Source: Acidobacteriota bacterium (GTDB taxonomy: Bacteria > Acidobacteriota > UBA6911). Taken from it: a stretch of DNA of 64,000 nucleotides. The notes below the pieces were generated by a model. It searched no databases. It was not told where the DNA came from and worked only from the letters and a program-made list of their open reading frames with translations. Of this stretch, positions 1 to 64,000 are shown in pieces. The stretch is taken from the NCBI GenBank assembly GCA_963664705.1, contig OY761556.1, positions 3,072,001 to 3,136,000 on the forward strand, in the 5' to 3' direction. Made by a program: the position numbers and the translations under genes. Positions within the stretch are counted from its first letter, which is position 1; the number at the start of each line of letters is the position of its first letter.

Positions 1-369
1 TTCAAATCCGGCGACATCCATCATGATTCTCACAAGATTTTTGCCTATGTCGTGTGTGTCGCCTTCCATGACACCGATAACCGCTTTGTGCTTTTCCACC
101 GTCGAATCCATCTTAAGATGGGGTCGAAGTATCTCCAGACCTGCATACATGGCATCCGAACAGATCAGCAGTTCAGGTACAAAGTATTCTTCCTTCTCAT
201 ACAGGACGCCTGCTTTATTCATGCCTGCAACCAGGCCGAGGTTGATGGCATCATAAGCGTCATATCCGGCCTCGACCACTTCTCTTGCAGCTTTCACCGC
301 CAATTCCTCATCCATGAGGAACACTCCGTCCATGAGATCCTTAAATAGATCCCCTCTTTCTCTGGGCAT
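1..369 (-). CDS. Cobalamin-binding corrinoid protein (MtaC/MttC-like), runs off the left edge
   Basis: Not in the ORF track. Manual translation from ATG at 369 gives MPRERGDLFKDL...GLVAGMNKAGVLYEKEEYFVPELL...EGDTHDIGKNLV, a B12 cap domain plus the DxHxxG motif. AGGT RBS upstream. Confidence 0.9.
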   Translation of the reverse strand, partial: MPRERGDLFKDLMDGVFLMDEELAVKAAREVVEAGYDAYDAINLGLVAGMNKAGVLYEKEEYFVPELLICSDAMYAGLEILRPHLKMDSTVEKHKAVIGVMEGDTHDIGKNLVRIMMDVAGFE

Positions 370-595
370 GTTCGTACCTACCTTTAATGCAAATTATTTG
401 ATTTATGGACCACGGCGCACCCGCAGGATGTGCCTATGCTCAGGTAAAGCCGGAGAAGGTATACAGATGGAAAGCGGTCATATTGAACAGCATAGCTTAT
501 GGACTGAATCGTATAAGAACGACTACTCTGTAATTAATTATCGTTAATGCTTGTTCCACATACGGAGAAAGCCTTGCGTATAAAAATCCACGGTT

Positions 596-2509
596 TCATG
601 CCTTTGGCCCCAAAAAGCGAGTGTTATCAGGCGATCGTTTTGTAATACCAACCCTGTCCAGATAATCCAGAAGCGGCAGCGCATATTTGCGGGTTGCATC
701 GATGAGATACTTAAACTGCACGCTTTCCATCCGCTTCTCTTTTTTAATGTGCTCTGTCACCAGTTCCCTTGCTTTTTCCACGGCTTCCGTGTGGAAGTAC
801 ATATCTCCGGCTACTCGTATAAGGCGCCCATGCTCCGTAAGGAGACGCAGAGCCTCGGCTGCCTCTTTGGTGCCCAGCCCGCAAACTTGCATAACTTCTG
901 CCCTATCGGGCGGGCTGAATATGCGTTGCAGGAATAGAGACTCCACATCCTGCAGACGTTTCTCTTCTGCAATGTCAAATCGAACGCTGTGCGATGCAAG
1001 AAGCACGCGATCTCCTGTTTTACGAATTTTGCCTCGGGATTCGAGTTCACTCAGCAGCCTTCGAATAACAGGTTTGGGCAGCTTGGATGTGGTTTGGCAG
1101 CTCTCGATTTCCAGCCCGGGGCTGGCCGGATCCTCCCGATGATATTTGGATATCTCTTCCAGCAGTTCCTGCGATAGTCTCTCGAAAGTGTCTGCGTGGA
1201 TAGTAAGGCTTTGCTCGAGGATCATTATCTTTGCGGAGTCGGCAAGCGACTGAACTATTCCCTCTGCGCAGCGTACTGTCTTCTTAATTCTTTGGGCGAT
1301 AGCCTTGATGGTTAATGCCTGGTCTGGGACCGTGCGGATAGCATATTCAGCGAACTCCGCATCGTCTCGCACGGCTTTAGCTCGACAATGCACATCTTCG
1401 AGTACGACGGGCCTGTTTCGTTTCAGCTTTCGTTCCAGCGCTTCGATGATCACTCCACCGCCGATAGTCTGAACGGGCGATAAGCTTCGCAAGATGAAGC
1501 GGTCCATCGGACCGGCCACGATAGGTTGGCTAAGTTGCACCTGCACAAGCGCGCGCTCCCCGCCACGAGAAACATCCCCTTCGAGCGTGTATACGGTTGC
1601 GGTATTCTCCGAAGTGCCGGTATGGAATTTCACCGAAGATCCGTTCTTGAGATACAGCCCATCGAGAGCCAGCATATTCAATTCGCACAAAAATAGATTG
1701 GCCGGAGTGAACCATCCTTCCACTGTAATGACATCCCCCCGGGAAATCGTATCCTGGTCCCATTGCGGCACATTAATCGCGGCACATTGTCCGCATTGCA
1801 CCCGATCCGACTGGGTCGCATAAACCTGAATTGCTTTTATCCTTCCGGTCGAAGCCTGAGGATAAATGATCACCTGTTCTCCCAAGCCGGCGGAACCACT
1901 GACAGGTATGCCGGATACGATCGTTCCATACCCTTTTACCGAGAAGGTGCGCTCGACGGGCAAACGGAATATGCCGTCTGTCTGTTTTGGCTTCAGGTTC
2001 TGAACCAAGTTCGCAAGTCCTTCATAAAACGGCTCGAATCCTTCTCCAGTAATGTTTGAAAAGGGAAAGATCGATGCGTTTTGTAGGAATGTCCCATGAA
2101 GGTAAGTGCGGATTTCCTGAGTAACGGTTTCGACACGCTCCGGAAGGACCTTGTCCACCTTGGTCAAAACGACAACGCCGTGCTGCACACCCAGCAGCGA
2201 CAGGATGTCCAGGTGCTCCCGTGTCTGCGGCATCACGCCATCATCGGCTGCAATAACAAAGATCACGGCATCGATCCCTGTAGCCCCAGCCACCATAGTC
2301 TTGACAAAGTTCTCATGCCCGGGAACATCTACAATCCCCACCTCGAGATCGGCGATTTTCCAGGGAGCAAAACCCAGCTCTATCGACATCCCCCTTTCTT
2401 TTTCTTCTTTCAACCGGTCGGTTTCGCACCCAGTCAGGTTCCCGACCAGGGCTGTTTTGCCATGATCGATATGGCCCGCGGTTCCAAGCGTAATGTTCTT
2501 TTGATTCAT
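596..2509 (-). CDS. selB: Selenocysteine-specific elongation factor SelB
   Basis: [21 protein letters not shown] GTPase motifs; C-terminal winged-helix TRKYALPLLDYLD. Confidence 0.97.
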   Translation of the reverse strand: MNQKNITLGTAGHIDHGKTALVGNLTGCETDRLKEEKERGMSIELGFAPWKIADLEVGIVDVPGHENFVKTMVAGATGIDAVIFVIAADDGVMPQTREHLDILSLLGVQHGVVVLTKVDKVLPERVETVTQEIRTYLHGTFLQNASIFPFSNITGEGFEPFYEGLANLVQNLKPKQTDGIFRLPVERTFSVKGYGTIVSGIPVSGSAGLGEQVIIYPQASTGRIKAIQVYATQSDRVQCGQCAAINVPQWDQDTISRGDVITVEGWFTPANLFLCELNMLALDGLYLKNGSSVKFHTGTSENTATVYTLEGDVSRGGERALVQVQLSQPIVAGPMDRFILRSLSPVQTIGGGVIIEALERKLKRNRPVVLEDVHCRAKAVRDDAEFAEYAIRTVPDQALTIKAIAQRIKKTVRCAEGIVQSLADSAKIMILEQSLTIHADTFERLSQELLEEISKYHREDPASPGLEIESCQTTSKLPKPVIRRLLSELESRGKIRKTGDRVLLASHSVRFDIAEEKRLQDVESLFLQRIFSPPDRAEVMQVCGLGTKEAAEALRLLTEHGRLIRVAGDMYFHTEAVEKARELVTEHIKKEKRMESVQFKYLIDATRKYALPLLDYLDRVGITKRSPDNTRFLGPKA

Positions 2510-2533
2510 AACTTTCCGATGCGGAATACAGCT

Positions 2534-3937
2534 TTATAAAATCTGACGTAAGGCTTCGATCACGATGGAATCTTCTCCCGGCAGGAGCGTCCTTGGATCA
2601 AATAACACTTGCTCGTTTTGAATCCTCGCAATGATGGGTATTCGGTGCTGGCGCAGCCTGAGAACCAGCGTCTGCGCGGATATTACTTTTGGAGTGATCA
2701 CCAGCAGTGTTGTTTGAAGGTTCTGGTCGGGCAGAGATCCACTGCCTGTCTGCGAAAATCCCTGAACTGTTTTGATTTCTGCCTGCGGTTGGGCCTCTCC
2801 AAGTTTGGCCGCCAATGTTTCAGCAGCAACCTGAAGATCTTCCGGTTTCCGAAGAATCATCTCGAGTGTGGGAAGTTTACGTTCAGCATTTTTTGAGTCG
2901 AGGAAAAGCCTGAGAGTCGCTTCCAGAGCTGCAAGAGTCAATTTGCCTACCCGCAGAATACGCGCAAACTGGTTTTTCCGGATCGCCGCTATTAAATCCG
3001 ATCTCCCAAGGATGATCCCTCCCTGCGAAGCGCCGATCAGCTTGTCAGCACTGCTGGTTATGAGGTCCGAGCCTGCCGCGATGGATTGTGGCAACGTCGG
3101 TTCCGGTTCAAAGCCATACCTCGACATATCTACCAGGGATCCCGCACCCACATCATCGATCAGAACGAGTTTATGTTTGTGGGCGATCTGTACCATCTCA
3201 TCGAGAGGCACCTCTGAGGTGAACCCGTGGATTTTGTAATTGCTGGGATGCACTCGAAGAAGCGCAGCCGTGTTTTCCGTAATTGCCCTCTCATAGTCCC
3301 TGGCATGCGTTTTGTTCGTGGTCCCGACTTCCACCATCCGGGCGCCGCTGAAGGCCATTACGTCCGGAAGCCTGAACTCTCCACCAATTTCGACGAGCTG
3401 GCCCCTGGACACAATCACCTCCTTACCCTTCGCGATTGTGTTGAGTACAATGGAGGTTGCGGCCGCGTTGTTGTTGACAACGGTAGCGGCCTGCGCGCCG
3501 GTAAGGCGGCAAAGAAGGGTCTCAACGCCTTCATCCCTGGATGATCTTTGGCCTGAACCTAAACCGATCTGGAGCCTGGAGTATCCGGCAAGTTCCTCCC
3601 TTATCTCCTCAAGAGCTTCCTTTGCGAGTACGGCCCGGCCCAGTGCCGTGTGCAAAATTATGCCTGTGGCGTTGATCACCTTTTGATAAAACGGCCGCTT
3701 CATTGAATTCAGGGCGCCGAGAGTCTGGCTGAGGATCTCCTTGGAAATATCGCTTTTGCTCTTGTCCTTATAAGCGCCCTTTTGGATTTTGGCTCGGACC
3801 TTTTCTTTGACCTCGCGCACGGTCAGGGTAATGATTTCGGGGTTGAACCCGATGCCTGCCGATTGCAGTTCCGCTGATTTGAGTATGACGTCAACAGAAG
3901 GAAGATTTCGCAGGGCTTGATTCTCCTGGTTTTTCAT
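2534..3937 (-). CDS. selA: L-seryl-tRNA(Sec) selenium transferase
   Basis: LRNLPSVD, VINATGIILHTALGRA, SRGQLVEIGGEFRLPDVM, SADKLIG PLP-lysine motif. Confidence 0.97.
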   Translation of the reverse strand: MKNQENQALRNLPSVDVILKSAELQSAGIGFNPEIITLTVREVKEKVRAKIQKGAYKDKSKSDISKEILSQTLGALNSMKRPFYQKVINATGIILHTALGRAVLAKEALEEIREELAGYSRLQIGLGSGQRSSRDEGVETLLCRLTGAQAATVVNNNAAATSIVLNTIAKGKEVIVSRGQLVEIGGEFRLPDVMAFSGARMVEVGTTNKTHARDYERAITENTAALLRVHPSNYKIHGFTSEVPLDEMVQIAHKHKLVLIDDVGAGSLVDMSRYGFEPEPTLPQSIAAGSDLITSSADKLIGASQGGIILGRSDLIAAIRKNQFARILRVGKLTLAALEATLRLFLDSKNAERKLPTLEMILRKPEDLQVAAETLAAKLGEAQPQAEIKTVQGFSQTGSGSLPDQNLQTTLLVITPKVISAQTLVLRLRQHRIPIIARIQNEQVLFDPRTLLPGEDSIVIEALRQIL

Positions 3938-4139
3938 AGGTCCCCATTCCGGAGTTAAACATCGCTCGAACCTGCGCTATGTCGCGCAACTTCTTACAAT
4001 CAGTAGTATGAGAATTGAAATCAGATAATGGGTAGACGGCGGACCGACGTTAGCGTTGGGACACTCAGGTATATCCGGAGAAGGTATGGATAGATTGTGC
4101 AGACCCGATCACAAGCAGACTCCAATTAATGGTTATCGC

Positions 4140-4169
4140 ATTATCAATCCGACCTTGCCAAACCGTCAA
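4140..4169 (-). promoter_or_regulatory. Putative sigma70 promoter for selA-selB
   Basis: TTGACG-18 nt-GATAAT on the minus strand. Confidence 0.35.
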
Positions 4170-4224
4170 TAGTTTTTTCAAGGGAGCAATTTTGAAATTT
4201 GGTGCCTTTTGAGGTAAGCGGGGA

Positions 4225-4413
4225 ATGGCGGCAAAGCGAAAGGAATTGCAAAAAGGACCGAAACAAATTATCGTGACGATTCGTTGATTGGACAAGAAAG
4301 TGAGTTTGCCTTGAAAACGGCAGTTTGGAAAACCTGGGAAGGCGGTTGAGTCGCGGCACACGATGCTCGTGGCGAGTTCGCTGGATGCCGGCCCGGGAGT
4401 GGCAATGCCGTAA
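4225..4413 (+). CDS. Putative 62-aa leader peptide with two in-frame UGA codons upstream of selD
   Basis: GAGGT SD at 4211-4215, ATG 4225, UGA at 4285 and 4312, TAA 4411: MAAKRKELQKGPKQIIVTIR-U-LDKKVSLP-U-KRQFGKPG...; only weak hairpins follow each UGA. Confidence 0.3.
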
Positions 4414-4532
4414 CTGCTTTTTGATTTCATTCCGTTCCATCTCTTAGGCTGCATCACATCCCATTCACAACCACAAAGATCAGCGCGGATTGGTTCCGCC
4501 TCAATTTGTTTCCTTGCCTAATGAGATCTACT

Positions 4533-6143
4533 ATGACGATCAATATTGAGCGACGAAGACGTGCAATGCAGCGTTCTGTTCGCCTGGGGCACTGTGTGTG
4601 CGACCCCGCAAAGCCCTGCCCCTGCGACCTGTTCAAGGAAAAAGACATTTGCCTCTGTGCCGGCGAGCGGTTGGAGGCTCCGGTCGGACCTGTCGCACTG
4701 ACGCAGTTGGTGGAGAAAGCCGGGTGCGCGTCTAAAATCGATCAAGCGTTTCTTAAGGCTACGCTTAATAATTTGCCCACCTTCGATGATCCGCATGTTT
4801 TGGTGGGAATGCCCGCGGGCGATGACGCCGGCGTGTACGAAATTGGAAATGGGATGGCGTTGGTGCAAACCGTGGATGTATTCACGCCTTCTGTAGACGA
4901 CCCATACCTATTTGGTCAGGTGGCAGCGGCTAATTCCCTCAGCGATGTTTATGCTATGGGTGGACGGCCGATCACCGCATTGTCAATTGTCGGATTTCCC
5001 GTGCGCAAGGTCCCGGACAGCGCCCTTCATGAAATAATGCGCGGCGGCATAGATAAAATGAAAGAAGCTGGGGTCCCGGTCATCGGCGGCCACAGTATCG
5101 ATGACGATCAGATAAAGGCAGGCTTTGCCGTAACCGGACTCATCCAAACCGATCAGGTAGCCACGAATGCTAATGCCCAGGTCGGTGACTTGCTAATTCT
5201 GACAAAGCCGCTGGGGACAGGAATTGTGGCCTTCGCCCGGCAAATCGGACGTGCCGAGGAAGAATCGGTAGCCGCTGCCGTGCAATCAATGACAACGCTC
5301 AATAAGGCAGCGGCAGAGCAAATGGCGGCGCACAATGTTCATTCTTGCACAGATGTCACCGGTTTCGGGCTTATGGGGCACTTGTCGGAAATGGCCTTGA
5401 GGAGCGGAGTTGATATTGAACTGCTCTGGGATAGTCTCCCCTGGTTCCCTGGTGTTTTGCAATATGTTGCCGATGGCATTCTTCCGGGAGCCATCGAGCG
5501 AAACAAAGAGTCGTGCGGAGACCGCGTATTTTCCGGCAGCGGGATCAGTGAACTTATGCTGGATATGTGCTTCGATGCTCAAACTTCGGGAGGGTTGCTC
5601 ATGGTGGTCGACCCGAAAAACTCGGAAACGCTTTTAAGCGCGCTACACCTCGCAGGCATCCCGGATGCATGTGTCATCGGCAACGTCCGGCAAAAAGGCG
5701 AAGGCCGCGTCTTTCTTGAAACCAATGGGAGAAGGAGATTACCTATGTCGAAAGATCAATCCAAACCCACTCCAACGCCGCAGGAATCCGCGTGCTGTAC
5801 GGAACAGGCCCAACAAGCTTCCTGCTGCAGCCCTGAAATCCAGACTGCCGGCTGTTGCTCCGGTGAGGCAGAATCAGCCGCCGAGTCGGGCGCGGAAGCA
5901 CTCTATGGGCAGTTTCTTTCCGCGGTAGGAAAGCCCGGAAGTCTGGATGCATTCACCAAACAGGCGATCAACATTGCGTTGGCGGTGGGGACCCGATGTG
6001 AACCCTGCCTAAAAGCCCACATTCAGAAGGCAAAACAAAACGGTTTCACACCGGCCGAGATAGATGAGGCCGCGTGGATGGGGGTGGGATTCGGAGGGTC
6101 GCCTGCTCTGATGATGTATACACGATTAAAAAATAGCAAATAG
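4533..6143 (+). CDS. selD: Selenide, water dikinase SelD (Cys form) with an N-terminal CxC-CPC-CxC domain and a C-terminal CMD/AhpD-like domain
   Basis: LTQ...GCASK, DDAGVY, QTVDVFTP, AANSLSDVYAMGG, TDVTGFGL, DAQTSGGLL; extensions CVC..CPC..CLC and RCEPC..H. Start could be 4521 or 4533. Confidence 0.95.
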   Translation: MTINIERRRRAMQRSVRLGHCVCDPAKPCPCDLFKEKDICLCAGERLEAPVGPVALTQLVEKAGCASKIDQAFLKATLNNLPTFDDPHVLVGMPAGDDAGVYEIGNGMALVQTVDVFTPSVDDPYLFGQVAAANSLSDVYAMGGRPITALSIVGFPVRKVPDSALHEIMRGGIDKMKEAGVPVIGGHSIDDDQIKAGFAVTGLIQTDQVATNANAQVGDLLILTKPLGTGIVAFARQIGRAEEESVAAAVQSMTTLNKAAAEQMAAHNVHSCTDVTGFGLMGHLSEMALRSGVDIELLWDSLPWFPGVLQYVADGILPGAIERNKESCGDRVFSGSGISELMLDMCFDAQTSGGLLMVVDPKNSETLLSALHLAGIPDACVIGNVRQKGEGRVFLETNGRRRLPMSKDQSKPTPTPQESACCTEQAQQASCCSPEIQTAGCCSGEAESAAESGAEALYGQFLSAVGKPGSLDAFTKQAINIALAVGTRCEPCLKAHIQKAKQNGFTPAEIDEAAWMGVGFGGSPALMMYTRLKNSK

Positions 6144-6177
6144 ATCGAGCAGGCAAACAAGTTGACCTAATTCACGC

Positions 6178-6207
6178 TTGACCTTGTATTGCAGGATGCC
6201 GTAAATT
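6178..6207 (+). promoter_or_regulatory. Putative sigma70 promoter of selC
   Basis: TTGACC-18 nt-TAAATT ending 7 nt before the tRNA 5' end. Confidence 0.5.
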
Positions 6208-6214
6208 CATCAGC

Positions 6215-6309
6215 GGAGGTGACGGGGGCCCGGTGGCTCCCGCGGTCTTCAAAACCGTTGAGCCGCCTTTAAAGCGGCAGGTGGGTTCAACTCCCATTCG
6301 CCTCCGCCA
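6215..6309 (+). tRNA. selC: tRNA-Sec (anticodon UCA)
   Basis: 95 nt; 8-bp acceptor stem GGAGGTGA/TCGCCTCC, anticodon loop CT-TCA-AA, long variable arm, G discriminator, encoded CCA. Confidence 0.97.
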
Positions 6310-6341
6310 CTACCCTTTGCTTCACTCCTTATCTCCGCCAA

Positions 6342-7091
6342 TTATCTTGTTGCCCGCAAATATACTCCCTCGGTGTACCTGGATGTGGTGTATCCGGTTT
6401 TGCCGAGAATCTTAGCCGAACGAAATCCGGCTTCGCCTAGTTTCGCCAGGTAGTCCCCACCCGGCAACGCTCCGGCGATTCAGGTCGACCAGGCATCCAT
6501 GCTCGCCAATGTCTCTTCTGGAATGCTTTCTACCACCACAAGATCGGCGGCCACAAAATTTCCGTCCGGACGTAACACCCGAGCGATCTCCCTAAAGGCT
6601 TTATCCTTATCAGGGACCAGGTTTAGAACACCGTTTGAAATCACGAAATCGAATGACGCATTTTCAAAAGGCAATTCTTCAGCCGATCCCTCTTGGAAAC
6701 GAAGGTTTTGCATAGCGGTTTCCGCCCGGGCTTTGCAGGCCCAATCGAGCATTTCGGCCGTAAAATCAATGCCGAAAACCAGTCCCTCCGGCCCCGCCAG
6801 GAGCGCTGAGACAAAAGAGTCAAGACCACAGCCACAGCCGATATCAAGGACTCGCTCTCCTTTACGCACGGAACGGATGCTGAATGGATTCCCCACTCCG
6901 ACGAATCTATCCACGACATCCTTCGGAATAGTACGGATCAACTCACGAGGGTATCCAAGCCGTTCCAAGCTCTCTTGTCCGACAGGATAGGGGAACAGAC
7001 CTTCCGCCTTATGCGAAACACCTCGGTATTTGCTCTTTATGGCAGACTGCAGTCGTTCTTTCCAATTGTCAGCGAAACAATTATCCGTCAC
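6342..7091 (-). CDS. ArsM-like SAM-dependent methyltransferase, selenoprotein (Sec at UGA 6480-6482)
   Basis: DIGCGCG SAM motif; reading through the UGA gives DAWST-U-IAGALPGGDYLAKLGEAGF...ATR*, matching the ArsM W-x-x-C-x-A-G-A motif; SECIS hairpin follows. Confidence 0.88.
6443..6467 (-). promoter_or_regulatory. SECIS-like hairpin (methyltransferase)
   Basis: UUGCCGGGUG-GGGAC-UACCUGGCGA, 10-bp stem starting 12 nt after the UGA. Confidence 0.75.
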
Positions 7092-7195
7092 TTAACAGGC
7101 GCTCCCGTGTTGGTTTTCACCCTATAATTCCATTACTGCCTCTAATTGTAGAATCGCTCATGCTATGATAATAATGATTTTGTTGGACAGATACG

Positions 7196-7210
7196 ATGCA
7201 GATTTCGCAT
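7196..7210. promoter_or_regulatory. Possible LysR recognition box (ATG-N9-CAT; T-N11-A)
   Basis: ATGcagatttcgCAT dyad at the lysR start, facing the divergent methyltransferase. Confidence 0.35.
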
Positions 7211-8131
7211 AGAATAATTTCCCAACTGAATTTTCAACACTTGCGCACATTCCAGATATTGGCACGCCTTGAGAACTTCTCCAGAACAGGCGATCAAGTC
7301 GGACTATCGCAATCAGCCGTTTCAAGGCACATCAGTGCGTTGGAAGAGGCATTGGGGCTACGGCTATTTGAACGTATCGGACGGCGCGCAATATTGACCT
7401 CGGCCGGAAGAATTTTGCGAGAACGAATTGAGACGCTTATGCGAGAAGCCGATGCTCTGCCGAACATTCTTAAAGATTTGGCAGAAGGGATACAGGGCGA
7501 TCTCAGGATTGGCGCCTGCATTACCGCCGCAAATGCCATTCTTCCGCAAGCTCTCGGGTTGTACAGGCATCAGTACCCACACATCGGGCTTTCACTTCAA
7601 CCGGGCAATAGTTCTGATATTATCGAATGCCTTCGACGGGGTGAGATCGATCTTGCATTTGTTGCCTCGGACAGGTTGCCTTCCGATGTTAAAACTCTGG
7701 CGGAAATTGCGGATGATCTGATTTTATTCGCCTCGCCGGATCACCCAATCTCGATCAAGCGTAACATTGAAGCGAATGATCTCGCTGATTGCGACTTTAT
7801 CCAGCGAGAGGCTCCATCAGACACACACTCGATGGTCACGCGTTGGCTAGAAGCGAAAGGAATTCAGTTGCGAAATCTGATGGATGTGTGGTGACCGGAC
7901 ACTATCAGGCGCCTGGTAGGCGCTGGGTTGGGAATATCTGCACTGTCCCGCCGATTAATTGCGGACGAACTCCTGAAGAGAACTCTTAAGGAGTTGCGAG
8001 TCAAAGGATGGCCGCTGTCCAGGAAAATTCGAATTGCTGTTATGAAGGAGTATTTTTTGTCCAGGGCAACGAAGCAGTTCCTTCAGTTGCTGCGACACAA
8101 GGTCCCGGAGGGACGGTTCTTTGATGCCTAA
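7196..8131 (+). CDS. LysR-family regulator with in-frame UGA (Sec233), 311 aa
   Basis: LysR HTH (LSQSAVSRHISALEEALGLRLFER); the same frame continues after UGA 7892-7894 as PDTIRRLVGAGLGISALS... to TAA, restoring normal LysR length. Confidence 0.85.
7906..7925 (+). promoter_or_regulatory. SECIS-like hairpin (LysR)
   Basis: CA(G)GCGCCU-GGU-AGGCGCUG, starting 11 nt after the UGA, with GU in the apical loop. Confidence 0.75.
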
Positions 8132-8212
8132 TACAGGGAACTCCGACGTCTCAATGGCGAGCCGAAAGAAACCGCAATCTGTTCCGCCAAGCAGTACGTA
8201 GCCGCTTCATGC

Positions 8213-8239
8213 GGCGGGCTTGATCAAACCAAGCCCGCC
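8213..8239. terminator. Hairpin between convergent genes (terminator or REP-like)
   Basis: GGCGGGCTTG-atcaaac-CAAGCCCGCC, perfect 10-bp stem. Confidence 0.5.
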
Positions 8240-8252
8240 ACACAGTTGTCAC

Positions 8253-9350
8253 TTACTTCTTCTTTTCCGCCCCTCTCTTTCCGCCCAGGTTGAACTGAAC
8301 ACCCAATTGCAGGCTGGTTTTTGCAAAATCTGCAGCTCTTTGGGTATTGGTGAAATCCAACCCGACATATTGATGAAGGCGAACAGGAACAGTGAGGTAG
8401 TAGGTCGCGAACCCCGCATCCCAAGCTATTCCCGGGGAAAGCGAAACCATGTACCCTGGCTGACGGTATCCAGATGTGGCGGTTAAAACGTTATAAACCG
8501 GAACACCAGCAACCTGGCTGCCGACAGACAACGAAAAGCGCTTGAAATGTGGAACAGCCGTGGATATGCCGCCGCTAAACTGGTAGGAATCCGGAGCGGT
8601 CAGATAGCGTACATTTTCCGCAACTGCCTGCGGACCGGCCGGGTTTACGGCCGCACCGAACGCGATGGTGTCGTTTTGCTTTTTGAGACTGAATAGGTAA
8701 AGCCCGCTTCCATAGACGCTGAATCGCCCTATCGAGCGGAACCCTTGAGCAGACAGCCTCAAGCCTAAAGCACCACTGCCAGGCTGAACAGCAGGATACA
8801 CGGGACGATTGATAATATTTGCCCCTTTGGAGTCGGGATAGGGGACCTGATAATTGGACTCCCCGGTTGGCAACCGAAGTCCCAAACCAACACTGATGTT
8901 CTGTTTGGTATTTTTTTCAGGATTCAGCAACCACATCCGGCCGCCAATGACGGCATCGCCGAAACCGTGCACGTGCTGATAATAGCGAGTGCCTGCGACT
9001 ACATTGCTCCAATAAGACCAGAGAACATAGGGAACTTCGGCGGTAAGGTTGATCCTGCGGGAGAGGCCATAGGCTCCCTGTAGATTCAGTGTGTCGCCTC
9101 CCTCCCACACCGAATTTGTCGATATGACGTCGTACCCACGAAACGTCTCATCGGTCGCAAATCGACCCCAATAGCTATTCAACTGAAACTGGCCCTTTTG
9201 CAGGTACGGGCCCATCATGCCGCCACGCATGGGCGACATACTCTTGGACAAAATTCAACCACAGCCCTGCGAGAATGCAGACTGAGGTATGAGTAGAGCG
9301 AGGCCGATTACCATCGGTAACAGCCAGCTCAAGTAATCACACTTCCTCAT
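8253..9350 (-). CDS. Exported outer-membrane beta-barrel transporter-family selenoprotein, paralog 1 (signal peptide + QGCG-U)
   Basis: AAAGGA RBS, ATG 9350, signal peptide ending SAFS, then QGCG-UGA(9255-57)-ILSKSMSP in frame with the 332-aa ORF; GFGD..LRLPTG..QPGSG motifs resemble the Phenol_MetA_deg-type barrel family. Confidence 0.85.
9217..9239 (-). promoter_or_regulatory. SECIS-like hairpin (barrel paralog 1)
   Basis: AUGUCGCC-CAUGCGU-GGCGGCAU starting 15 nt after the UGA. Confidence 0.7.
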
Positions 9351-9494
9351 CGAAACATTCCTTTCTAGCATAGTTTTCTCTATTGCACACAAGCAACGTG
9401 CCACATTGTGGTCGAATGAGTCCTTCGCATGCAAATATATTTGAATATTATAATAATGAGAAATACGGATAAGATCTCAGGTAAGGCGGACTGG

Positions 9495-10934
9495 TTATTT
9501 GGAGGGCGCAGCTTCCATATTGGCAATCGCGAACAACTCGCTTCGACTCATGATGTATAAAGCTCCATTCGCAGCAACCGGTGTGCTGTACACAGAACTA
9601 CCCATTAAATTCTTCGCGAGAGTCTTTTGCTTTTTGCCGGCCAGAAAAACAGCAACATCGCCATCTTCATCCGCGAGATATATCTTCCCGTCTGAAAGCA
9701 GCGGAGATCCCCAAATTGCAGACTGCAGATCGTAATTCCAATAGGATTTCCCGGTTTCACTGTCGAGACAATGCAGAACGCCGCTGAAATCGGAGATATA
9801 CACCAACCCATCGGCAATGGCCGCGGTCGAAATAGAGCGGCGGACTTTGTCGCTGTGCCAGACCCGTCCACTTTCGGTGATATCGCCGCTTTGGGATGGA
9901 TCAATACTGTACATATGACCGGGGCCTTCTCCATGTTCCGGATCCTGACCGCTGGGAACGAAGACCCTGTTATTAAAGAAGACCGGAGTAGCAATTCCGT
10001 AATTTTTTGTTTTGGGCCAGACTGCGTTTTTGGGGTTCAAATCAAAGGACCAGAGCCTCTCTCCGGTACGCGCATTGAAGCCGTAGAGCCATCCATCACC
10101 GCCGGGAAAGAAAACCTGCATCGTTCCATTGACTTCACCTAGAGCCGGCGAAGCCCATTGTCCGTGAAGGATATGATCGCCAGGTGAATTATCCTGCCAG
10201 ACAACTTTGCCGGAGTTTTTATTGACAGCAATGAAGCTTGGGGCTTTAGGCGCAAAGACCTTCTCGTGATTTTCCGATACACCGTTTGAGGTCTCCACGA
10301 AAATCAAGTCGCCCCAAATAACCGGCGAGGAGCTGGCCATGTTGTGCGCATAGGTCCCCAACTCCTGCATCATATCGAGCTTCCAGATTACATCCGCATC
10401 CAGTTTGCTTTTATAGGCTTCATTCTGAACCGGACCGTCATTTTTCCCATCTTGAAATCCCTCAGTATCCAGGCAGACGAGTTCGCCGCGATTTGTAACA
10501 TAATAGAGACGCTTTCCTTCCACTGCGGGAGAAGAACACACTCCCTGTTCCGGCCAATCGTTGGCCGGACCTGAATCCAGCTTGTCCGTTACCGCCTGCC
10601 AGAGAAATTGACCGTCAGATTCGCGGAAGCACATCAGGATTCCCTTGTCGTCTTTAATTTCCGGATTTCGCGCATGCGCATTGTTGGTTCCAACAAACAC
10701 TTTTCCGTCTGCAACAACGGGGTTACCGTAGGATGTATCCCCAAGTGCTGCTCTCCATTTTATGTTGCTGCCAGTCTTGAGATCCCAGGTCGAGGGCAGC
10801 CCGACAATGGAACTAATCATATTTCGCTGAACCGATCCTCCCCACATGGGCCAGTCCTGAGATACAAGCGGCAGAATGGAAGCCGCCAGCAATAGGGTTG
10901 CAGCACAAACAATTATAAAGTGCACGTGGCGCAT
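9495..10934 (-). CDS. Secreted PQQ-like (BamB-type) beta-propeller protein
   Basis: Signal peptide, DWPMWGG..RN, repeated SSP..G..L..D..TG..W units. Confidence 0.85.
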   Translation of the reverse strand: MRHVHFIIVCAATLLLAASILPLVSQDWPMWGGSVQRNMISSIVGLPSTWDLKTGSNIKWRAALGDTSYGNPVVADGKVFVGTNNAHARNPEIKDDKGILMCFRESDGQFLWQAVTDKLDSGPANDWPEQGVCSSPAVEGKRLYYVTNRGELVCLDTEGFQDGKNDGPVQNEAYKSKLDADVIWKLDMMQELGTYAHNMASSSPVIWGDLIFVETSNGVSENHEKVFAPKAPSFIAVNKNSGKVVWQDNSPGDHILHGQWASPALGEVNGTMQVFFPGGDGWLYGFNARTGERLWSFDLNPKNAVWPKTKNYGIATPVFFNNRVFVPSGQDPEHGEGPGHMYSIDPSQSGDITESGRVWHSDKVRRSISTAAIADGLVYISDFSGVLHCLDSETGKSYWNYDLQSAIWGSPLLSDGKIYLADEDGDVAVFLAGKKQKTLAKNLMGSSVYSTPVAANGALYIMSRSELFAIANMEAAPSK

Positions 10935-11032
10935 GGTCTTCTCGAATATCTTGCGATTATCTCATCGGATCTTGGATCCTTTAAGGTGGCGCTAGTCTGC
11001 CGCCTCAAGGGATCGCCGCACAAAGAACAGGT

Positions 11033-11572
11033 CTAAGGCTTTTCGGCGCCTGTTTTATCCGGGGAAGCATCCAATGCCTCCATGATCTTTGCTTCGAGTG
11101 CCTTCTCGTCCCCTCGGTTGTAACCATTCTGATAAAACAGAACCTCGTTCTTTCTGCCGAGCAGATAGTGGGTCGGTGTCATCGTGAGGCGATAATCATC
11201 CATAAGATCATCTTGGGATACACCCAGCAATACGGGCACGGTTATGTGATATTTCTCCGTCCAGCCTGCAATCAGTTTGCTTTCATCCGGCTTGACGTTG
11301 ATTATGACGTAGGACAACCCTTGTTCCTTATATTTGTCGTATATCTTCAGGACTTCTGGTATCGCAAGATTGCAATAAGCGCAACTTGGATAATAAAAGG
11401 CTACCAGGGTTAATTTGTTTGCAAAATCCGGCAAGGTTTTCGTGATGCCTTCGGGAGTTTTCAGCTTGAACGGTTTAAACTTTTCTGCTGCAGGCCCGAG
11501 GGTCGTTAATAGAATAAGGCAACAGACAGTCAGGATGGTAATTTGAATGCTTTTCCTATCGCTTCTTGTCAT
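11033..11572 (-). CDS. Exported TlpA/redoxin-family thiol-disulfide protein
   Basis: AAGGA RBS before ATG 11572, signal peptide, FYYPSCAYC CxxC, cis-Pro loop MTPT. Confidence 0.85.
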   Translation of the reverse strand: MTRSDRKSIQITILTVCCLILLTTLGPAAEKFKPFKLKTPEGITKTLPDFANKLTLVAFYYPSCAYCNLAIPEVLKIYDKYKEQGLSYVIINVKPDESKLIAGWTEKYHITVPVLLGVSQDDLMDDYRLTMTPTHYLLGRKNEVLFYQNGYNRGDEKALEAKIMEALDASPDKTGAEKP

Positions 11573-11683
11573 TTTGTATTCCTTGCAAATGCACTCATTG
11601 ATCACATTCAGGCAAACAAAAATGTCCGCATAATTCAGCGGGCAGCCACAGATGGCCACCCGCCGAAATAAACAGAATATCAA

Positions 11684-12787
11684 CTATTTTGCTGGTTTCT
11701 TTCCGCCGAGGCTGAAAGTCACGCCGAATTGCAGACTCATTTTATTCAGATTCCCGCTTTGCTGGGTGCCGGTAAAGTCCTTCAATATACCACCCCACAC
11801 ACGGACGGGAACTGTTAGAAAATAGGATCCAAGCTTTGTTCTCAGCGACAGGCCTGGGTTCAATGTTACAAGATATCCTGGCTGCCGATATCCCTCGGAA
11901 CCAGTCAGGACATTAAACGTCGGCACTCCCGCAATCTGGCTGCCCAAAGAGACGGAGAGCCCCTTCAAATGCGGGACAGGCGCGGACATGCCGGCATTAT
12001 ATAGATAGGAATCGGGCGTGGCGTTATAGCGCTTATTCGCCGCTACGGCGTCAGGCCCACCCGGGTTAAATGTGGACATGATTGACTGGGTATTGTTCTG
12101 CTCCTTGAAACTGAACAGATATAGAGCATTTGCATACACAGCGAAATGGCTGAACCTTCGGTATCCCTGCATTGCCACTCGGAGCCCGGCCGCACCGCTG
12201 CCAGGTTGTACGTCCGATTTTGCAGCATGGAGCTTGATATCCTGTCCCAGAATATTGGGGAACATAACCTGATAGTCCGAGTTTCCAGTAGGTAATCTGA
12301 AGGCCAACTGGAAGGCCATGTTCTGTTTTGTATTCTTTTCAGGATTGAAGAGCCATACGCGCCCGCCAATTATGGCATCACCCAGGCCTTTGGTTTTCAT
12401 TTCACGCCGTGAGCCTGCAATGGGATAGTTCCAGTAGGAATCGAGTAAGACCGGAACATCTGCGGTGATGTTGATTCTGCGGGTAAGGGCATACGCGCCC
12501 TGGAAGTTTAAGGATGTGCCACCCTGTTTTGGAGCCGCGTCCGCATTAATGAGGTCGCTCCGCAACTGGGTTCCGGTGAAGTATTGGTCGCTGTTAAACC
12601 GATTCAAACTGCCTTGAATCTGCCATTCTCCCTTTTCCAGATAGGGTCCAAGTAGGCCGCCGCTCATGGGGGCCACATTTCTTGCTAAAATTCAACCACA
12701 ACCTTGTGAAAACGCGCTCTGTGGCGCAAGCAGAGCCAGGCAAAGTGCCCACGGCACCAGCCAGCCCAGCAATTTCATCTTTGTCAT
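11684..12787 (-). CDS. Exported outer-membrane beta-barrel transporter-family selenoprotein, paralog 2 (signal peptide + QGCG-U)
   Basis: AAAGGA RBS, ATG 12787, MTKMKLLGWLVPWALCLALLAPQSAFSQGCG-UGA(12692-94)-ILARNVAP; UGA is codon 32, as in paralog 1. Confidence 0.85.
12652..12676 (-). promoter_or_regulatory. SECIS-like hairpin (barrel paralog 2)
   Basis: GUGGCC-CC-CAUGAGC-GG(C)GGCC(U)AC starting 15 nt after the UGA; weaker stem. Confidence 0.5.
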
Positions 12788-13153
12788 TTCTATTCCTTTC
12801 CATACACAGTTGTTTCAGCATTCAGAAAACCAGTTCATTTGACCAAAGCTTCCTCGCATTATGCAACAAGAAAGTTCTGCCAAATTGAGTAAGGCCAATT
12901 TCGCATACCTCCATAGGTCCGCGGCACTTTTATTGTCCGAAGGCAAATCCTAACTCAGATCTATTTTGCTCCGAAAAGCCTTGCTTCTATTCCCCTATCG
13001 GTGACACACTTATTCTGACATGAATAAAGTATTTACATCCCGCTTCTCCGGCTTCACTTGATAATCCTTTCCATACACGTCGGTACGCCGTCATCCTGAT
13101 TTCTCATTTTCGATAATCCAAATTGTGAGCTCATTGCAGCTGCGGAGCTTTGC

Positions 13154-13669
13154 GTGCAAGACACTGCGAAAGATAAGCCTCTTCTTATTCATCGACTCAA
13201 AACCTTTGATCGGAGCCTCGAAGAATTGCGGCACAAAGCCGGATCTGGTGAAATTGCGGCCAGCAAAGCGGAACAGCTGATTCGGCAGCTTTCGGGATCC
13301 AACGATATCAACTTGCGCAGGCAATTCAGATTTACCCGGAGTGGTGAAAACAGGATTACTTATTGTAGAAAATATGATTTGGGTTGCGGGTATCGGCTTG
13401 TATTCATCAGGAAAGGAGAGCAAATCGCCTTTCTATATGTTGGGACACATGACGACTGCTTTCGTTGGATTAGCCGAAATAGGGGATTTACCTACGAATT
13501 CGTTGATTCAATGAATAATCCCGAGCCTCCACGGCCAGAAGCTGAAACCAATCATTTCTCCGATGAACATCAATATCTTGAAACAGACGAATATGAAGAC
13601 CAGCTGATGCGCAAAATAGATGACAAAATTTTGCGGGTTGTCTTTGCCGGCCTGACAACACAGTCTTAG
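13154..13669 (+). CDS. Hypothetical protein with a RelE/YafQ-like segment and an acidic tail
   Basis: KYDLGCGYRLVF...LYVGTHDDC resembles RelE-fold YRL/VGTH motifs; start uncertain. Confidence 0.5.
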   Translation: MQDTAKDKPLLIHRLKTFDRSLEELRHKAGSGEIAASKAEQLIRQLSGSNDINLRRQFRFTRSGENRITYCRKYDLGCGYRLVFIRKGEQIAFLYVGTHDDCFRWISRNRGFTYEFVDSMNNPEPPRPEAETNHFSDEHQYLETDEYEDQLMRKIDDKILRVVFAGLTTQS

Positions 13670-13845
13670 TTCAGTTTTTTGATAGAAGATACTTCATATT
13701 TGCAGCATTCAGCAACGCGTGTTTTGGACCCAATCAAATTGTACCCTCATCCCAATCCCGAGTGAAAAACCAGCCACCATCCCCGTTTCCCATCCATGGG
13801 CTTATAGTCGTGGCTGGGAAACGGGGAACTGATAACAGGGCGCTA

Positions 13846-16197
13846 TTAAGCTTTACCAAGCGCTTTAAGCACCTTATCCGGCGTGGCAGGCGGGTCTACC
13901 CATTTATCAATTGCATTGTAAATGGCACAGATGATCATATGTGTGTTTGACATGGAATGGCTGATGCCGTTGGCCCCGTAGGTTCCATTGCCGGCGCGCG
14001 TTTCAACCAGACTCGTCTGTAGCTTCGGCACATCCAGCATGCCCGGTTTTTTGTACTCGATCATGTTGGTATTGAGTTTTACGCCGGTCTGCTTATCGTA
14101 GAAGTAGTCTTCAAACATCTGGCATCCCTGGCTGAAGAACGCAACCTGGTCGAGTTGCCCCTCAAGCGAAATGCGCCTGATTACTTTGCCCGAGTCCACC
14201 GCGGCTCCGTACCTCAGGATTTCCACCTCACCCGTTTCTGTATCGACAGCCACTTCGCAGTACAGAGTATTCAGTGTGTCATACTTGCTGGGCCATAGCG
14301 GTGCGGGAGGATGCCCGGCAAATGTCGCAAATACGTTTGACGAGAGACTCTTGATTGGTACCCCGGCAGTCTTGTCTGACTTGAGTACTATTTTGCCATT
14401 TACTATATCCAGGTCTTCCGGCTTCTTGCCCTTCAACGGGTTTGGAGCCGTCTTTCGCGGCGGTCCGAATCCTCCAGCCGCCGGTTTGTCCGCTTCAGCA
14501 ATCGCCGCTTCAAAAATGCGCTGTCTGAATATCTGGCAGCATTCTTTCATGACCCAACCCGTAGCTACAAGTCCGTCTGCCCCTCCGCTAATAGACACGA
14601 ACATTGCATTGGGATCATAATCAATGCTGATATCCGCAGCTTCCAGGCCGAGCTCTTCTGCGGCAATCATGGCAACGCCTTCAACAGAAAATACCCCAGC
14701 ATGGGGACCCTGGATCGGCATGTGCACAACTCCGTTCCGAAGCTCGAGCACTGCGTGAAAATCACTGCCCATTGCATGCCTTGGGCACATCTGGTATCTG
14801 AAACCGGCCCCGTGCATCCTGCCGTCAGGCAGTTTCTTTGCGCCGTTTTTATGCCAGGTCCAGTTCATCATTTTCTTTCCGGCTTCGATGCAGGCGTCAA
14901 AGCTGGGAACCGATCTTGTGTCCTTCTGTCCGTCAGGCCCATGGAGGTTCAGCCTGGCAATATCGATTGGGTCTTTCCCAAGTTTCTCGGCAATTATATG
15001 AATTGCCATAGTAACGGAGTCCCAATTGAAGGGACAAAATTGCGAACTGAATGGCATCAGACCGCGATTGCTGTCCACGATATCCATTCTCTGCCGGATG
15101 TTAAGGCATTTTGTTCCTATGTACGGTCCGTAACCCTGATCGCCAATAGTCCCGAAAAATGAATTGCCTGTAGTGCCGCCGTCGGCAATAGAGAAATCAT
15201 CGAAAGCGGTAATCAGTCCGTCCTTTGTAAATCCCACCTTCATGTGAATAAAACGCTGCTGAATCATGAAATCAAAGGTGTCCTTGCGTGTGTTTATGCA
15301 ACGCACGGGCCTTCCGGTCCTCTTTGCCAGAAGCGGCGTAATCTGCTGGGATCGTCGTATCGTCCAGTCGCAGTACTTGCCACCCTGAAAGAGCCCTTCC
15401 TGTACCGTCTTTTCCGGCGGCAGACCGTACAATTGTCCGATCGCGTTTTTGCCGCCGCTGGCGTGCCAGACAGCGCCTTCTATATGGAGATTATCTCTTC
15501 CAAGGTAAGGATCATCGAACCACCACGCTACGGAACTGTGCGGATTGGGAGAAGCGGAAGCATACGTAGGCATGTTTAGGTCGTATTCGATAATGTAATC
15601 GGCTTCCTTGAAACCTTGCTCTACATCTCCCTGGTTTTGATTTGAATAGGAAACATTCCCTTTTTTCGGAGGATTGTTATTCCCTCCCCCACCGAAAGGA
15701 TTGCTGGGACCGCCTCTATCCTCGGGCCGAATCACCGGAGCGCTGGCTTCTCTTCCCGCTTTGATATCCACGACATGCGGAAGGATTTCCCATTCCACAT
15801 TAAGTGCCTTTAAAGCCTCATCGCAGATATCTCCATTTTCCGCTACCACAATGAATCCCACTTCTATGTTTTCTTCTTCTGCAACATCGGAAATAAAAGG
15901 CTGGGGCGCACCGCCCATGCCGCCACGCTGCAGCTTTTTTAAGTCTTCATCCTTCCATGTGACGATATCCACAACTCCGGGAACAGCCTTGGCTTTTTCG
16001 AGATTGAAACTTTTTATCCTTGCGTGCGCATGAGGACTGCGCAGAAATTTGGCTTCGAGCATATTGGGAACGACATAATCGATTCCGAATTTAGCGAGAC
16101 CCGAGGCAACTGCCCATGACAGTTTGCCGGGCAGGTTTGCCCTGCCGACTACCCTGAAATCCTCTCTTTGTCCGTTAGTTCCTGTTAAATCAGCCAT
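13846..16197 (-). CDS. Xanthine dehydrogenase family molybdopterin-binding subunit
   Basis: LRSPHAHARI, LAKRTGRPVR, IAEKLGKDP, EVAVDTETGEV, EGQ, YK.P, PATPDKVL. Confidence 0.9.
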   Translation of the reverse strand: MADLTGTNGQREDFRVVGRANLPGKLSWAVASGLAKFGIDYVVPNMLEAKFLRSPHAHARIKSFNLEKAKAVPGVVDIVTWKDEDLKKLQRGGMGGAPQPFISDVAEEENIEVGFIVVAENGDICDEALKALNVEWEILPHVVDIKAGREASAPVIRPEDRGGPSNPFGGGGNNNPPKKGNVSYSNQNQGDVEQGFKEADYIIEYDLNMPTYASASPNPHSSVAWWFDDPYLGRDNLHIEGAVWHASGGKNAIGQLYGLPPEKTVQEGLFQGGKYCDWTIRRSQQITPLLAKRTGRPVRCINTRKDTFDFMIQQRFIHMKVGFTKDGLITAFDDFSIADGGTTGNSFFGTIGDQGYGPYIGTKCLNIRQRMDIVDSNRGLMPFSSQFCPFNWDSVTMAIHIIAEKLGKDPIDIARLNLHGPDGQKDTRSVPSFDACIEAGKKMMNWTWHKNGAKKLPDGRMHGAGFRYQMCPRHAMGSDFHAVLELRNGVVHMPIQGPHAGVFSVEGVAMIAAEELGLEAADISIDYDPNAMFVSISGGADGLVATGWVMKECCQIFRQRIFEAAIAEADKPAAGGFGPPRKTAPNPLKGKKPEDLDIVNGKIVLKSDKTAGVPIKSLSSNVFATFAGHPPAPLWPSKYDTLNTLYCEVAVDTETGEVEILRYGAAVDSGKVIRRISLEGQLDQVAFFSQGCQMFEDYFYDKQTGVKLNTNMIEYKKPGMLDVPKLQTSLVETRAGNGTYGANGISHSMSNTHMIICAIYNAIDKWVDPPATPDKVLKALGKA

Positions 16198-16255
16198 TGT
16201 ATACCCCCATGATTAATTGCAGCGCTGCGTAGGTTGCGATAATGTAATTAGATTG

Positions 16256-17299
16256 CTAAGCTAATTTTTCCAGAATCGGCTGTAATCTTGATGGCTCCAG
16301 TCCGATTGAAAAGGCGTTGATACCTTCCATAATTTTGAAAGATCCTGATTCAGACTTCGCGTCCATAATCAGTACATTCCCTCCAAAGCGTGGTTTCATA
16401 ATTCCCACACGGTGTTGAACCTGCCCAATGGTTTCAGAGTCAGTGAGGTTCTTTTCCATTAAAGACTCTATTGTGAGATCCGGCCCATTGATTGTCCGCT
16501 TATGCATATCCGCGTATACCGGCGTTTTGTTCACATCCGGAACAACGGACAGAAAGATCACTCTGGAATCAAGCACAGAAGATGTATCGCCGTTGCGATT
16601 CCGCAGCAGTCTTTGGGTTGCAATCTCAACCGGAACATAGTAAGAATCCACTTCTCTGGCCAAAGGCATCTTAAAAGCTATATATCTGCCCAGTTTTTTC
16701 GAATGGAGAACAAATTCCGGGATGCGCTTTGCAGGGTGATGGAACTGACGTCCGAAAGCAATTTCTCCGATTTCGACAACAAGAGGCTTATTGTCGGCAT
16801 CGAGAGCGACCCCAAGAATTCCATCAGGTTCGAGCTCAACGGTAAGGGCAAGCGCAACCCAGGCTTCATACCCTCTCCGAAACATTGCTGTTGTATCTAC
16901 GATAAGATCGTTTCCCACAACCCATTCAAAATCACCCTCAGGTATTTTCCCCTGAACCAGTTCAAATAGCCGGTTGTATATGAGGCGCATCATCCCTTGT
17001 TGGGGATTGTGAAGAAAGCTGGACAGATCGAGCGGCAACTGAATTTTGCAATTTAGTGTATTGGACAACCTGGTTTCAGACTCAATGTAATTTTGCGAGA
17101 GAGCGAAAATGTCCAATGCAAATGAACGGCTCCATGATTCGACGATTGCCGCTCGGACGTTGTCAAAATGCGCATAGAATCTGTCACGCCGATCTTTAGG
17201 AATGTGCACTTCATGTGGAGAAATATGGATTTCCGGGTTTGACGAAATGAATTCACTCAGAATCCCATACTCGCGTTTCCACTTTGGATCAAGAGTCAT
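16256..17299 (-). CDS. Hypothetical protein within the molybdoenzyme operon
   Basis: 347-aa ORF co-oriented between the FAD and Mo subunits; no motif recognised. Confidence 0.7.
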   Translation of the reverse strand: MTLDPKWKREYGILSEFISSNPEIHISPHEVHIPKDRRDRFYAHFDNVRAAIVESWSRSFALDIFALSQNYIESETRLSNTLNCKIQLPLDLSSFLHNPQQGMMRLIYNRLFELVQGKIPEGDFEWVVGNDLIVDTTAMFRRGYEAWVALALTVELEPDGILGVALDADNKPLVVEIGEIAFGRQFHHPAKRIPEFVLHSKKLGRYIAFKMPLAREVDSYYVPVEIATQRLLRNRNGDTSSVLDSRVIFLSVVPDVNKTPVYADMHKRTINGPDLTIESLMEKNLTDSETIGQVQHRVGIMKPRFGGNVLIMDAKSESGSFKIMEGINAFSIGLEPSRLQPILEKLA

Positions 17300-17319
17300 A
17301 AATATCTTGTCTATGAACC

Positions 17320-17393
17320 GTCCATCGGGTCGGAATCGGAATCGAAATTAGGCTTCCAACCCCAATACCGATTCCGACCGCGAATCCGATGGA
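17320..17393. repeat. Inverted repeat with hexamer-periodic arms
   Basis: GTCCATCGG-GTCGGAATCGGAATCG ... CCGATTCCGAC-CGCGAAT-CCGATGGAC. Confidence 0.6.
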
Positions 17394-17405
17394 CATTCTA
17401 AATGG

Positions 17406-18356
17406 TTAGACAGTTGCCAGGAGCGCTCGTTTGACGAGCGTCTTTGCGATCTGCACTTTGTACTTGGTGGCACTCAACGGCTTGGCGTCTTCAACCGCAG
17501 CCGCGCCGGCCGCTTCGGCATTGGCTTCATTGATAGCCTTGCCTGCGATCGCCGCTTCGGCCTTGACCGCGCGATACGGTTTCGGGGCAACGGCATTCAG
17601 AGCAATCCTCGGAGCTCCTCCCCCCACCATCACGGCACAGTTGACGATCGGGAAATCGATCGACTTGCGGATGGCGAATTTGAGGAAAGCGCTCTTGGCA
17701 CCGGCCGGAGGGGTCGGGACCTGGATTTCGGTGATGAATTCGCCGGCAGCGAGAACGGTGTTGCCGGGGAATTTGACATCAAAGAAATTCTCGGCATTGA
17801 TCTTGCGCGTGTTGGTCACCACGGAGGCATTCAAAGCAATGAGAGCCGGGGCGACGTCGCTGGGATGAACGGCGATGCATTTGTTGACGTTGCCGAAGAT
17901 GGAGTGATAGCGGTTGTCGCCCATCATAGCAAAGCAGGTTGTGCCACCCTTGCGGACGCAAGGGAACCGGTTTTCCGGCTTCCGGAAGTACCAGCAGCGG
18001 TGGAGCTGAGCGATGTTGCCGCCGATGGTGCCCATGTCGCGGACATGGGGCGTGGCGACGCGCAGAGCTGCCTGAGCCAGAGCGGTGTATTTCGCATTGA
18101 TGTCCTTGTTGGCTGCGACATCCGCAAGGCGTGTGGCGGCGCCGATTTTCAGGATACCGGCTTCTTCCTTGATGTAATCGAGACCCGGGGTAACGGTCTT
18201 GATGTTAATCACGGCTTCGGGGTACGTGGGAAGGATGTTGTCCTTGAGCCGGCCGATGAGATCGGTGCCCCCGGCAATGATTTCTGTTTTTCCGCCGGCA
18301 AGGGCAGTTTTGACCTCGGCCAGGGTTTTTGCATTCGTATGATTGAAACCTTTCAT
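17406..18356 (-). CDS. Xanthine dehydrogenase family FAD-binding subunit (PaoB/HcrB-like, Cys cluster)
   Basis: IAGGTDL, GTIGGN, RCWYFR..C..GG..C..C 4Fe-4S insert, PSD. Confidence 0.92.
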   Translation of the reverse strand: MKGFNHTNAKTLAEVKTALAGGKTEIIAGGTDLIGRLKDNILPTYPEAVINIKTVTPGLDYIKEEAGILKIGAATRLADVAANKDINAKYTALAQAALRVATPHVRDMGTIGGNIAQLHRCWYFRKPENRFPCVRKGGTTCFAMMGDNRYHSIFGNVNKCIAVHPSDVAPALIALNASVVTNTRKINAENFFDVKFPGNTVLAAGEFITEIQVPTPPAGAKSAFLKFAIRKSIDFPIVNCAVMVGGGAPRIALNAVAPKPYRAVKAEAAIAGKAINEANAEAAGAAAVEDAKPLSATKYKVQIAKTLVKRALLATV

Positions 18357-18368
18357 GAGTGTCTCCTC

Positions 18369-19091
18369 CTATGCCTTGCCCATAGCCTGAGCTGCTTCCA
18401 TAATTGCGGTAGGATGCCGCGGGTAGGTTCCACAGCAGCAGATATTGCCGGCGAGAGCCTGTTTGCAGTCATTCTCGGTCGGATTGGGATTCTTCTGCAG
18501 CAGAGCCTTGGCCGAAACGACGAAGCCCGGAGTGCAGTAGCCGCACTGCATCGCGTCCCACTTGCAGTAGGACTGGATGAGGGAGCGCCATTTGGGATCG
18601 GCGGCAATTCCTTCGACGGTCTCGATGGATTTGCCCTCGCATTCGACCGCCAGGGTCGAGCAGGAGAGGACGGTTCTGCCGTCAATGTTCACGGAGCAGG
18701 AACCGCATACGCCGCGGTCACACATCTGCTTGGCTCCGGTAAGACCGAGTTTGAACTGCAGAGTGCGCTGAAGGGTCCAGTGCGGCTCGATGAGGACTTC
18801 GTACTCCTTGCCGTTCACCTTGAGTTTGGTAGCAACAGGGAGCGCATATCCGGGATGTGCCTGGGCGAAGTGGGTTTTCAATCCGCCATACGTGTTAAAA
18901 TCTTTTGCGCAGACCGGGCACTTGAAGTTGGTGATGGTCGTGGGAGCTTCTGCGGCAGCCGCAGCAGCCGCTTCGGTGGACAGGGTAAGGCCTGCTCCCA
19001 GAGTGCTGCCGGCTACAACAGCGCCTGCACTTTTAAGAAAATTTCTTCGATTCAGTCCTGTTCCTTCGTTGATAATTGTTTCATCTGCCAT
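18369..19091 (-). CDS. (2Fe-2S) subunit with Tat signal and C2H2 zinc-finger-like insert
   Basis: NRRNFLK twin-Arg; CPVC-x12-H-x4-H; CDRGVCGSC, QCGYCTPG, CCCGTY. Confidence 0.92.
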   Translation of the reverse strand: MADETIINEGTGLNRRNFLKSAGAVVAGSTLGAGLTLSTEAAAAAAAEAPTTITNFKCPVCAKDFNTYGGLKTHFAQAHPGYALPVATKLKVNGKEYEVLIEPHWTLQRTLQFKLGLTGAKQMCDRGVCGSCSVNIDGRTVLSCSTLAVECEGKSIETVEGIAADPKWRSLIQSYCKWDAMQCGYCTPGFVVSAKALLQKNPNPTENDCKQALAGNICCCGTYPRHPTAIMEAAQAMGKA

Positions 19092-19426
19092 GGCAGGTCC
19101 TCCTTAAGATTATTTGCCATCGCGTATCTAAACGCATACGCAAAGGACAGCCAGCCGAACTTGGGTGGCCTGGGAAAATCAAACCGCATTTTTAGGAAAG
19201 TGAATGACGACGTACCGGCGTTTCTTAGTGCGTTCAGGTAAAGCCGGAGAACTTATAGCGTGGGATTCTATTCATATCAGGAGGAGAGTATGCAACACCA
19301 ATAAAGGCCGAAACAAGCATTTTCTGTCTATCCGACGCTTCCTCCAGGGACAGGATTCCATGTACATCAATTGCATAGGTACGAGAAAACGTGGCACCGA
19401 ACTCACAACCCACTCCAGGTTGCCAA

Positions 19427-20824
19427 GTGGGTGTAACTTCCTTTCTGTAAATTCAATTTAGTTTTTATCAAATCTGATTTGGTTTTGGGACCGGAGTGAA
19501 GGCGAGGGAACCGAGCCAAAACGAAGATCCCAAAACCAAGCAATAGCTTGTGTTGGGTGGGCCAAATCTGTTTTCCTATCCTTTGAATCGCCAAACTCAA
19601 TGGAAAGGAGACCGAAGTGGCCCACCAATCCGAATCTAACGTAGTGGATACCGTCGTTCAACTTCTTTGTGAATCCGGACTCTCCAAAATGGGGGAGGCC
19701 GTACGAATCATGCTCAATGAGGCAATGCGAATTGAGAGGTCGCGAGCAATTGAAGCCGAACCCTATCAGCGCACCGATCGACGGAAGGGTTATAGCAACG
19801 GTTTTAAACCCAAAACGCTGGACACGCGCCTTGGGGCGATCACATTTCAAGTGCCACAGACCCGTGGAGTGGAGTTTTATCCCTCGGCTCTGGAAAAAGG
19901 CATACGCAGCGAGCGGGCGCTTAAACTCGCTATCGCCGAGATGTATGTGCAAGGCGTGTCCACCCGCAAGGTCACCGAAGTGATGCGGCAGCTCTGCGGA
20001 CTCGATGTCTCCAGCACGCAGGTCAGTCGCGCGACTCAAGCCCTGGACGAAGAACTGAAGGCTTGGCGCCAGCGACCCATTGGCGAAATACCTTATCTGG
20101 TGCTGGACGCGCGATACGAAAAGGTTCGCCATGGCGGTTCAGTTGTTTCCTGCGCAGTTCTAATCGCGGTTGGCATCACTGCAAAGGGACATCGTAGCTT
20201 ATTGGGCGTGAGTGTCTCGTTGAGCGAGGCAGAGGTACATTGGCGTGAATTTCTCGGCAGCCTGCAGGATCGGGGCCTCCATGGAGTCAAGCTGATCGTC
20301 AGCGACGACCATTCTGGGCTCAAGGCAGCCGGTCAGGCCCGGTTTACAGGAGTTCCCTGGCAACGATGCCAGTTTCACTTGCAGCAGAATGCCGGCCACT
20401 ATGTACCTCGCATAGAAATGCGCAGCGATCTCGCGGCCGACTTGCGCGCTGTTTTTGACGCGCCGGACCGACCAGAAGCCGATCGCCGACTGGAAATGGC
20501 TGTACGCAAATATGAGAAATCTGCACCGAAGCTGGCTGCCTGGCTGTCCGCCAATATACCCGATGGCCTAACAGTGTTTATATTGCCGATTTCTCACCGT
20601 CGACGACTCCGGACATCGAATGTTCTGGAGCGGCTCAATAAAGAAATCAAGCGCCGTACACGTGTCGCGACTTTGTTCCCCAATGAGGCATCATTGTTGC
20701 GGCTTGTCAGTGCAGTACTGATGGAAATCAGTGAAGAATGGGAGACTGAAAAGATTTACTTAACCATGGAAAGCAGCGGCCTAATCACACAGGAATGAAT
20801 TTACAGAAAAAAAGTTGCTTCGCC
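19427..20824 (+). mobile_element. IS256-family insertion sequence, 1398 bp, intact
   Basis: Imperfect terminal IRs sharing AACTT..TTTCTGTAAATTCA; 8-bp target duplication GTTGCCAA at 19419-26 and 20825-32. Confidence 0.92.
19617..20798 (+). CDS. IS256 (mutator) transposase
   Basis: MYVQGVSTRKV, LDARYEKVR, SDDHSGL, WQRCQFH, RTSNVLERLNKEIKRRT. Confidence 0.95.
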   Translation: MAHQSESNVVDTVVQLLCESGLSKMGEAVRIMLNEAMRIERSRAIEAEPYQRTDRRKGYSNGFKPKTLDTRLGAITFQVPQTRGVEFYPSALEKGIRSERALKLAIAEMYVQGVSTRKVTEVMRQLCGLDVSSTQVSRATQALDEELKAWRQRPIGEIPYLVLDARYEKVRHGGSVVSCAVLIAVGITAKGHRSLLGVSVSLSEAEVHWREFLGSLQDRGLHGVKLIVSDDHSGLKAAGQARFTGVPWQRCQFHLQQNAGHYVPRIEMRSDLAADLRAVFDAPDRPEADRRLEMAVRKYEKSAPKLAAWLSANIPDGLTVFILPISHRRRLRTSNVLERLNKEIKRRTRVATLFPNEASLLRLVSAVLMEISEEWETEKIYLTMESSGLITQE

Positions 20825-20854
20825 GTTGCCAATGCTCCTTTGGCCTACAAAACA

Positions 20855-21352
20855 CTAAAGACTGAATTTCCTCAATCCCTTCGAACCAAGTAAAAGCCAC
20901 AATCCAAGCCCCAGCTTGACCACGCCTTGAACCAAGGGAACGAAGGAGAGAGTCCAGTTTACATTTCGATTTATTGTACGAATAGCGGAGCTAAGGGCGA
21001 ACAGGCCGCACAGTGGGGCTATGGAATCGACAACCATGAGAATCCCTAGTGCTGAGAATACAATACTTTGGATAAGCTGCGGAGTTATACCCGAAGCGTT
21101 TTCGGGCAACGGCGTTTGCGGAGATTTGGCTGCAATTCGACCGGCAAGGAGCCAGTTATTAGCAGTGAGCCACAAAACAACGCTAAGCAGTAACAGTCCT
21201 GCGGTAGGAACAAACAATAAAATCATCGAATAATTCAGCATGGTGAAAGCAGGTCGAATCGATAGCGGGAATTGCAGTGAACTTAGACTAACAATGAATG
21301 CATATATACTGAGAATTTTGCAGGCAACCTCCATGGTTTCGTGCTTGTTCAT
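20855..21352 (-). CDS. Hypothetical four-TM membrane protein
   Basis: GGAGG RBS; four hydrophobic segments. Confidence 0.7.
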   Translation of the reverse strand: MNKHETMEVACKILSIYAFIVSLSSLQFPLSIRPAFTMLNYSMILLFVPTAGLLLLSVVLWLTANNWLLAGRIAAKSPQTPLPENASGITPQLIQSIVFSALGILMVVDSIAPLCGLFALSSAIRTINRNVNWTLSFVPLVQGVVKLGLGLWLLLGSKGLRKFSL

Positions 21353-21499
21353 TAGATCCTCCTCGACCCGTTAACTGCTATTGATGGCAAATCCGAAGCT
21401 GGTTTATTCCCAAAATTGTTGACTATTGTACCGGAGGATCAACATGTCAGTCCACACTGTAGACTGAATCGCTTTTCCATTCGCCAGGAAATAGGATTG

Positions 21500-21609
21500 T
21501 TGATAACGAGGTGAATCGGGGGGGAGGCCTGTGAGATTCGCCCCCAAGAGTGTTACCTATGTTTCCGGAATGGACCCTTTGGCAGGTGGTCGGGGCGAAA
21601 GGATTCGAA
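21500..21609. repeat. Second IS481-end remnant fused to a duplicated tRNA-Pro 3' end (att-like)
   Basis: TGATAACGAGGTGAATCGG...GTGTTACCTATGT.TCCGG.ATGGACCCTTTGGC.GG-TGGTCGGGGCGA.AGGATTCGAA, repeated at about 23193-23333. Confidence 0.8.
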
Positions 21610-21944
21610 TTCTACGCCCATGCGTTCAGCTCACTTCGCAGATGTTCACAAGTAGCCCATAAACAAAGATCTTGAGCTCTCTTTCCTGCATTGTCCGAAC
21701 TTCGCCTATCACTGCCAAACAGGCTTGAACTTTGACCCGTTATTACACACGCTCTACACACGGATTGACCTTTATCAGAGCCTTTCATTTATCAGGCAAT
21801 ATCCAGAAATTGTTCAGCAGCATATATAAAAGCAATCCACCAATGTCACAATTTTCTGAGAGAACGCAGCACATTTGTAGATAATCGGATAGCTCGGTAG
21901 CAAACAGCGATCCCGTCATTCGTCACGAATACAAGAGGAGAGTC

Positions 21945-22994
21945 ATGTCCATGCATCTACGATTGCACGTTGCGGTCTTCGTATTAGCAATAGTGATTGG
22001 AGGAACTGGCCTGTTGGGCCAGCGCAGAGAACAGACCTTCTTCCCGGACAAAAGCGGGATCATAGAAGCTATAAAAATCGATCGCAACTCAGGCGAGGGA
22101 TGGCATCTCTCTGTTGCTGAACAAAAGGCTTTTTATGGCCATCTTGCTGAGTTGCATGAATTGTTCTTGGCGCAACCAGTTTTCAAGCCACCGAAGGGAT
22201 TTATGATCTCCGGCTATGCGCGCGCAGAAGACAAGTATGCCCGTACTGGAACTCCCGTCCGTGGGTCTAGCAGGCTGCGCTATATTCCCTACATACTTCA
22301 GAATGACTATAATACAGGCAAGCCCCCGGCCGGTAAGGAACCCTTTTCGTTCATATACCTCGAAGAGGATGTGTATCTTCATGTCAATGATCCAACTGCA
22401 GCTCTTGGGAGTTACGAGGCGGGTCCATTTTTTCCATCTGCGACAACACCGGTACTTTTCCAACCACACAAGATTGGAGAGCGTGACGGATTTCCCATCT
22501 ATGCGACGAGCGAGGGAAACTATGTCTCACCACTCCTCGTGATGACGCGATCCGCGAAATCGGTGTGGGTCCCGCTCAGCCAGGAAGGGTTTCTCAATAT
22601 CTTAATCAAACACCATCAGGCACGACGCGCAGCCAAAGACTCTGATTACAGGTCTGAGGAGCCGATTGTAAATATGCAAGCGGCACTGGCGAAAATGTCG
22701 CCGCAAGAGAAGCAGCGACAGGCGTTCTATCTTGAGCACTACGATTATAGTCCGCCCCTTGCCGCACCAGGCACACCGAGGGCTCAGCCCTTGGTCATAC
22801 CAAACCCTGAATTGTTCGATCCATCATTGCCGCGGACGGCGGTCCAACTTATCATTGTGCAGTTTCACGCAGCTTGGAACCTCAAGGATCCACAACCTGA
22901 ACAGTTCGGGAATTTCATGAACGTACGCCAGGCACAGACGCTGGACACCTCCAATTGGCAAGCAATCAGCGCTATTCTGGACGAACGCCCTTGA
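21945..22994 (+). CDS. Secreted hypothetical protein
   Basis: AGGAG RBS, N-terminal signal peptide, 349 aa. Confidence 0.75.
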   Translation: MSMHLRLHVAVFVLAIVIGGTGLLGQRREQTFFPDKSGIIEAIKIDRNSGEGWHLSVAEQKAFYGHLAELHELFLAQPVFKPPKGFMISGYARAEDKYARTGTPVRGSSRLRYIPYILQNDYNTGKPPAGKEPFSFIYLEEDVYLHVNDPTAALGSYEAGPFFPSATTPVLFQPHKIGERDGFPIYATSEGNYVSPLLVMTRSAKSVWVPLSQEGFLNILIKHHQARRAAKDSDYRSEEPIVNMQAALAKMSPQEKQRQAFYLEHYDYSPPLAAPGTPRAQPLVIPNPELFDPSLPRTAVQLIIVQFHAAWNLKDPQPEQFGNFMNVRQAQTLDTSNWQAISAILDERP

Positions 22995-23101
22995 TTGAAT
23001 GCACTTGGATTGCCTTTTACTAGCCAGGCAGATCGCATTGGACAAAACCTTATAGAAAGCGAATACACCAAAGTTAAAGGCAATGCCGGCAAAAGGTCTT
23101 T

Positions 23102-23300
23102 GGCAGAGTCTTTGCAGATTAATACGTCGGTATCAGAGAGGTCGAAAACGATATCCTGCTCGTAAATTTTATGGATTATGATCCAGGATTTTTTGATAAC
23201 GAGGTGAATCGGGTGGAGCCTGTAGGCGAAAATCCATTCGCCCCAAAAGTGTTACCCATGTCTCCGGTATGAAGTGTTACCTATGTGTCCGGGATGGACC
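23102..23300 (+). pseudogene. IS481-family transposase C-terminal remnant and terminal repeat
   Basis: [54 protein letters not shown]; tandem GTGTTACC(C/T)ATGT end motifs. Confidence 0.7.
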
Positions 23301-23309
23301 CTTTGGCGG

Positions 23310-23387
<78 letters not shown>

Positions 23388-23501
23388 ACAAGAACGCAAA
23401 TCCTAGCGCAATTTGCCCCAGCAATCAAGTTCGATCGGGCATTCCGATGAAAAAACCGGATATTCCCGCCCGTTTCCAACCCCGAGGCGTGATGAAACCC
23501 C

Positions 23502-24263
23502 TTATTTCCCTTTGATTCGGAAAAAAGTTTCCGCTTCGCGCATCAGGGATTGAGCTGCCGTATAGTCGGTCTGATCACGCTGCAGCGGCGTGATCGAGAC
23601 ATAATTCTCCACGATTGCCTGGCGATCCGAAACAAACTCGATCTTCGGATTCTGTGCGGGGCTGAACGGTAAACCATCCAGGTCGCCCTTAAAATCCAAC
23701 GCATTGAAATGCGGCGTATGCTCGGAACACCCTTGCCGCGTTATCCTGGTCCCCTTGATCCGGCGCGCCGGCGGAAAATTCACGTTCAGGCAGATCTCGC
23801 CAACTATGCCATTATGAAGCAGCGCGGCAACCAGGTCGCGCATGTACTCTGCCCCTTCTTTAAACCGGATCGGCTTCTCCGTATAGGCCTGGGATACGGC
23901 TATCGCGGGAATACCGTGAGCGGAGGCCTCCCGCGCGGCGGCCACAGTGCCTGAGTACATGATATCGTCCCCCAGGTTGGCCCCGTGGTTGATCCCGGAA
24001 ATGACAAGGTCCGGGAATTGAACAAACAGATGCCGCAGCGCGTATATCACGCAATCCGCAGGCGTCCCATTCAATACATAGTGATTCGGCCTGATTTCCT
24101 GAAGATTGAGGGGAGAGCGAAGCGTCAGCCCGTGACTGACGGCGCTGCGCTCCTGGTCAGGAGCAACGACGATAATATGGGCAAGCCCGTTCAAGGCAGC
24201 CTCAAGGGTCTTTATCCCTTCGGCCTCAATCCCATCATCGTTGGTAAGAAGAATGACTTTCAC
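23502..24263 (-). CDS. surE: 5'/3'-nucleotidase SurE
   Basis: ILLTNDDG, GTPADC, SGINHGANLG..YSGTV; GTG start at 24263 (the longer ORF overlaps the tRNA). Confidence 0.93.
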   Translation of the reverse strand: MKVILLTNDDGIEAEGIKTLEAALNGLAHIIVVAPDQERSAVSHGLTLRSPLNLQEIRPNHYVLNGTPADCVIYALRHLFVQFPDLVISGINHGANLGDDIMYSGTVAAAREASAHGIPAIAVSQAYTEKPIRFKEGAEYMRDLVAALLHNGIVGEICLNVNFPPARRIKGTRITRQGCSEHTPHFNALDFKGDLDGLPFSPAQNPKIEFVSDRQAIVENYVSITPLQRDQTDYTAAQSLMREAETFFRIKGK

Positions 24264-24278
24264 AGTGTAGATAGAGAA

Positions 24279-24355
24279 TGGTCGGGACGAGTGGATTTGA
24301 ACCACCGACCACACGCACCCCAAGCGTGTGCGCTACCAGGCTGCGCTACGTCCCG
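24279..24355 (-). tRNA. tRNA-Pro (GGG)
   Basis: Cloverleaf CGGGACG..TT-GGG-GT..GTTCAAATC..CCA. Confidence 0.97.
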
Positions 24356-24373
24356 ACGCAGGATCGAACAGTA

Positions 24374-24742
24374 TCATTCGCGGTCCAGCAAAGTCAATAT
24401 GTTCTCAAGCTCAGCTTTCACCTTCTTGAGCCGATCGGAGGGTTCCGCAGGCGCAGGCGGAGGCAGTTCCGGAACCGCTTCCTGAACCGGTTCCTCTATT
24501 TTATGCGCGCTCAAGTATTTGCGCGCACCCGCGATCGTGAAGCCCTCCTCATACAGGAGCTTTTTTATCCGCAGCAGCAACTCAATATCTTTCGGGCGAT
24601 ACGTTCGTTGACCTGACTTGCTTTTCGGGGGAGAAAGCGCCGAAAACTCCGTCTCCCAGAAACGCAGGACATGCGCTTCTACTCCGACGATTTCGCAGAC
24701 TTCCCTTATTTTGTAATAAAGCTTCTTGGGGACAAACGTCAT
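24374..24742 (-). CDS. MerR-family regulator
   Basis: YYKIREV..HVLRFWE.EF..QRTYR..EGFTIAGA; ihf-merR-tRNAPro-surE synteny. Confidence 0.9.
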   Translation of the reverse strand: MTFVPKKLYYKIREVCEIVGVEAHVLRFWETEFSALSPPKSKSGQRTYRPKDIELLLRIKKLLYEEGFTIAGARKYLSAHKIEEPVQEAVPELPPPAPAEPSDRLKKVKAELENILTLLDRE

Positions 24743-24745
24743 CGG

Positions 24746-25015
24746 TTAAACCGTTTTCAAATTCTTTGAAAGCTTGAACTTGATCGAATTCCGGCCGGGA
24801 ATCAGCATCGCCTCACCTGTTTGCGGGTTTACTCCCTTCTTGTCTTTCCGCCGCATCAACGTAAAACACCCGAATCCGCTGAGCAGAACCTTTTCCCCAC
24901 GCACCAGCCGTTCCTTGATCGTTTCCAGAATAAGGTCCACGATCTTCTGTGCTTCCGCATAAGAAAGACCGCCGTGAGCCTCGTAGACCCTTTTGCTGAT
25001 ATCGTTTTTGTTCAT
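24746..25015 (-). CDS. HU/IHF family DNA-binding protein
   Basis: LSGFG.F..GVNPQTGE..IP. Confidence 0.9.
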   Translation of the reverse strand: MNKNDISKRVYEAHGGLSYAEAQKIVDLILETIKERLVRGEKVLLSGFGCFTLMRRKDKKGVNPQTGEAMLIPGRNSIKFKLSKNLKTV

Positions 25016-25063
25016 CTGCCACTGTCGATGCCCCTCGGCATCGAATTTACGGATTCGTCGCGC

Positions 25064-26395
25064 TTACTTCCGTGGAGGCTTCAGCCGCTGCTGAATGCGA
25101 ATCGGCGTCGCGAAAAATCCGAAATGCTCCCGCAATTTGTTTGCGAGATATCTCTCGGTGGAAAAATGCAAGCGGTCCCGCCCCGTCGTAAAAATGACAA
25201 ACGTCGGAGGGTTCGATCTCGCCTGTGTTATATAGCGAATCCCAAGCCTCTGGTTGGGATCCTGCGCAGAAAACGTTTCTGCTGTATCGGGGACAAACAG
25301 ATTATTCAGCGTGCCGGTCGGGATCCTCACGTTGCGGGCTTCATACGCCTGGCGAATGACATCAAACAGCTTGGAAACGCGCTGCCCGGTCACAGCCGAA
25401 ACAGTCAAAATCGGGGCATACGAAAGGTACTTCATGCGCCGGTGAATATCCTCGGTATAAGTTTCGAGCGTGTGGGTGTCCTTCTCGACAAGGTCCCATT
25501 TGTTCAGCACAATAATGACAGAGCAGCCGGACTCCGCGGCATAGCCGCCAATGCCGGCATCGAGCTTTGTCACGCCTTCCTCGGCATCCAGCAGCAGGAG
25601 CGCTACATCGGCTTTATCCAGGCTTTTTTGTGCCATGACCACGCTGACCTTCTCGGTCCGCCCTTCAGTCTTCCCTTTGCGGCGGATTCCAGCAGTATCG
25701 ATAATCCGGAATCGCGTCCCTTCCCGAACCAAGAGCGTATCCACAGCGTCGCGCGTGGTTCCCGCGACATTGGTTACAATCGATCGTTCAAATCCCAGGA
25801 GGCGATTGACCAGCGAAGATTTGCCGACGTTGGGCCGGCCGACAACCGCGACGCCAATTTCCTCCGCAGGTTCAGCCTCCTCATCCACCGCGGAGGACGC
25901 AAATCCGGACGCGCGCTCGGCCAGGGCATCCAGCAGATCCGCGGTACCGATTCCGTGCTCGGCTGAAATCCCATACACCTGCTCCATGCCGAATTCATGG
26001 AACGCAGCAGTATGGCTTTCCCAGGAAGAGGAATCGATTTTGTTAACGACAGTCCAGACCGGTTTCCCTGTTTTCCGCATCATCGGCAGGAGCTGCTCAT
26101 CCAGGGGAGTGATTCCCGCCTTGCCGTCCACCACCATCAGGATGAGATGGGATTCCGAGATCGCCGCGGCCACCTGATTCAGTATCTTCTCAGGGATAAG
26201 CTCATTGGCATCGGGAATCATCCCTCCGGTATCGAGCACCGAGATCTGTCTGTTATTCCAACGCACGGAACCGTAAATACGATCCCGGGTAATGCCGGCC
26301 TCGTCGCCGACAATAGCTTTTCTCGTTCCGCACAACCGGTTAAAAAGCGTCGATTTGCCGACATTGGGCCGGCCTATAATAGCTACTTGAAACAT
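25064..26395 (-). CDS. der: Ribosome biogenesis GTPase Der
   Basis: Two GRPNVGKS G-domains. Confidence 0.96.
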   Translation of the reverse strand: MFQVAIIGRPNVGKSTLFNRLCGTRKAIVGDEAGITRDRIYGSVRWNNRQISVLDTGGMIPDANELIPEKILNQVAAAISESHLILMVVDGKAGITPLDEQLLPMMRKTGKPVWTVVNKIDSSSWESHTAAFHEFGMEQVYGISAEHGIGTADLLDALAERASGFASSAVDEEAEPAEEIGVAVVGRPNVGKSSLVNRLLGFERSIVTNVAGTTRDAVDTLLVREGTRFRIIDTAGIRRKGKTEGRTEKVSVVMAQKSLDKADVALLLLDAEEGVTKLDAGIGGYAAESGCSVIIVLNKWDLVEKDTHTLETYTEDIHRRMKYLSYAPILTVSAVTGQRVSKLFDVIRQAYEARNVRIPTGTLNNLFVPDTAETFSAQDPNQRLGIRYITQARSNPPTFVIFTTGRDRLHFSTERYLANKLREHFGFFATPIRIQQRLKPPRK

Positions 26396-26548
26396 ATTAA
26401 CCTTCTAGTAAATACAAATACCCCGAACAATATACCTAAATTTGCGAGACTTGGCGCCTAGTTTCTTTTGCGGGGCATTCTGCGCCTGATTGGAGCGCCA
26501 AACCACGACCTCCAGGTTTAAGCCTTTTGAGCCTTCAGCTGGGAAAAG

Positions 26549-27433
26549 TTAAGGTTTAACTGGAACTACCAGAGGGAAAGCCTTATTCCTTAGGCTAATT
26601 TCGACAGGGAGACCACCCGCAAGTTCGCCATCCACCTGCACCAGTACATCGGCACCGCCCCGAATGCTCAATGTCCGTGCCCGCAATCGATGCGTCCAGC
26701 TATGCCTGGCCGCTTTTCCAAACCAGGCCTGAATCAGGAAAAAACCCAGGGCAAGTCTACGCCGTCCTTCCAGAATCAGGATGTCCACCAGACCATCGGT
26801 CATATCCGCATCGGGACAGAAAAGGAGTCCTCCGCCATAGCTTCTGGCATTGCACACCAGACAGCTCGTTGCGGGATAAGTCCGCCCCTCGACCAGTACC
26901 TGGAACTCAGGAAATGAATAGCTGCGCAGGCCGGAGGCGATCGCCGCCGCATAGGCAGCCATGCCGATCTTTTTCTTCAGTGCAGGATTCACCCCGGCTA
27001 CAACAAAAGCATCGAAACCGATGCCGGCCACGAACAAAGAGCGCTTCGCCCCACCGTTCAGCTCGCACAAATCCACATTTCGGACACTACCTCCCAGGGC
27101 AGTCGTCAGCGCATGCACGGGATTCAATGGCACCCGCAATTCCCGGGCAACCACGTTGGCCGTTCCGGCCGGCAGGATTGCGACAGGGAAAGGAGGCTGC
27201 GGCAAACGGCAGGCAACCTCGTTGATTGTCCCGTCCCCTCCGCAAATGCCCACAAGATCCGGGGGCGAGAGGGTCAATTCTTCCGCTATCGAACCGGCAT
27301 GCTCCGGCCTTTGCGTTTCACGTATTTCGACCTTCCAGTCCCTGCGATCCCAGTTCCGGACGTGGTTCCGGATAGACTGATAGGCACGGCCTCCGCCGGC
27401 AACAGGATTGGCAATAATAACCAGTCTCTTCAT
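26549..27433 (-). CDS. Diacylglycerol/lipid kinase family protein
   Basis: NPVAG, GGDGT, PAGTAN, DGE. Confidence 0.92.
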   Translation of the reverse strand: MKRLVIIANPVAGGGRAYQSIRNHVRNWDRRDWKVEIRETQRPEHAGSIAEELTLSPPDLVGICGGDGTINEVACRLPQPPFPVAILPAGTANVVARELRVPLNPVHALTTALGGSVRNVDLCELNGGAKRSLFVAGIGFDAFVVAGVNPALKKKIGMAAYAAAIASGLRSYSFPEFQVLVEGRTYPATSCLVCNARSYGGGLLFCPDADMTDGLVDILILEGRRRLALGFFLIQAWFGKAARHSWTHRLRARTLSIRGGADVLVQVDGELAGGLPVEISLRNKAFPLVVPVKP

Positions 27434-27453
27434 TCGGATATATTCAATGCGGA

Positions 27454-28008
27454 TTACCTGATGGAAATCAGAAGACCGCCGCTTGCTTCGAACAGGTTGA
27501 TGGATCCGGAAAACGCGCTGGCATTGTAGCCGCGCACGTCAAAACGCAGCCCAAGAGGCCCAGCCAGCTTCGGAAACTTCAATCCGCCGCCATAATTGAA
27601 CGCAAACCTTGTCCCAACCGGCAGGTCGGAATCGCCATACTGGTGAAGGACGCCCACGCCGGCGGTAAGGTAAGGGACCACTTTGTGAACAGGGACATCA
27701 ATGATCAAGTTACTGTTGTAGACAAATCCTTTCGCCTCCTTAATTGCCGTGCGAGGGGGAAAGAGGTAATCGGAACTGAACGCCAGGGTATGCTCCACGC
27801 CGAGCTTTGGAACAATATTGGTGCGAAGCCGGGCGCCGATCACGGGACCGCTGTCGAGAGCGGTTTTTACGTTGTTATAGCTGATCGTGCCGGGACGAAC
27901 GCCGCCGGCGAAAAGGGTCAGGTCCGCCGATGAAAGCGGGACGGCAAAGAAAACGGCCACGGCAACTGCAGCGAGCAAAAAACGTGCAAACATAAGCGCC
28001 TCCGGCAT
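27454..28008 (-). CDS. Small outer-membrane beta-barrel protein
   Basis: Signal peptide, VPYLTAGVG, FNYGGGLK. Confidence 0.75.
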   Translation of the reverse strand: MPEALMFARFLLAAVAVAVFFAVPLSSADLTLFAGGVRPGTISYNNVKTALDSGPVIGARLRTNIVPKLGVEHTLAFSSDYLFPPRTAIKEAKGFVYNSNLIIDVPVHKVVPYLTAGVGVLHQYGDSDLPVGTRFAFNYGGGLKFPKLAGPLGLRFDVRGYNASAFSGSINLFEASGGLLISIR

Positions 28009-28087
28009 GAACCTTGTGTACCCAATCGTTTTTTCAGAATCGAAGCAATCGAAATTGCCGGCTTCCCGCCGGCATGCAAATTGGCTT

Positions 28088-29458
28088 TTAGTTGGGCCGG
28101 CGAGATGCGGGCGCTCCCGGCAAGCGGGTTTGGGCTAATTCGCCATCCGTCATCTGCAACTCACTATTCAGCTTGTCACGCAGCGCGGCAAAGCTCGCAA
28201 ACTGATCCTTCGATACCGGGTTTCCCGGTGGAAAGATCACCTTCAGGGGATTAATGGGCTTCCCGTTTCGCATGACGCGAAAATCAAGGTGTGGACCGGT
28301 TGACAACCCCGTGGATCCGACGTACCCGATTACATCACCCTGGCTCACATGAGTTCCGGGTTTGGCTGCAATGCGAGACAAATGCAGGTACGCGGTTTCG
28401 AATCCGCCGGAATGACGCAGCCTTACCATTTTGCCGCTGCCGCCGCTGAACCCGGCGCTTATCACGGTCCCGGCCCCAACCGCCTGTACCGGCGCCCCCA
28501 TGGGTGCCGCATAATCCACGCCAAGATGCGCGCGCACTACACGCAGGATCGGGTGCATCCTCGCTACCGAAAATTTGGACGATATACGGGCAAATTTGAG
28601 CGGGGACTTCAGAAATGATCTTTTGAGGGATTTGCCGTCGGGCGCATAGTAGGCCGGTTTGCCGTTTTCATCCGTAAAGCGGAATCCGGAAAATTCCTTT
28701 TTCCCGTTCTGAAAAACCGCGGCCTGAATTGCGCCATACTTGGCACACTTACCATTCAAGTATTTCTTTTCTATGAGAATTCTGAACGAATCCCCATTCT
28801 TGATATCTGAATAGAAGTCGATATCCGATCCGAAAATATCGGCGAGATCCAAAGCCAACTGATCCATCTCGCCAAGATTCTTTATAGCCGCAAACAGAGA
28901 TGACTCTATCACGCCCTGGACGGCCTCGACGCGCGTTTCGTAGGGGAAGTCCTTCATGACAGGAACCAGCCGGTCCTGAACCGGATCCTGGAAAACCGTG
29001 AGATAGCGCTGATCGTCCACAGGGTAGCGGAAATCGCGGAAATCGCCGTCGTTTGTAAGATGGATCCAGTAAGGCTGCCCGGCCCTTACCCTGGCCAAGT
29101 TGTATTCCATGCGCGCCGAATCAATGATCCGGTTGGTTAATTCGCTGGAAAGACCATGACGGGTCAACACATCGGTAATAGTCTGATGCGGTTGAAACAG
29201 CCCCACAATTTCGCGCAATTCCGGAATTCGCGGCGAGGCAGCCACGATTGGAATCTGCCCGGACATATGCAGCTGGGTACCGGCCGGGTTATGTCTTGCG
29301 GCCAGGTAAACCGCCCCTGCAAGCAGAAGGATTAATATTGCCGAATAGCTGGTTGCGACGGCAAAAGGACCCTGGAGAAATCTGGAAGGCAAAAGCGTGG
29401 CTTTGGATCCAGTCCCCGGCTTCTCCAGATCAGGAGGGGATGACGCACGATTCGCCAA
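28088..29458 (-). CDS. M23 family peptidoglycan endopeptidase
   Basis: HLGVD and HLD zinc motifs, FLKSPLKF. Confidence 0.92.
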   Translation of the reverse strand: MANRASSPPDLEKPGTGSKATLLPSRFLQGPFAVATSYSAILILLLAGAVYLAARHNPAGTQLHMSGQIPIVAASPRIPELREIVGLFQPHQTITDVLTRHGLSSELTNRIIDSARMEYNLARVRAGQPYWIHLTNDGDFRDFRYPVDDQRYLTVFQDPVQDRLVPVMKDFPYETRVEAVQGVIESSLFAAIKNLGEMDQLALDLADIFGSDIDFYSDIKNGDSFRILIEKKYLNGKCAKYGAIQAAVFQNGKKEFSGFRFTDENGKPAYYAPDGKSLKRSFLKSPLKFARISSKFSVARMHPILRVVRAHLGVDYAAPMGAPVQAVGAGTVISAGFSGGSGKMVRLRHSGGFETAYLHLSRIAAKPGTHVSQGDVIGYVGSTGLSTGPHLDFRVMRNGKPINPLKVIFPPGNPVSKDQFASFAALRDKLNSELQMTDGELAQTRLPGAPASRRPN

Positions 29459-29475
29459 ACAATCACCCCTAATAG

Positions 29476-29958
29476 TTATTTTCGCAGTTTATTCGAAAGC
29501 CGTTTTTCAACATCTGCGGGGACAAGCCCCTGAATCGCTCCACCGAGCTGCGCGATTTCCTTCACCAGTTTCGAACTCAGGAAGGAATAAGACTCGGCGG
29601 GCAACATGAAGACGGTTTCGACCTTGCTTGAGAGTCTGCGATTCATCAGGGCCATCTGCAGTTCATACTCGTAGTCCGATACAGCCCGGATGCCGCGAAT
29701 GATAACGGAAGCTCCGATCTGATCCACAAAGTCGACAAGAAGTCCGTCAAAAGAGGTGACGGAGACATTCTTGAGATCGCGAACAGCTTCCTCCAACATG
29801 TCTACCCGTTCTTCAACAGAGAACAGCGGAACTTTTCCCGCGTTGCGAAGTATTGCCACCACCACTCGATCAAAAAGAGCGGCGCTCCTCTGGATCAAAT
29901 CCATATGCCCATTGGTTACGGGGTCGAAAGATCCGGGATAAACAGCTCGAGTTTCCAT
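29476..29958 (-). CDS. coaD: Pantetheine-phosphate adenylyltransferase
   Basis: YPGSFDPVTNGH, RGIR..DYEYE, SSKLVKE; start moved to METRAVY. Confidence 0.96.
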   Translation of the reverse strand: METRAVYPGSFDPVTNGHMDLIQRSAALFDRVVVAILRNAGKVPLFSVEERVDMLEEAVRDLKNVSVTSFDGLLVDFVDQIGASVIIRGIRAVSDYEYELQMALMNRRLSSKVETVFMLPAESYSFLSSKLVKEIAQLGGAIQGLVPADVEKRLSNKLRK

Positions 29959-30019
29959 AGTAGAGCTTTCCTCAAAGTACAGCGGGATTATAGGAGCAAG
30001 GCCTAATGAAAAGCAAGCA

Positions 30020-30367
30020 TCACTCCAGCCGGCCAACAATATCCCGCAGCATCCTGGAAAGCTCTATGGCCTCCCCCTGTGTCGGAATCCGCCGGAGGCT
30101 CTCGAGTACCAACGTCCACTCCTGATGCCCCTGCATGCTATCGATATTCAGACCGCGCAGTTTTTTCCTAAACCGTCGAGCTCTGTCCGCGGTTTCAAGA
30201 TAATACTCCAGGCGCCCCGGCGGTGTGGATTTGGCCTCGGAAGCGATAGCTATCGCCAGTCGCGTGCGCGCCAATTCGAGGGCTACCAGCAGCTCTCTGT
30301 GTAGTTTTGTGAAAGTCCGACCCGACATCACTTTGCACCACAATTTGTGAAATACAGAGCATTGCAA
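30020..30367 (-). CDS. Hypothetical protein
   Basis: Helical ORF divergent from the ECF sigma gene; start uncertain. Confidence 0.45.
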   Translation of the reverse strand: MQCSVFHKLWCKVMSGRTFTKLHRELLVALELARTRLAIAIASEAKSTPPGRLEYYLETADRARRFRKKLRGLNIDSMQGHQEWTLVLESLRRIPTQGEAIELSRMLRDIVGRLE

Positions 30368-30434
30368 CGAAACAATAGCAGTGTTCGAAATGCATCCTTA
30401 CTAATGACCTCATAGCCCTTTTGAGCCAAAAAAA

Positions 30435-31100
30435 ATGCAGATGGAAACAACACCGGACGACGAGAGTTTTCGGACTCTGCTGGGAACCGTTGTCAGCCGA
30501 AACGGCAGCAAATGGCTCCGGTTCATCCTGACCATTCTGAGAAATCAGGCGGACGCTGAAGACGTTCTCCAGGAAGCCATCCGTCGAGTCTTGGCGCGAA
30601 ATGTGCCATTACAGTCGGAGGATCAGATAAGAATGTACGTGGGTCGAACCATAGCAAATGCAGCGCTGGAATTTTTCAACACCAGGAAGAGAGACCGGGT
30701 TCGCCATCAGTCACTGTGCGAACAGGCCGCCTTGCTGCGCAGATCTTCCTCGCCAGGCTCCCGCATCGAGCAACGGGAACAGGCCAAAGAAAGAGAGCGT
30801 TTGCTCGGGTGTCTTGAAGAAGGATTGAAACATCTGCCCGCCAAACAGTACGAGGCGTTGCGCCTCACGATATTGGAAGCAGGGGATCTTTCAATTCGCG
30901 ATGTCGGGAGCCGGAATGACATCCCATATTCCACGCTCCGGCATCGGAGTAAACAGGGGTTAAGGCAGCTACGGAAATTCATCATTGCGCGGGGGAAGCG
31001 GAATAGGAGTCAGGAGGCAGGAGTCAGGAGTCAGGAGACAGGATGCAGGAGACAGGAGGAGGAATGGAAAGCGCAGCGGCAAGGTCCTTTCAGGATTTGA
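30435..31100 (+). CDS. ECF-type RNA polymerase sigma factor
   Basis: DAEDVLQE region 2 and LP..Q region 4; C-terminus runs into a heptamer repeat. Confidence 0.8.
   Translation: MQMETTPDDESFRTLLGTVVSRNGSKWLRFILTILRNQADAEDVLQEAIRRVLARNVPLQSEDQIRMYVGRTIANAALEFFNTRKRDRVRHQSLCEQAALLRRSSSPGSRIEQREQAKERERLLGCLEEGLKHLPAKQYEALRLTILEAGDLSIRDVGSRNDIPYSTLRHRSKQGLRQLRKFIIARGKRNRSQEAGVRSQETGCRRQEEEWKAQRQGPFRI
31005..31060 (+). repeat. Heptamer tandem array (AGGAG[T/A/G]C), left arm
   Basis: 8 units of 7 nt. Confidence 0.9.
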
Positions 31101-31468
31101 TTGTCTGGAAAAAGGCGCATCTGTTTGTGTTGGAAGTTTATCGGTTTACTGCCAGCCTGCCTAAACAGGAGGCATATGCTCTGTCGTCTCAAATGCGGCG
31201 CGCAGCCGTTTCCATACCTGCAAATATTGCCGAAGGATTCAAGCGACATGGACAATACGATAAATCCAGGTTTATGAATTTTGCCCAGGCTTCGTTGGAG
31301 GAATGCCGCTATTACCTGATACTTGCAGCAGATCTCAACTATGGAAAAACCGATTCTCTCATGAGTATGGCGGAGGAAGTCAGCCGCATACTGCACGCCT
31401 ATTCCCGTTCTATCTTAAATCGGAAGCAGGAGCCAAAACTCAGGAGTCGGCCTCCGGATCACTCCTGA
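31064..31468 (+). CDS. Four-helix-bundle protein (23S IVP/Avd-like family)
   Basis: SFQDLIVWKKAH..Y..T..LP..E.Y.L.SQMRRAAVSIPANIAEG..AQASLEE; GGAGG RBS supplied by the repeat. Confidence 0.92.
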   Translation: MESAAARSFQDLIVWKKAHLFVLEVYRFTASLPKQEAYALSSQMRRAAVSIPANIAEGFKRHGQYDKSRFMNFAQASLEECRYYLILAADLNYGKTDSLMSMAEEVSRILHAYSRSILNRKQEPKLRSRPPDHS

Positions 31469-32089
<621 letters not shown>

Positions 32090-32100
32090 ATTCTCAAGTC

Positions 32101-32215
32101 GCGGGTTACGGGTTGAAGGTTTCAGATTGCAGGCAGCAGAATGCAGCAAGCCGCCGACACCGATCAACAAACCAATTCGTCATTCGTAATTCGTCATTCG
32201 TAATTCGTCATTCGT
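32101..32215. repeat. Heptamer arrays between recG and rsmD
   Basis: (A/C)ATTCGT x6 at 32174-32215; degenerate xxGGTT/xxAGAT units at 32101-32145. Confidence 0.8.
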
Positions 32216-34369
32216 CTATCCTGTCATTGCCAAACCAAAATGGTCCTTCCACATTTGCCGGATAAGCTGGGCCACGCGGACTGTTTCTTCATCCGGATTT
32301 CCGCGCAGCGCTTCAATGAAACGGCCCGCCTCATCACGAGCGATCTCCAGGGCGCGTCGATCCCGGATAAGATTAGCGTATTTGAAGGCCGGAATCCCGG
32401 ATTGTCGTGTGCCGATGATTTCGCCCGGCCCGCGCAATTCCAGATCGACCTCTGCGATGCGAAACCCGTCGTTGGTCTCGCACATGATTTCGAGACGTCG
32501 GCGCGCTTCAGGGCTGGTTCGCACATTGCCGACAAGGATACAGGTGGACTGGGCCGGTCCGCGCCCCACCCTGCCGCGAAGCTGATGGAGTTGGGAAAGG
32601 CCAAAGCGCTCGGCATGTTCAATAACCATGAGGGTGGCATTCGCCACATCGACTCCGACCTCAATCACAGTCGTGGAAACCAGAACCTGGAGCTTTCCGG
32701 CGGCAAACGCGGCCATGGTCTCTTCTTTCTCTATACTCTTCATGCGACCGTGCAGCAGGCCGATACGCAGATTGGGAAATACCTTTCCGGCCAGGTACTC
32801 CGCCATTTCCGTGGCTGCCCGCAGATCTGATTTCTCCGATTCCTCCACGAGAGGATACACCACATAAACCTGGTGGCCGTCAGAAACAGCTTTTCGTATC
32901 GCTTCAAAGGCTTTGGCTCGGTCACTATCCTCATACCACAGCGTTTCAATCGGTTTGCGTCCAGGGGGCATCTGATTGATGGTCGATACATCGAGGTCGC
33001 CATACATCGTCAAAGCCAGGGATCGTGGAATCGGGGTCGCCGTCATGACCAGGACGTCCGGGTGTTGACCTTTTTCCCTCAGGATATTCCGCTGAACCAC
33101 GCCAAAGCGATGCTGTTCATCGATAACCACCAACGCCAGATTCTTGAACTGTACATCTTCCTGGACGAGAGCATGGGTGCCGATGGCAATCTGCGTCACC
33201 CCTTTCCCTATCCGCTCCTGCACCTGCCGCTTATCCTTTGCGGAAAGGCTGCCTTTCAGAAGGTCAATGCGGTACCCAACGGGTTCCAGGAGGCGTCTGA
33301 AATAAAAGTAGTGCTGTTCCGCCAGGATTTCGGTTGGAGCCATTATCGCGACCTGGTACCCGTTTTCCACGGCAATGACGGCTGCCTGCGCCGCAACAAT
33401 AGTCTTTCCGGATCCGACGTCCCCCTGAAGCAACCGGCTCATCGGATGAGGAGAACAGATATCCTCCGCAATATCCCTGAGGGCTTTTTTTTGCGCCTCG
33501 GTCGGATGGAAAGGAAGAACCTTCTTGATGGCAACGCGAATGCTCTCGTCCAATCGAAACTGCCTATCCTTCACATGGCGCACACGGTTTTGCCGAACCA
33601 TTGCGATGCCGACCTGCAGCTGGAAAAGCTCTTCAAAAATGAGTCGCTTGTGCGCCGGGGAAATGCCCTGGTTATAAAGATCCAGTTCCTTGCGCCGCTC
33701 GAGCGCAGTCGTCCCGCGGAATCCGGGAAAATGTAGCTGCTGTATCGCCCTGAGTCTGGAGAACAGGCGCAGCTTCCGGCTGAGCTGCGCTGGAATTGCG
33801 TCCGGGATGTCCGAAGGCAAATGCGCCAGGACCGAATAGATAATCTGACGCAGCGTGCGTGTCCGCAGGTCCACGATCCGTCGATAAATGGGCACCACCC
33901 GTCCGGAATGAATCGAAACGGCGGCGTTCTCATCTTCGAGGATTTCGCACTCAGGATTCATGAATACAAGAGCGCCATGAGCATAGGAGTCCTTTTTGAC
34001 CTGACCGTAGATGACAAGCCGTAGGCCGACTTTATAGACCATCCGGAGATATGGCTGATTAAAGAACTTGACTCGCACGCTTCCGCGCCCGTCGCGGACC
34101 AGCATTTCGTATACCGAGAAGCCACGGCGGCGCGAATCGAAACCACCAACGCTACATATTTCCCCGCAAATCAGTCCCCACTCTCCTTCCCGAAGCGACT
34201 CGATGGACTGAAACCGGCTGCGGTCTTCGTACCGGAACGGCGCATATCCCAGGAGATCTCCAATCGTGCGAATGCCGTGGGCAGCCAACATTTCCGACCG
34301 ACGCGGTCCGATGCCTTTCAGGAATTGCACGGCCGTATCCATTCGCAGAACAGGGGCTGTTGTGGTCAT
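32216..34369 (-). CDS. recG: ATP-dependent DNA helicase RecG
   Basis: QGDVGSGKT, DEQH, TATPIPR, QLRGRVGRG. Confidence 0.97.
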   Translation of the reverse strand: MTTTAPVLRMDTAVQFLKGIGPRRSEMLAAHGIRTIGDLLGYAPFRYEDRSRFQSIESLREGEWGLICGEICSVGGFDSRRRGFSVYEMLVRDGRGSVRVKFFNQPYLRMVYKVGLRLVIYGQVKKDSYAHGALVFMNPECEILEDENAAVSIHSGRVVPIYRRIVDLRTRTLRQIIYSVLAHLPSDIPDAIPAQLSRKLRLFSRLRAIQQLHFPGFRGTTALERRKELDLYNQGISPAHKRLIFEELFQLQVGIAMVRQNRVRHVKDRQFRLDESIRVAIKKVLPFHPTEAQKKALRDIAEDICSPHPMSRLLQGDVGSGKTIVAAQAAVIAVENGYQVAIMAPTEILAEQHYFYFRRLLEPVGYRIDLLKGSLSAKDKRQVQERIGKGVTQIAIGTHALVQEDVQFKNLALVVIDEQHRFGVVQRNILREKGQHPDVLVMTATPIPRSLALTMYGDLDVSTINQMPPGRKPIETLWYEDSDRAKAFEAIRKAVSDGHQVYVVYPLVEESEKSDLRAATEMAEYLAGKVFPNLRIGLLHGRMKSIEKEETMAAFAAGKLQVLVSTTVIEVGVDVANATLMVIEHAERFGLSQLHQLRGRVGRGPAQSTCILVGNVRTSPEARRRLEIMCETNDGFRIAEVDLELRGPGEIIGTRQSGIPAFKYANLIRDRRALEIARDEAGRFIEALRGNPDEETVRVAQLIRQMWKDHFGLAMTG

Positions 34370-34382
34370 GATTTGATGGCTA

Positions 34383-34637
34383 CCGGTTGCAAGTTGCAGG
34401 TTACAGGTTACAGGGTGAGGAGTTCAAGCTGCAAGTTGCCGCAAAAAAAAGGGGGGTAGCGATCGGCGCCACCCCCCAAGGGAATGTATGGTGCGAAAGG
34501 GATTTTGTCTTTCCTTTTACTTACAAATACTCGGATTGCATGAAATCGTTTCAAAAAATTTTGATCTTAGCCCCGGGACCGGTACTCATGCAACGGAGTG
34601 TCCCCTTGCATCCCGTATCTCGCATCCTGTATCTTGC
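34383..34637. repeat. Heptamer arrays CA(A/G)GTT(G/A) and (T/C)G(T/C)ATC(C/T) flanking a terminator
   Basis: Periodic units at 34383-34438 and 34607-34637. Confidence 0.65.
34443..34477 (-). terminator. Rho-independent terminator
   Basis: GGGGGGUGGCG-CCGAU-CGCUACCCCCC followed by U8. Confidence 0.85.
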
Positions 34638-34641
34638 TTAA

Positions 34642-35250
34642 ATGCTATCAGCATTGCGGCACCGGACATTCATGGGTCTGGCATTTCTGATTACCTCTCT
34701 TCTCCTTTGTGCCGGCTGCGGTGGGCGTTCCATGAACAAAAGCCTGGCAAGGGACCTGATCACCCAGATACCGGGAGAGGTCCTGGAGAAAAGGGATGTT
34801 GAGGTCGCCAATATTTCCCAGGTTAGCGGATCGGAGGCGATTGCCGAAACTTCGTTTAAGACCGCCTTTCGGCTCGAGAGAGTTCATGGCAGCTGGGTGG
34901 TGCAGGAAATAAAGATCGGGCATGGTCAATGGGAAAAGGTATCCAACCTTGTCAAAGCCCTTGAAAAGGTCAAAGCAGAGGAAACGGCCGCGATGCTGGA
35001 CCGGACGGTGGAAGGCATCCGGAAATACCGGGCCGACAAGGGTTCCATACCGGTTTTCAAAGACTACATCGGGCTTTCAGATCTGCTGACTCCCAAGTAT
35101 CTCACGCCATTGATGCGTCTGGATTCCTGGCGGCGCCCCTTTTTCGCCGGACTCAGTCCAGCCAACACCATTACTATCCGCTCTGCCGGCCCTGACGGCC
35201 GCTATTTTACGAACGACGATATTGTGAGGACAGTAGGCAGCGGCCAGTAG
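34642..35250 (+). CDS. Putative lipoprotein with a GspG C-terminal-like motif
   Basis: LCAGC lipobox; DSWRRPF..SAGPDG..TNDDI. Confidence 0.75.
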   Translation: MLSALRHRTFMGLAFLITSLLLCAGCGGRSMNKSLARDLITQIPGEVLEKRDVEVANISQVSGSEAIAETSFKTAFRLERVHGSWVVQEIKIGHGQWEKVSNLVKALEKVKAEETAAMLDRTVEGIRKYRADKGSIPVFKDYIGLSDLLTPKYLTPLMRLDSWRRPFFAGLSPANTITIRSAGPDGRYFTNDDIVRTVGSGQ

Positions 35251-35377
35251 CTGGCGGTCGGGAACCAGGTTTGATGGATTGGTTCGATCCCCAAAATGCC
35301 AACAGATGTTTGCACCGGTAGCCACGCGTCACGACATGCATTGATTTAATGAATTGTCCTGCGCTGCCGGCTACTGA

Positions 35378-35968
35378 TTACAGTCCCAATATGTGTCCCA
35401 GCTTTTCTTTTTTGATTTTGAGATACTCGCGAGTATGGATGTGCGGGGGGATCTCAAGCGGGACGCGCTTTTCCACGATGATTCCCTCCTTTTCCAACCC
35501 CTGCACCTTATCCGGATTGTTGGAAAGCAGGTGGATGCGCGTGGCACCGAGGGTTTTCAATATTTCCGCCGGCATGAGGTAGTCTCGCTGGTCTGCATCG
35601 AATCCCAGCTTGATATTAGCGGCCACCGTATCGAGGCCGCTGTCCTGCAGTTCATACGCGGCAATTTTATTCGTAAGGCCGATGCCGCGTCCTTCTTTCT
35701 GCTGGTAGACGAGCACTCCGGATTCGGCTTTGGCAATAAGCGTCATTGCGGCCTCAAGCTGATCTCCACAGTCGCAACGGAGTGAGAACAGGACATCGCC
35801 GGTCAGGCATTGGGAGTGGATTCGAACAAGAGCGGCTTTGGCAGGATCTGGTTTACCTACAACCAGAGCCACGGCTTCTTCACCTGAGTTCAGGTCACGG
35901 AAGCCGTGGATCGTAAAGTCTCCCAATCGAGTTGGGAGTTTAGCTTGCGGAATCTTATCAAAATTCAT
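35378..35968 (-). CDS. ribA: GTP cyclohydrolase II
   Basis: RIHSQCLTGD..RCDC, EGRGIGL, NNPDK. Confidence 0.95.
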   Translation of the reverse strand: MNFDKIPQAKLPTRLGDFTIHGFRDLNSGEEAVALVVGKPDPAKAALVRIHSQCLTGDVLFSLRCDCGDQLEAAMTLIAKAESGVLVYQQKEGRGIGLTNKIAAYELQDSGLDTVAANIKLGFDADQRDYLMPAEILKTLGATRIHLLSNNPDKVQGLEKEGIIVEKRVPLEIPPHIHTREYLKIKKEKLGHILGL

Positions 35969-35995
35969 TACGCGGTACTGCGTACAGGGCGCAGG

Positions 35996-36469
35996 CTATT
36001 TTTTATCGCTTGCGGCGGCCTGTTTTTCGCTTTTCTTGCTTTTCTTGCTTTCTTCCTTCTTGCCCTCTTCCTTTTTCCCCTTCTTGCCTTCATCCTTTTT
36101 TTCGGCCTTGAATTCGCTTCCAACTAATTCGAGGTAGGCCATCTGGGCGCCATCACCATCTCGGAATCCGAGTCGGATGATGCGAGTATATCCGCCGGGT
36201 CTCTGGGCGAAACGGGGGGCAAGAGTTTCAAACAATTTGGCAACAACCTGAGGATCTTTTACATACGCCAGGACCTGCCGTCTTGCGTGCAGATTTTCGC
36301 GTTTCCCAAGCGTGATCATTTTTTCAGCAATGGGACGAACCGCTTTGGCACGGTCCAGGGTTGTTCGAACACGCTCTTTGTCAAAGAGTGACGTGACCAT
36401 GTTGCGAAACATGCTTATGCGATGGGGAGTTTTCCGCCCCAGCTTTTTTCCAGCAACTCGATGTCTCAT
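35996..36469 (-). CDS. rplQ: 50S ribosomal protein L17
   Basis: [16 protein letters not shown]. Confidence 0.97.
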
Positions 36470-36505
36470 GAATCCAGTCTCCGATCCGCTTCAGCGGTCC
36501 TATCG

Positions 36506-37495
36506 CTATTCCGGTTTTGGAGCAGGAACCGGCCTGCCCTCCGGATCGAGCTTCATTCCAAAGGACAAGCCCATTTCGGAAAGTATCTCTTTGATTTCAT
36601 TAAGGGACTTCCGCCCGAAGTTCTTGGTCTTCAACATTTCTGCCTCGGTCTTCTGGACCAGTTCACCGATGGTCTTGATATCGGCGTTCTTCAGGCAGTT
36701 GTAGGACCTGACTGAAAGCTCCAACTCCTCAACGGAGCGCTTCAGGTTCTCGTACATCCGTTCGGCTTCCCGATCGACTTCCTCTTCCTCTTCTTCGGGT
36801 TGTTCTTCGAAGTTGATGAAGATGAACATGTGGTCTTTGACGATTTTGGCAGCCTGGGCAATGGCATCCTGGGGAGGAATGCACCCGTTGGTCCAGACAT
36901 CCAGAACCAGCTTGTCGTAGTCCGTGGTCTGACCGAGACGCGCGGCTTCCACCGAATAATTAACTCTCTTAATCGGGGAGTGAACGCTGTCGACAGGAAT
37001 ATATCCAAGCTCCAGGTCTTCCTCGAAATTTTCATCCGCCTGGATATAGCCACGTCCCTTTTTCACGCGCATGGCTATCTTCAGTTTTCCGCCTTCCCCA
37101 ATTGTCGCGATGTAGACATTGGGGTCCAGGATCTCGATGTCGGGATCCGGCGTTATATTGGCAGAGGTGATGACGCCAGCCTGGTCCGATTCCAGATAGA
37201 TGGTCTTCGTGTGGTCCACGTTGAGCTTCAGAGGGACCTGCTTCATGTTCATGATGATGTTGGTGGCATCTTCAGTCACGTTGGGGATTGGCGTGAACTC
37301 ATGAAGAACGCCTTCGATCTTCACAGCGGTAATCGCTGCACCTTCGATCGATGACAGCAGGACTCGTCGCAACGCATTCCCGATCGTCGTACCGAAACCT
37401 CTTTCGAAAGGTTGGGCATAAAAATGGCCGTACGTCGGACTCAGGGTTTCAAGATCGCAGATCAGTCTCTTTGGCTTTTGAAAAGCTCTAGTCAT
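36506..37495 (-). CDS. rpoA: RNA polymerase alpha subunit
   Basis: [31 protein letters not shown]. Confidence 0.98.
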
Positions 37496-37512
37496 ATTTT
37501 CCCCGCTCTCCC

Positions 37513-38145
37513 TTACTTCGAATAGAGTTCTACGATGAGTTGCTCATCAATAGGCATCTGAATATCTTCGCGTTTGGGCAAAGCCTGTACGGTGCCTTTC
37601 AAACCATCTGCGTCCAGTAGAAGCCAGGCAGGAACTCCGCCTCGTCCGCCAATGGTGGCGACCGAGTCCAAGATCTGCTGGTTTTTCCTGGTTCGCTCAC
37701 GCAGAGTAATTACGTCTCCCACTTTGACCTGGGCGGAGGCGATATCTACCTTCTTGCCGTTGACAAGAATGTGTCCATGGGTCACCAGCTGTCGTGCCTG
37801 GTCCCGCGATGGCGCAAATCCCAGCCGGCAGATAACGTTGTCGAGACGGCATTCGAGTGAAAGCAGAAGGTTCTCACCCGTGATCCCCTTCTTTTTGTCC
37901 GCCTTTTCGAAATAATTGGCAAACTGATTTTCGAGGACCCGATAGATGCGTTTGACCTTCTGTTTTTCGCGCAGCTGAATCCCGTATCCGACCGTTTTGG
38001 GGCGATGGTCGCGGCCATGCTGTCCTGGAGGGAAGTTGCGCTTCTCAACTGCACAGGTATCCCTGAAGCAGCGGTCTCCCTTCAGGAAGAGCTTCATGCC
38101 TTCCCGCCGGCAAAGCCGACATTTCGCTTCGCGGTATCTAGCCAA
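37513..38145 (-). CDS. rpsD: 30S ribosomal protein S4
   Basis: [22 protein letters not shown]; TTG start. Confidence 0.97.
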
Positions 38146-38170
38146 TTCGTTTCTCCTTTAAAATTCCATC

Positions 38171-38306
38171 GATTCTCAATTACGAGTTTCGAATGACGTA
38201 AGTTGAATTGAGATGATTTCTTTGCTCAATTCACTATTTGCCTGAATCCCTGCTTCCATCCAGGTCTGATGGTTCATTCGCAAATCGTAATTCGTAATTC
38301 CTAATT
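38171..38306. repeat. Heptamer inverted array (rpsK-rpsD)
   Basis: AATTACG/AATGACG ... CGTAATT units. Confidence 0.7.
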
Positions 38307-38310
38307 TCGC

Positions 38311-38724
38311 TTACACTCTGCGCCGCTTGGGCGGCCGGCAACCATTGTGCGGGATAGGAGTGATGTCACGGATGGCCTTCACTTCCAGTCCTGAGCTCTG
38401 CAAGGCACGGATTGCGGATTCTCGTCCCGCTCCGGGTCCTTTGAGCTCGACATTGATCGTGCGCATTCCGTATTCCTTCACGGCGTTGGCAGCAATCGTT
38501 GCCGCCTGTTGCGCTGCAAAAGGAGTCCCTTTGCGCGATCCCTTGAAGCCTACCGCGCCGGCACTGGACGTAGCCAGCAGGTTACCGTCGAGATCTGTAA
38601 TGCTGATAATCGTGTTGTTGAAAGTTGCGAGAACATGCGCAACACCAGCCGGTATGCTGAGTTTCTCCCGCTTCTTTCCAGTTTTCCGTTTTGCGGTCTT
38701 CTTTGCTTGTGCTTTTTCTGCCAT
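38311..38724 (-). CDS. rpsK: 30S ribosomal protein S11
   Basis: [13 protein letters not shown]. Confidence 0.97.
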
Positions 38725-38742
38725 GAATCACTCCAGCAAGGT

Positions 38743-39105
38743 CTACTTTTTGCCGACAATCCTTCGCGGCCCTTTGCGCGTCCGGGCGTTTGTATGCGTC
38801 CTCTGCCCTCGAACAGGAAGTCCGCGTCGATGACGCAGACCACGATAGGAACCGATCTCCATGAGTCTCTTGATATCCATCGAGATTGCCTTGCGCAGAT
38901 CGCCTTCGACCATCCCGTCTCTTTGGATAATATTGCGGATGCGCACCGCTTCTTCTTCGGTCAGGTCCTTCACCTTGGTATTGATACTAATTCCGGCCTC
39001 TTCTAGTATCTTGGCAGCCCGGCTTCTGCCGATACCGTAGATGTATGTGAGACCAACCTGGATTCGCTTTCCCAGTGGCAGATCCACTCCTGCGATTCTA
39101 GCCAA
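38743..39105 (-). CDS. rpsM: 30S ribosomal protein S13
   Basis: [17 protein letters not shown]; TTG start. Confidence 0.97.
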
Positions 39106-39119
39106 TTCTTACCTCCCTT

Positions 39120-39233
39120 TTATCCCTGGCGCTGCTTGTGTTTGGGATTGGAGCACCGAACCTGGATGACCCCTTTGCGGCGCACGACTTTGCACTTGGT
39201 GCAGATCTTTTTTACGGACGCTCGTACTTTCAT
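39120..39233 (-). CDS. rpmJ: 50S ribosomal protein L36
   Basis: Below the ORF-track cutoff: [37 protein letters not shown]. Confidence 0.97.
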
Positions 39234-39240
39234 AGTATCC

Positions 39241-39459
39241 CTACTTATACCTATACACGATTCGCCCCCGTGTTAAATCATAGGGGGATAGTTCAACCAG
39301 GATCTTGTCGCCAGGCAGGATCCGGATAAAATTCTTGCGCATTTTGCCCGAAACGTGCGCAAGCACCATGTGTTTATTCTCTAGTTCCACTCGGAACATA
39401 GCATTCGGCAGCGTCTCTACCACCGTTCCCACTACTTCGATTGCATCCTCTTTGGGCAT
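39241..39459 (-). CDS. infA: Translation initiation factor IF-1
   Basis: [24 protein letters not shown]. Confidence 0.97.
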
Positions 39460-39465
39460 ATGCAT

Positions 39466-39531
39466 ATTCACGATTGACGATTTACGATTGATGATCCACT
39501 TCCGTCAATCATCAATCGTAAATTGTCAATC
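39466..39531. repeat. Heptamer inverted array (adk-infA)
   Basis: GATTGACGATTTACGATTGATGAT / ATCATCAATCGTAAATTGTCAATC. Confidence 0.85.
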
Positions 39532-40185
39532 TTTTCCGACAACCGTCATAATAAAATCGAAGATTTCGTCAACTGCCCGTTCTCCATTAACTTCAACATA
39601 GAGTCCCTGGTCTTTGTAATACTGGATCAGGGGTGCCGTTTTCTGCTCATACACCTGGAGCCGTTCTGCAACTACCTCGGGCGCGTCGTCTTTCCGCTGT
39701 ACGAGAGCTGCCCGGCACTCATCACAGGCACCTTCCGCTTTTCCCGGATCCAGAATCGCGTTGAACATTTTGCCGCACTTTGCGCAGGTCCACCGCGAGG
39801 ACAGCCTTTTGATCAACTCGTTATTCCCGACCTTGACTCCGAGCGTCAGGATCTTCGTCTTGTCCTTCTCCAGTACCGACCGGAGAAATTCCGCCTGGGG
39901 AATTGTCCGCGGATATCCGTCAAGGATCACTCCGTTATCGCAGTCCGCGCGTCCAATCCGCTCGGCTACGATCGCATCCACCAGTTCATCCGGGACCAGC
40001 AGGCCCGAATCCATGAAAGCCTTGGCCTTTTGCCCCAGCTCGGTTTTGTTCCTCAATGCTTCGCGAAGTATGTCCCCGGTAGAAATGTGGGGAACTTTCA
40101 GTGCCTCGCTCATCATTCTCGCCTGCGTACCTTTTCCGGCACCGGGCGGACCAAGCATTATAATCGCTAACCGCTGATTCTTCAT
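39526..40185 (-). CDS. adk: Adenylate kinase
   Basis: GPPGAGKGT, DGYPR, zinc lid. Confidence 0.96.
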   Translation of the reverse strand: MKNQRLAIIMLGPPGAGKGTQARMMSEALKVPHISTGDILREALRNKTELGQKAKAFMDSGLLVPDELVDAIVAERIGRADCDNGVILDGYPRTIPQAEFLRSVLEKDKTKILTLGVKVGNNELIKRLSSRWTCAKCGKMFNAILDPGKAEGACDECRAALVQRKDDAPEVVAERLQVYEQKTAPLIQYYKDQGLYVEVNGERAVDEIFDFIMTVVGKD

Positions 40186-40190
40186 CTTTT

Positions 40191-40276
40191 ATTTACGTTT
40201 TGCGATCAAAAAAAATAACGATCGAAGAAAAATGATGTGCTTTCAATCGTCAATCGTTAATCGTAAATCGTCAACC
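40191..40276. repeat. Heptamer array (secY-adk)
   Basis: CAATCGT/TAATCGT/AAATCGT units, degenerate left arm. Confidence 0.7.
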
Positions 40277-40278
40277 GG

Positions 40279-41685
40279 TTAACTGCGCCGCCCGCGAATT
40301 CTTCCCTTTTTGAGGAATCCGTCATAATGACGCATGATCAGCTGCGATTCGATTTGTTGAATCGTATCCATCGCAACGCCGACCACAATCAGAAGAGAAG
40401 TACCGCCGAAGTAAAACGTTACGCCAAGCCCCGTCGTAATCCAGGCCAATCCGGCAGAGTTGAGAAAATCGTCAAGCTTAGGTCCAATAAACGGAATGGG
40501 CTGAACCTTAAACCCGGTGATCAGGAATTCCGGCAACAGGCAAACCAGCACGAGATAGATGGCGCCGGCAGCCGTAAGACGGCTCAGGATGCGATCGATA
40601 AACTCTGCCGTTCTCCGTCCAGGCCGAATTCCGGGAATGTACCCGCCGTATTTCCGGATATTATCCGCAACCTCCATGGGGTTGAAGATAATGCTGACAT
40701 AAAAGAAACAGAAAAAGATGATACCCGCGATATAGAGCAGGTTATAGAGCGGCATGCCCTGCGCAAGCTGCGATGAGAGGCTCGTCATCCACTTGACCTG
40801 TACCACAGCCGCCAGCGTACCAGGAATCGAGACGATGGAGGCGGCAAAGATTACAGGGATAACGCCGCCGGAATTGACCCGCAGCGGCAAGTGCGTCGCC
40901 TGTCCGCCATAGACGCGTCGTCCGACAACACGTTTCGCATACTGAACAGGAATCTTCCTTTGCCCGCGTTCCACAAAAACCACGGCCGCGACCACAACCA
41001 CCATGACGATGATAAGAATCGCGATGGTAAAGATAGACCATTCACGCGCGACGAACCGATTGTAAATCTGCGCAATAGCGTGTGGCAGGCCGACCACGAT
41101 ACCGGCAAAGATAATCAAGCTGATGCCGTTTCCGATTCCCCGTTCGGTGATCTGTTCACCGACCCACATGATAAAGGCAGTTCCGGTAGTCAGCGTGATC
41201 ATGACCATCAGCCGGAAACCCCATCCGGGATTCAGCACGACGGATCCGCCGCCGGAGCGCTCGAGAGCAACCGCAGTCATAAACCCCTGGAAGAGGGTCA
41301 GCGCTACCGTCATATAGCGCGTGTATTGAGTAATCTTCTTTCTACCCAGTTCGCCTTCTTTGGAAAGCTTTTCCAGGTAAGGTACGACGACGGTGGCGAG
41401 CTGCAGGATAATGGATGCGGTAATATACGGCATAATCCCCAAAGCGAAAATGCTGAAGCGCTTCAGGGCGCCGCCGGAGAAGATGTCGAGAAATCCGAAG
41501 ATGGTCCCCGCCTGTGTCTGGAACAGCTGTTCCAGAGCCGCACCATTGATTCCCGGGGTTGGGATGAAGGCACCGATGCGATATACAGCCAGCAGGCCGA
41601 GCATAAAAAGCACTCGCTTGCGCAAGTCCGGAATGCTGAATATATTTTGTATAGAACTGAAAAAAGGACTTCTTTCTTCCGGCAT
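40279..41685 (-). CDS. secY: Preprotein translocase SecY
   Basis: SIFALGIMPYITASII, GIGNGISL, IPGIRPG. Confidence 0.98.
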   Translation of the reverse strand: MPEERSPFFSSIQNIFSIPDLRKRVLFMLGLLAVYRIGAFIPTPGINGAALEQLFQTQAGTIFGFLDIFSGGALKRFSIFALGIMPYITASIILQLATVVVPYLEKLSKEGELGRKKITQYTRYMTVALTLFQGFMTAVALERSGGGSVVLNPGWGFRLMVMITLTTGTAFIMWVGEQITERGIGNGISLIIFAGIVVGLPHAIAQIYNRFVAREWSIFTIAILIIVMVVVVAAVVFVERGQRKIPVQYAKRVVGRRVYGGQATHLPLRVNSGGVIPVIFAASIVSIPGTLAAVVQVKWMTSLSSQLAQGMPLYNLLYIAGIIFFCFFYVSIIFNPMEVADNIRKYGGYIPGIRPGRRTAEFIDRILSRLTAAGAIYLVLVCLLPEFLITGFKVQPIPFIGPKLDDFLNSAGLAWITTGLGVTFYFGGTSLLIVVGVAMDTIQQIESQLIMRHYDGFLKKGRIRGRRS

Positions 41686-41771
41686 CGTCTTTTCACAACC
41701 TCAAAGACTGGGGTTGATGTTCTCAGAGGCCACTCGGCTTCGAGAAGGGTAAATATTCAAGTTTATTCTTT

Positions 41772-42218
41772 TTATGCAATTACCTCAATGGTGCCGCCCG
41801 CCTTCTTGATCTTCTCTTCCGCGCTCTTGCTGAATTTGTGCGCACGAACAGTAAGCGCGTGGGGCAGTTCTCCGACGCCAAGAATCTTGAGTCCATCCTG
41901 CAGCTTCTTGACGATTCCTTTGCTTTTCAGGATTTCCGGATCTACGACAGATCCAGCCTCGAATTCAGCCAGAGTCTCAAGATTGACCACGGCATATTCC
42001 TTGCGGAAAATATTATGAAATCCGCGCTTCGGCAATCGCCGGTACAGCGGCATCTGACCGCCTTCAAATCCGGGACGAATGCTGGCACCGGCACGGGACA
42101 TCTGTCCGTTGTAGCCTCGGGCCGCTGTCTTGCCGTGCCCGGAACCGATTCCGCGTCCGACACGTTTATTCTTGCGGTTTGCGCCGGGAGCCGGCTTCAG
42201 AGTATTTATGCTTAACAT
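41772..42218 (-). CDS. rplO: 50S ribosomal protein L15
   Basis: FEGGQMPL. Confidence 0.97.
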   Translation of the reverse strand: MLSINTLKPAPGANRKNKRVGRGIGSGHGKTAARGYNGQMSRAGASIRPGFEGGQMPLYRRLPKRGFHNIFRKEYAVVNLETLAEFEAGSVVDPEILKSKGIVKKLQDGLKILGVGELPHALTVRAHKFSKSAEEKIKKAGGTIEVIA

Positions 42219-42238
42219 TGTCGTATGCCCTGTCTTTT

Positions 42239-42315
42239 AGTCGGCAGCAGATAGTGGGCAGTGGGCAGCAAGATACTCCATATACCGCCCATTGCCCACT
42301 GCAGACTGCCTACTG
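42239..42315. repeat. Heptamer inverted array (rpmD-rplO)
   Basis: AGTGGGC ... GCCCACT units. Confidence 0.8.
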
Positions 42316-42522
42316 TTCCAGAATTTTCACCAGGTGAGGAACCTGCGCGACCATGCCGCGAACAGCGGGAGTATCGACGCGATCGACGACCTGGTTGAGG
42401 CGCTTGAACCCCAGACTCTTGATAACCAGTTTGTGCTTTTCGGGCGAACCGATTGCACTGCGAACGTATTGGATTTTTAGTGTTGCGCCGGTTTCGGCTA
42501 CAGCTTTCTTTTTCGATGCCAT
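42310..42522 (-). CDS. rpmD: 50S ribosomal protein L30
   Basis: VRSAIG..LG..DTPAVRGM. Confidence 0.95.
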   Translation of the reverse strand: MASKKKAVAETGATLKIQYVRSAIGSPEKHKLVIKSLGFKRLNQVVDRVDTPAVRGMVAQVPHLVKILEQ

Positions 42523-42525
42523 CGC

Positions 42526-43020
42526 TTACAATTCCTCGACCTGTCGGCCCCGCAGTTTGGCAACTTCGACCGGTTCTTTCAGCCGTTTTAGTCCGTCGAA
42601 AGTGGCTTTGACCACATTATGGGGATTGGTGCTTCCAAGAGATTTCGTGAGGATGTTGGAAATACCCGCAGACTGAACGACGGCACGCACCGGTCCGCCT
42701 GCAATCACACCCGTCCCTTCGGATGCGGGTTTCAAAATCACTCGCCCGGCCCCGTAGCGGCCCAGAATGATATGAGGGATCGTGCGACCCTTCAGCGGAA
42801 CCCGAATCAGGTTCTTGCGCGCCTGTTCGACTCCTTTGCGGATGGCTTGAGGAACTTCCTTTGCCTTCCCCATCCCATAGCCCACCAGACCATTTTGATC
42901 GCCAACAACCACGAGAGCGCTGAAGCTCAGGTTCTTCCCGCCCTTGACCACTTTGGTCACGCGATTGATGGAGACAACCTGATCCTTCAATTCCATCGCA
43001 TTCGGATCGATCTTATCCAA
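42526..43020 (-). CDS. rpsE: 30S ribosomal protein S5
   Basis: [10 protein letters not shown]. Confidence 0.97.
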
Positions 43021-43035
43021 GCTTCCTCCGTAACT

Positions 43036-43106
43036 AGTGGACAGTGGGCAGTTGGCAGTGGGCAGTTTGTTGTTTACTGCCGACTGGCGACTGTCGACTG
43101 CCGACT
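43036..43106. repeat. Heptamer inverted array (rplR-rpsE)
   Basis: AGTGGGC-type x4 / GCCGACT-type x4. Confidence 0.85.
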
Positions 43107-43107
43107 C

Positions 43108-43476
43108 CTAAAATTTTAAACCTGATTCCCTGGCCGCTTCGGCTACCGCCTTGATCCGGCCGTGATATAAATAACCGCCGCGGTCGAACACAACCGCCTC
43201 GATCCCTTTGGCTTTGGCACGCTCAGCAATCGTCTTCCCGACGAGCTTCGAAGCTTGTATATTGCCCCCCTGTTTCAGGTCGCCAAGAACAGCCTTCTCA
43301 ACGGTGGACGCTGCCACAAGAGTTTTCCCCTGTGAGTCGTCTATGATCTGGGCATAAATGTACTTCGAGCTTCTGTAGATGCAAAGCCGTGGGCGATTGA
43401 CATTTCCGGAGATCTTCTGCCGGATGCGCTTGTGGATTCTGCGGCGTTCGCTGGAACGGTCAATTGGAGTAATCAT
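43108..43476 (-). CDS. rplR: 50S ribosomal protein L18
   Basis: [11 protein letters not shown]. Confidence 0.97.
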
Positions 43477-44036
43477 TAAGCACCCTTCTTCCCAACTTTG
43501 AGGCGGATAACTTCATTCTTGTATCGAAGTCCCTTACCCTTGTATGCATCCGGTTTTCTCAAGGAACGGATATCGGCAGCATACTGCCCGACGAGCTGCT
43601 TGTCCGATCCCGAAATAGTTATAGTCGCCACGTAATTCTGTATGCTCTTGCTTTGCTTTTCCGCCTTCACGCTGATTCCGGGCGGAATTGGAAACTCGAT
43701 GGGGTGGGAGTACCCCAGGGACAACGTCATATATTTTGGCTTGACGTCTACTTTGTATCCGATTCCAACTAAATCCAGCTCCTTGGTAAATCCATCGGTT
43801 ACGCCGCGGACGCAATTTGCGGCCAGTGCCCGGGCCAAGCCGTGGTATGCCGGATAGGGTTTCTCATCGGAGTCCCTGAAAGCCGTCAGAGTATCTCCAT
43901 TCAATTCAAAGCGAATACCAGCGGGAATGGGACTTGTCAGCTTTGCATTTTTCCCTTCGACTTCCAATTGGCCGTCGTGGATGCTCACCTTAACTCCGCC
44001 TGGCACCTTGATCGGTTTCTTTCCAATTCGCGACAT
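43476..44036 (-). CDS. rplF: 50S ribosomal protein L6
   Basis: [14 protein letters not shown]. Confidence 0.97.
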
Positions 44037-44056
44037 AAAGCACCTTTATGATAAAT

Positions 44057-44131
44057 CGTTCCCCATTTCCGGTTGCCCGCTTTCCCGTTCTCAACCATGT
44101 TCCAGGAACGGTTAAAGGGAAACGTTAAACG
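44057..44131. repeat. Degenerate heptamer inverted array (rpsH-rplF)
   Basis: CGTT-periodic left arm, AACG-periodic right arm. Confidence 0.5.
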
Positions 44132-44132
44132 C

Positions 44133-44531
44133 TTAGCTGATGGTACAGAGTACCTCTCCGCCTAATCCTTTTTCCTGCGCCTGCTTGCCCGTAAATATCC
44201 CCTGAGATGTGGACACGATGCAGACTCCCAGGCCACCAAGTACGGACGGGATTTCCGATTTATTCGCATACACGCGGCAACCCGGCCGGCTTACTCGATC
44301 TATGGCGGAAATCACAGGCTTCTTCCCCGACGAATAGCGGAGCTGTACACGGATCATTCCCTGCTTGTCGTCTTGGATCAGGTGATAATTGGAAACATAA
44401 CCCTCTTCCTTCAGGATCCGGGTAATTTCCAGTTTCAGTTTTGACGAGGGGATATCAACAGTCTCGTGCCTCGCATTACTGGCATTTCGAATCCGCGTCA
44501 GAAGATCGGACACGGGATCGGTCATCGTCAT
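44133..44531 (-). CDS. rpsH: 30S ribosomal protein S8
   Basis: DLLTRIRNA, SRPG.RVY. Confidence 0.97.
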   Translation of the reverse strand: MTMTDPVSDLLTRIRNASNARHETVDIPSSKLKLEITRILKEEGYVSNYHLIQDDKQGMIRVQLRYSSGKKPVISAIDRVSRPGCRVYANKSEIPSVLGGLGVCIVSTSQGIFTGKQAQEKGLGGEVLCTIS

Positions 44532-44547
44532 AATAAACTCTCCACGT

Positions 44548-44631
44548 AATTACGAATTACCGTTTACGAATAACGAATAGTGCATAGCTTTTCCCTTCGT
44601 CATTCGTCACCTGCAATTCGTCATTCCAATT
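44548..44631. repeat. Heptamer inverted array (rpsN-rpsH)
   Basis: AATTACG units / TTCGTCA units. Confidence 0.75.
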
Positions 44632-44815
44632 ACCAGCTTGACTTGGTAACGCCAGGGATCTCCCCGGAAAGCGCCAGTGTACGGAAACAGAGGCGACAGA
44701 GCTGGAATTTCCGGTAATATCCTCGAGAACGACCACATCGCAGGCACCGGTTGTGCGCGCGCACCGTGAACTTCGGTGTCTGCCTGGCTTTGGCCTTCAT
44801 GCAATTTCTTGCCAC
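44630..44815 (-). CDS. rpsN: 30S ribosomal protein S14 (type Z)
   Basis: GTG start, CLRC..CRLC, GVTKSSW. Confidence 0.95.
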
Positions 44816-44873
44816 AATAACTCCCGTCAGCAGTTGTGCTTCGTCCAAAGGACGAAGGCTTTACCAATACTAC

Positions 44874-45428
44874 TTATTGTTGCTGCCCTTTTTTCGCAAA
44901 TGGCATTCCCATAGCTTTCAACAGTTCGAAAGCTTCGTCGTCTGTTTTCGCAGTGGTGACGATGGTAATGTTCATCCCGCGAGCTTTATCCGCCTTTGCA
45001 AAATCAATTTCGGGGAAAATCAGCTGATCACGCAGTCCCAGCGTATAGTTCCCGCGGCCGTCAAACGATCGCGGAGACACGCCGCGAAAATCGCGAACGC
45101 GCGGAAGAGCGATATTCATCAGCCTGTCAAGGAACTCGAACATCCGATCCCCGCGCAATGTTACGGTTACGCCGATCGGCATCCCCTGGCGCAGTTTGAA
45201 AGCAGCGATCGACTTTTTTGCCTTGGTGACCACAGGGTGCTGCCCTGTGATGGCTCCGAGTTCATCCGCCGCTACGTCGAGAATCTTGGCATTGGAAATG
45301 GCTTCACCCAGCCCCATATTTACATTAATCTTCACCAGCTTGGGCGTCGCCATGATATTTTTGTACCCGAACTGCTTTGTCAGGGCAGGTACGGCTTCCG
45401 TCTTGTATAACTCCCGAAGTCTACTCAT
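44874..45428 (-). CDS. rplE: 50S ribosomal protein L5
   Basis: [15 protein letters not shown]. Confidence 0.97.
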
Positions 45429-45457
45429 GTTCTGACCTTTCCAACCTCGTCATGCCC

Positions 45458-45784
45458 CTACGCATCCAAAAGCTCGTTGCAGTTCTTACACACTCGGACC
45501 TTGCGGCCGTCCGGCATGACGCTGAGTCCCGTCCGGGAATGCTTATTGCAGCGCTTGCAGACAACCATCAGATTGGAGATGTGCAATGGGGATTCCTTCG
45601 GCAGGATCCCTCCCTTGATGTTTTTCTGCGGGTTAGGCCGGGTGTGCTTTTGGATATGATTCAAGCCTTCGACCACTGCCCTGTTTTTGTCTTGGAAGAC
45701 CCTGAGCACTTTTCCAGTCTTGCCCCGGTCCTTCCCAGACAGCACGTAAACCATGTCGTTTTTCTTAATATGCACTCTGGGCAT
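45458..45784 (-). CDS. rplX: 50S ribosomal protein L24
   Basis: GKDRGKTG KOW motif. Confidence 0.96.
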   Translation of the reverse strand: MPRVHIKKNDMVYVLSGKDRGKTGKVLRVFQDKNRAVVEGLNHIQKHTRPNPQKNIKGGILPKESPLHISNLMVVCKRCNKHSRTGLSVMPDGRKVRVCKNCNELLDA

Positions 45785-45810
45785 CGGATTCTATCCTCGC
45801 TCAACCGCTT

Positions 45811-46179
45811 CTAGAGCACTTCAGGCGCCAGCGAAACGATTTTCAAAAAGTCTCTGTCCCTCAGCTCGCGGCTGACCGGACCGAAAACGCGCGTACCAAT
45901 GGGCTCTTTCTGGTCATTGATAAGCACCGCGGCATTATCGTCGAAGCGAATGTAGGTGCCGTCTTTGCGCCTAAATTCCTTGCGTGTCCGAACGATGACG
46001 GCCTTTACCACCTGTCCCTTTTTGACCGTGCCGTCCGGCGAAGCTTCCTTCACATTCGCCGTAATGATATCCCCAAGGCTCGCAACGCGACCCACCTGGT
46101 TTCCCAATGCGTGAATGCAGGAGATCTTCCGAGCTCCTGAATTATCCGCAACATCTAAAATCGTCCTCATCTGTATCAT
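45811..46179 (-). CDS. rplN: 50S ribosomal protein L14
   Basis: VADNSGA, SLAPEVL. Confidence 0.97.
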
Positions 46180-46189
46180 GATGACCCTC

Positions 46190-46278
46190 AGTCCGAATTA
46201 CGAATTACGAATGTCGAAGGACGAATATGCTCACTCGTCCTTCAGCATTCGTAATTCGTCATTCGTAATTCGTCATTC
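46190..46278. repeat. Heptamer inverted array (rpsQ-rplN)
   Basis: CGAATTA x2, CGAATGT, CGAAGGA / (A/C)ATTCGT x5. Confidence 0.85.
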
Positions 46279-46548
46279 AACACTTGTGGCACTGGTCAGT
46301 ACCTTCTCAACTCGCCATCTTTTGCGCGCACTCAGCGGCCGCGTTTCGACAATGCGCACGCGATCTCCTACCTTGCAGGATCCATTTTCATCGTGCGCCA
46401 GAAACTTGGAGGTCTTCCGCTGGATCTTCTTGTAGAGGGGATGCTGCACCAGTCTGTCGACCGCGACGGTGACAGTTTTCTGCATAGCCGTGCTTGTGAC
46501 GGTGCCGATCTGGCTCTTGCGGATTCCTCTTCTTTCTTCAGTTCCCAT
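46273..46548 (-). CDS. rpsQ: 30S ribosomal protein S17
   Basis: HPLYKK, ETRPLS. Confidence 0.96.
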   Translation of the reverse strand: MGTEERRGIRKSQIGTVTSTAMQKTVTVAVDRLVQHPLYKKIQRKTSKFLAHDENGSCKVGDRVRIVETRPLSARKRWRVEKVLTSATSVE

Positions 46549-46563
46549 GTCTTCCCTATCTTG

Positions 46564-46640
46564 GATTTACAATTTACGATTAACGATTGAAAACTCAAAG
46601 ACGTCCTTCAATCATCAATCGTAAATCGTCAATCGTAAAT
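46564..46640. repeat. Heptamer inverted array (rpmC-rpsQ)
   Basis: ATTTACG-type units / CGTAAAT, CGTCAAT units. Confidence 0.85.
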
Positions 46641-46641
46641 G

Positions 46642-46836
46642 TTACTTGCCCTTCTCCATCTCTGTAAGAACAGTAGCAATTCGCGCGATGTCGCGACGGA
46701 TATCGCGCATCTTCGGGGCACTCTCGACCTGACCTGCGGCTGCCTGGAAACGGAGCCGGAGAAGCTGCTTTCGCAGCTCGGCTTCTTCCACGAGCAGGTC
46801 GTCCTTGGACATATCCCTCATTTTAGAAGCCTTCAT
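46642..46836 (-). CDS. rpmC: 50S ribosomal protein L29
   Basis: LRFQ..GQ..RRDIAR. Confidence 0.95.
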
Positions 46837-47255
46837 TCCGCCCCCTTCCCGAATCTCTTAACAAACTTCGATTTGACCGAAAGCTTGTGGCCCGCAAGCC
46901 TCATCGCTTCCTGTGCCTGATCTTCCGGGATCCCTTCCATTTCATACAGGATCTTGCCCGGCCGGACAACGGCAACCCAACCTTCAGGCGCGCCCTTTCC
47001 TTTGCCCATACGGGTTTCAGCAGGCTTCTTGGTGATCGGCTTGTCAGGGAAAACACGGATCCAGATCTTTCCGCCCCTCTTGACAAAACGGGTGATCGCG
47101 ACACGTCCGGCCTCGATCTGCCGGTCCGTAACCCAGCCCACTTCCATGGCTTTCAGACCGTATTCCCCGAAGGTCACCTCGGAGCCACGCCACGCCTTAC
47201 CGCGACGTTTGCCCTTTTGTTGCTTACGATATTTGACTTTTTTCGGCATCAGCAT
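46833..47255 (-). CDS. rplP: 50S ribosomal protein L16
   Basis: RMGKGKG. Confidence 0.97.
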
Positions 47256-47275
47256 GATTCACGAACTCCTCAAGC

Positions 47276-47929
47276 CTACCGGGCTGTCTTTTCAGGTCTC
47301 TGCATTTCGAAAACTTCGCCCTTGTAGATCCACACCTTAACGCCAATGACCCCGTAGGTCGTATTTGCTTCCGCAAATCCGTAATCGATATCCGCACGGA
47401 TTGTGTGCAGCGGCAGCTGACCGCTCAGGTACCATTCTGTACGCGCGATTTCCGCGCCATTCAAACGGCCGGAGCAGCGCACTTTAATCCCCTTCGCTCC
47501 AAAACGAAGCGTACCGTCGACTGCACGCCGCATAGCACGCCGGAAAGCGATTCGCTTTTCCAACTGCTGCGCAATCCCTTCCGATACGAGTTGCGCATCG
47601 AGTTCAGGCTTGCTAACTTCCTGGATCTTCAGGTTGACATCTCGCCCTGTCAGAAGCTGCATGTCCTTCTTCAGCTTCTCGATCTCGGTCCCCTTCTTCC
47701 CTACGATAATGCCGGGCCGCGAAGTAAAGATAATGATAGTCAACTTGTTGGCCGCCCGCTCGACCTCAATACGGGATACACCCGCATGCGAAAACTTCTT
47801 CTTCAGCATCTTCTTAAGACGAAGATCTTCATGAAGCAGGGCGCCGTAGTCTTTCCGAGCAAACCAGCGGGAACGCCACGTGCGATTAACCCCAAGCCTG
47901 AAACCGTAAGGATGAACTTTCTGACCCAC
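47276..47929 (-). CDS. rpsC: 30S ribosomal protein S3
   Basis: [12 protein letters not shown]. Confidence 0.97.
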
Positions 47930-47940
47930 GGATTACCTCC

Positions 47941-48300
47941 CTACCCTTCTTCCTCGATGTCTTTACCTTTGATGGATATGACGACATGTTTGTAGCGGCG
48001 CTGCTGGCGATAGGCTCGACCCATCGGGGCGGGGCGAACTCTTCGGCGGTACTTGGTAGGACCGGAATCGACGATCGCACGATCTACGATAAACTGGTCG
48101 ACATCCGCAGCGGCGTTCTTCTCTTTCGCATTCGCAACCGCCGATAATAGCACCTTCTCTATCGACTTCGTGGCGCGCTTGTTGGTGAACCGGAGAATAG
48201 CCAGGGCCTCCTGCACATTCCTGCCGCGAATAAGATCAATGACGAGCCGGGCTTTCTGCGGCGACCCTCTCAAATATTTGCCTTTCGCTATAGCTTCCAT
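47941..48300 (-). CDS. rplV: 50S ribosomal protein L22
   Basis: SPQKARLVIDLIRG. Confidence 0.96.
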   Translation of the reverse strand: MEAIAKGKYLRGSPQKARLVIDLIRGRNVQEALAILRFTNKRATKSIEKVLLSAVANAKEKNAAADVDQFIVDRAIVDSGPTKYRRRVRPAPMGRAYRQQRRYKHVVISIKGKDIEEEG

Positions 48301-48310
48301 AACCCTCTCA

Positions 48311-48385
48311 ATTTCGGATTTGGAATTTCAGATTGCAGATTGCAGAACTGCTCAATCCGCCGCTCGAAATCCGAAATCCGTAATC
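48311..48385. repeat. Heptamer inverted array (rpsS-rplV)
   Basis: ATTTCGG/ATTGCAG units / CGAAATC units. Confidence 0.8.
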
Positions 48386-48391
48386 CTTTCC

Positions 48392-48697
48392 CTATGCCGG
48401 CGGTTTCACCGCGGTTGTCTTCTCGGCCGCCTTGGTGCTCGTGTGCCCTTTGAACATCCGGGTCGGGGCAAATTCACCAAGCTTATGGCTAACCATATTC
48501 TCAGAAATGTAAATGGGTATGAACTTCTTGCCGTTATGCACGGCAATCGTCAAACCGACCATATCTGGAGTAATCGTCGAACGCCGCGACCATGTTTTGA
48601 TCACCGTCCGGCTGCCTGCTCCAGCAGTGGAAGCGGCTCCCACCTTTTTCAGGAGATGGTCGTCAACAAAAGGTCCTTTTTTGACTGATCTGGTCAT
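48392..48697 (-). CDS. rpsS: 30S ribosomal protein S19
   Basis: [17 protein letters not shown]. Confidence 0.97.
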
Positions 48698-48705
48698 GCT
48701 GCTCC

Positions 48706-49533
48706 CTATTTACCGCGGCGCTTAATGATGAAGCGCTGAGTACGTTTATTATTCCGGGTCTTGTACCCCTTCGTGGGCAATCCCCATGGACTGACCGGAT
48801 GACGGCCACCGGAGGTTTTCCCCTCACCGCCGCCATGCGGATGATCGATCGGGTTCATGGCAACGCCGCGTACCGTCGGTCGTTTCCCCAGCCAACGAGT
48901 GCGACCCGCCTTGCCGATGGACACGTTTTCATGGTTCAGATTTCCAACCTGTCCTATCGTGGCATAGCAGTCCAGGATGACCATACGGGTTTCGCCCGAT
49001 GGCATCTTGATCTGGGCATACCCAGATTCCTTAGCCACCAACTGGGCAGCAGCACCCGCCGCTCTCGCCAATTGGCCGCCTTTTCCCTTTTTCATCTCGA
49101 TATTGTGAATCATCGTACCGAGAGGGATGTTTTTGAGAGGCAGCGCGTTCCCGAGAAGAATGTCCGCCGTATCACCGGCAACAACGGTCGCTCCGACGGC
49201 TAGACCATCGGGAGCCAGGATATAGCGCTTTTCTCCATCCGCATACGCAAGCAACGCAATGCGGGCGGATCGATTCGGATCATATTCGAGCGCTACAACC
49301 TTTGCTGGAATTTCGCGCTTGTCACGACGGAAATCAATGATGCGATACAGCTTTTTGTGCCCGCCGCCCCGGTGCCGCACGGTAAGACGCCCTTTATTGT
49401 TGCGTCCGGAAATCCTTTGTTTGGATTCCGTGAGGCGCTTGAGCGGACGATCCTTGGAGAGATCCTTGTTATCCAGAGTCGTCCGGAACCGGATCGCCGG
49501 TGACGTGGGATTATAGGTCTTGATAGAAGACAT
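48706..49533 (-). CDS. rplB: 50S ribosomal protein L2
   Basis: [13 protein letters not shown]. Confidence 0.98.
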
Positions 49534-49554
49534 GATTTCGCCCAGCTCCTGCTG

Positions 49555-49848
49555 TTATACTGCCTCGGAAAACTCGATCATCTTCTCACCCTCTTTGAGG
49601 GTGACGTAGGCCTTTTTCCAATCCGGCCGACGGCCGGTATACCGACCCTGACGTCGCTTCTTCCCATGGAAAATCGCCGTACGAACACTTTCAACCTTTA
49701 CTTTAAAGATCTTCTCGACGGCATCCTTAATTTCGATTTTGTTCGCATCCCGCAAAACTTTGAACGCAACAGTCCGGAGATTTTCCTTGACGTGTGTGCT
49801 CTTTTCCGTAATTACGGGAAGTTGTAAAACATATTCTCTATGGTTCAT
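49555..49848 (-). CDS. rplW: 50S ribosomal protein L23
   Basis: PVITEK, WKKAYVTL. Confidence 0.96.
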   Translation of the reverse strand: MNHREYVLQLPVITEKSTHVKENLRTVAFKVLRDANKIEIKDAVEKIFKVKVESVRTAIFHGKKRRQGRYTGRRPDWKKAYVTLKEGEKMIEFSEAV

Positions 49849-50471
49849 CGGCTTAGGACCTCCTGCACCTGGAGAATCGCATCCTTGGAAAAAAGCAGCG
49901 TGTTGCTGTTGACCACATCAAAGATGTTAACGCCGGTGCCGGGAACCAGCTTTACCTTCGGCAGATTGCGCGAAGACAGCACCAGGTTGTTGTTCCGGCT
50001 GGAATCCACAATCAAGACTTTTCCAGTGAATCCCATCTTCACAAGCAATTTCTGAAACTCTTTGGTCTTGCTGCTTTCCGGAGTCAGGTTCTCGATTACA
50101 GCTACCGAGTTTTCACTGAGCTTTGCGGAAAGTGCCGAACGCATTGCGCTCTGCAGCTTTTTGCGCGGGAAGTTGTAGACGTAGCTCCGCGGCTGTGGCC
50201 CATGTACCGTTCCACCATGCCGCCACAGAGGGCTTCGAATGCTGCCAACCCGTGCCCGCCCGGTACCCTTCTGGCGCCAGAGCTTCTTCCCGCTTCCACT
50301 CACATCTCCTCGGACTTTGGTTGAGGCAGTTCCTGCCCGAAGGGAATCACTATAGTGTTTTACGGCTTCCCAGATGAGGGGCTGGTTAAAGTCCGCCTTG
50401 AATACGGCATCCGAAAGCTCCAGCTTTCCTACAACCTCATTGGCAAGGTTTTTTACCTCAATCTCCGCCAT
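49845..50471 (-). CDS. rplD: 50S ribosomal protein L4
   Basis: QKGTGRAR. Confidence 0.97.
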
Positions 50472-50483
50472 ACCACCCTCACA

Positions 50484-50542
50484 ATTGACGATTTACGATT
50501 GACGATTGACGATTTTGTCTTTCGACCGTAGATCGCTAAATC
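50484..50542. repeat. Heptamer array (rplC-rplD)
   Basis: ATT(G/T)ACG x4, decayed right arm. Confidence 0.8.
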
Positions 50543-51172
50543 CTATGACTTTTTGATAATAACGTATCCGCCGTTGCGCCCGGGAACAGCACCCTTGACC
50601 ATTAGCAGGTTTTCCTGTTCCTGAATGCGTACCACACTGAGGTTCTGAACCGTTACCGCTTCATCGCCCATGTGCCCGGCAGCCCGCATCCCCGGCAAAA
50701 CACGGCTCGGGAAAGCAGAGGCTCCAATCGATCCGGGAGCTCTGTGGAACATGGAACCATGGCTTGCGGCGCCGCCACCGAAGTGGTGTCGTTTGATCAA
50801 TCCGGCAAACCCACGCCCTTTGCTGGTTCCAAGAATATCGACTTTATCCTTCGCCTGGAAAACCTGCGTTAACAGGATCTGCTCGCCGACATTGGGCATT
50901 TCAGCCCCATCCTGAAAGCGGAACTCACGCATAATCCGGCAGGGCGGAACACCGGCTTTCTTGAAGTGGCCAGTTCTCGGCTTGTTAACCCTGGAAGGAC
51001 GAATAAACTCTACGAGGCCCAGCTGGACCGATTCGTAACCATCCGTCTCCTTGGTCTTCTTCTGAACGACAACACAGGGTCCGGCTTTGATCACGGTAAC
51101 CGGAGTAACGATTCCGTTCTCGTCAAAAACCTGAGTCATCCCTACCTTAATACCAATCAATCCATCAACCAT
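50543..51172 (-). CDS. rplC: 50S ribosomal protein L3
   Basis: [14 protein letters not shown]. Confidence 0.97.
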
Positions 51173-51175
51173 ATC

Positions 51176-51330
51176 AGTTCCCGGTTCCCAGTTCCCAGTT
51201 CCCCGTTCCCAACTCCATCCGAACAGAGGAAACTCGGAGCTCGTTTTATTTCGCTTGCTGTTTCCCGGTCCCAGTCATCAACTTTCCAGTTCGCATTCAA
51301 TCATGAACTGGAAACTCTGTACTGGGAGCT
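51176..51330. repeat. Heptamer arrays (rpsJ-rplC)
   Basis: AGTTCCC-type x5 and GAACTGG-type inverted units. Confidence 0.75.
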
Positions 51331-51333
51331 CCT

Positions 51334-51660
51334 CTACTTGTGCTCAGTTCCGAAGGCCTTGATCTCGACGTCGATGGCGGCCGGCAAATCCAGCTTCATC
51401 AGAGCATCGACGGTCTGCGGTGTGGGCTCCAGAATATCCACCAGACGCTTGTGCGTTCGGATCTCAAACTGTTCGCGCGACTTCTTATCCACATGCGGGG
51501 ATCGAAGGACGCAAAACTTGTTTTTGACCGTGGGCAGAGGGATCGGACCCGAAACTCTGGAACCGGTACGCTTTGCAATATCCACGATCTCAGAGGTGGA
51601 TTGATCCAGCACCCTGTAATCGTAAGCCTTCAGCCTGATTCTTATTTTTTCATTCAGCAT
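51334..51660 (-). CDS. rpsJ: 30S ribosomal protein S10
   Basis: [15 protein letters not shown]. Confidence 0.97.
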
Positions 51661-51671
51661 GGTCGTTCCGC

Positions 51672-52859
<1,188 letters not shown>

Positions 52860-52877
52860 ACATTCCTCCGAACCGAA

Positions 52878-54968
52878 TTACCCGACGTTCTTTCCACGGA
52901 TCTTCGAAATCACTTCTTCACTGACCGCCTTAGGCGCTTCCTCATAGTGAGAGAAGTGCATAGAGTACGTCGCCCGACCCTGGGTCATGGAGCGCAGGTC
53001 TGTGGAATAGCCGAACATTTCCGAAAGCGGTACCTTACATTGAATAATTGTCGAACTAAGGCGTCTCTCCGTTGATTCAACTCTCCCTCTTCGGGAATGA
53101 AGGTCTCCCGTGACGCCTCCCATAAACTCCTCGGGAACAACAACCTCTACCTTCATCATAGGTTCCAGGAGCACCGGTTTCGCCTTCCGGGCGGCTTCCT
53201 TCACCGCCATCGAGCCGGCAACCTTGAATGCCATCTCCGAGGAATCCACCTCGTGATAGGAACCGTCGATCAACGCTACCTTCACATCTACCATTTCAAA
53301 GCCTGCCAGCACTCCCGACTCCAGCGCTTCCCGGATTCCCTCTTCCACAGGCTTAATGTATTCCTTGGGAATCGCGCCGCCGATGATTTCATTGGCAAAC
53401 TCGAAGCCCGTTCCCGGAGCGGCCGGCTCCAGTATGATCTTCACATGTCCATACTGGCCGCGACCTCCGGTCTGTCGGATGAACTTCCCTTCCGACTCTG
53501 CACGCTGGCGAATCGTTTCCCGATAAGCGACCTGCGGCTTCCCGATGTTGGCCGCAACCCCGAACTCCCGAATCATGCGGTCCACGAGAATTTCCAGGTG
53601 AAGCTCGCCCATACCGGAGAGAATCGTCTGACCGGTATCCGGATCTGTGTGCACCCGAAATGTCGGGTCCTCACGAAGCAACTTATCCAGCGAAACGCCC
53701 AGCTTTTCCTGATCCCCTTTGGTCTTCGGCTCTATCGCAACCGAAATCACCGGCGCCGGGAACTCGATGGCTTCCAGCACCAGCGGATGCTGCTTATCAC
53801 AAATCGTGTCGCCGGTGGCAACATTCTTGAGCCCAACGGCCGCGGCGATGTCGCCGCAGTAAACCTCTTTAATCTCTTCGCGCTTGTTGGCGTGCATCTT
53901 GAGCAATCGTCCAACGCGCTCTACCGATTCCCGCGTGGAGTTGAACACGCTCGATCCGGACTTCAGCTGGCCCGAATAAACCCGGAAAAACGCCAGATGC
54001 CCGACAAACGGATCGGTCATAATTTTAAAGACCAACCCGGCAAACGGTTCATCATCCGAAGCATGTCGAACCGGAACCGTTCCGCCTTCTTCACTCACTC
54101 CCGTTACCGCCGGGACATCCAGGGGAGATGGGAGATAGGCAACAATCGCGTCCAGCAGCTGCTGAATTCCCTTATTTTTGAAGGCCGCGCCGCAAAGTAC
54201 AGGCACAAACCTGAGGCCGATCGTTCCTCGACGCAGAGCCGCTTGGATCAGGTCGTTGGGAATGCTTTCCCCATGGATGTATTTCTCCATGAGAGCATCA
54301 TCCGCTTCGGAAGCCACCTCGATCATACGATCTCGGTAAGAAGCGACCTCACCTTTGAACTGCTCCGGGATCTCCTCAACTTCAAAATCAGAACCCAGCG
54401 TATCTTCACGGAAAACAATCGCCTTTTGCTGCACCAGGTCGATCACTCCGCGAAATTCGTCTTCAGCCCCTATGGGGATCTGAACCGCGACTGGAACCGT
54501 ATCGAGCCGGTCGCGCATCATTTCAAGCACATGCGCGAAATCAGACCCGGGGCGGTCCATCTTATTCACAAAACCGATGCGCGGGACCCTGTATTTGTCG
54601 GCCTGCCGCCACACTGTTTCCGATTGTGGCTCAACGCCTTCTACTGCGCCGAACAGGGCCACCGCCCCATCCAGGACCCGCAAACTTCTTTCCACCTCGG
54701 CGGTAAAATCTACGTGACCGGGTGTATCAATAATATTGATACGGTGGTCATCCCAGAAGCAGGTGGTGGCAGCGGATGTTATCGTAATGCCCCGCTCCTG
54801 CTCCTGCTCCATCCAGTCCATCGTAGCGGTCCCTTCGTGAACCTCTCCGAGTTTATGCGTAATGCCCGTGTAATAAAGGATTCGCTCCGTGCAGGTCGTC
54901 TTACCGGCATCAATGTGCGCCATGATGCCGATATTCCTTGTTTGTTCCAAAGATGCAGAACGCCCCAC
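52878..54968 (-). CDS. fusA: Elongation factor G
   Basis: [17 protein letters not shown]. Confidence 0.98.
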
Positions 54969-54980
54969 GGATCAACCCCA

Positions 54981-55451
54981 CTACCACCGATAATGAGCAA
55001 AAGCCTTGTTGGCCTCCGCCATGCGGTGAGTGTCTTCCTTTTTCTTGATGGCGCCGCCACGATTGTTGGAAGCATCCAGAATTTCGGCTGCAAGCTTCTC
55101 TTTCATCGTTTTCTCGCCGCGCGATCTCGCGTTGTTGATAATCCAGCGAATAGCCAGAGACGTCCTTCGATCCTGCGGAACCTCAATAGGCACCTGGTAG
55201 GTGGCGCCGCCTACGCGACGCGACTTTACCTCGAGAATCGGCTTTACATTGTCCATGGCCTTTTTGAAGACTTTCACCGGGTCTTCTTTGGCACGATCTT
55301 TGACGATTTCGAGGCTGCCGTAAAAAGCTCCTTCGGCAACGCTCTTCTTCCCTTGAATCATCATGCAATTGACGAATTTGCTAATGAGCGTGCTTCCAAA
55401 CATCGGATCGGGTAGCGTCTCCCGTTTCGGTACTTCTCTTCGCCTCGGCAT
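54981..55451 (-). CDS. rpsG: 30S ribosomal protein S7
   Basis: MPRR.., [13 protein letters not shown]; start moved to 55451. Confidence 0.97.
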
Positions 55452-55489
55452 ACTTAAAGATCTCCCAAAACCTCTACAGATACTGATTA

Positions 55490-55590
55490 CTGTTAGGGTG
55501 AGGATTCCCACTTGAGCGAATCCTGCCGGCTTCTGGCAAGCGCCGGGTCGTCAGATACTCGGCGGGTTTGTATCGCTCACCCTGAAACAG
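55490..55590 (-). promoter_or_regulatory. Multi-branched RNA structure in the rpsL-rpsG spacer
   Basis: Nested pairings UGAGCGA/UCGCUCA, CGCCGAGU/ACCCGGCG, UGCCAG/CCGGCA, AGGG/CCCU. Confidence 0.45.
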
Positions 55591-55607
55591 TAGTTATAAA
55601 GAAGTGA

Positions 55608-55982
55608 TTAGCTTTTAGGCCGCTTGGCACCATACTTGGAACGGGAATTCTTCCTGTCCTGAACTCCAACGGAATCCAACGTCCCCCGAACCACATGATA
55701 CCTAACCCCGGGGAGATCCTTGACACGTCCACCGCGAATCAAAACGATGGAGTGTTCCTGCAGGTTGTGCCCGATGCCAGGAATATAGGTTGTAACCTCG
55801 ATTCCATTGGTCAAACGAACACGCGCAACTTTACGCAAAGCAGAGTTGGGCTTTTTGGGTGTAGACGTGTACACCCTTGTGCATACTCCGCGGCGCTGGG
55901 GACTCCCCTGCAAAGCCGGACTCTTCGTCTTATAACGAATCTTCTTTCGGCCAGACCGTACCAGCTGATTGAAGGTCGGCAA
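55608..55982 (-). CDS. rpsL: 30S ribosomal protein S12
   Basis: [17 protein letters not shown]; TTG start. Confidence 0.98.
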
Positions 55983-56083
55983 ACTTTGCTCTCCTTATAA
56001 ATAAAGTCAACACACAACCAGGGACATCTTCCCTACATTAGTCAGCGCCCCTAGCCGTGCCTATTACAGCGAAAAACCTGACG

Positions 56084-56112
56084 AATATAGCAGACGGCTA
56101 AAATCGTGTCAA
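56084..56112 (-). promoter_or_regulatory. sigma70 promoter of the str operon
   Basis: TTGACA-17 nt-TATATT. Confidence 0.75.
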
Positions 56113-56228
56113 GCAAATGAGATATTTGAAGATTCTTTATTTTTGGCTGCCCCGACGTGCCCTTTTTTTCGCTCGTATTCAGTGGCTGAATCGGCACAAA
56201 AAGGACCAGGCAAACCCTCTACAGCCTG

Positions 56229-57380
56229 TTAAATCTTCTTCAATGCTTCTTTCATCCGGTCTAGGGCATGTACCAATTTTTGTCGTGGACATGCAAAATT
56301 CAAGCGGACGAAATTTTCTCCGCCCTTCCCGAATTCGGTTCCGTCATTAAGTGCAACACGGGCCTGATTCAGGAAAAAATCAGCCGGATTTTTAATAATA
56401 CCCGTTTCACTGCAATTTAGCCAGCATAAATATGTCGATTCCACACGATTTATGCGAATTGATGGCATTTTTTCCCGCAGGTAATCATAAATGAAGTCTC
56501 TATTGGATTGAAGATAGGCCAGTACCTGATCCAGCCACTCCTGCCCCTCGGTCATCGCGGCCAGGGCGGCCACGTGTCCCATGATGTTCACGCCCGGAAT
56601 AAGTCCATAACTGAATTCTTTCCACCGGTTGCGCAGATCCTTGTTCGGAATGATCGCATAACCGCACTCCAGGCCGGCGATATTATACGTCTTGCTCGGC
56701 GCCATCAGCGTGATAGTGCGGTCCTCCACTTCCGGCGCAATCGTGGCAATCGGGATGTGCCGGTGTGGCGAATAAACCAGGTCACAGTGAATTTCATCGG
56801 AACAGATGATCAGGTTGTGGCGAAGACAAATCTCCGCGAGTCTCTCCAGTTCCGGTTTTGTATAGACCCGGCCCACCGGATTATGCGGATTGCAAAGCAC
56901 AAACACGCGCGTTTCTTTTGTAATCGCTTTTTCAAAGTGATCGAAATCGATTTCGTACGTATCTCCGCGTGGAACGACGGGCGGATCCTGAAGAATTCTT
57001 CCGTGCTGCTGCGGATCGCGCAGAAAATGAAAATAAACCGGAGGCTGTGCAAGGATCGCCTCTCCCGGAGCGGAAAAAGCCTGAAACGCAATGTTCAGCC
57101 CCGTCACAATCCCAGGCAGAAACACAACCATAGGCTCACCCACAGTCCACCCGTACAGCCGCTGCAAACGGTCAAGGATGGCCAGGGTCAACTCCCGGGA
57201 GGGGCGGCTGTAGCCGAACACGGCATGGTCGACCCTGTGATGCAGCGCCCTGATAACAGGTTCAGCGGAAACAAAATCCATGTCCGCCACCCATAAAGGC
57301 AGGACATCCTCCGGATGCAGGCTCCACTTGATGCTGTCGCTATTCCTTCGCTCGACGATCTGGTCAAAATCGTATTTCAT
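56229..57380 (-). CDS. PatB/MalY family C-S lyase (PLP)
   Basis: LWVADMDF, CNPHNP.G, SDEIH, SKTYN. Confidence 0.92.
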   Translation of the reverse strand: MKYDFDQIVERRNSDSIKWSLHPEDVLPLWVADMDFVSAEPVIRALHHRVDHAVFGYSRPSRELTLAILDRLQRLYGWTVGEPMVVFLPGIVTGLNIAFQAFSAPGEAILAQPPVYFHFLRDPQQHGRILQDPPVVPRGDTYEIDFDHFEKAITKETRVFVLCNPHNPVGRVYTKPELERLAEICLRHNLIICSDEIHCDLVYSPHRHIPIATIAPEVEDRTITLMAPSKTYNIAGLECGYAIIPNKDLRNRWKEFSYGLIPGVNIMGHVAALAAMTEGQEWLDQVLAYLQSNRDFIYDYLREKMPSIRINRVESTYLCWLNCSETGIIKNPADFFLNQARVALNDGTEFGKGGENFVRLNFACPRQKLVHALDRMKEALKKI

Positions 57381-57522
57381 GGAAAAAGTCTCCGCAAAAT
57401 CCCCAGGCCCAAAGATTTCAAGTATATGACAAATTTTCCCTGAGCCCCGAAACTTTGTCGCGGCTGCAAATATTTTCGCTCAACTCCGCCGCGCTTCATT
57501 AGATAAGCGAGGAGGAACAAAA

Positions 57523-57900
57523 ATGGGAACACTGAACCGAGTGATGCTTATTGGACGATTGGGCCGGGATCCGGAGGAACGATCGACAGCCAACGGCACG
57601 CGGGTATCCAACTTCTCATTAGCAACCGATACCTTTCGCGGAAATAATGCAGACAAAACGACCGAATGGCACAGAATTGTGGTGTTCGGAAAAATTGCGG
57701 ACATATGCAGCCAGTATCTGAGAAAGGGGCAACTTGTCTTTGTCGAAGGATCACTGCAGACGCGCTCGTGGGAAAAGCCCCCGGGAGAAAAACACTTTAT
57801 GACCGAGGTGGTCGGTTCGCGCATCACCTTCCTGGAGCGCAAAAATGGGGAGTCTCACGCTACCGTCGCGGCGGATGAGGAATCCGGCGAGCCGTTCTAA
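57523..57900 (+). CDS. ssb: Single-stranded DNA-binding protein
   Basis: NRVMLIGRLG.DPE, TEWH, acidic C-terminal PF. Confidence 0.93.
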   Translation: MGTLNRVMLIGRLGRDPEERSTANGTRVSNFSLATDTFRGNNADKTTEWHRIVVFGKIADICSQYLRKGQLVFVEGSLQTRSWEKPPGEKHFMTEVVGSRITFLERKNGESHATVAADEESGEPF

Positions 57901-57999
57901 GTTGCACCCGCCATTTTATGCCCCGATGGAGAGGAGACGTCCCAGGCAAGAACCGGAAAATGGGAACTGGCTTCGCTGTGTTATAATCGTTTCCTGACT

Positions 58000-60249
58000 A
58001 TGGTTTCCCGAAATAATACCGCTTCCGGCAAACGCGACGGAAAACTACCATTCTGGCTTTGGCTGTTTTTTGGCTGCCTGATCCTTGCCTTCGCGGCCGC
58101 CGGATCAGCTTTCGGCATTCTGCTTGGCTACGAGTATAATTTGCCGAAGATTCAGAGTCTCGAGGATTATCGCCCGGACGTCATCACGGACGTTTACTCG
58201 GACGACAACAAGGTAATCGGGGAGTTTGCCATTGAACGACGGATCATCGTCTCCTATGACGAAATCCCTCCCTATCTCCAGCTTGCCATCCTTGCCGCCG
58301 AGGACTCCCAGTTTTACAACCATTCGGGCATCAATTATTTCTCCAACCTTCGAGCTTTGTACCGGGATGTCACCCAGATGCGAATGGCCGAGGGAGCCAG
58401 CACCATAACGCAGCAACTGGCGCGAATGCTCCTCGGCAGCTATGAAAAGACGGCGGATCGCAAAATAAAAGAACTGCTGATTGCCTGGAAGATTGAGAAA
58501 CAATACTCCAAGCAGCAGATACTGACCCTGTACTGCAACCAGCACAACATGGGGCGCGGGATCTACGGCGTTGCAGCCGCAGCCGAAAGCTACTTCGGAA
58601 AGCCGCTGAAAAACCTCTCTCTGGAAGAATGCGCCCTGATCGCCGGACTACCACGCAACCCAACGCTCTACTCCCCTATCCTTCGGCCGGATTCCGCATT
58701 AAAGCGGCGAAACTGGGTGCTGGACAGGATGGTTGCCGAGCACATGATCTCTGCCAAGCTCGCGACGGAAGCTAAAGCCAAACCCATGGTCATCAAAAAG
58801 GCCGAGCATGATGACACGGAGATTGCCCCGCACTTTGTTGAATGGGTCCGGGAATCGCTCGCGGCGCGATACTCCACAGACGAAATCTGGAGAAAAGGAC
58901 TGCAGGTATACACGACGCTGAATATACAAATGCAGCAGGCCGCGAGAAAATCCCTGCAGGACGGACTGCGGGAGTATGACAAGAAGCGCGGCTGGCGCGG
59001 GCCGATCGGCAATGTCTTGAATATGCCATCTGCCAGCATGGCCACGTATTTTCATCCGAGCTGGCGGCATAACCTGCAAATCAATGACGTATCGGTGGGG
59101 CTGGTGGAGGATGTGGGGAACGCGGAAGCTACCGTGCGAATCGGCGGCTTTCACGGCACCCTTATATCAAAGGATATCGTTTGGACCAAATCAAGTTCCT
59201 TGCGGCAGATCCTGAAGCCCGGGGACCTGGCCTATTTCAAAGTACTGTCGCGCGACGATGCCGCCCGCAAACTGACACTGGCATTGGACCAGCGACCAGC
59301 GGTTGAAGGTGCCATCATCATCCTGCAAAACAGCACGGGCGAAATCAAAGCCATGGTCGGCGGATACGATTTCGAATCCAGCGAATTCAACCGAACCACG
59401 CAGGCATTGCGCCAGGTGGGGTCCACCTTCAAACCGATAGTCTACTCAACGGCATTTGAAAAGGGAATGACGCCGGATACAACAGTCCTCGATGCCCCGC
59501 TCAGTTTCAGAGACAACCTGGGACGAACCTGGACGCCTGGCAACTATGACGGCAAATTCAAAGGGACGATCACCATCCGGCAGGCACTGACGGAATCCAG
59601 GAACATCCCGACAATTCGAATTGCCTCGCTGCTGGGGATCAAAAATGTCGTGGTAATGGCGCGGCGCTTCGGAATCACAAGTGCACTGGATCCCTATCTG
59701 CCTTTGGCCATCGGCGCCTGCGAGGCCACGCCCCTGGAGATGGCCTCTGCATTCACGGTATTTCCCAACCTCGGGATGCAGGCAAAGCCCTATTTCATTC
59801 GCAAAGTTGAAGATTACGATCGGTCGAAGAAAGAGGAAAGCACTCCACAGAAACACCAGGTCCTCAACCCGGAAATCGCCGAACAAATGCTCGGGCTCCT
59901 GCAGAATGTAGTCCAGAATGGCACGGCAACGGCAGCCAAGTCCCTGGGCAGGCCGATTGGTGGGAAGACGGGAACAACCGACAATTTTACCGATGCATGG
60001 TTTGTAGGATTCACGCCATCCCTGACGGCGGCAGTCTGGGTCGGGTTTGACGCCAAGAAATCGCTGGGCGACAAGCAAACCGGTGCCGCGGTTGCGCTTC
60101 CCATCTGGATTGAATGTATGAAGGAAATCCTGAAGGACAAACCTATCGAGAATTTCGCAACCGTCGAATTGTCCGGCGCCTCATCAGAAGACGAAAAGCG
60201 TCTCTATATAGAAAATATTCCAGGCACCCCGCAGCACCCCTCCAATTGA
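58000..60249 (+). CDS. Penicillin-binding protein 1A family
   Basis: AED..F..H.G, GASTITQQ, STFK, SRN, KTGT. Confidence 0.94.
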   Translation: MVSRNNTASGKRDGKLPFWLWLFFGCLILAFAAAGSAFGILLGYEYNLPKIQSLEDYRPDVITDVYSDDNKVIGEFAIERRIIVSYDEIPPYLQLAILAAEDSQFYNHSGINYFSNLRALYRDVTQMRMAEGASTITQQLARMLLGSYEKTADRKIKELLIAWKIEKQYSKQQILTLYCNQHNMGRGIYGVAAAAESYFGKPLKNLSLEECALIAGLPRNPTLYSPILRPDSALKRRNWVLDRMVAEHMISAKLATEAKAKPMVIKKAEHDDTEIAPHFVEWVRESLAARYSTDEIWRKGLQVYTTLNIQMQQAARKSLQDGLREYDKKRGWRGPIGNVLNMPSASMATYFHPSWRHNLQINDVSVGLVEDVGNAEATVRIGGFHGTLISKDIVWTKSSSLRQILKPGDLAYFKVLSRDDAARKLTLALDQRPAVEGAIIILQNSTGEIKAMVGGYDFESSEFNRTTQALRQVGSTFKPIVYSTAFEKGMTPDTTVLDAPLSFRDNLGRTWTPGNYDGKFKGTITIRQALTESRNIPTIRIASLLGIKNVVVMARRFGITSALDPYLPLAIGACEATPLEMASAFTVFPNLGMQAKPYFIRKVEDYDRSKKEESTPQKHQVLNPEIAEQMLGLLQNVVQNGTATAAKSLGRPIGGKTGTTDNFTDAWFVGFTPSLTAAVWVGFDAKKSLGDKQTGAAVALPIWIECMKEILKDKPIENFATVELSGASSEDEKRLYIENIPGTPQHPSN

Positions 60250-60420
60250 CGATTGACGATTTACGAGTGACGATTGAACAACCAATCCGATCTCGAAAAT
60301 CCTGGTTTAGTGGAGAAGTAAGAGCTTCGCACACACTCTTGGGTTTCCGTGGCAACACAACCTACTTCGATCCGGAATCGTGCGTGCTGTTCAATCGTCA
60401 ATCGTAAATCGTCAATCAAT
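60245..60420. repeat. Heptamer inverted array between convergent genes
   Basis: ATTGACG-type x4 + ATTGAACA / TGTTCAAT + CGTCAAT units, about 107-nt spacer. Confidence 0.85.
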
Positions 60421-61394
60421 TAGCGGTCCCGCTCGACGATGTAGTCTGGAATGGACATCAGGGCATCGCGGGCTTTGGATGGCGGAAAATCCTCGAGGCA
60501 GGCTTTTGCTTTAGCGCCAAATGCGTGCGCTTTTTCAAGCACGCGATCGGCGGATCCGTAGTCGCGCACAAGCTGAATCACTGTGTCCTGCATCTCCCGG
60601 TCGAGCGTGCGGTTTTGAAGGGCATTCCGGACCAGGTCACGGTGCTGCGGCTTTCCATCGCGCATAAGGTAGATGAGTGGAAGCGTCAGCTTCCCTTCTT
60701 TGAGATCGCTCCCCACCGGCTTTCCAAGCGTGCTCTCATTGGAGGTAAAATCCAGGACATCGTCCACCAACTGGAAAGCCAATCCCACGTTGAGCCCATA
60801 CTGCCGCAGGCTGTCCTCTTTTTCTTCTCCGACAGATCCCAGGATGGCACCGAGTTGGGAACAGGCAGAAAAAAGAAACGCCGTCTTGCGGATCGAAATT
60901 TCCATGTGCTGTTCTTCGGTGATATCCAGGTTGCCGTTATGCGTCAGCTGGATGAGTTCGCCCTCAACCATCTTGCGCGTCGCTTCGATCAGCACATCCA
61001 GCACTTTGAGCTGCCGTTCGCCCAAAGCCAGCCGGAACGAGGTCATGTAAAGCCAGTCGCCCATGAGGACGGTGATCTCATTGCCCCACTGAACATTCAC
61101 CGAAGTGCGTCCTCTCCGGACATTCGCGTTATCAATAATGTCGTCGTGGATCAGCGTCGCCGAGTGGATCATCTCGACCACCGCGCCCAGTCGAGGCCCG
61201 ATCGGCCCGTCATAGCCGCACACCTGGGAACCCAGAAGAAGGATCGCCGGCCGGATGCGCTTCCCGCCGCTGCTGCAGATATATTGACCGATCTGGTCGA
61301 TTAACGGGACGCCGGAATTCGAATGACGAGTAATTTCCTCGTCTACCTGCGCCATTCTTTGCTCGATCAACTTATATATTTCGCTTGGAGTCAA
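60420..61394 (-). CDS. Polyprenyl diphosphate synthase
   Basis: GGKRIRP, HDDIID, DDVLD. Confidence 0.93.
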   Translation of the reverse strand: MTPSEIYKLIEQRMAQVDEEITRHSNSGVPLIDQIGQYICSSGGKRIRPAILLLGSQVCGYDGPIGPRLGAVVEMIHSATLIHDDIIDNANVRRGRTSVNVQWGNEITVLMGDWLYMTSFRLALGERQLKVLDVLIEATRKMVEGELIQLTHNGNLDITEEQHMEISIRKTAFLFSACSQLGAILGSVGEEKEDSLRQYGLNVGLAFQLVDDVLDFTSNESTLGKPVGSDLKEGKLTLPLIYLMRDGKPQHRDLVRNALQNRTLDREMQDTVIQLVRDYGSADRVLEKAHAFGAKAKACLEDFPPSKARDALMSIPDYIVERDR

Positions 61395-61495
61395 TGGACA
61401 CTCTCAACCGCAGTCAACACCGGCAACACAAAAGGATCAAACCGTAACCCGGAACGATCTTACCATAGGTACCGGAACACCGATATCAAATCCAT

Positions 61496-61837
61496 CTACT
61501 TGAGAATGGCTCCGTTAGGAACCTCTTCGGCAAATGTGGCCAGCACCGGCTTCCCATCAATGGAAGCAGCGACAATCATCCCGTTGGATTCTACGCCCAT
61601 AAGTTTGGCCGGCTTGAGGTTGGCGACAATAACAACCTTTCTGTTTAAAAGGCTGGCGGGCTCATAGGCTTCCGCGATCCCCGCGACTACCTGCCGCACT
61701 TCCGTTCCTATATCCACCTTGAGCTTGATGAGCTTCCTGGAATTTTCGATCCGCTCCGCTTCCAGAATCTGTCCCACGCGCATTTGTACCTTGGCAAATT
61801 CCTCGATACTGATCTGAGAAAGCAATTCTTCCGACAT
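61496..61837 (-). CDS. Stand-alone tRNA-binding OB-fold protein (MetRS C-terminal/Trbp111/CsaA-like)
   Basis: RQVVAGI, NLKPAKLMGVESNGM. Confidence 0.88.
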   Translation of the reverse strand: MSEELLSQISIEEFAKVQMRVGQILEAERIENSRKLIKLKVDIGTEVRQVVAGIAEAYEPASLLNRKVVIVANLKPAKLMGVESNGMIVAASIDGKPVLATFAEEVPNGAILK

Positions 61838-61918
61838 TTTATATCCTTTTTCGTCTGGGAAAATGCCGCACCTGGCATTCTGCCGGCAAGATGCCGGCGC
61901 TCCCAGTGATCCTGGCGA

Positions 61919-63133
61919 TTAGTGCTTCGATTGCAGATATGCATGAATCGCTGAAGACTGAACCTCCTTCAGCGCCACGCCTTTTTCCGCCGCAAGACGA
62001 CGGCAGTCCTCAAATTCCGGAACGAAGTTCACCGCGCTGCCGTCCAGGAGGGACACTTTCATTGAAACCTCCCCGAAAGCGGTCTGAACCTTTGAAAACT
62101 CACGCCGAAGTGTTTTGCGATGAGCGGTCGTGTACCGGATCCCGATGGTTGTGGTCTCGCGGAAAATCACTTCCGCAACCTTGTCCACATCGGAAACAGC
62201 GCAAATGCAGGTGACCTTCAACGCCGGCCGATTCTTCTTCATCTGGATGGGGGTCGCATAGACGTCGAGAACCCCGGAAGCCAGCGCTTTTTCCTGAAAG
62301 TACCCATAAACCTGGGGACTCATATCGTCAATGGTCGCATCAATGACCGCTACCTGGGTTTCCGGAGAAATACCGCAGCCCACAACCATTTCGCCCAGAG
62401 TAACCCTTAAAACATTCGCATTCCCGGGAGTCTGACGAGACCCGGCCCCGTAACCGGAGTTCAGAATTTTCATCTCAGGACGGGTTCCAAAGCTCTCTGC
62501 CAGCGTCGTGACCAGCGTCGCTCCCGTTGGAGTGGTCAATTCGCCCGTAACCGCATTGGAAAATACGGGAATGCCCTTGAGAAGCTCTTGAACGGCTGGC
62601 CCCGGAACCGGATAGGTACCGTGCTGGCATTCCAGCGTTCCCTGCCCCAGATTTATGGACGAGGACAGAATCCGGACCGGCAGGAAGGGTTCCAGCGCAA
62701 TCATGGCTCCTACAATATCCACAATCGAGTCGACGGCGCCAACCTCATGAAAATGCACTTTCTCGGGCGGCTGGCCATGCACCTTCCCTTCCGCTTCAGC
62801 CAGTTTTTGGAAGGCGGCAATCGATTGCTCCCGTACCCAGGGAGAAAGCTCACTCGATTCAATCATCTTGCGGATATCCGCAAATGTCCGGTGATGATGG
62901 GAATGGCCCACCTGGACGTTGAATTTGGTAGCCTGAACTCCGGATCGGTTGACTTTCTCCACGGAAAGCTCATAGCCCTTCAACGGCAGCAGAGCAAGCT
63001 TGGCCTTTAAGTCATCCAAGCCGAAACCGAGGTCGAGAAGCGCCCCAACCATCATGTCGCCGCTGATTCCGGAAAACGGTTCGATAAACAACACCTTCTG
63101 CCCGGCAGTTTGCAAAGTAGTATCTGTCATCAT
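61919..63133 (-). CDS. larC: Nickel pincer cofactor biosynthesis protein LarC
   Basis: SGISGDM, His-rich loop, HFHEVGAVDSIVD, MKKNRP, PEFED. Confidence 0.93.
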   Translation of the reverse strand: MMTDTTLQTAGQKVLFIEPFSGISGDMMVGALLDLGFGLDDLKAKLALLPLKGYELSVEKVNRSGVQATKFNVQVGHSHHHRTFADIRKMIESSELSPWVREQSIAAFQKLAEAEGKVHGQPPEKVHFHEVGAVDSIVDIVGAMIALEPFLPVRILSSSINLGQGTLECQHGTYPVPGPAVQELLKGIPVFSNAVTGELTTPTGATLVTTLAESFGTRPEMKILNSGYGAGSRQTPGNANVLRVTLGEMVVGCGISPETQVAVIDATIDDMSPQVYGYFQEKALASGVLDVYATPIQMKKNRPALKVTCICAVSDVDKVAEVIFRETTTIGIRYTTAHRKTLRREFSKVQTAFGEVSMKVSLLDGSAVNFVPEFEDCRRLAAEKGVALKEVQSSAIHAYLQSKH

Positions 63134-63177
63134 GTCCTCAAACTTTTGAGTCTATGGGGCACACGATCTGAAGTCAA

Positions 63178-63334
63178 GTATAGTAGTCAGTAGTCAGGAG
63201 TCAGGAGTCAGGAGTCAGGGGATTTTCGTTTGACGCTTTTTAGTTTTGACTAAAACGCCATTCCAAGCATCAATCTATATCAGGTCAAGACACCTTATCC
63301 TGTATCCTCATATCCTGTATCCTCATTCCTGAAT
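63178..63334. repeat. Heptamer arrays upstream of argS
   Basis: AGTAGTC/AGGAGTC x5 and TATCCTG-type units. Confidence 0.75.
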
Positions 63335-63394
63335 CGTGTATCATGCAATTTGTGAGTAGGATGGCAATATTCTCTTTATTGATGGAACGAAACG

Positions 63395-64000
63395 ATGCTG
63401 CTAGCACTTGCACGAAATCTAGAAAAGGCGCTTCTGAACCGGATCCGCGAACGCTATAACATACAATATGAATCCCTTACTTTCACGATTCCCCCCAAAA
63501 TCGAGCTTGGAGAACTGGCACTCCCGATTGCCTTTGATTTAGCCCGCAAGGTACGGAGGCCTCCCATCGAAATCGCGCGTGAACTCGCCTCGGATGCGGA
63601 AGGCATCCCGGGAATCGGGAAGGCGGACGTTGCAGGCGGCGGCTATCTGAATTTCCATTTTGATCGTGGGGCCTTCGCCCATGACCTGGCTGTAAGCGTT
63701 GCTAAAAAGCGGTTTGGAAGGGCTTCCGATCCGGATGACAGCGAAAAAATCGTCATCGAGCACACCAACATCAACCCCAACAAGGCCGCCCATATCGGGC
63801 ATCTGCGCAATGCAACCCTGGGAGACTCTTTTGTCCGCTGCATGCGTTTTCTTGGGCATCCGGTCGAGGTCCAGAATTATCTGGATAACACCGGGGTCCA
63901 GGTTGCCGACGTTGTTGTCGGATTCGAGCGGATGGAAAAAAAGACGCTTCAGGATCTGGCGTCCATGGAAGGAAAGTTCGACTACTACTGCTGGGACGTC
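63395..64000 (+). CDS. argS: Arginine--tRNA ligase, runs off the right edge
   Basis: Not in the ORF track. Manual translation gives GGGYLNF, IEHTNINPNKAAHIGHLRN (HIGH motif), YLDNTGVQ. Confidence 0.93.
   Translation, partial: MLLALARNLEKALLNRIRERYNIQYESLTFTIPPKIELGELALPIAFDLARKVRRPPIEIARELASDAEGIPGIGKADVAGGGYLNFHFDRGAFAHDLAVSVAKKRFGRASDPDDSEKIVIEHTNINPNKAAHIGHLRNATLGDSFVRCMRFLGHPVEVQNYLDNTGVQVADVVVGFERMEKKTLQDLASMEGKFDYYCWDV

What the first reader, a model, noticed from the sequence alone, without database searches (positions are those of the whole stretch)
596..12787. Self-contained selenium module: full Sec machinery plus four hidden UGA-recoded client genes
Seen: selB-selA and selD-selC are immediately followed by four genes broken only by a single in-frame UGA (6480, 7892, 9255, 12692). 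Each UGA is followed by a hairpin, and each gene regains a complete family architecture when it is read through. Established: SelA, SelB, SelD and tRNA-Sec suffice for bacterial Sec insertion. Inference: this is a dedicated system for uptake (barrels), redox handling (TlpA, SelD extensions), methylation (ArsM-like) and sensing (LysR) of selenium or a soft metal(loid). Standard annotation would miss it or call it pseudogenes.
Basis: partly seen in the sequence, partly recalled or inferred. Interest (0 to 1): 0.92.

Follow-up and report, generated by a model that had tools for sequence, protein, structure and literature searches.

The report
Second selenocysteine kit with new selenoproteins
This bacterium carries a second complete selenocysteine-insertion kit beside four genes whose internal stop codon is very likely read as selenocysteine; two of them, a DNA-binding LysR regulator and an outer-membrane channel, appear to be undescribed selenoprotein families that likely sense or capture reactive metal(loid) or selenium compounds.

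Summary
Observation confirmed: selB, selA, selD, selC and four single-UGA genes lie where stated, and short-read contigs show the same letters. The UGAs are conserved. Barrel family (COG4313 fold): TGA at the mature N-terminus in 22 of 28 inspected phylum loci, TGC in 6; all 26 genomes with a TGA form have SelA; the hairpin covaries. LysR: 106 of 112 database homologs end exactly at the UGA position; a second genome has the TGA, the same hairpin and a conserved tail; Cys forms exist. Neither family is in a 119-family 2026 inventory or NCBIfam 20. The ArsM-like gene is a known selenoprotein type and lacks two canonical cysteines. 'Self-contained' is only partly right: the genome has another full Sec set and 31 UGA-bearing UGSC-like genes, so this is an accessory, probably imported kit. 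Its recurring core is kit + barrel(s) + TlpA + PQQ propeller; LysR and ArsM are add-ons here. Most likely the barrels use a Sec plug to bind soft metal(loid) or selenium compounds, and LysR is a Sec-dependent sensor; substrates are unproven. A Sec-containing bacterial transcription factor is the headline.

The parts
596..2509 (-). selB, accessory clade (34% identical to the genome's other SelB)
   Evidence: TIGR00475 330.8 bits
2534..3937 (-). selA, second copy (40% identical to the other SelA)
   Evidence: TIGR00474 541.5 bits
4506..6143 (+). selD, Cys form, with Cys-rich N-terminal extension and C-terminal CMD/AhpD domain (CxxC 498-501); ATG start at 4533 possible
   Evidence: TIGR00476 369 bits, PF02627; the genome's other SelD is the Sec form
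6215..6309 (+). selC, tRNA-Sec(UCA), 8-bp acceptor stem, G73; accessory type distinct from the genome's other tRNA-Sec
6342..7091 (-). ArsM-like SAM methyltransferase, Sec204 (UxxG) at the Cys224-equivalent; UGA 6480-6482
6443..6467 (-). predicted SECIS hairpin of the methyltransferase, GGA loop 23 nt after the UGA
   Evidence: similar hairpins in 4 genus homologs
7196..8131 (+). LysR-type regulator with Sec233 (W-U-P-D); UGA 7892-7894; divergent from the methyltransferase
7196..7210 (+). ATGC-N7-GCAT palindrome over the lysR start codon, predicted autoregulatory operator
7908..7924 (+). predicted SECIS of lysR, GGU loop 20 nt after the UGA; same stem-loop in G445
8253..9350 (-). outer-membrane beta-barrel 1 (COG4313/SphA fold), predicted signal peptide then Q-G-C-G-U; UGA 9255-9257
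9216..9240 (-). predicted SECIS of barrel 1; loop starts CAUG, not the family's CGUG
9495..10934 (-). secreted PQQ/BamB-type beta-propeller, no Sec; beside the barrel in other kit loci
11033..11572 (-). TlpA/ResA-like thiol-disulfide oxidoreductase, CxxC, no Sec
   Evidence: beside barrel homologs in G030, G007, L039, L043
11684..12787 (-). outer-membrane beta-barrel 2, 51% identical to barrel 1, Q-G-C-G-U; UGA 12692-12694
12652..12676 (-). weak predicted SECIS of barrel 2, no G at the first two loop positions

Best explanation
The region is a second, complete selenocysteine-insertion kit, likely imported, whose neighbouring UGA genes very likely make four selenoproteins: two outer-membrane barrels predicted to carry Sec on a lumen-plugging N-terminus that likely binds soft metal(loid) or selenium compounds, a Sec methyltransferase, and a LysR regulator that would be full-length, and so active, only when Sec is inserted. 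Shown: the genes, conserved TGA codons, TGA/TGC pairing, co-occurrence with SelA, a covarying hairpin, the duplicate machinery, and a predicted 12-stranded fold like 4RL8. Inferred: signal-peptide cleavage leaves Q-G-C-G-U as the first residues; by analogy with Pput2725 this segment lies in the lumen, where the selenolate (with Cys3) captures As(III)-, Hg- or Cu-type or selenium species; the CxxC TlpA next door keeps it reduced; the methyltransferase methylates a captured species through its single Sec; LysR represses itself at ATGC-N7-GCAT and controls the divergent methyltransferase, with Sec233 at a helix start acting as a reactive sensor and as a gate on selenium supply. The extra SelB and tRNA-Sec likely serve the barrels' atypical SECIS and add capacity in a Sec-rich cell.
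For: Barrel: TGA at the site in 12 of 12 family matches, 22 of 28 phylum loci with TGC in the other 6, 8 of 9 metagenome loci; 26 of 26 genomes with a TGA form have SelA, and the 7 without SelA are among the 11 with no TGA form; stem paired in 87.9% of cells, covariation 0.321 against 0.132 in shuffles and at most 0.158 when slid. Fold: Z 23.7, rmsd 2.7 over 256 residues to 4RL8, whose N-terminus occludes the lumen (PMC4493636 passages). Neighbours: hgcA-hgcB, arsF, arsG, acr3 (G030), SO_0444-like efflux (G004), YedF-like (L042); TlpA in 4 other loci. LysR: 106 of 112 hits end at the site, pairwise identity 41-97%; G445 has the TGA, the same hairpin, 56% identity over 70 residues after U and SelA; Cys at that column in 8 of 144 distant LysRs, as ELG-C-PET; in 102 N-termini codon 4 is never a residue that cannot end in G (background 40%) and codon 2 starts with C in 99, as the palindrome requires. 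Kit: accessory SelB (66-79%) in 3 other genomes of 51; the 48 non-self genomes otherwise give 32-44%; nearest named relatives are Phycisphaerae, Verrucomicrobiae and Planctomycetota; in G024 the kit flanks a known Sec TonB receptor (NF049946).
Against: No expression, proteomic or labelling data. The LysR stop codon was seen as DNA in only 2 genomes. Most Q-G-U barrels lie among unrelated genes and in genomes with one SelB match, so they need no accessory kit and show no metal link. G445's LysR sits beside DUF1264, cupin and hydrolase genes. Sec233 aligns outside the YeiE oxyanion pocket. Model residues 1-20 have pLDDT below 50, so the plug position is by analogy only. COG4313 channels were read as poor carriers of hydrophilic solutes. 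The CAUG loop is one clade, one event, and 10 of 31 UGSC genes also fail my crude canonical-SECIS test. Island GC (48-55%) does not stand out from the genome's 53%.
Confidence: 0.55

Rival explanations
1. All four are selenoproteins, but the island serves selenium scavenging and Sec capacity, not toxic metals: barrels import a Se compound, SelD-CMD activates it, LysR reports Se status to a cell with over 35 selenoprotein genes.
For: Barrels sit with selABCD in G000, G030, L043 and beside a YedF-like gene; the LysR's best NCBIfam match is LysR_Sec_metab; 31 UGSC-like UGA genes; the 2026 review passage says no high-affinity Se transporter is known.
Against: A Se importer that needs Sec for its own synthesis is poorly suited to starvation (inference); a barrel paralog follows hgcAB and ars genes; most barrels are far from sel genes.
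Confidence: 0.25
2. The Sec residues are redox or structural switches (periplasmic Se-S exchange with TlpA; an oxidant- or electrophile-sensing LysR) and the genes are gathered only because selenoprotein genes hitchhike with Sec machinery.
For: C-G-U motif next to a CxxC oxidoreductase; cargo differs between kit loci (barrels, TonB receptor, none); LysR and ArsM homologs occur apart from the kit.
Against: Repeated As, Hg and Cu/Zn transport neighbours; barrel + TlpA + propeller recur together.
Confidence: 0.17
3. The UGAs are real stops (pseudogenes, a short LysR form) or are read as Cys by a SelC*-type system.
For: 106 database LysRs end at this codon; a second selB with an opal tRNA-Cys is described in deltaproteobacteria (PMC5389517 passages).
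Against: Sequence after the UGA is conserved, with changes highest at third codon positions (24/20/36); TGA/TGC alternation tracks SelA; the tRNA has G73 and scores as tRNA-Sec; the locus has selA and selD and no cysS.
Confidence: 0.03

Closest known systems
LysR_Se / HrsM (NF040786) and sulfite-sensing YeiE (NF040889; PMC5322559 and PMC8931317, passages read)
   Same: Same LysR branch; pocket residues R204, S208, T210, N138, S139 match YeiE R191, S195, T197, N126, S127; lies beside sel genes.
   Different: Below both cut-offs (177 < 250; 172 < 480); no Glu145 equivalent; the passages read describe LysR_Se as a regulator of Se genes, not as a selenoprotein, whereas this one carries an in-frame UGA.
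COG4313 / SphA / Phenol_MetA_deg channels (Pput2725, PDB 4RL8; FapF)
   Same: [quoted passage not shown]
   Different: 12-17% identity, no Pfam hit to PF13557; Sec or Cys at mature position 3 or 5.
Known outer-membrane selenoproteins: Sec TonB-dependent receptors (NF049944-47), GSU2204 family (NF041027)
   Same: Sec in an outer-membrane protein; a CU-type receptor flanks the same accessory kit in G024.
   Different: No match of these barrels to those models; a small plugged barrel with N-terminal Sec.
Sec arsenite-methyltransferase-like families (NF008823 UxxG; NF041537, NF041536, NF047649)
   Same: Full-length match (257-279 bits), Sec at the Cys224-equivalent, UxxG.
   Different: Stand-alone, no fused second Sec domain; Cys72 and Cys174 equivalents are Val and Gly.
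selB*/selC* system (PMC5389517) and SAO selenoprotein neighbourhoods (bioRxiv 2022.07.06.499078)
   Same: A second SelB and opal tRNA; clustered selenoproteins tied to metal handling.
   Different: Here a full second selA-selB-selD-selC set with a true tRNA-Sec, and different cargo.

Membership tests
Bacterial selenoprotein (barrels) | Conserved in-frame TGA aligned to Cys in homologs | tested here: met
   22 TGA and 6 TGC of 28 loci; 12 of 12
Bacterial selenoprotein (barrels) | TGA form only in genomes with Sec machinery | tested here: met
   26 of 26 have SelA; 6 of the 7 SelA-negative genomes are one family
Bacterial selenoprotein (barrels) | bSECIS with G in the first two loop positions, 16-37 nt from UGA | tested here: inconclusive
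   30 of 30 Q-G-U-type loops hold GU (26 CGUG, 4 CAGU); the window's two and 9 of 9 close relatives have CAUG; stem covaries
Bacterial selenoprotein (LysR) | Conserved TGA, coding tail, Cys homologs, canonical bSECIS | tested here: met
   the TGA itself read in 2 genomes only
Bacterial selenoprotein (all four) | Selenium detected in the protein | not testable with these tools
   needs 75Se or MS
LysR_Sec_metab NF040786 | Score over cut-off 250 | tested here: not met
   177.3 bits
YeiE sulfite sensor | Glu145 selectivity residue; cut-off 480 | tested here: not met
   Val/Ala/Gly at the aligned columns, 171.7 bits
COG4313 channels | 12-stranded barrel fold | tested here: met
   Z 23.7 to 4RL8; Foldseek E 1.4e-10
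COG4313 channels | N-terminus inside the lumen | tested here: inconclusive
   residues 1-20 pLDDT < 50
Canonical ArsM | Cys44, Cys72, Cys174, Cys224 (PMC6138428 passages) | tested here: not met
   Cys72 and Cys174 columns are Val and Gly; Cys224 column is Sec; Cys44 column not aligned
ArsM_AhpD_UU / ArsM_DUF2284_UU / MTase_UXPK_star | Fused second Sec domain; cut-offs 510, 575, 460 | tested here: not met
   249 aa; 279, 262, 257 bits
SelC* tRNA-Cys / SelB* system | Cys-identity opal tRNA, extra cysS | tested here: not met
   G73, Rfam tRNA-Sec 70.6 bits, selA and selD present, no cysS ORF at the locus; U73 as Cys identity is recalled

The most novel reading that the evidence does not exclude
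A bacterial transcription factor that is itself a selenoprotein: UGA recoding makes the full-length LysR only when Sec-tRNA is available and its Sec senses a reactive ligand, so selenium status is wired straight into transcription. Beside it, an orthogonal second SelB/tRNA-Sec pair decodes non-canonical (CAUG-loop) SECIS elements of Sec-gated outer-membrane channels, which are the missing dedicated entry route for selenium or soft-metal compounds.
Probability: 0.3. Interest if true: 0.93.

Novelty: new variant of a known kind. Interest (0 to 1): 0.8.

Why it matters
The 119-family inventory (PMC13188914, Table 1 read in full) lists no LysR or other recognised DNA-binding regulator (only a putative FmdB-family regulatory protein) and no COG4313-type channel; NCBIfam 20.0 has no model for either. 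A Sec-LysR gives a direct test of whether Sec can act in transcriptional sensing. The barrel family (about one in ten sampled genomes of the phylum) gives candidates for the open question of specific selenium or soft-metal passage across the outer membrane. Two divergent SelB/tRNA-Sec pairs in one cell make SelB-SECIS orthogonality testable, which also matters for genetic-code engineering. More than 100 LysR and dozens of barrel records are currently truncated.

Tried and rejected
Sequencing error: rejected (those contigs are probably the source sample, so not independent biology; raw-read run X6 laid 0 reads, no test). No RNA holder listed. The search for related loci in genome contigs: barrel query found no relative; LysR alignment drew generic HTH patterns, 80 mostly unrelated loci, one useful. 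Sec-LysR not found in those searched: 0 of 50 family, 0 of 136 class, 0 of 400 phylum, 0 further in 300 of G445's order, 250 of its family and 5 handles; two '1 TGA' family hits had Met or Ser at the site. AlphaFold of the LysR was uninformative past residue 229 (pLDDT < 50, no aligned rows), so Sec233 geometry is unknown. Promoter and terminator counts were at chance; ATGC-N7-GCAT count in the window is at chance (2 against 1.46). 7/8 boxes upstream of both barrels (9416, 12892) share ATGCGAA with the lysR box, but 10 such sites lie in 13.3 kb and the conserved TTGCGA...CACAAT may be the core promoter: not used as evidence. RNAalifold on two barrel SECIS gave little. Orthogonal SelB: not shown. 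No complex prediction was run. Literature: 10 searches listed no paper on a Sec-LysR or such a barrel; Haft and Tolstoy 2025 was not held, known only through the review's table and NCBIfam; no supplements were read; subscription papers are not covered. Earlier-findings look-ups by words and sequence were empty.
Full report
Observation. The four sel genes are present and typical. Each of the four client genes becomes one complete frame when its single TGA is read: DAWST-U-IAGAL, LMDVW-U-PDTIRR and twice SQGCG-U-IL. Hairpins follow, strong for the methyltransferase and LysR (z -2.06, -2.28), modest for barrel 1 (-1.73), weak for barrel 2 (-0.67). Independent assemblies of the probable source sample match 1-17484 letter for letter at even depth. 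Homolog labels point to Acidobacteriota.

The kit is a second one. The single-contig genome has another selA (40% identical), selB (34%), Sec-form selD (44%) and tRNA-Sec, all scattered, and 31 UGSC-like genes with an aligned TGA among 34 hits (three were also noted by earlier agents). Among 51 family genomes 49 have a SelB match; the window's type (66-79%) occurs in G000, G024, G030 and G036, and G000, G024 and G036 also have the ordinary type; G000, G024 and G030 have two tRNA-Sec, of two types. The accessory SelBs form one long branch whose nearest named relatives are Phycisphaerae, Verrucomicrobiae and Planctomycetota at 36-43% over the C-terminal part, so import is likely; GC gives no signal. 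Cargo: L043 has barrel-tlpA, selC-selD, selA-selB-propeller-barrel; G030 has propeller-barrel-tlpA-selD-selC; G024 has instead a Sec TonB receptor over its NCBIfam cut-off. L041-L044 are near-identical and count as one case. Three contig lengths (11940, 28857, 112896) recur in the barrel and SelB hit lists, which suggests three more co-locations (inference). LysR and ArsM were not found in those loci.

Barrels. No NCBIfam family matched. Of 41 protein hits, 39 lack the Q-G-C start and 2 are full-length Cys forms. In DNA the site is TGA in 12 of 12 family matches and 8 of 9 metagenome loci, the ninth TGG in a frameshifted contig. A profile hit 39 of 401 phylum genomes (this tally includes G000 and one unpublished genome, G099, left out of all later counts). 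Of 28 loci inspected, 22 have TGA and 6 TGC right after a predicted signal peptide. All 26 of 37 genomes with a TGA-bearing match have SelA; 4 of the 11 others do; the 7 negatives are mostly one family, so this is not 7 independent events. The stem 20-26/34-40 pairs in 87.9% of 280 cells, with two-sided changes at 5 of 7 pairs; 0 of 500 shuffles reach the covariation score, and slid controls reach at most 0.158 against 0.321 (relatedness inflates the shuffle test). The model (pLDDT 73.7) is closest to the COG4313 channel 4RL8 and FapF, where the N-terminus occludes the lumen (PMC4493636, passages). Sec on that plug is the inferred working part. Neighbours point to soft metal(loid)s or Se in three cases (hgcAB with arsF, arsG, acr3; SO_0444-like efflux, 183 bits, under its cut-off; a YedF-like domain, under its cut-off) and to nothing specific in four (G003, G006, G008, G017). 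All 30 Q-G-U-type loops hold GU; the window's two and 9 close relatives have CAUG, outside the consensus rule quoted in PMC13188914, and G024's receptor also lacks a G loop. This fits a cognate SelB but is one clade, and 10 of 31 UGSC sites also fail my simple test.

LysR. None of 112 hits exceeds 240 residues and 106 end at the residue before the UGA, at 41-97% pairwise identity. In G445 (a Candidatus Acidoferrum MAG with SelA) the codon is TGA, the stem-loop is the same and the tail is 56% identical. One frameshifted record keeps the tail too (P0153). Eight of 144 distant relatives have Cys in that column, the best (37%) as ELGCPETVK, and three more distant records end at or near the site. 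The column is Ser or Asn at a helix start in CmpR/YeiE-type structures and is not among the YeiE sulfite-pocket residues; the pocket is kept apart from Glu145. So an oxyanion site and a separate reactive Sec are inferred. The family's first five codons are constrained as an ATGC-N7-GCAT palindrome would require (0 of 102 and 99 of 102 against 40% backgrounds; related sequences, pattern chosen after seeing the window), as expected for LysR autoregulation (recalled). The family is rare in representative genomes (see Tried and rejected), and its only other known neighbourhood is unrelated.

Methyltransferase. A known selenoprotein type; TGA in 4 of 4 other genus hits among 51 genomes. It lacks the Cys72 and Cys174 equivalents that canonical ArsM needs, and the genome has two canonical ArsMs, so As(III) is not its assured substrate.

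Comparison and novelty. Papers seen: PMC13188914 (section 7 parts 1-2 with Table 1, passages), PMC12013277, PMC9312934, PMC5322559, PMC8931317, PMC4493636, PMC11431864, PMC5389517, PMC6138428 and bioRxiv 2022.07.06.499078 (passages only). None of what I read lists a Sec-LysR or this barrel; ten searches listed none. Haft and Tolstoy 2025 and all supplements were not seen and could bear on novelty.

Verdict. Four real selenoprotein genes (about 0.95 for barrels and methyltransferase, 0.9 for LysR); two families apparently undescribed; an accessory rather than sole Sec system; metal(loid) or Se handling likely but unproven (0.55 as stated). Interest 0.8.

Noticed in passing
G000:C1, 31 sites, e.g. 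769201(-), 2633983(+), 3995510(+), 6758420(+), 6870141(-): Large expansion of UGSC-like selenoprotein genes (31 TGA of 34 aligned hits); with Sec SelD and rhodanese-, AhpF-N- and UshA-like candidates (labels recalled) the genome may exceed 40 selenoproteins.
   Followed up: partly
G000:C1:1625651-1625722(-): 72-nt tRNA-like element with a UCA anticodon between rtcR-like and rtcB/rtcA-like genes (labels recalled); not a tRNA-Sec by Rfam; perhaps an RNA-repair substrate or opal suppressor.
   Followed up: no
L014:11650-17827 (G030:C87): Sec barrel directly downstream of arsF-arsG-hgcA-hgcB, with acr3 divergent: a joint arsenic and mercury-methylation locus.
   Followed up: partly
L166:1820-3991 (G024:C5): CU-motif Sec TonB receptor beside the accessory selC-selD, with a hairpin lacking a loop G; CoA-activase and TusE/DsrC genes nearby.
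   Followed up: partly
L169:8743-13947 (G013:C25): A more distant selA-selD(CMD)-selB operon, a second SelB in that genome.
   Followed up: no
window 9401-9411 and upstream of barrel homologs: Conserved palindrome CCACAWTGTGG upstream of barrel-1-type genes; operator or -10 element, 8 copies in the genome.
   Followed up: partly
L002:2482-2490 (G030:C681): A Q-C-U variant of the barrel start, beside Q-G-U and Q-G-C-G-U: Cys was added next to Sec in two ways.
   Followed up: no
window 13846-19091; 19617-20798; 1-369: Molybdopterin oxidoreductase-like cluster with paralogs elsewhere (raised depth), an IS256-like transposase (labels recalled), and a corrinoid methyltransferase cluster on the other side of the island.
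   Followed up: no

What the first reader, a model, noticed from the sequence alone, without database searches (positions are those of the whole stretch)
7196..8131. Selenocysteine-containing LysR regulator, a possible selenium-gated transcription switch
Seen: UGA at codon 233 lies just before the conserved xxxIxxxVxAGLGIS segment of the effector domain. It is followed by a compact hairpin with GGU in the loop, similar in spacing to the E. coli fdhF SECIS. The gene is divergent from the Sec methyltransferase, with an ATG-N9-CAT dyad at its own start. Inference: full-length regulator is made only when Sec-tRNA is charged, or the Sec senses a metalloid, either of which would couple expression to selenium supply.
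Basis: partly seen in the sequence, partly recalled or inferred. Interest (0 to 1): 0.85.

Follow-up and report, generated by a model that had tools for sequence, protein, structure and literature searches.

The report
Selenocysteine-containing LysR transcription regulator clade
The apparent stop codon in this bacterial gene-regulator gene is shared by about 160 relatives and very likely encodes selenocysteine, which would make it a selenium-containing DNA-binding sensor, predicted to switch on the methyltransferase gene next to it and of a kind missing from the published selenoprotein lists I checked.

Summary
Observation confirmed; this is not a recent nonsense mutation. 161 of 170 related LysR clusters (30-82% identity) end exactly before codon 233. 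All 4 orthologous DNA loci I could obtain have TGA there, an open and conserved downstream frame, and the same GGU-loop hairpin, which meets all four published bacterial SECIS criteria. The three hosts testable as genomes encode selA. Cys occupies this column in about 8% of the nearest full-length LysRs. Sec recoding: about 0.92. The residue is predicted to cap a helix beside the effector cleft; it matches OxyR Ser223, not the peroxide-sensing Cys199. The promoter block (dyad at the start codon, divergent -10) is conserved, but the divergent gene is not: a Sec methyltransferase here, DUF1264 in Acidoferrum-type loci. Best mechanism: a selenol-based sensor activating the divergent gene (0.5), which would also depend on selenium supply; pure selenium gate 0.3. 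Limits: the stop codon was seen in DNA in only two lineages, there is no covariation, no expression data, and the ligand is unknown. No LysR appears in the 2025-26 selenoprotein catalogues I searched. The scan earlier noted Sec-LysRs at the OxyR column, and a Sec-ArsR, on other DNA.

The parts
7196..8131 (+). LysR-type regulator, 311 aa with predicted Sec233 (HTH 13-72, effector domain 97-302)
   Evidence: Pfam PF00126 and PF03466 above cut-off across the TGA; AlphaFold2 model pLDDT 95; 161 of 170 relatives end at this column
7892..7894 (+). In-frame TGA, predicted selenocysteine 233; predicted N-cap of helix 234-242 after strand 226-231
   Evidence: TGA also in L096, L097, L191, L192
7908..7924 (+). 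SECIS-like hairpin, 7-bp stem, loop GGU (or U-GGU-A), loop 20 nt after the UGA, -10.3 kcal/mol
   Evidence: 15-nt core identical in 4 of 5 loci and with one A>G change in L191; criteria from PMC13188914 Fig 2 legend
7196..7212 (.). Predicted high-affinity LysR recognition site (T-N11-A dyad, ATGCAG-N3-NNGCATAG) overlapping the start codon, about -65 from the inferred divergent start
   Evidence: conserved in L096, L097, L191, L058; M-x-x-x-H start in 88 of 112 family proteins, followed by Ser or Arg (both can be AGN) in 76 of 88
7161..7182 (.). Conserved block TGcTATGAT-NN-AATGATTTT: predicted extended -10 of the lysR promoter (+) and imperfect activation site over the -35 of the divergent promoter (-)
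   Evidence: 62-nt upstream block 33-38 of 62 identical to 4 orthologous loci, against 11-13 of 62 for the next 62 nt; not called by the consensus scan
7145..7150 (-). Predicted -10 hexamer (TACAAT; TAGAAT in orthologues) of the divergent promoter
   Evidence: alignment; function inferred
6342..7091 (-). Divergent class I SAM methyltransferase, ArsM-like UxxG selenoprotein (TGA 6482-6480 with hairpin); predicted target
   Evidence: PRK11873 192 bits, cut-off 263 not met; matches the N-terminal domain of the NF041537/NF041536/NF047649 selenoprotein models, below their cut-offs
6215..6309 (+). tRNA-Sec (UCA)
4566..6143 (+). selD fused to a C-terminal CMD/AhpD-like domain (start approximate)
2534..3937 (-). 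selA (one of two copies in the genome)
587..2509 (-). selB (one of two copies; end approximate)

Best explanation
The gene carries an in-frame UGA and a downstream hairpin that likely direct selenocysteine into position 233 of a full-length LysR-type regulator, whose selenol is predicted to be the reactive sensing residue at the rim of the effector cleft, and which would activate the divergent methyltransferase gene from the dyad at its own start codon. Shown: the TGA, the hairpin, the family-wide stop column, the conserved downstream frame, the conserved promoter block, and Sec machinery in the hosts tested. Inferred: SelB binds the GGU loop and Sec is inserted; a tetramer anchors at 7196-7212, represses its own gene and covers the divergent -35 region; Sec233, at a helix N-terminus next to a cleft remodelled by a clade-specific Asp209, reacts with or coordinates a soft thiol-reactive species. 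My guess for this locus is an As(III)-type metalloid or another substrate of the methyltransferase. The resulting change in the effector domain would turn on the divergent promoter. Because decoding needs Sec-tRNA, the circuit would also be off without selenium, as a by-product.
For: Stop column conserved in 105 of 111 core and 56 of 59 sister clusters, in one clade with SH-aLRT 96 in a quick tree. TGA in 4 of 4 orthologous loci; identity to the window protein after the TGA is 51-55% against 59-60% before, and post-TGA dN/dS is 0.19-0.57 in all 10 pairs. All four bSECIS criteria met, with spacing like fdhF/fdhA. selA in G000, G429, G1183; selB in G000, G429; TGA-containing fdhA in all three. 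Cys at this column in about 8% of 166 nearest full-length LysRs, often as C-P-E-T, matching U-P-D/E-T/I. The cleft keeps R204, S208 and T/S210 (YeiE sulfite ligands R191, S195, T197) but has Asp209 in 91-93% of the clade against G/A/S outside, which suggests a selected, distinct ligand. The read-through model is a complete LysR fold. The review states Sec-to-Cys reversion is rare in bacteria, so the lack of Cys forms inside the clade does not require gating.
Against: No ligand or reactivity was tested. No second Cys is conserved clade-wide (C108 25% of core, C199 84% of core but not in sisters). The column is not one of the 8 YeiE sulfite-pocket residues and is not the OxyR Cys199 position; it is usually Ser or Asn, a structural N-cap. 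The divergent gene differs between lineages (DUF1264 in 4 loci), so a metalloid ligand rests on one locus. The methyltransferase misses the ArsM cut-off. The codon was seen in DNA in only 5 loci from two lineages. The stem shows no covariation, and synonymous identity in the hairpin is 4-5 of 6 against about 40% elsewhere, which is modest.
Confidence: 0.5

Rival explanations
1. Selenium gate: Sec233 is chemically incidental and serves as a translational checkpoint. The full-length regulator, and so activation or repression of the target, exists only when Sec-tRNA is charged.
For: No Cys- or Ser-bearing full-length member was found inside the clade, as expected if any sense codon destroys the function. 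The site tolerates S/N/C/T/G in other LysRs. Here the gene sits beside selB-selA-selD-tRNA-Sec and faces a selenoprotein gene. The best NCBIfam profile is LysR_Sec_metab.
Against: That profile's cut-off is missed (177 against 250) and ordinary outgroup LysRs score higher (216, 226). Four other loci face DUF1264, and I saw no sel gene among the ORFs listed near them (only some were profile-searched). The effector cleft is conserved and remodelled, so a ligand is still sensed. Sec-to-Cys reversion is rare in bacteria anyway.
Confidence: 0.3
2. Sec is inserted but acts only as a structural N-cap, or tunes allostery for an ordinary small-molecule ligand, with neither redox/metal sensing nor selected gating.
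For: Ser or Asn are the usual residues. BenM mutations R225H and E226V alter OFF-state and operating range; their correspondence to this loop is recalled, not aligned here.
Against: Keeping a costly UGA and SECIS across clades only 30-55% identical is hard to explain for a role that Ser can fill.
Confidence: 0.11
3. The TGA is a real stop (short protein or split gene), or is read as Trp or another residue without Sec.
For: Databases call a 222-232 aa protein, and 71-aa downstream ORFs are called in one cluster. P0169 has W at the column. The stop identity is unseen in about 160 clusters.
Against: The cut falls inside the second effector subdomain. No in-frame start is shared between the window and the other loci after the TGA. 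1885 long ORFs of this genome end in TGA, which argues against code 4. All 5 DNA loci use TGA, never TAA/TAG, with a SECIS-type hairpin.
Confidence: 0.08
4. Recent nonsense mutation or sequencing error (pseudogene).
For: No orthologue in 50 same-family genomes to compare with.
Against: Family-wide conserved stop column, TGA in distant orthologues, identical independent assemblies.
Confidence: 0.01

Closest known systems
YeiE/FinR-type sulfite sensors and NdhR/CcmR (PDB 7ERP, 8SBH, 8SBF, 5Y2V)
   Same: Closest solved relatives by sequence and fold (27-31% identity). Keeps N138, S139, R204, S208, T210 matching YeiE N126, S127, R191, S195, T197. Divergent-promoter layout.
   Different: They have Asn, His or Ser at the Sec column. 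YeiE S96, S97 and E145 are replaced and Asp209 is added. No recoding. The label FinR for 8SBF is recalled; the entry reads ACIAD0746.
LysR_Se / HrsM (NCBIfam NF040786; Lin et al. 2015, PMC5322559)
   Same: LysR regulator linked to selenium genes; best-scoring profile; lies next to sel genes in this genome.
   Different: Cut-off not met (177 and 172 against 250). The passages read describe it as sensing probably selenophosphate and do not describe it as a selenoprotein. Here the regulator itself is predicted to contain Sec, and most loci seen are not beside sel genes.
OxyR (thiol-switch LysR)
   Same: LysR whose sensing rests on a reactive chalcogen residue in the second effector subdomain.
   Different: OxyR Cys199 aligns with Asp209 here; Sec233 aligns with OxyR Ser223 and CysB Asp226. 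No resolving Cys. OxyR profile 80 bits against a cut-off of 329.
Bacterial selenoproteins decoded by SelB and an in-frame SECIS (E. coli fdhF type)
   Same: In-frame UGA, GGU-loop hairpin at matching distance, selA/selB/selD/tRNA-Sec, Cys homologues at the column.
   Different: No LysR or other HTH regulator among the 119 families of the 2026 review table; the only 'regulator' entry is the small FmdB-family zinc-ribbon protein.

Membership tests
LysR-type transcriptional regulator | N-terminal HTH_1 plus LysR substrate-binding domain | tested here: met
   70 and 157 bits, above cut-offs; fold matches
LysR-type transcriptional regulator | T-N11-A dyad about -50 to -80 from a divergent promoter | tested here: met
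   dyad 7196-7210, centre about 65 nt from the start inferred from -10 TACAAT; conserved in 4 orthologous loci; layout from PMC11495319 section 6. Binding itself untested.
Bacterial selenoprotein | In-frame UGA conserved in orthologues with an open, conserved downstream frame | tested here: met
   4 of 4 orthologous loci; 161 of 170 proteins end at the column (codon not seen for these)
Bacterial selenoprotein | bSECIS: 3-9 nt loop with G first or second, 4-16 bp stem, 16-37 nt spacing, MFE at or below -7.5 | tested here: met
   loop GGU, 7 bp, 20 nt, -10.3; criteria
Bacterial selenoprotein | Compensatory base changes in the SECIS stem | tested here: inconclusive
   6 of 6 pairs invariant in 4 sequences; L191 has one one-sided change
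Bacterial selenoprotein | Host encodes Sec machinery | tested here: met
   selA 3 of 3 genomes; selB 2 of 2 tested; tRNA-Sec above cut-off in 2 of 3, G1183 best 44.6 against 47
Bacterial selenoprotein | Cys-containing homologues at the Sec column | tested here: met
   9 of 147, 5 of 34, about 8% of 166 pooled; none is inside the clade and they are not one sister group in the tree
Bacterial selenoprotein | Se detected in the protein | not testable with these tools
   needs 75Se labelling or mass spectrometry
LysR_Se/HrsM (NF040786) | Score above the curated cut-off of 250 | tested here: not met
   177 and 172 for L097
OxyR | Peroxidatic Cys199 and resolving Cys208 | tested here: not met
   Asp209 aligns with Cys199; profile 80 against 329
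YeiE sulfite sensor | Profile cut-off 480 and the 8 sulfite-pocket residues | tested here: not met
   172 bits; 5 of 8 pocket residues kept

The most novel reading that the evidence does not exclude
A multi-phylum clade of transcription factors whose own UGA/SECIS is the sensor: the cell reads its selenocysteine-charging capacity by whether it can finish translating the regulator, and the finished protein then uses the same selenol to sense a ligand, forming a selenium AND ligand gate on transcription that travels as a portable promoter-regulator cassette.
Probability: 0.3. Interest if true: 0.9.

Novelty: new variant of a known kind. Interest (0 to 1): 0.76.

Why it matters
Known prokaryotic selenoproteins are almost all enzymes, carriers or transporters. 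A DNA-binding regulator built with Sec would add a functional class and give a direct way to test how bacteria couple transcription to selenium, a question so far resting on HrsM/LysR_Se, whose effector is only proposed. The clade is large (about 170 clusters at 90% identity; named members from Acidobacteriota and Planctomycetaceae) and is annotated throughout as a truncated 222-232 aa LysR. Cys/Sec-pair searches could miss it because no close Cys orthologue was found. Sec sits at a site different from OxyR's, so LysR proteins may have recruited selenium more than once. A 1-kb promoter-plus-regulator cassette is easy to test in a laboratory strain.

Tried and rejected
Collection scans for loci were swamped by ordinary LysRs: 1 partial orthologue among 80 genome loci and 2 full ones among 80 metagenome loci. 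Genome searches found orthologues in 0 of 40 relatives, 0 of 50 same-family genomes, 0 of 400 same-phylum genomes, 0 of 300 others in G429's order, 0 of 401 in G430's order, 2 of 251 in G429's genus, G429 included, and 0 of 401 Planctomycetota. Only 7-9 candidates per genome were scored in the large searches, so these are not absences. Tallies include the unpublished G034 as a non-orthologue; no other claim rests on it. No viral match for the TGA-hairpin pattern; no plasmid orthologue. A search for separately called C-terminal pieces found none. No RNA holder listed, so expression is untested; run X5 covered only short pieces past the TGA and X6 nothing. The consensus promoter scan found no site in the intergenic region. 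Hairpin stability against shuffles was not significant; covariation was uninformative. No dimer model was obtained, so the distance between the two Sec residues is open. The NdhR and CmpR structure papers were not held; I therefore do not claim that this column binds a ligand at the dimer interface (recalled only; the review places both NdhR ligands in the cleft). Rejected: OxyR-type switch, AphB C227 analogy (about 15 A from the cavity and disputed, 103), LysR_Se membership, a genome-wide regulon (the two-box pattern occurs once, at this locus; one other single-box match at C1:5804007 was not followed; 90, 93).

Full report
Observation. The ORF 7196-8131 (+) translates as a LysR-type regulator with one in-frame TGA at codon 233 (7892-7894) and 78 further open codons. 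Read through, it matches HTH_1 and the whole LysR substrate domain, 97-302. Two assemblies of the likely source sample span the stretch without differences. A hairpin GGCGCCT-GGT-AGGCGCT follows at 7908-7924. It meets all four bacterial SECIS constraints quoted in PMC13188914 (passages): loop GGU, 7-bp stem, 20-nt spacing, -10.3 kcal/mol. Its GGU lies at 24-26 from the U of UGA, against 22-24 in E. coli fdhF and this genome's fdhA. Against this: its folding energy is not better than shuffles, and 3-6% of ordinary stop codons pass a similar shape test that I set after seeing the hairpin. The divergent methyltransferase with its own TGA and hairpin, and the ATG-N9-CAT dyad, are as described.

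The stop is a family trait. A protein search returned 111 other clusters at about 52-82% identity; 105 end exactly at residue 232. Of the other 6, four end earlier and two look frameshifted; one of these (P0110) returns to the conserved C-terminal frame. A whole-library search and a follow-up found two sister groups, 59 clusters at 30-55% identity, of which 56 end at the same column. A quick tree of 103 selected rows groups 29 core and 2 sister rows with SH-aLRT 96 (the careful search did not finish). Named members are Acidobacteriota, Terriglobales and Planctomycetaceae records. No full-length member was listed among the best hits; one cluster member, P0169, is full length with W at the column, probably a code-4 gene call, which I could not verify.

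DNA evidence. Four orthologous loci cover the codon: L096, L097, L191 and L192. All have TGA, an open frame for 85-93 more codons, and 51-55% identity to the window protein after the TGA against 59-60% before; dN/dS after the TGA is 0.19-0.57 in all 10 pairs. The 15-nt hairpin core is identical in four of five sequences, with one A-to-G change in L191. Identical synonymous codons are 4-5 of 6 in the hairpin against about 40% elsewhere. The stem shows no covariation. The four loci are close kin, so this is two lineages, and for the other clusters the codon is inferred. selA is present in G000, G429 and G1183, selB in the two tested, and a TGA-containing fdhA in all three; tRNA-Sec passes the cut-off in two of three. 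G000 is selenoprotein-rich and ends 1885 long ORFs with TGA, which argues against a TGA=Trp code. I put Sec recoding at about 0.92.

Where the residue sits. The model (pLDDT 95) places 233 between strand 226-231 and helix 234-242, the helix-capping position. In the nearest full-length LysRs the column is Ser 53%, Asn 17%, Cys 8% (166 proteins), with several C-P-E-T motifs; these Cys forms are scattered in the tree. Alignment maps it to OxyR Ser223 and CysB Asp226, while OxyR Cys199 maps to Asp209. It is therefore not a Sec-OxyR. The closest solved relatives are NdhR/CcmR, ACIAD0746 and YeiE. Five of the eight YeiE sulfite-pocket residues are kept (PMC8931317 passages; alignment), and Asp209 is present in 91-93% of the clade against G/A/S outside it. 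No second Cys is conserved clade-wide. Distances to Asp209 or to the partner subunit were not obtained.

Promoter. The 62 nt upstream of the ATG are 33-38 of 62 identical to four orthologous loci, against 11-13 of 62 in the next 62 nt. Conserved are a -10-like hexamer on the minus strand (7150-7145), a block at 7161-7182 and the dyad at 7196-7212. The dyad centre lies about 65 nt from the inferred divergent start, within the -80 to -50 range of LysR recognition sites (PMC11495319 section 6), and the imperfect second box overlaps a poor -35, as for an activator-dependent promoter. The protein starts M-x-x-x-H in 88 of 112 family proteins, followed by Ser or Arg in 76 of 88, consistent with selection on the DNA box. 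The two-box pattern occurs once in the genome, suggesting a local regulator. The consensus scan did not call these promoters; all this is inferred. The divergent gene is an ArsM-like Sec methyltransferase here (below the ArsM cut-off) but DUF1264 in L058, L096, L097 and, by near-identical sequence, L193. The gene was not found in 50 same-family genomes and lies beside one of two selA/selB sets, which fits a horizontally moved cassette.

Mechanism. I commit to a selenol-based sensor (0.5): SelB-dependent decoding gives a full-length regulator that anchors at its own start codon, represses itself and activates the divergent gene when Sec233 reacts with or binds a soft electrophile or metalloid. 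The support is the Cys/Sec pairing, the helix-cap site and the remodelled but conserved cleft; the ligand is a guess from one neighbour. The rival is a pure selenium gate (0.3), favoured by the absence of sense-codon members and by this locus, and disfavoured by the DUF1264 loci and by the review's statement that Sec-to-Cys reversion is rare in bacteria. A structural role gets 0.11, a true stop or non-Sec read-through 0.08, a pseudogene 0.01. The two leading readings are separable by U233S/U233C reporters.

Comparison with what is known. It is a LysR-type regulator and passes every selenoprotein test I could run except covariation (inconclusive). It fails the cut-offs for LysR_Se/HrsM, YeiE and OxyR. 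LysR_Se is described as selenium-associated, not Sec-containing, in the passages read (PMC5322559; PMC9312934). Table 1 of PMC13188914 (section 7, parts 1-2 of 3; word search) lists 119 families and no LysR. Word searches of BSepDB (PMC13326102 main text and one supplement of about 4 million characters, possibly cut) and deep-Sep (PMC12013277 main text and 4 supplements) found no 'LysR'. Library searches (listings only) showed no paper on a Sec-containing LysR. Subscription papers and the BSepDB website were not searchable, so 'not in print' is limited to these. Other papers seen: PMC5424276 (passages), 10.1101/601823 (passages), PMC11495319 (passages and sections 6, 16). Earlier notes of this scan report Sec-LysRs at the OxyR Cys199 column and a Sec-ArsR in other genomes; they are unchecked, and no note matched this family by sequence or place.

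Verdict. The feature is real: a large, systematically truncated LysR clade that very likely carries selenocysteine at a site not used by OxyR. New variant of a known kind; interest 0.76.

Noticed in passing
window 8253-9434 (-) and 11684-12946 (-): Two paralogous secreted proteins with an in-frame TGA in SQGCG-U-IL right after a signal-peptide-like stretch; no Pfam or NCBIfam hit. Atlas look-alikes (search on the N-terminal part only) are hypothetical proteins with a minority Phenol_MetA_deg label. Their hairpins fail my SECIS test. Possible uncatalogued CxU selenoproteins.
   Followed up: partly
G000 genome, about 16 places (e.g. C1:2633983 +, 3526227 -, 6870141 -): Expanded family of 560-640 aa proteins with in-frame TGA in GH-U-SxC or GG-U-xGC motifs and SECIS-like hairpins; earlier scan notes call them UGSC-family selenoproteins, which I did not test.
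   Followed up: partly
G000 C1:3074543 and 3461774 (selA); 3072623 and 3657373 (selB); 3078215 and 6559014 (tRNA-Sec): The genome carries two sets of Sec machinery; the window's set is clustered, with divergent selBA and selD.
   Followed up: partly
window about 4566-6143 (+): SelD has Cys, not Sec, in its active-site motif, a Cys-rich N-terminal extension, and a C-terminal Cys-pair linker plus CMD/AhpD domain with CxxC: an unusual fusion.
   Followed up: no
window 6342-7091 (-): Stand-alone form of the methyltransferase domain known from the double-selenoprotein fusions NF041536, NF041537 and NF047649; it has VGVGNP and SNGVLNL where ArsM has Cys (ArsM motif recalled), so its substrate may not be arsenite.
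   Followed up: partly
L096:224-790, L097:84-665, L058:9284-9850, L193:9328-9894 (all -): A secreted DUF1264 protein is the divergent neighbour in the Acidoferrum-type loci, behind the same promoter block; a lead to the function of DUF1264.
   Followed up: partly
upstream of the window, G000 C1 about 3063000-3072400 (-): Genes that look by eye like a corrinoid protein, uroporphyrinogen-decarboxylase-like methyltransferases, a hydantoinase-like protein and a cysteine desulfurase run on from selB on the same strand; not profile-searched.
   Followed up: no

Follow-up and report, generated by a model that had tools for sequence, protein, structure and literature searches.

Channels of the COG4313/PF13557 group (Pput2725, SphA and TcpY) and the barrel FapF (PDB 5O65/5O67/5O68; NF058560) are the described outer-membrane proteins closest to those reported here. 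COG4313 channels are thought to import hydrophobic molecules, and we know of no selenocysteine (Sec) or cysteine tip in FapF. YeeE/YedE, a helical inner-membrane protein, works by a Cys-relay mechanism. This thiosulfate transporter (PF04143) is listed as a selenoprotein with the motif GUxSG (PMC13188914 Table 1). Catalogued outer-membrane selenoproteins include the GSU2204 MtrB/PioB-family barrel (NF041027) and the FCYXU TonB-dependent receptor (NF049945) (PMC13188914). The N-terminus of Pput2725 fills the barrel lumen (PMC4493636), and in Geobacter sulfurreducens the outer-membrane barrel porin ExtI has been linked to the handling of selenite and to a cluster of selenoprotein genes (PMC5877670).

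We analysed a window of 64,000 nucleotides from an Acidobacteriota bacterium (contig OY761556.1); the coordinates below refer to this whole stretch. Two genes in the window very likely encode Sec-bearing outer-membrane channels of a widespread family.

Two paralogous barrel genes carry an in-frame UGA behind a signal segment

The barrel genes and the genes lying between them are as follows.

8253..9350, (-) strand: barrel 1 gene, 365 aa with Sec32; predicted mature chain starts Q-G-C-G-U
9359..9364, (-) strand: barrel 1 ribosome-binding site (AAAGGA)
9270..9350, (-) strand: barrel 1 putative signal peptide, 27 aa, with inferred cleavage
9255..9257, (-) strand: barrel 1 Sec codon TGA, codon 32
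9216..9240, (-) strand: barrel 1 SECIS-like hairpin, -13.0 kcal/mol, 5/5 pairs in the family register
9495..10934, (-) strand: exported PQQ_2/BamB-like beta-propeller, which precedes CGU-clade barrels in related islands
11033..11572, (-) strand: exported TlpA-type thioredoxin (C-A-Y-C), likely partner
11684..12787, (-) strand: barrel 2 gene, 367 aa with Sec32
12794..12799, (-) strand: barrel 2 ribosome-binding site (AAAGGA)
12692..12694, (-) strand: barrel 2 Sec codon TGA, codon 32
12652..12676, (-) strand: barrel 2 SECIS-like hairpin, bulged, -10.6 kcal/mol, 3/5 pairs in the family register

The two paralogues are 51.5% identical, and each has a single in-frame TGA, located between ...PQSAFS-QGCG and IL. 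A first-pass annotation had reported a ribosome-binding site, a signal peptide and a TGA at codon 32 in both genes. All were recovered: AAAGGA lies 8 nt upstream of the ATG in barrel 1 and 6 nt upstream in barrel 2, the hydrophobic cores of the signal segments reach best 11-residue Kyte-Doolittle means of 2.74 and 2.44, respectively, and both TGAs were located. Both TGAs are spanned by contigs of another sample (run X5), which show 0 differences, indicating that the TGAs are not assembly errors. Furthermore, TGA is a normal stop in the source genome, where it terminates 403 of 1317 long stop-free stretches.

Pairwise counts over 14 related CGU-type genes revealed 483 changes at third codon positions of the segment upstream of the UGA, versus 109 and 117 at the other two. 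This bias indicates that the signal segment is under protein-coding selection. Residue -1 is A or G in 123/123 pattern-matched relatives, which together with the S-A-F-S/Q pattern of the window genes suggests cleavage before Gln. A lipobox has the form [LVI][ASTVI][GAS]C and is cleaved before Cys; S-Q-G-C is not canonical in this respect, and an A-x-A-type site stands ahead of the Gln.

A Sec or Cys residue near the mature N-terminus is conserved throughout the family

We recovered 26 close metagenome loci, two of which lack the N-terminus; TGA is present in 24/24 of the others (14 QGCGU, 10 QGU). The view that the UGA is conserved and not a chance nonsense mutation is thus upheld. In a phylum sample of 42 genes, the site is TGA in 29 and TGC in 13. 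All 29 TGA genes occur in selA-positive genomes and 7/7 selA-negative genomes have TGC, with selA being the only sel gene screened in phylum genomes other than the source; the corresponding Fisher p of 6e-5 is overstated, since six of the seven selA-negative genomes belong to one family. A DNA pattern combining Q-G-TGA with the hairpin retrieved the barrel family and nothing else (123/123 matches; 121 pattern loci). A named-genome scan with a single barrel protein as query gave no match, and the wide barrel alignment contained no stretch conserved enough to scan with. Gene callers cut the family at the UGA, leaving database entries without the signal peptide or the active residue: 39 of 41 database homologues lack the N-terminus as called.

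U32 aligns with a Cys that is invariant across the 71 non-TGA rows, so that homologues do keep Cys or Sec at this site, as the first-pass annotation required of a genuine selenoprotein family. Moreover, Sec and Cys were exchanged at least six times within the family. Together, these observations point to a chemical requirement. As read from the alignment, the family-wide conserved feature is one Sec or Cys at predicted mature residue 3 (Q-G-U/C), one clade carries C-G-U as a derived insertion, and C-U occurs in one gene. The proposed CxU motif at the mature N-terminus therefore holds for both window genes, but the extra Cys is clade-specific and the family motif is Q-G-[U/C]. The search for C-G-C homologues returned 0 among 150 representatives and 0 among 13 candidates of an N-terminal search, which, with the clade-specific Cys, indicates that CxU is not required family-wide.

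The C-G-U clade has one origin, on a branch without the periplasmic-turn Cys and without the barrel arginines of the family. Sister lineages kept the turn Cys, and its swap for C-G-U was a single evolutionary event. A second Cys near the tip is found as C-G-U in 12/12 rows of the clade, as the turn Cys in 10/10 sister rows, as C-U, or as an N-terminal Cys in 34 of the 71 Cys-type rows; in 18 of 27 QG-U rows, neither the N-terminal segment nor the turn contains a second Cys.

A SECIS-like hairpin follows the UGA

At least four of the five hairpin pairs form in 34 of 42 distinct TGA contexts versus 0 of 7 TGC contexts. For 20 selected TGA contexts, pairing holds in 94% of cells, compared to 28-53% in slid controls, and three of six pairs covary, changing on both sides. 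TGA and TGC hairpins were not distinguished by a synonymous-codon control of stability (median 0.10 vs 0.11). The bSECIS model places the loop 16-37 nt after the UGA, with a loop of 3-9 nt and an MFE of at most -7.5 kcal/mol (PMC13188914), and both window hairpins fit this geometry (loop about 23-24 nt after the UGA; -13.0 and -10.6 kcal/mol). The bSECIS consensus also has a G in the first two loop positions, with some SECIS elements falling outside the model (PMC13188914). The wider family agrees with this consensus (C-G-U-G); in the window genes the G is third in the minimum-energy loop and comes second only in an alternative fold of barrel 1.

The barrels resemble COG4313 and FapF channels

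Owing to the truncation of most alignment rows, an initial structure model did not resolve residues 1-47. In the barrel structure model (mean pLDDT 91.6), 12 strands were counted from the DSSP string, and both proteins are predicted to be 12-stranded outer-membrane barrels of the COG4313/FapF fold. The model matched Pput2725 (PDB 4RL8) with a VIA Z of 24.6 and an rmsd of 2.6 over 257 aligned residues at 13% identity; its residues 10-328 overlay chain 1-268 of 4RL8, including the lumen-inserted N-terminus. From residues 2-3 onward, the model also overlays pore-filling linkers of autotransporters. Structure prediction thus supports the barrel fold, but left the tip at low confidence, with a mean pLDDT of 46-48 for residues 1-20 and values below 50 at residues 1-4 and 10-19. 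Accordingly, the earlier suggestion that the N-terminus acts as a plug or gate agrees with the lumen-filling N-terminus of the closest solved fold, whereas residues 1-20 that would form the plug are modelled with low confidence. The proposal that the two genes encode exported outer-membrane beta-barrel selenoproteins is supported.

Among solved structures, FapF was the best match in the sequence-profile search (E 7.5e-17), and it was also the top Foldseek match. The window proteins are nevertheless unmatched at the 700-bit cut-off of NF058560, for which the best relative scored 34.8 bits, and no fap genes were seen among the neighbours scanned. Likewise, the suggested HMM search with Phenol_MetA_deg yielded no PF13557 match for the window proteins at the gathering cut-off, which 2 of 15 relatives pass narrowly. 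When the natural Cys homologue P0047 was used as query, PF13557 was found in 10-15% of the members of its ESM Atlas clusters. The wider barrel family has many conserved strand charges, unlike what is thought of COG4313 channels as importers of hydrophobic molecules. It also has a P-T-G motif and an invariant Asp resembling those listed for the conserved patch in the Pput2725 paper (PMC4493636), a correspondence drawn from resemblance, not from an alignment. In contrast to the Cys/Sec tip of the barrel family, cysteine and disulfide have 0 mentions in that paper (PMC4493636).

GSU2204 (NF041027) and the FCYXU receptor (NF049945) also place Sec in an exported outer-membrane barrel, but differ from the window proteins in barrel class and motif and gave no NCBIfam match to them at E<0.01. 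More generally, neither window protein had a family match in NCBIfam 20.0 at that threshold, and none of the three deep-Sep 'hypothetical' families with NCBIfam ids (PMC13188914 Table 1) matched. The barrel family is absent from the 119 selenoprotein families of a 2026 list (PMC13188914 Table 1), which includes the families of Haft and Tolstoy 2025. A full-text literature search found no paper on this barrel family. Hence, for NCBIfam 20.0 and PMC13188914 Table 1, it is indeed not a described selenoprotein family.

The barrel genes lie in a selenium island with a second Sec system

The source genome has two full selA/selB/selC/selD sets, one of which lies in the same island as the barrels.

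596..2509, (-) strand: selB, island copy, 34% identical to the chromosomal copy
2534..3937, (-) strand: selA, island copy, 40% identical to the chromosomal copy
4566..6143, (+) strand: selD (Cys form) with a Cys-rich N-terminal extension and a C-terminal CMD/AhpD domain
6215..6309, (+) strand: tRNA-Sec, UCA anticodon, G73 discriminator
6339..7091, (-) strand: ArsM-type methyltransferase read through TGA 6482-6480, 250 aa; known selenoprotein type
7196..8131, (+) strand: LysR regulator with in-frame TGA at codon 233 (7892-7894) and a hairpin

The island tRNA scored 70.6 bits against Rfam tRNA-Sec RF01852, ends in G-CCA and adjoins selA and selD. The adjacent LysR is likely a second uncatalogued selenoprotein; with it as query, no relatives were found in the DNA of 400 phylum genomes (E<=1e-60) or of five close genomes. 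Promoter and terminator scans remained at chance level, and GC content (0.49-0.53) was no island marker. The second Sec system, the likely TlpA partner and the two additional UGA genes (ArsM-type methyltransferase and LysR) go beyond what had been annotated before.

Among loci with enough flanking sequence, a thioredoxin gene lies directly downstream of the barrel at 11 of 17 close loci and at 21 of 107 wider ones, and thioredoxin was the sole recurring downstream Pfam family seen. The thioredoxin CxxC and cis-Pro are invariant (22/22). Furthermore, a thioredoxin is fused to the barrel in four of the five longest representatives, two of them being of the same TlpA type as that of the window.

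Discussion

We put at even odds an overall reading in which these selenoprotein barrels have their pore plugged by the N-terminal segment and carry a Cys-Gly-Sec redox switch reset by TlpA. Its parts differ in strength. Sec is almost certainly inserted at the UGA by SelB, with the protein then exported and cleaved before Gln. Entry of the N-terminal segment of about 27 residues into the lumen from the periplasm is probable. The chain of selenol/thiol exchange on the plug, reset by TlpA and serving gating or a covalent relay, falls a little short of an even chance. In such a chain, the target of the selenolate would be a sulfur-loving solute, either As(III) or a compound of the S-S or Se-Se kind; the adduct would be resolved by the adjacent Cys as a selenenyl-sulfide, and TlpA would re-reduce the Cys-Gly-Sec tip, whereby the plug could gate the channel or carry the solute by covalent relay. 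YeeE/YedE would be a works-like analogue only, with Cys/Sec in the transporter path; homology is not claimed. The loss of lumen charges in the CGU clade points to an uncharged solute there, and the ArsM of the island, together with the DsrE/TusA genes that adjoin some barrel relatives, points to S, Se or As species. The 18 QG-U rows without a second Cys and the 86 of 107 wider loci without an adjacent thioredoxin indicate that the relay is not universal.

Only tentatively, and with chances well below even, do we extend this to a novel form of outer-membrane transport, in which S, Se or As species would be moved or gated by covalent selenol exchange on a plug, powered by thioredoxin instead of TonB, and encoded on a mobile selenium island with a second Sec system and a Sec-containing LysR sensor.

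Alternatively, the channel could be a selective one whose tip binds soft metals or metalloids (Hg, Cu, Ag, As(III)) at a site that does not cycle, with TlpA only keeping the tip reduced. Metal handling is favored by one long family member fused to two HMA domains and would suit the ArsM-type selenoprotein, the CobW and DtxR-type genes that adjoin some relatives, and a His conserved at 76% in the wider family. However, this His is lost in the CGU clade, no recurring metal-resistance neighbour was seen among 125 flanking ORFs, and thioredoxin fusions outnumber HMA fusions 4 to 1; we regard such a site as unlikely. Somewhat less likely still is a barrel acting as a scaffold for surface redox, where the Sec tip would relay electrons from TlpA and so reduce disulfides, peroxides or selenium compounds outside the cell, without any net import of solute. 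The TlpA linkage and fusion fit such an electron supply and the model tip overlays autotransporter linkers crossing the pore, but the tip position is of low confidence, the plug is short and without a cofactor motif, and the solved relatives are channels.

That the UGA mainly makes channel production selenium-dependent, with Sec chemistry being incidental, appears improbable: the barrel lacks a signal peptide unless the UGA is read through, and linkage to the sel genes and to the UGA-bearing LysR is in line with such control, yet Cys occupies the site in all 71 non-TGA rows with repeated Sec/Cys swaps, and the added Cys of C-G-U would be pointless. Cys identity of selC*-type tRNA-Cys is given by U73; recoding by such a tRNA was rejected, as the island tRNA has G73, matches RF01852 and lies beside selA and selD. 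Indeed, any reading of the UGA as other than Sec (pseudogenes, a reassigned code, Cys insertion or downstream re-initiation) is highly improbable, for despite ATG codons 7 and 10 codons past the UGA in barrel 1 and 10 in barrel 2, at or near which gene callers start, and a third UCA tRNA called by ARAGORN at another place in the genome (72 nt, discarded because its acceptor stem is broken), TGA works as a normal stop in this genome, the tRNA-Sec match stands, the signal segment is under coding selection, and a re-initiated barrel would be without an export signal.

The Sec-bearing barrels form a further selenoprotein family, common among Acidobacteriota and other bacteria of soils and sediments. 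A channel with a Sec tip, encoded next to sel genes, could be tested as a candidate for a class of redox-gated outer-membrane channels, and the C-G-U clade offers a natural experiment in which a vicinal Cys was gained while the turn Cys and the barrel arginines were lost on one branch. Finally, the island would illustrate the movement of an entire second Sec system from one genome to another.

Two TGA-containing barrel genes in the window

The first-pass annotation, made from the sequence alone, had proposed two paralogous C-G-U barrel genes, each with a ribosome-binding site, a signal segment and a UGA at codon 32. Both genes proved to be real:

9350 to 8253, minus strand: barrel 1, 365 aa with TGA read as Sec, single TGA at codon 32
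12787 to 11684, minus strand: barrel 2, 367 aa with TGA read as Sec, single TGA at codon 32
Between barrel 1 and barrel 2: exported beta-propeller and exported TlpA thioredoxin

The two barrels share 51.5% identity, and each contains S-A-F-S-Q-G-C-G-U-I-L around the TGA. Both genes have AAAGGA located 6-8 nt 5' of the ATG and encode a hydrophobic signal segment upon readthrough, and both TGAs were unchanged in second-sample contigs spanning them. As anticipated, the barrels would lack a signal peptide unless the UGA is read through, since table 11 gene calls list only signal-less bodies at both loci. In the genome of the window (G000), TGA is a normal stop that terminates 403 of 1317 long open stretches.

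Comparative evidence for selenocysteine

Among 41 database homologues, 39 begin downstream of the motif and both full-length ones carry Q-G-C. The N-terminus was included in 24 of 26 close metagenome loci, and all 24, which include some near-duplicates, have TGA (14 Q-G-C-G-U and 10 Q-G-U). Across the phylum, 43 of 401 genomes contained a barrel-family match. The motif codon was TGA in 29 and TGC in 13 of 42 phylum genes (matches with E<=7e-20 outside G000, five weak matches excluded). selA was present in the genomes of all 29 TGA genes, and all 7 selA-less genomes of this set have TGC; the p value of this association (6e-5) is overstated because six of these seven belong to one family. One of the 29 TGA genes comes from G049, a genome marked unpublished on which no claim rests. 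Furthermore, a DNA pattern combining Q-G-TGA with a hairpin occurred at no fewer than 121 loci (about 200 estimated). Those listed were mostly labelled Acidobacteriota, with some Planctomycetota, Armatimonadota and others, and all 123 listed matches were barrel-family members.

The SECIS-like hairpin begins about 18 nt 3' of the UGA. Of 42 distinct TGA contexts, 34 form at least four of its five fixed pairs, vs 0 of 7 TGC contexts; the other eight TGA contexts are of the barrel-2 type, whose hairpin is bulged. In 20 chosen TGA contexts, pairing was found in 94% of cells and three pairs vary on both sides; a shuffle test on these contexts was inflated by relatedness. A control with synonymous codons failed to distinguish the hairpins of the TGA and TGC groups. 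In barrels with the Q-G-C-G-U tip (CGU clade), the loop has G at the third place, outside the consensus as worded in section 5 of a 2026 review (PMC13188914). Taken together, the homologue, metagenome, phylum, hairpin and DNA-pattern evidence makes it highly probable that the barrel UGA encodes Sec.

Evolution of the N-terminal motif and barrel charges

The CxU motif of the first-pass annotation holds for both window genes and the CGU clade but not for the family, whose motif is Q-G-[U/C] at the predicted mature N-terminus. A Q[GS]C pattern matched in 66 of 150 representatives, most of the other 84 starting downstream, and the expected C-G-C homologues did not appear, as none of the 150 carries Q-G-C-G-C. 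In a 110-row tree (quick method, midpoint root), the 12 C-G-U rows form a single branch with support 100, nested within Q-G-U proteins, and at least six Sec/Cys changes are required. The C-G-U DNA reads CAG GGC TGT GGT TGA; a six-base duplication followed by a TGA to TGT change would fit as its origin.

Strand order puts the turn that follows W113 (numbered on the mature chain) on the periplasmic side; this turn has Cys in 10 of 10 rows of the sister lineages and in 0 of 12 CGU rows, a swap that counts as one evolutionary event. A CGU-like barrel of G406 (L189:6440-7536, minus strand), outside the 110-row tree, has Q-C-U with adjacent Cys and Sec replacing Q-G-C-G-U, and lacks the turn Cys. 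This pattern suggests that the CGU and sister lineage always retains a Cys able to partner Sec.

Fourteen charged sites, picked from the wider-family rows themselves, are conserved there: the median number kept was 14 in the 88 wider rows, 3 in sister rows and 2 in CGU rows. Of the 7 Arg sites, the CGU median was 0. Since sister rows are already low, the onset of charge loss predates the C-G insertion. As they lie within or next to strands, most of these sites probably face the lumen.

A channel fold with a possible plug

AlphaFold2, run on an alignment with N-termini, predicted 12 barrel strands with a mean pLDDT of 91.6, residues 1-4 and 10-19 being of low confidence. The nearest structures were Pput2725 (4RL8; Z 24.6, rmsd 2.6) and FapF (Z 21.6), and the barrel-family profile matches FapF (E 7.5e-17). 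PMC4493636 reports that the lumen of Pput2725 is plugged by the protein's first 14 residues, entering from the periplasm, and model residues from 10 overlay this segment. Those from 2-3 overlay autotransporter pore linkers. These overlays suggest that Sec may sit in the pore, as the proposed plug or gate would have it. The window barrels fall below the PF13557 (Phenol_MetA_deg) and FapF cut-offs; they are therefore predicted to work like COG4313 channels, yet are not filed as members.

Thioredoxin partners and proposed mechanism

Among loci with >=500 nt of flank, a thioredoxin gene lies 3' of the barrel in 11 of the 17 close ones and in 21 of the 107 wider ones (profile built from ten such neighbours). 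Thioredoxin was the sole recurring downstream Pfam family seen among 125 flanking ORFs, and CxxC and cis-Pro occur in 22 of 22 aligned neighbours. The five longest representatives comprise four barrel-thioredoxin fusions and one protein with two HMA domains (P0051, P0063, P0162, P0194 and P0065). Both termini of a 12-stranded barrel are on the periplasmic side, which would put a fused thioredoxin next to the entrance of the plug. A 527 aa open frame at locus L112 is probably another thioredoxin fusion. DsrE- and TusA-type sulfur carriers adjoin a few relatives, and a Thermoanaerobaculia bin has tandem QG-U barrel genes 1133 nt apart (L144/L145).

The most likely reading, which we hold tentatively, is a Sec-tipped plug with a redox cycle. 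The tip would react with a sulfur-loving solute or oxidant, Sec would pair with the neighbouring Cys as a selenenyl-sulfide, and TlpA would re-reduce it, the cycle gating the pore or relaying solute inward. A second Cys and a neighbouring thioredoxin gene are both absent from most Q-G-U members; the cycle may thus be confined to certain branches. A static metal or metalloid site seems unlikely, an outward redox conduit slightly more so, and a selenium-dependent expression switch is doubtful. That the UGA is not Sec is very improbable.

The selenium island and its second Sec system

The barrels belong to an island with further UGA-bearing genes; its other parts and its right flank are:

596-6309: selB, selA, selD and tRNA-Sec, left of the barrels, sel genes above NCBIfam cut-offs
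4566-6143, plus strand: SelD with Cys-rich N-terminal extension (no Pfam match) and C-terminal CMD/AhpD domain
6339-7091, minus strand: ArsM-type methyltransferase, 46 more codons past TGA 6482-6480
7196-8131, plus strand: LysR regulator, in-frame TGA 7892-7894 (codon 233), G-G-loop hairpin
13154-13669, plus strand: weak ParE-like ORF, right flank
13846-19091, minus strand: three-subunit molybdopterin oxidoreductase set, right flank
19617-20798, plus strand: Mutator-type transposase-like ORF, right flank, judged by eye

A second selA, selB, selD and tRNA-Sec lie elsewhere in G000, the proteins sharing 40, 34 and 44% identity with the island copies. Of 30 genus genomes, five carry island-type selA (window 596-6309; G401, G406, G411 and G418), always alongside a chromosomal copy, and CGU barrels were found in two of these five. 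A relatives search found full-length family barrels (E<1e-100) in only one other of 29 genus genomes, G406. In related loci, CGU barrels are again grouped with selA, selB, selD, propeller and TlpA in varying gene order, and the extended SelD is 74-83% conserved. These observations suggest that the island is patchily distributed and probably mobile; GC content does not set it apart.

The ArsM-type methyltransferase, whose TGA has a hairpin at -16 kcal/mol, belongs to an established selenoprotein type; gene callers would cut it short. The LysR best matches LysR_Sec_metab in NCBIfam, below cut-off. Its top 112 matches, one being the window's own call, were all called at 192-239 aa, most of them stopping at one shared motif (MDVW or MEVG). 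In full-length LysRs, N/H occupies the position of its TGA, with no Cys homologue among those aligned, and 'LysR' has 0 occurrences in PMC13188914. It likely represents an uncatalogued Sec-LysR family.

By motif scan, G000 also holds roughly twelve UGSC-like genes that combine a U-x-x-C motif with a hairpin, as well as Sec-type FdhA and SelD, indicating a selenoprotein-rich genome. A 72-nt ARAGORN UCA-anticodon call (G000:C1:1625651-1625722, minus strand) was rejected as probably a decayed tRNA with a broken acceptor stem.

A probable new selenoprotein family

No NCBIfam 20.0 model matches the window barrels, and the only two outer-membrane selenoproteins in Table 1 of PMC13188914 (119 families) are of other barrel classes, in line with the initial impression of an undescribed family. 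'Outer membrane' and 'porin' have 0 occurrences in the main text of deep-Sep, BSepDB and SelCysML, and no paper on the QG-U/C family was found in the open literature searched. The barrels very likely form an undescribed family of selenoproteins that uses an established channel fold, to which the window contributes the C-G-U clade, the Cys swap, the uncharged barrel, the thioredoxin fusions, a second Sec system and a UGA-bearing LysR.
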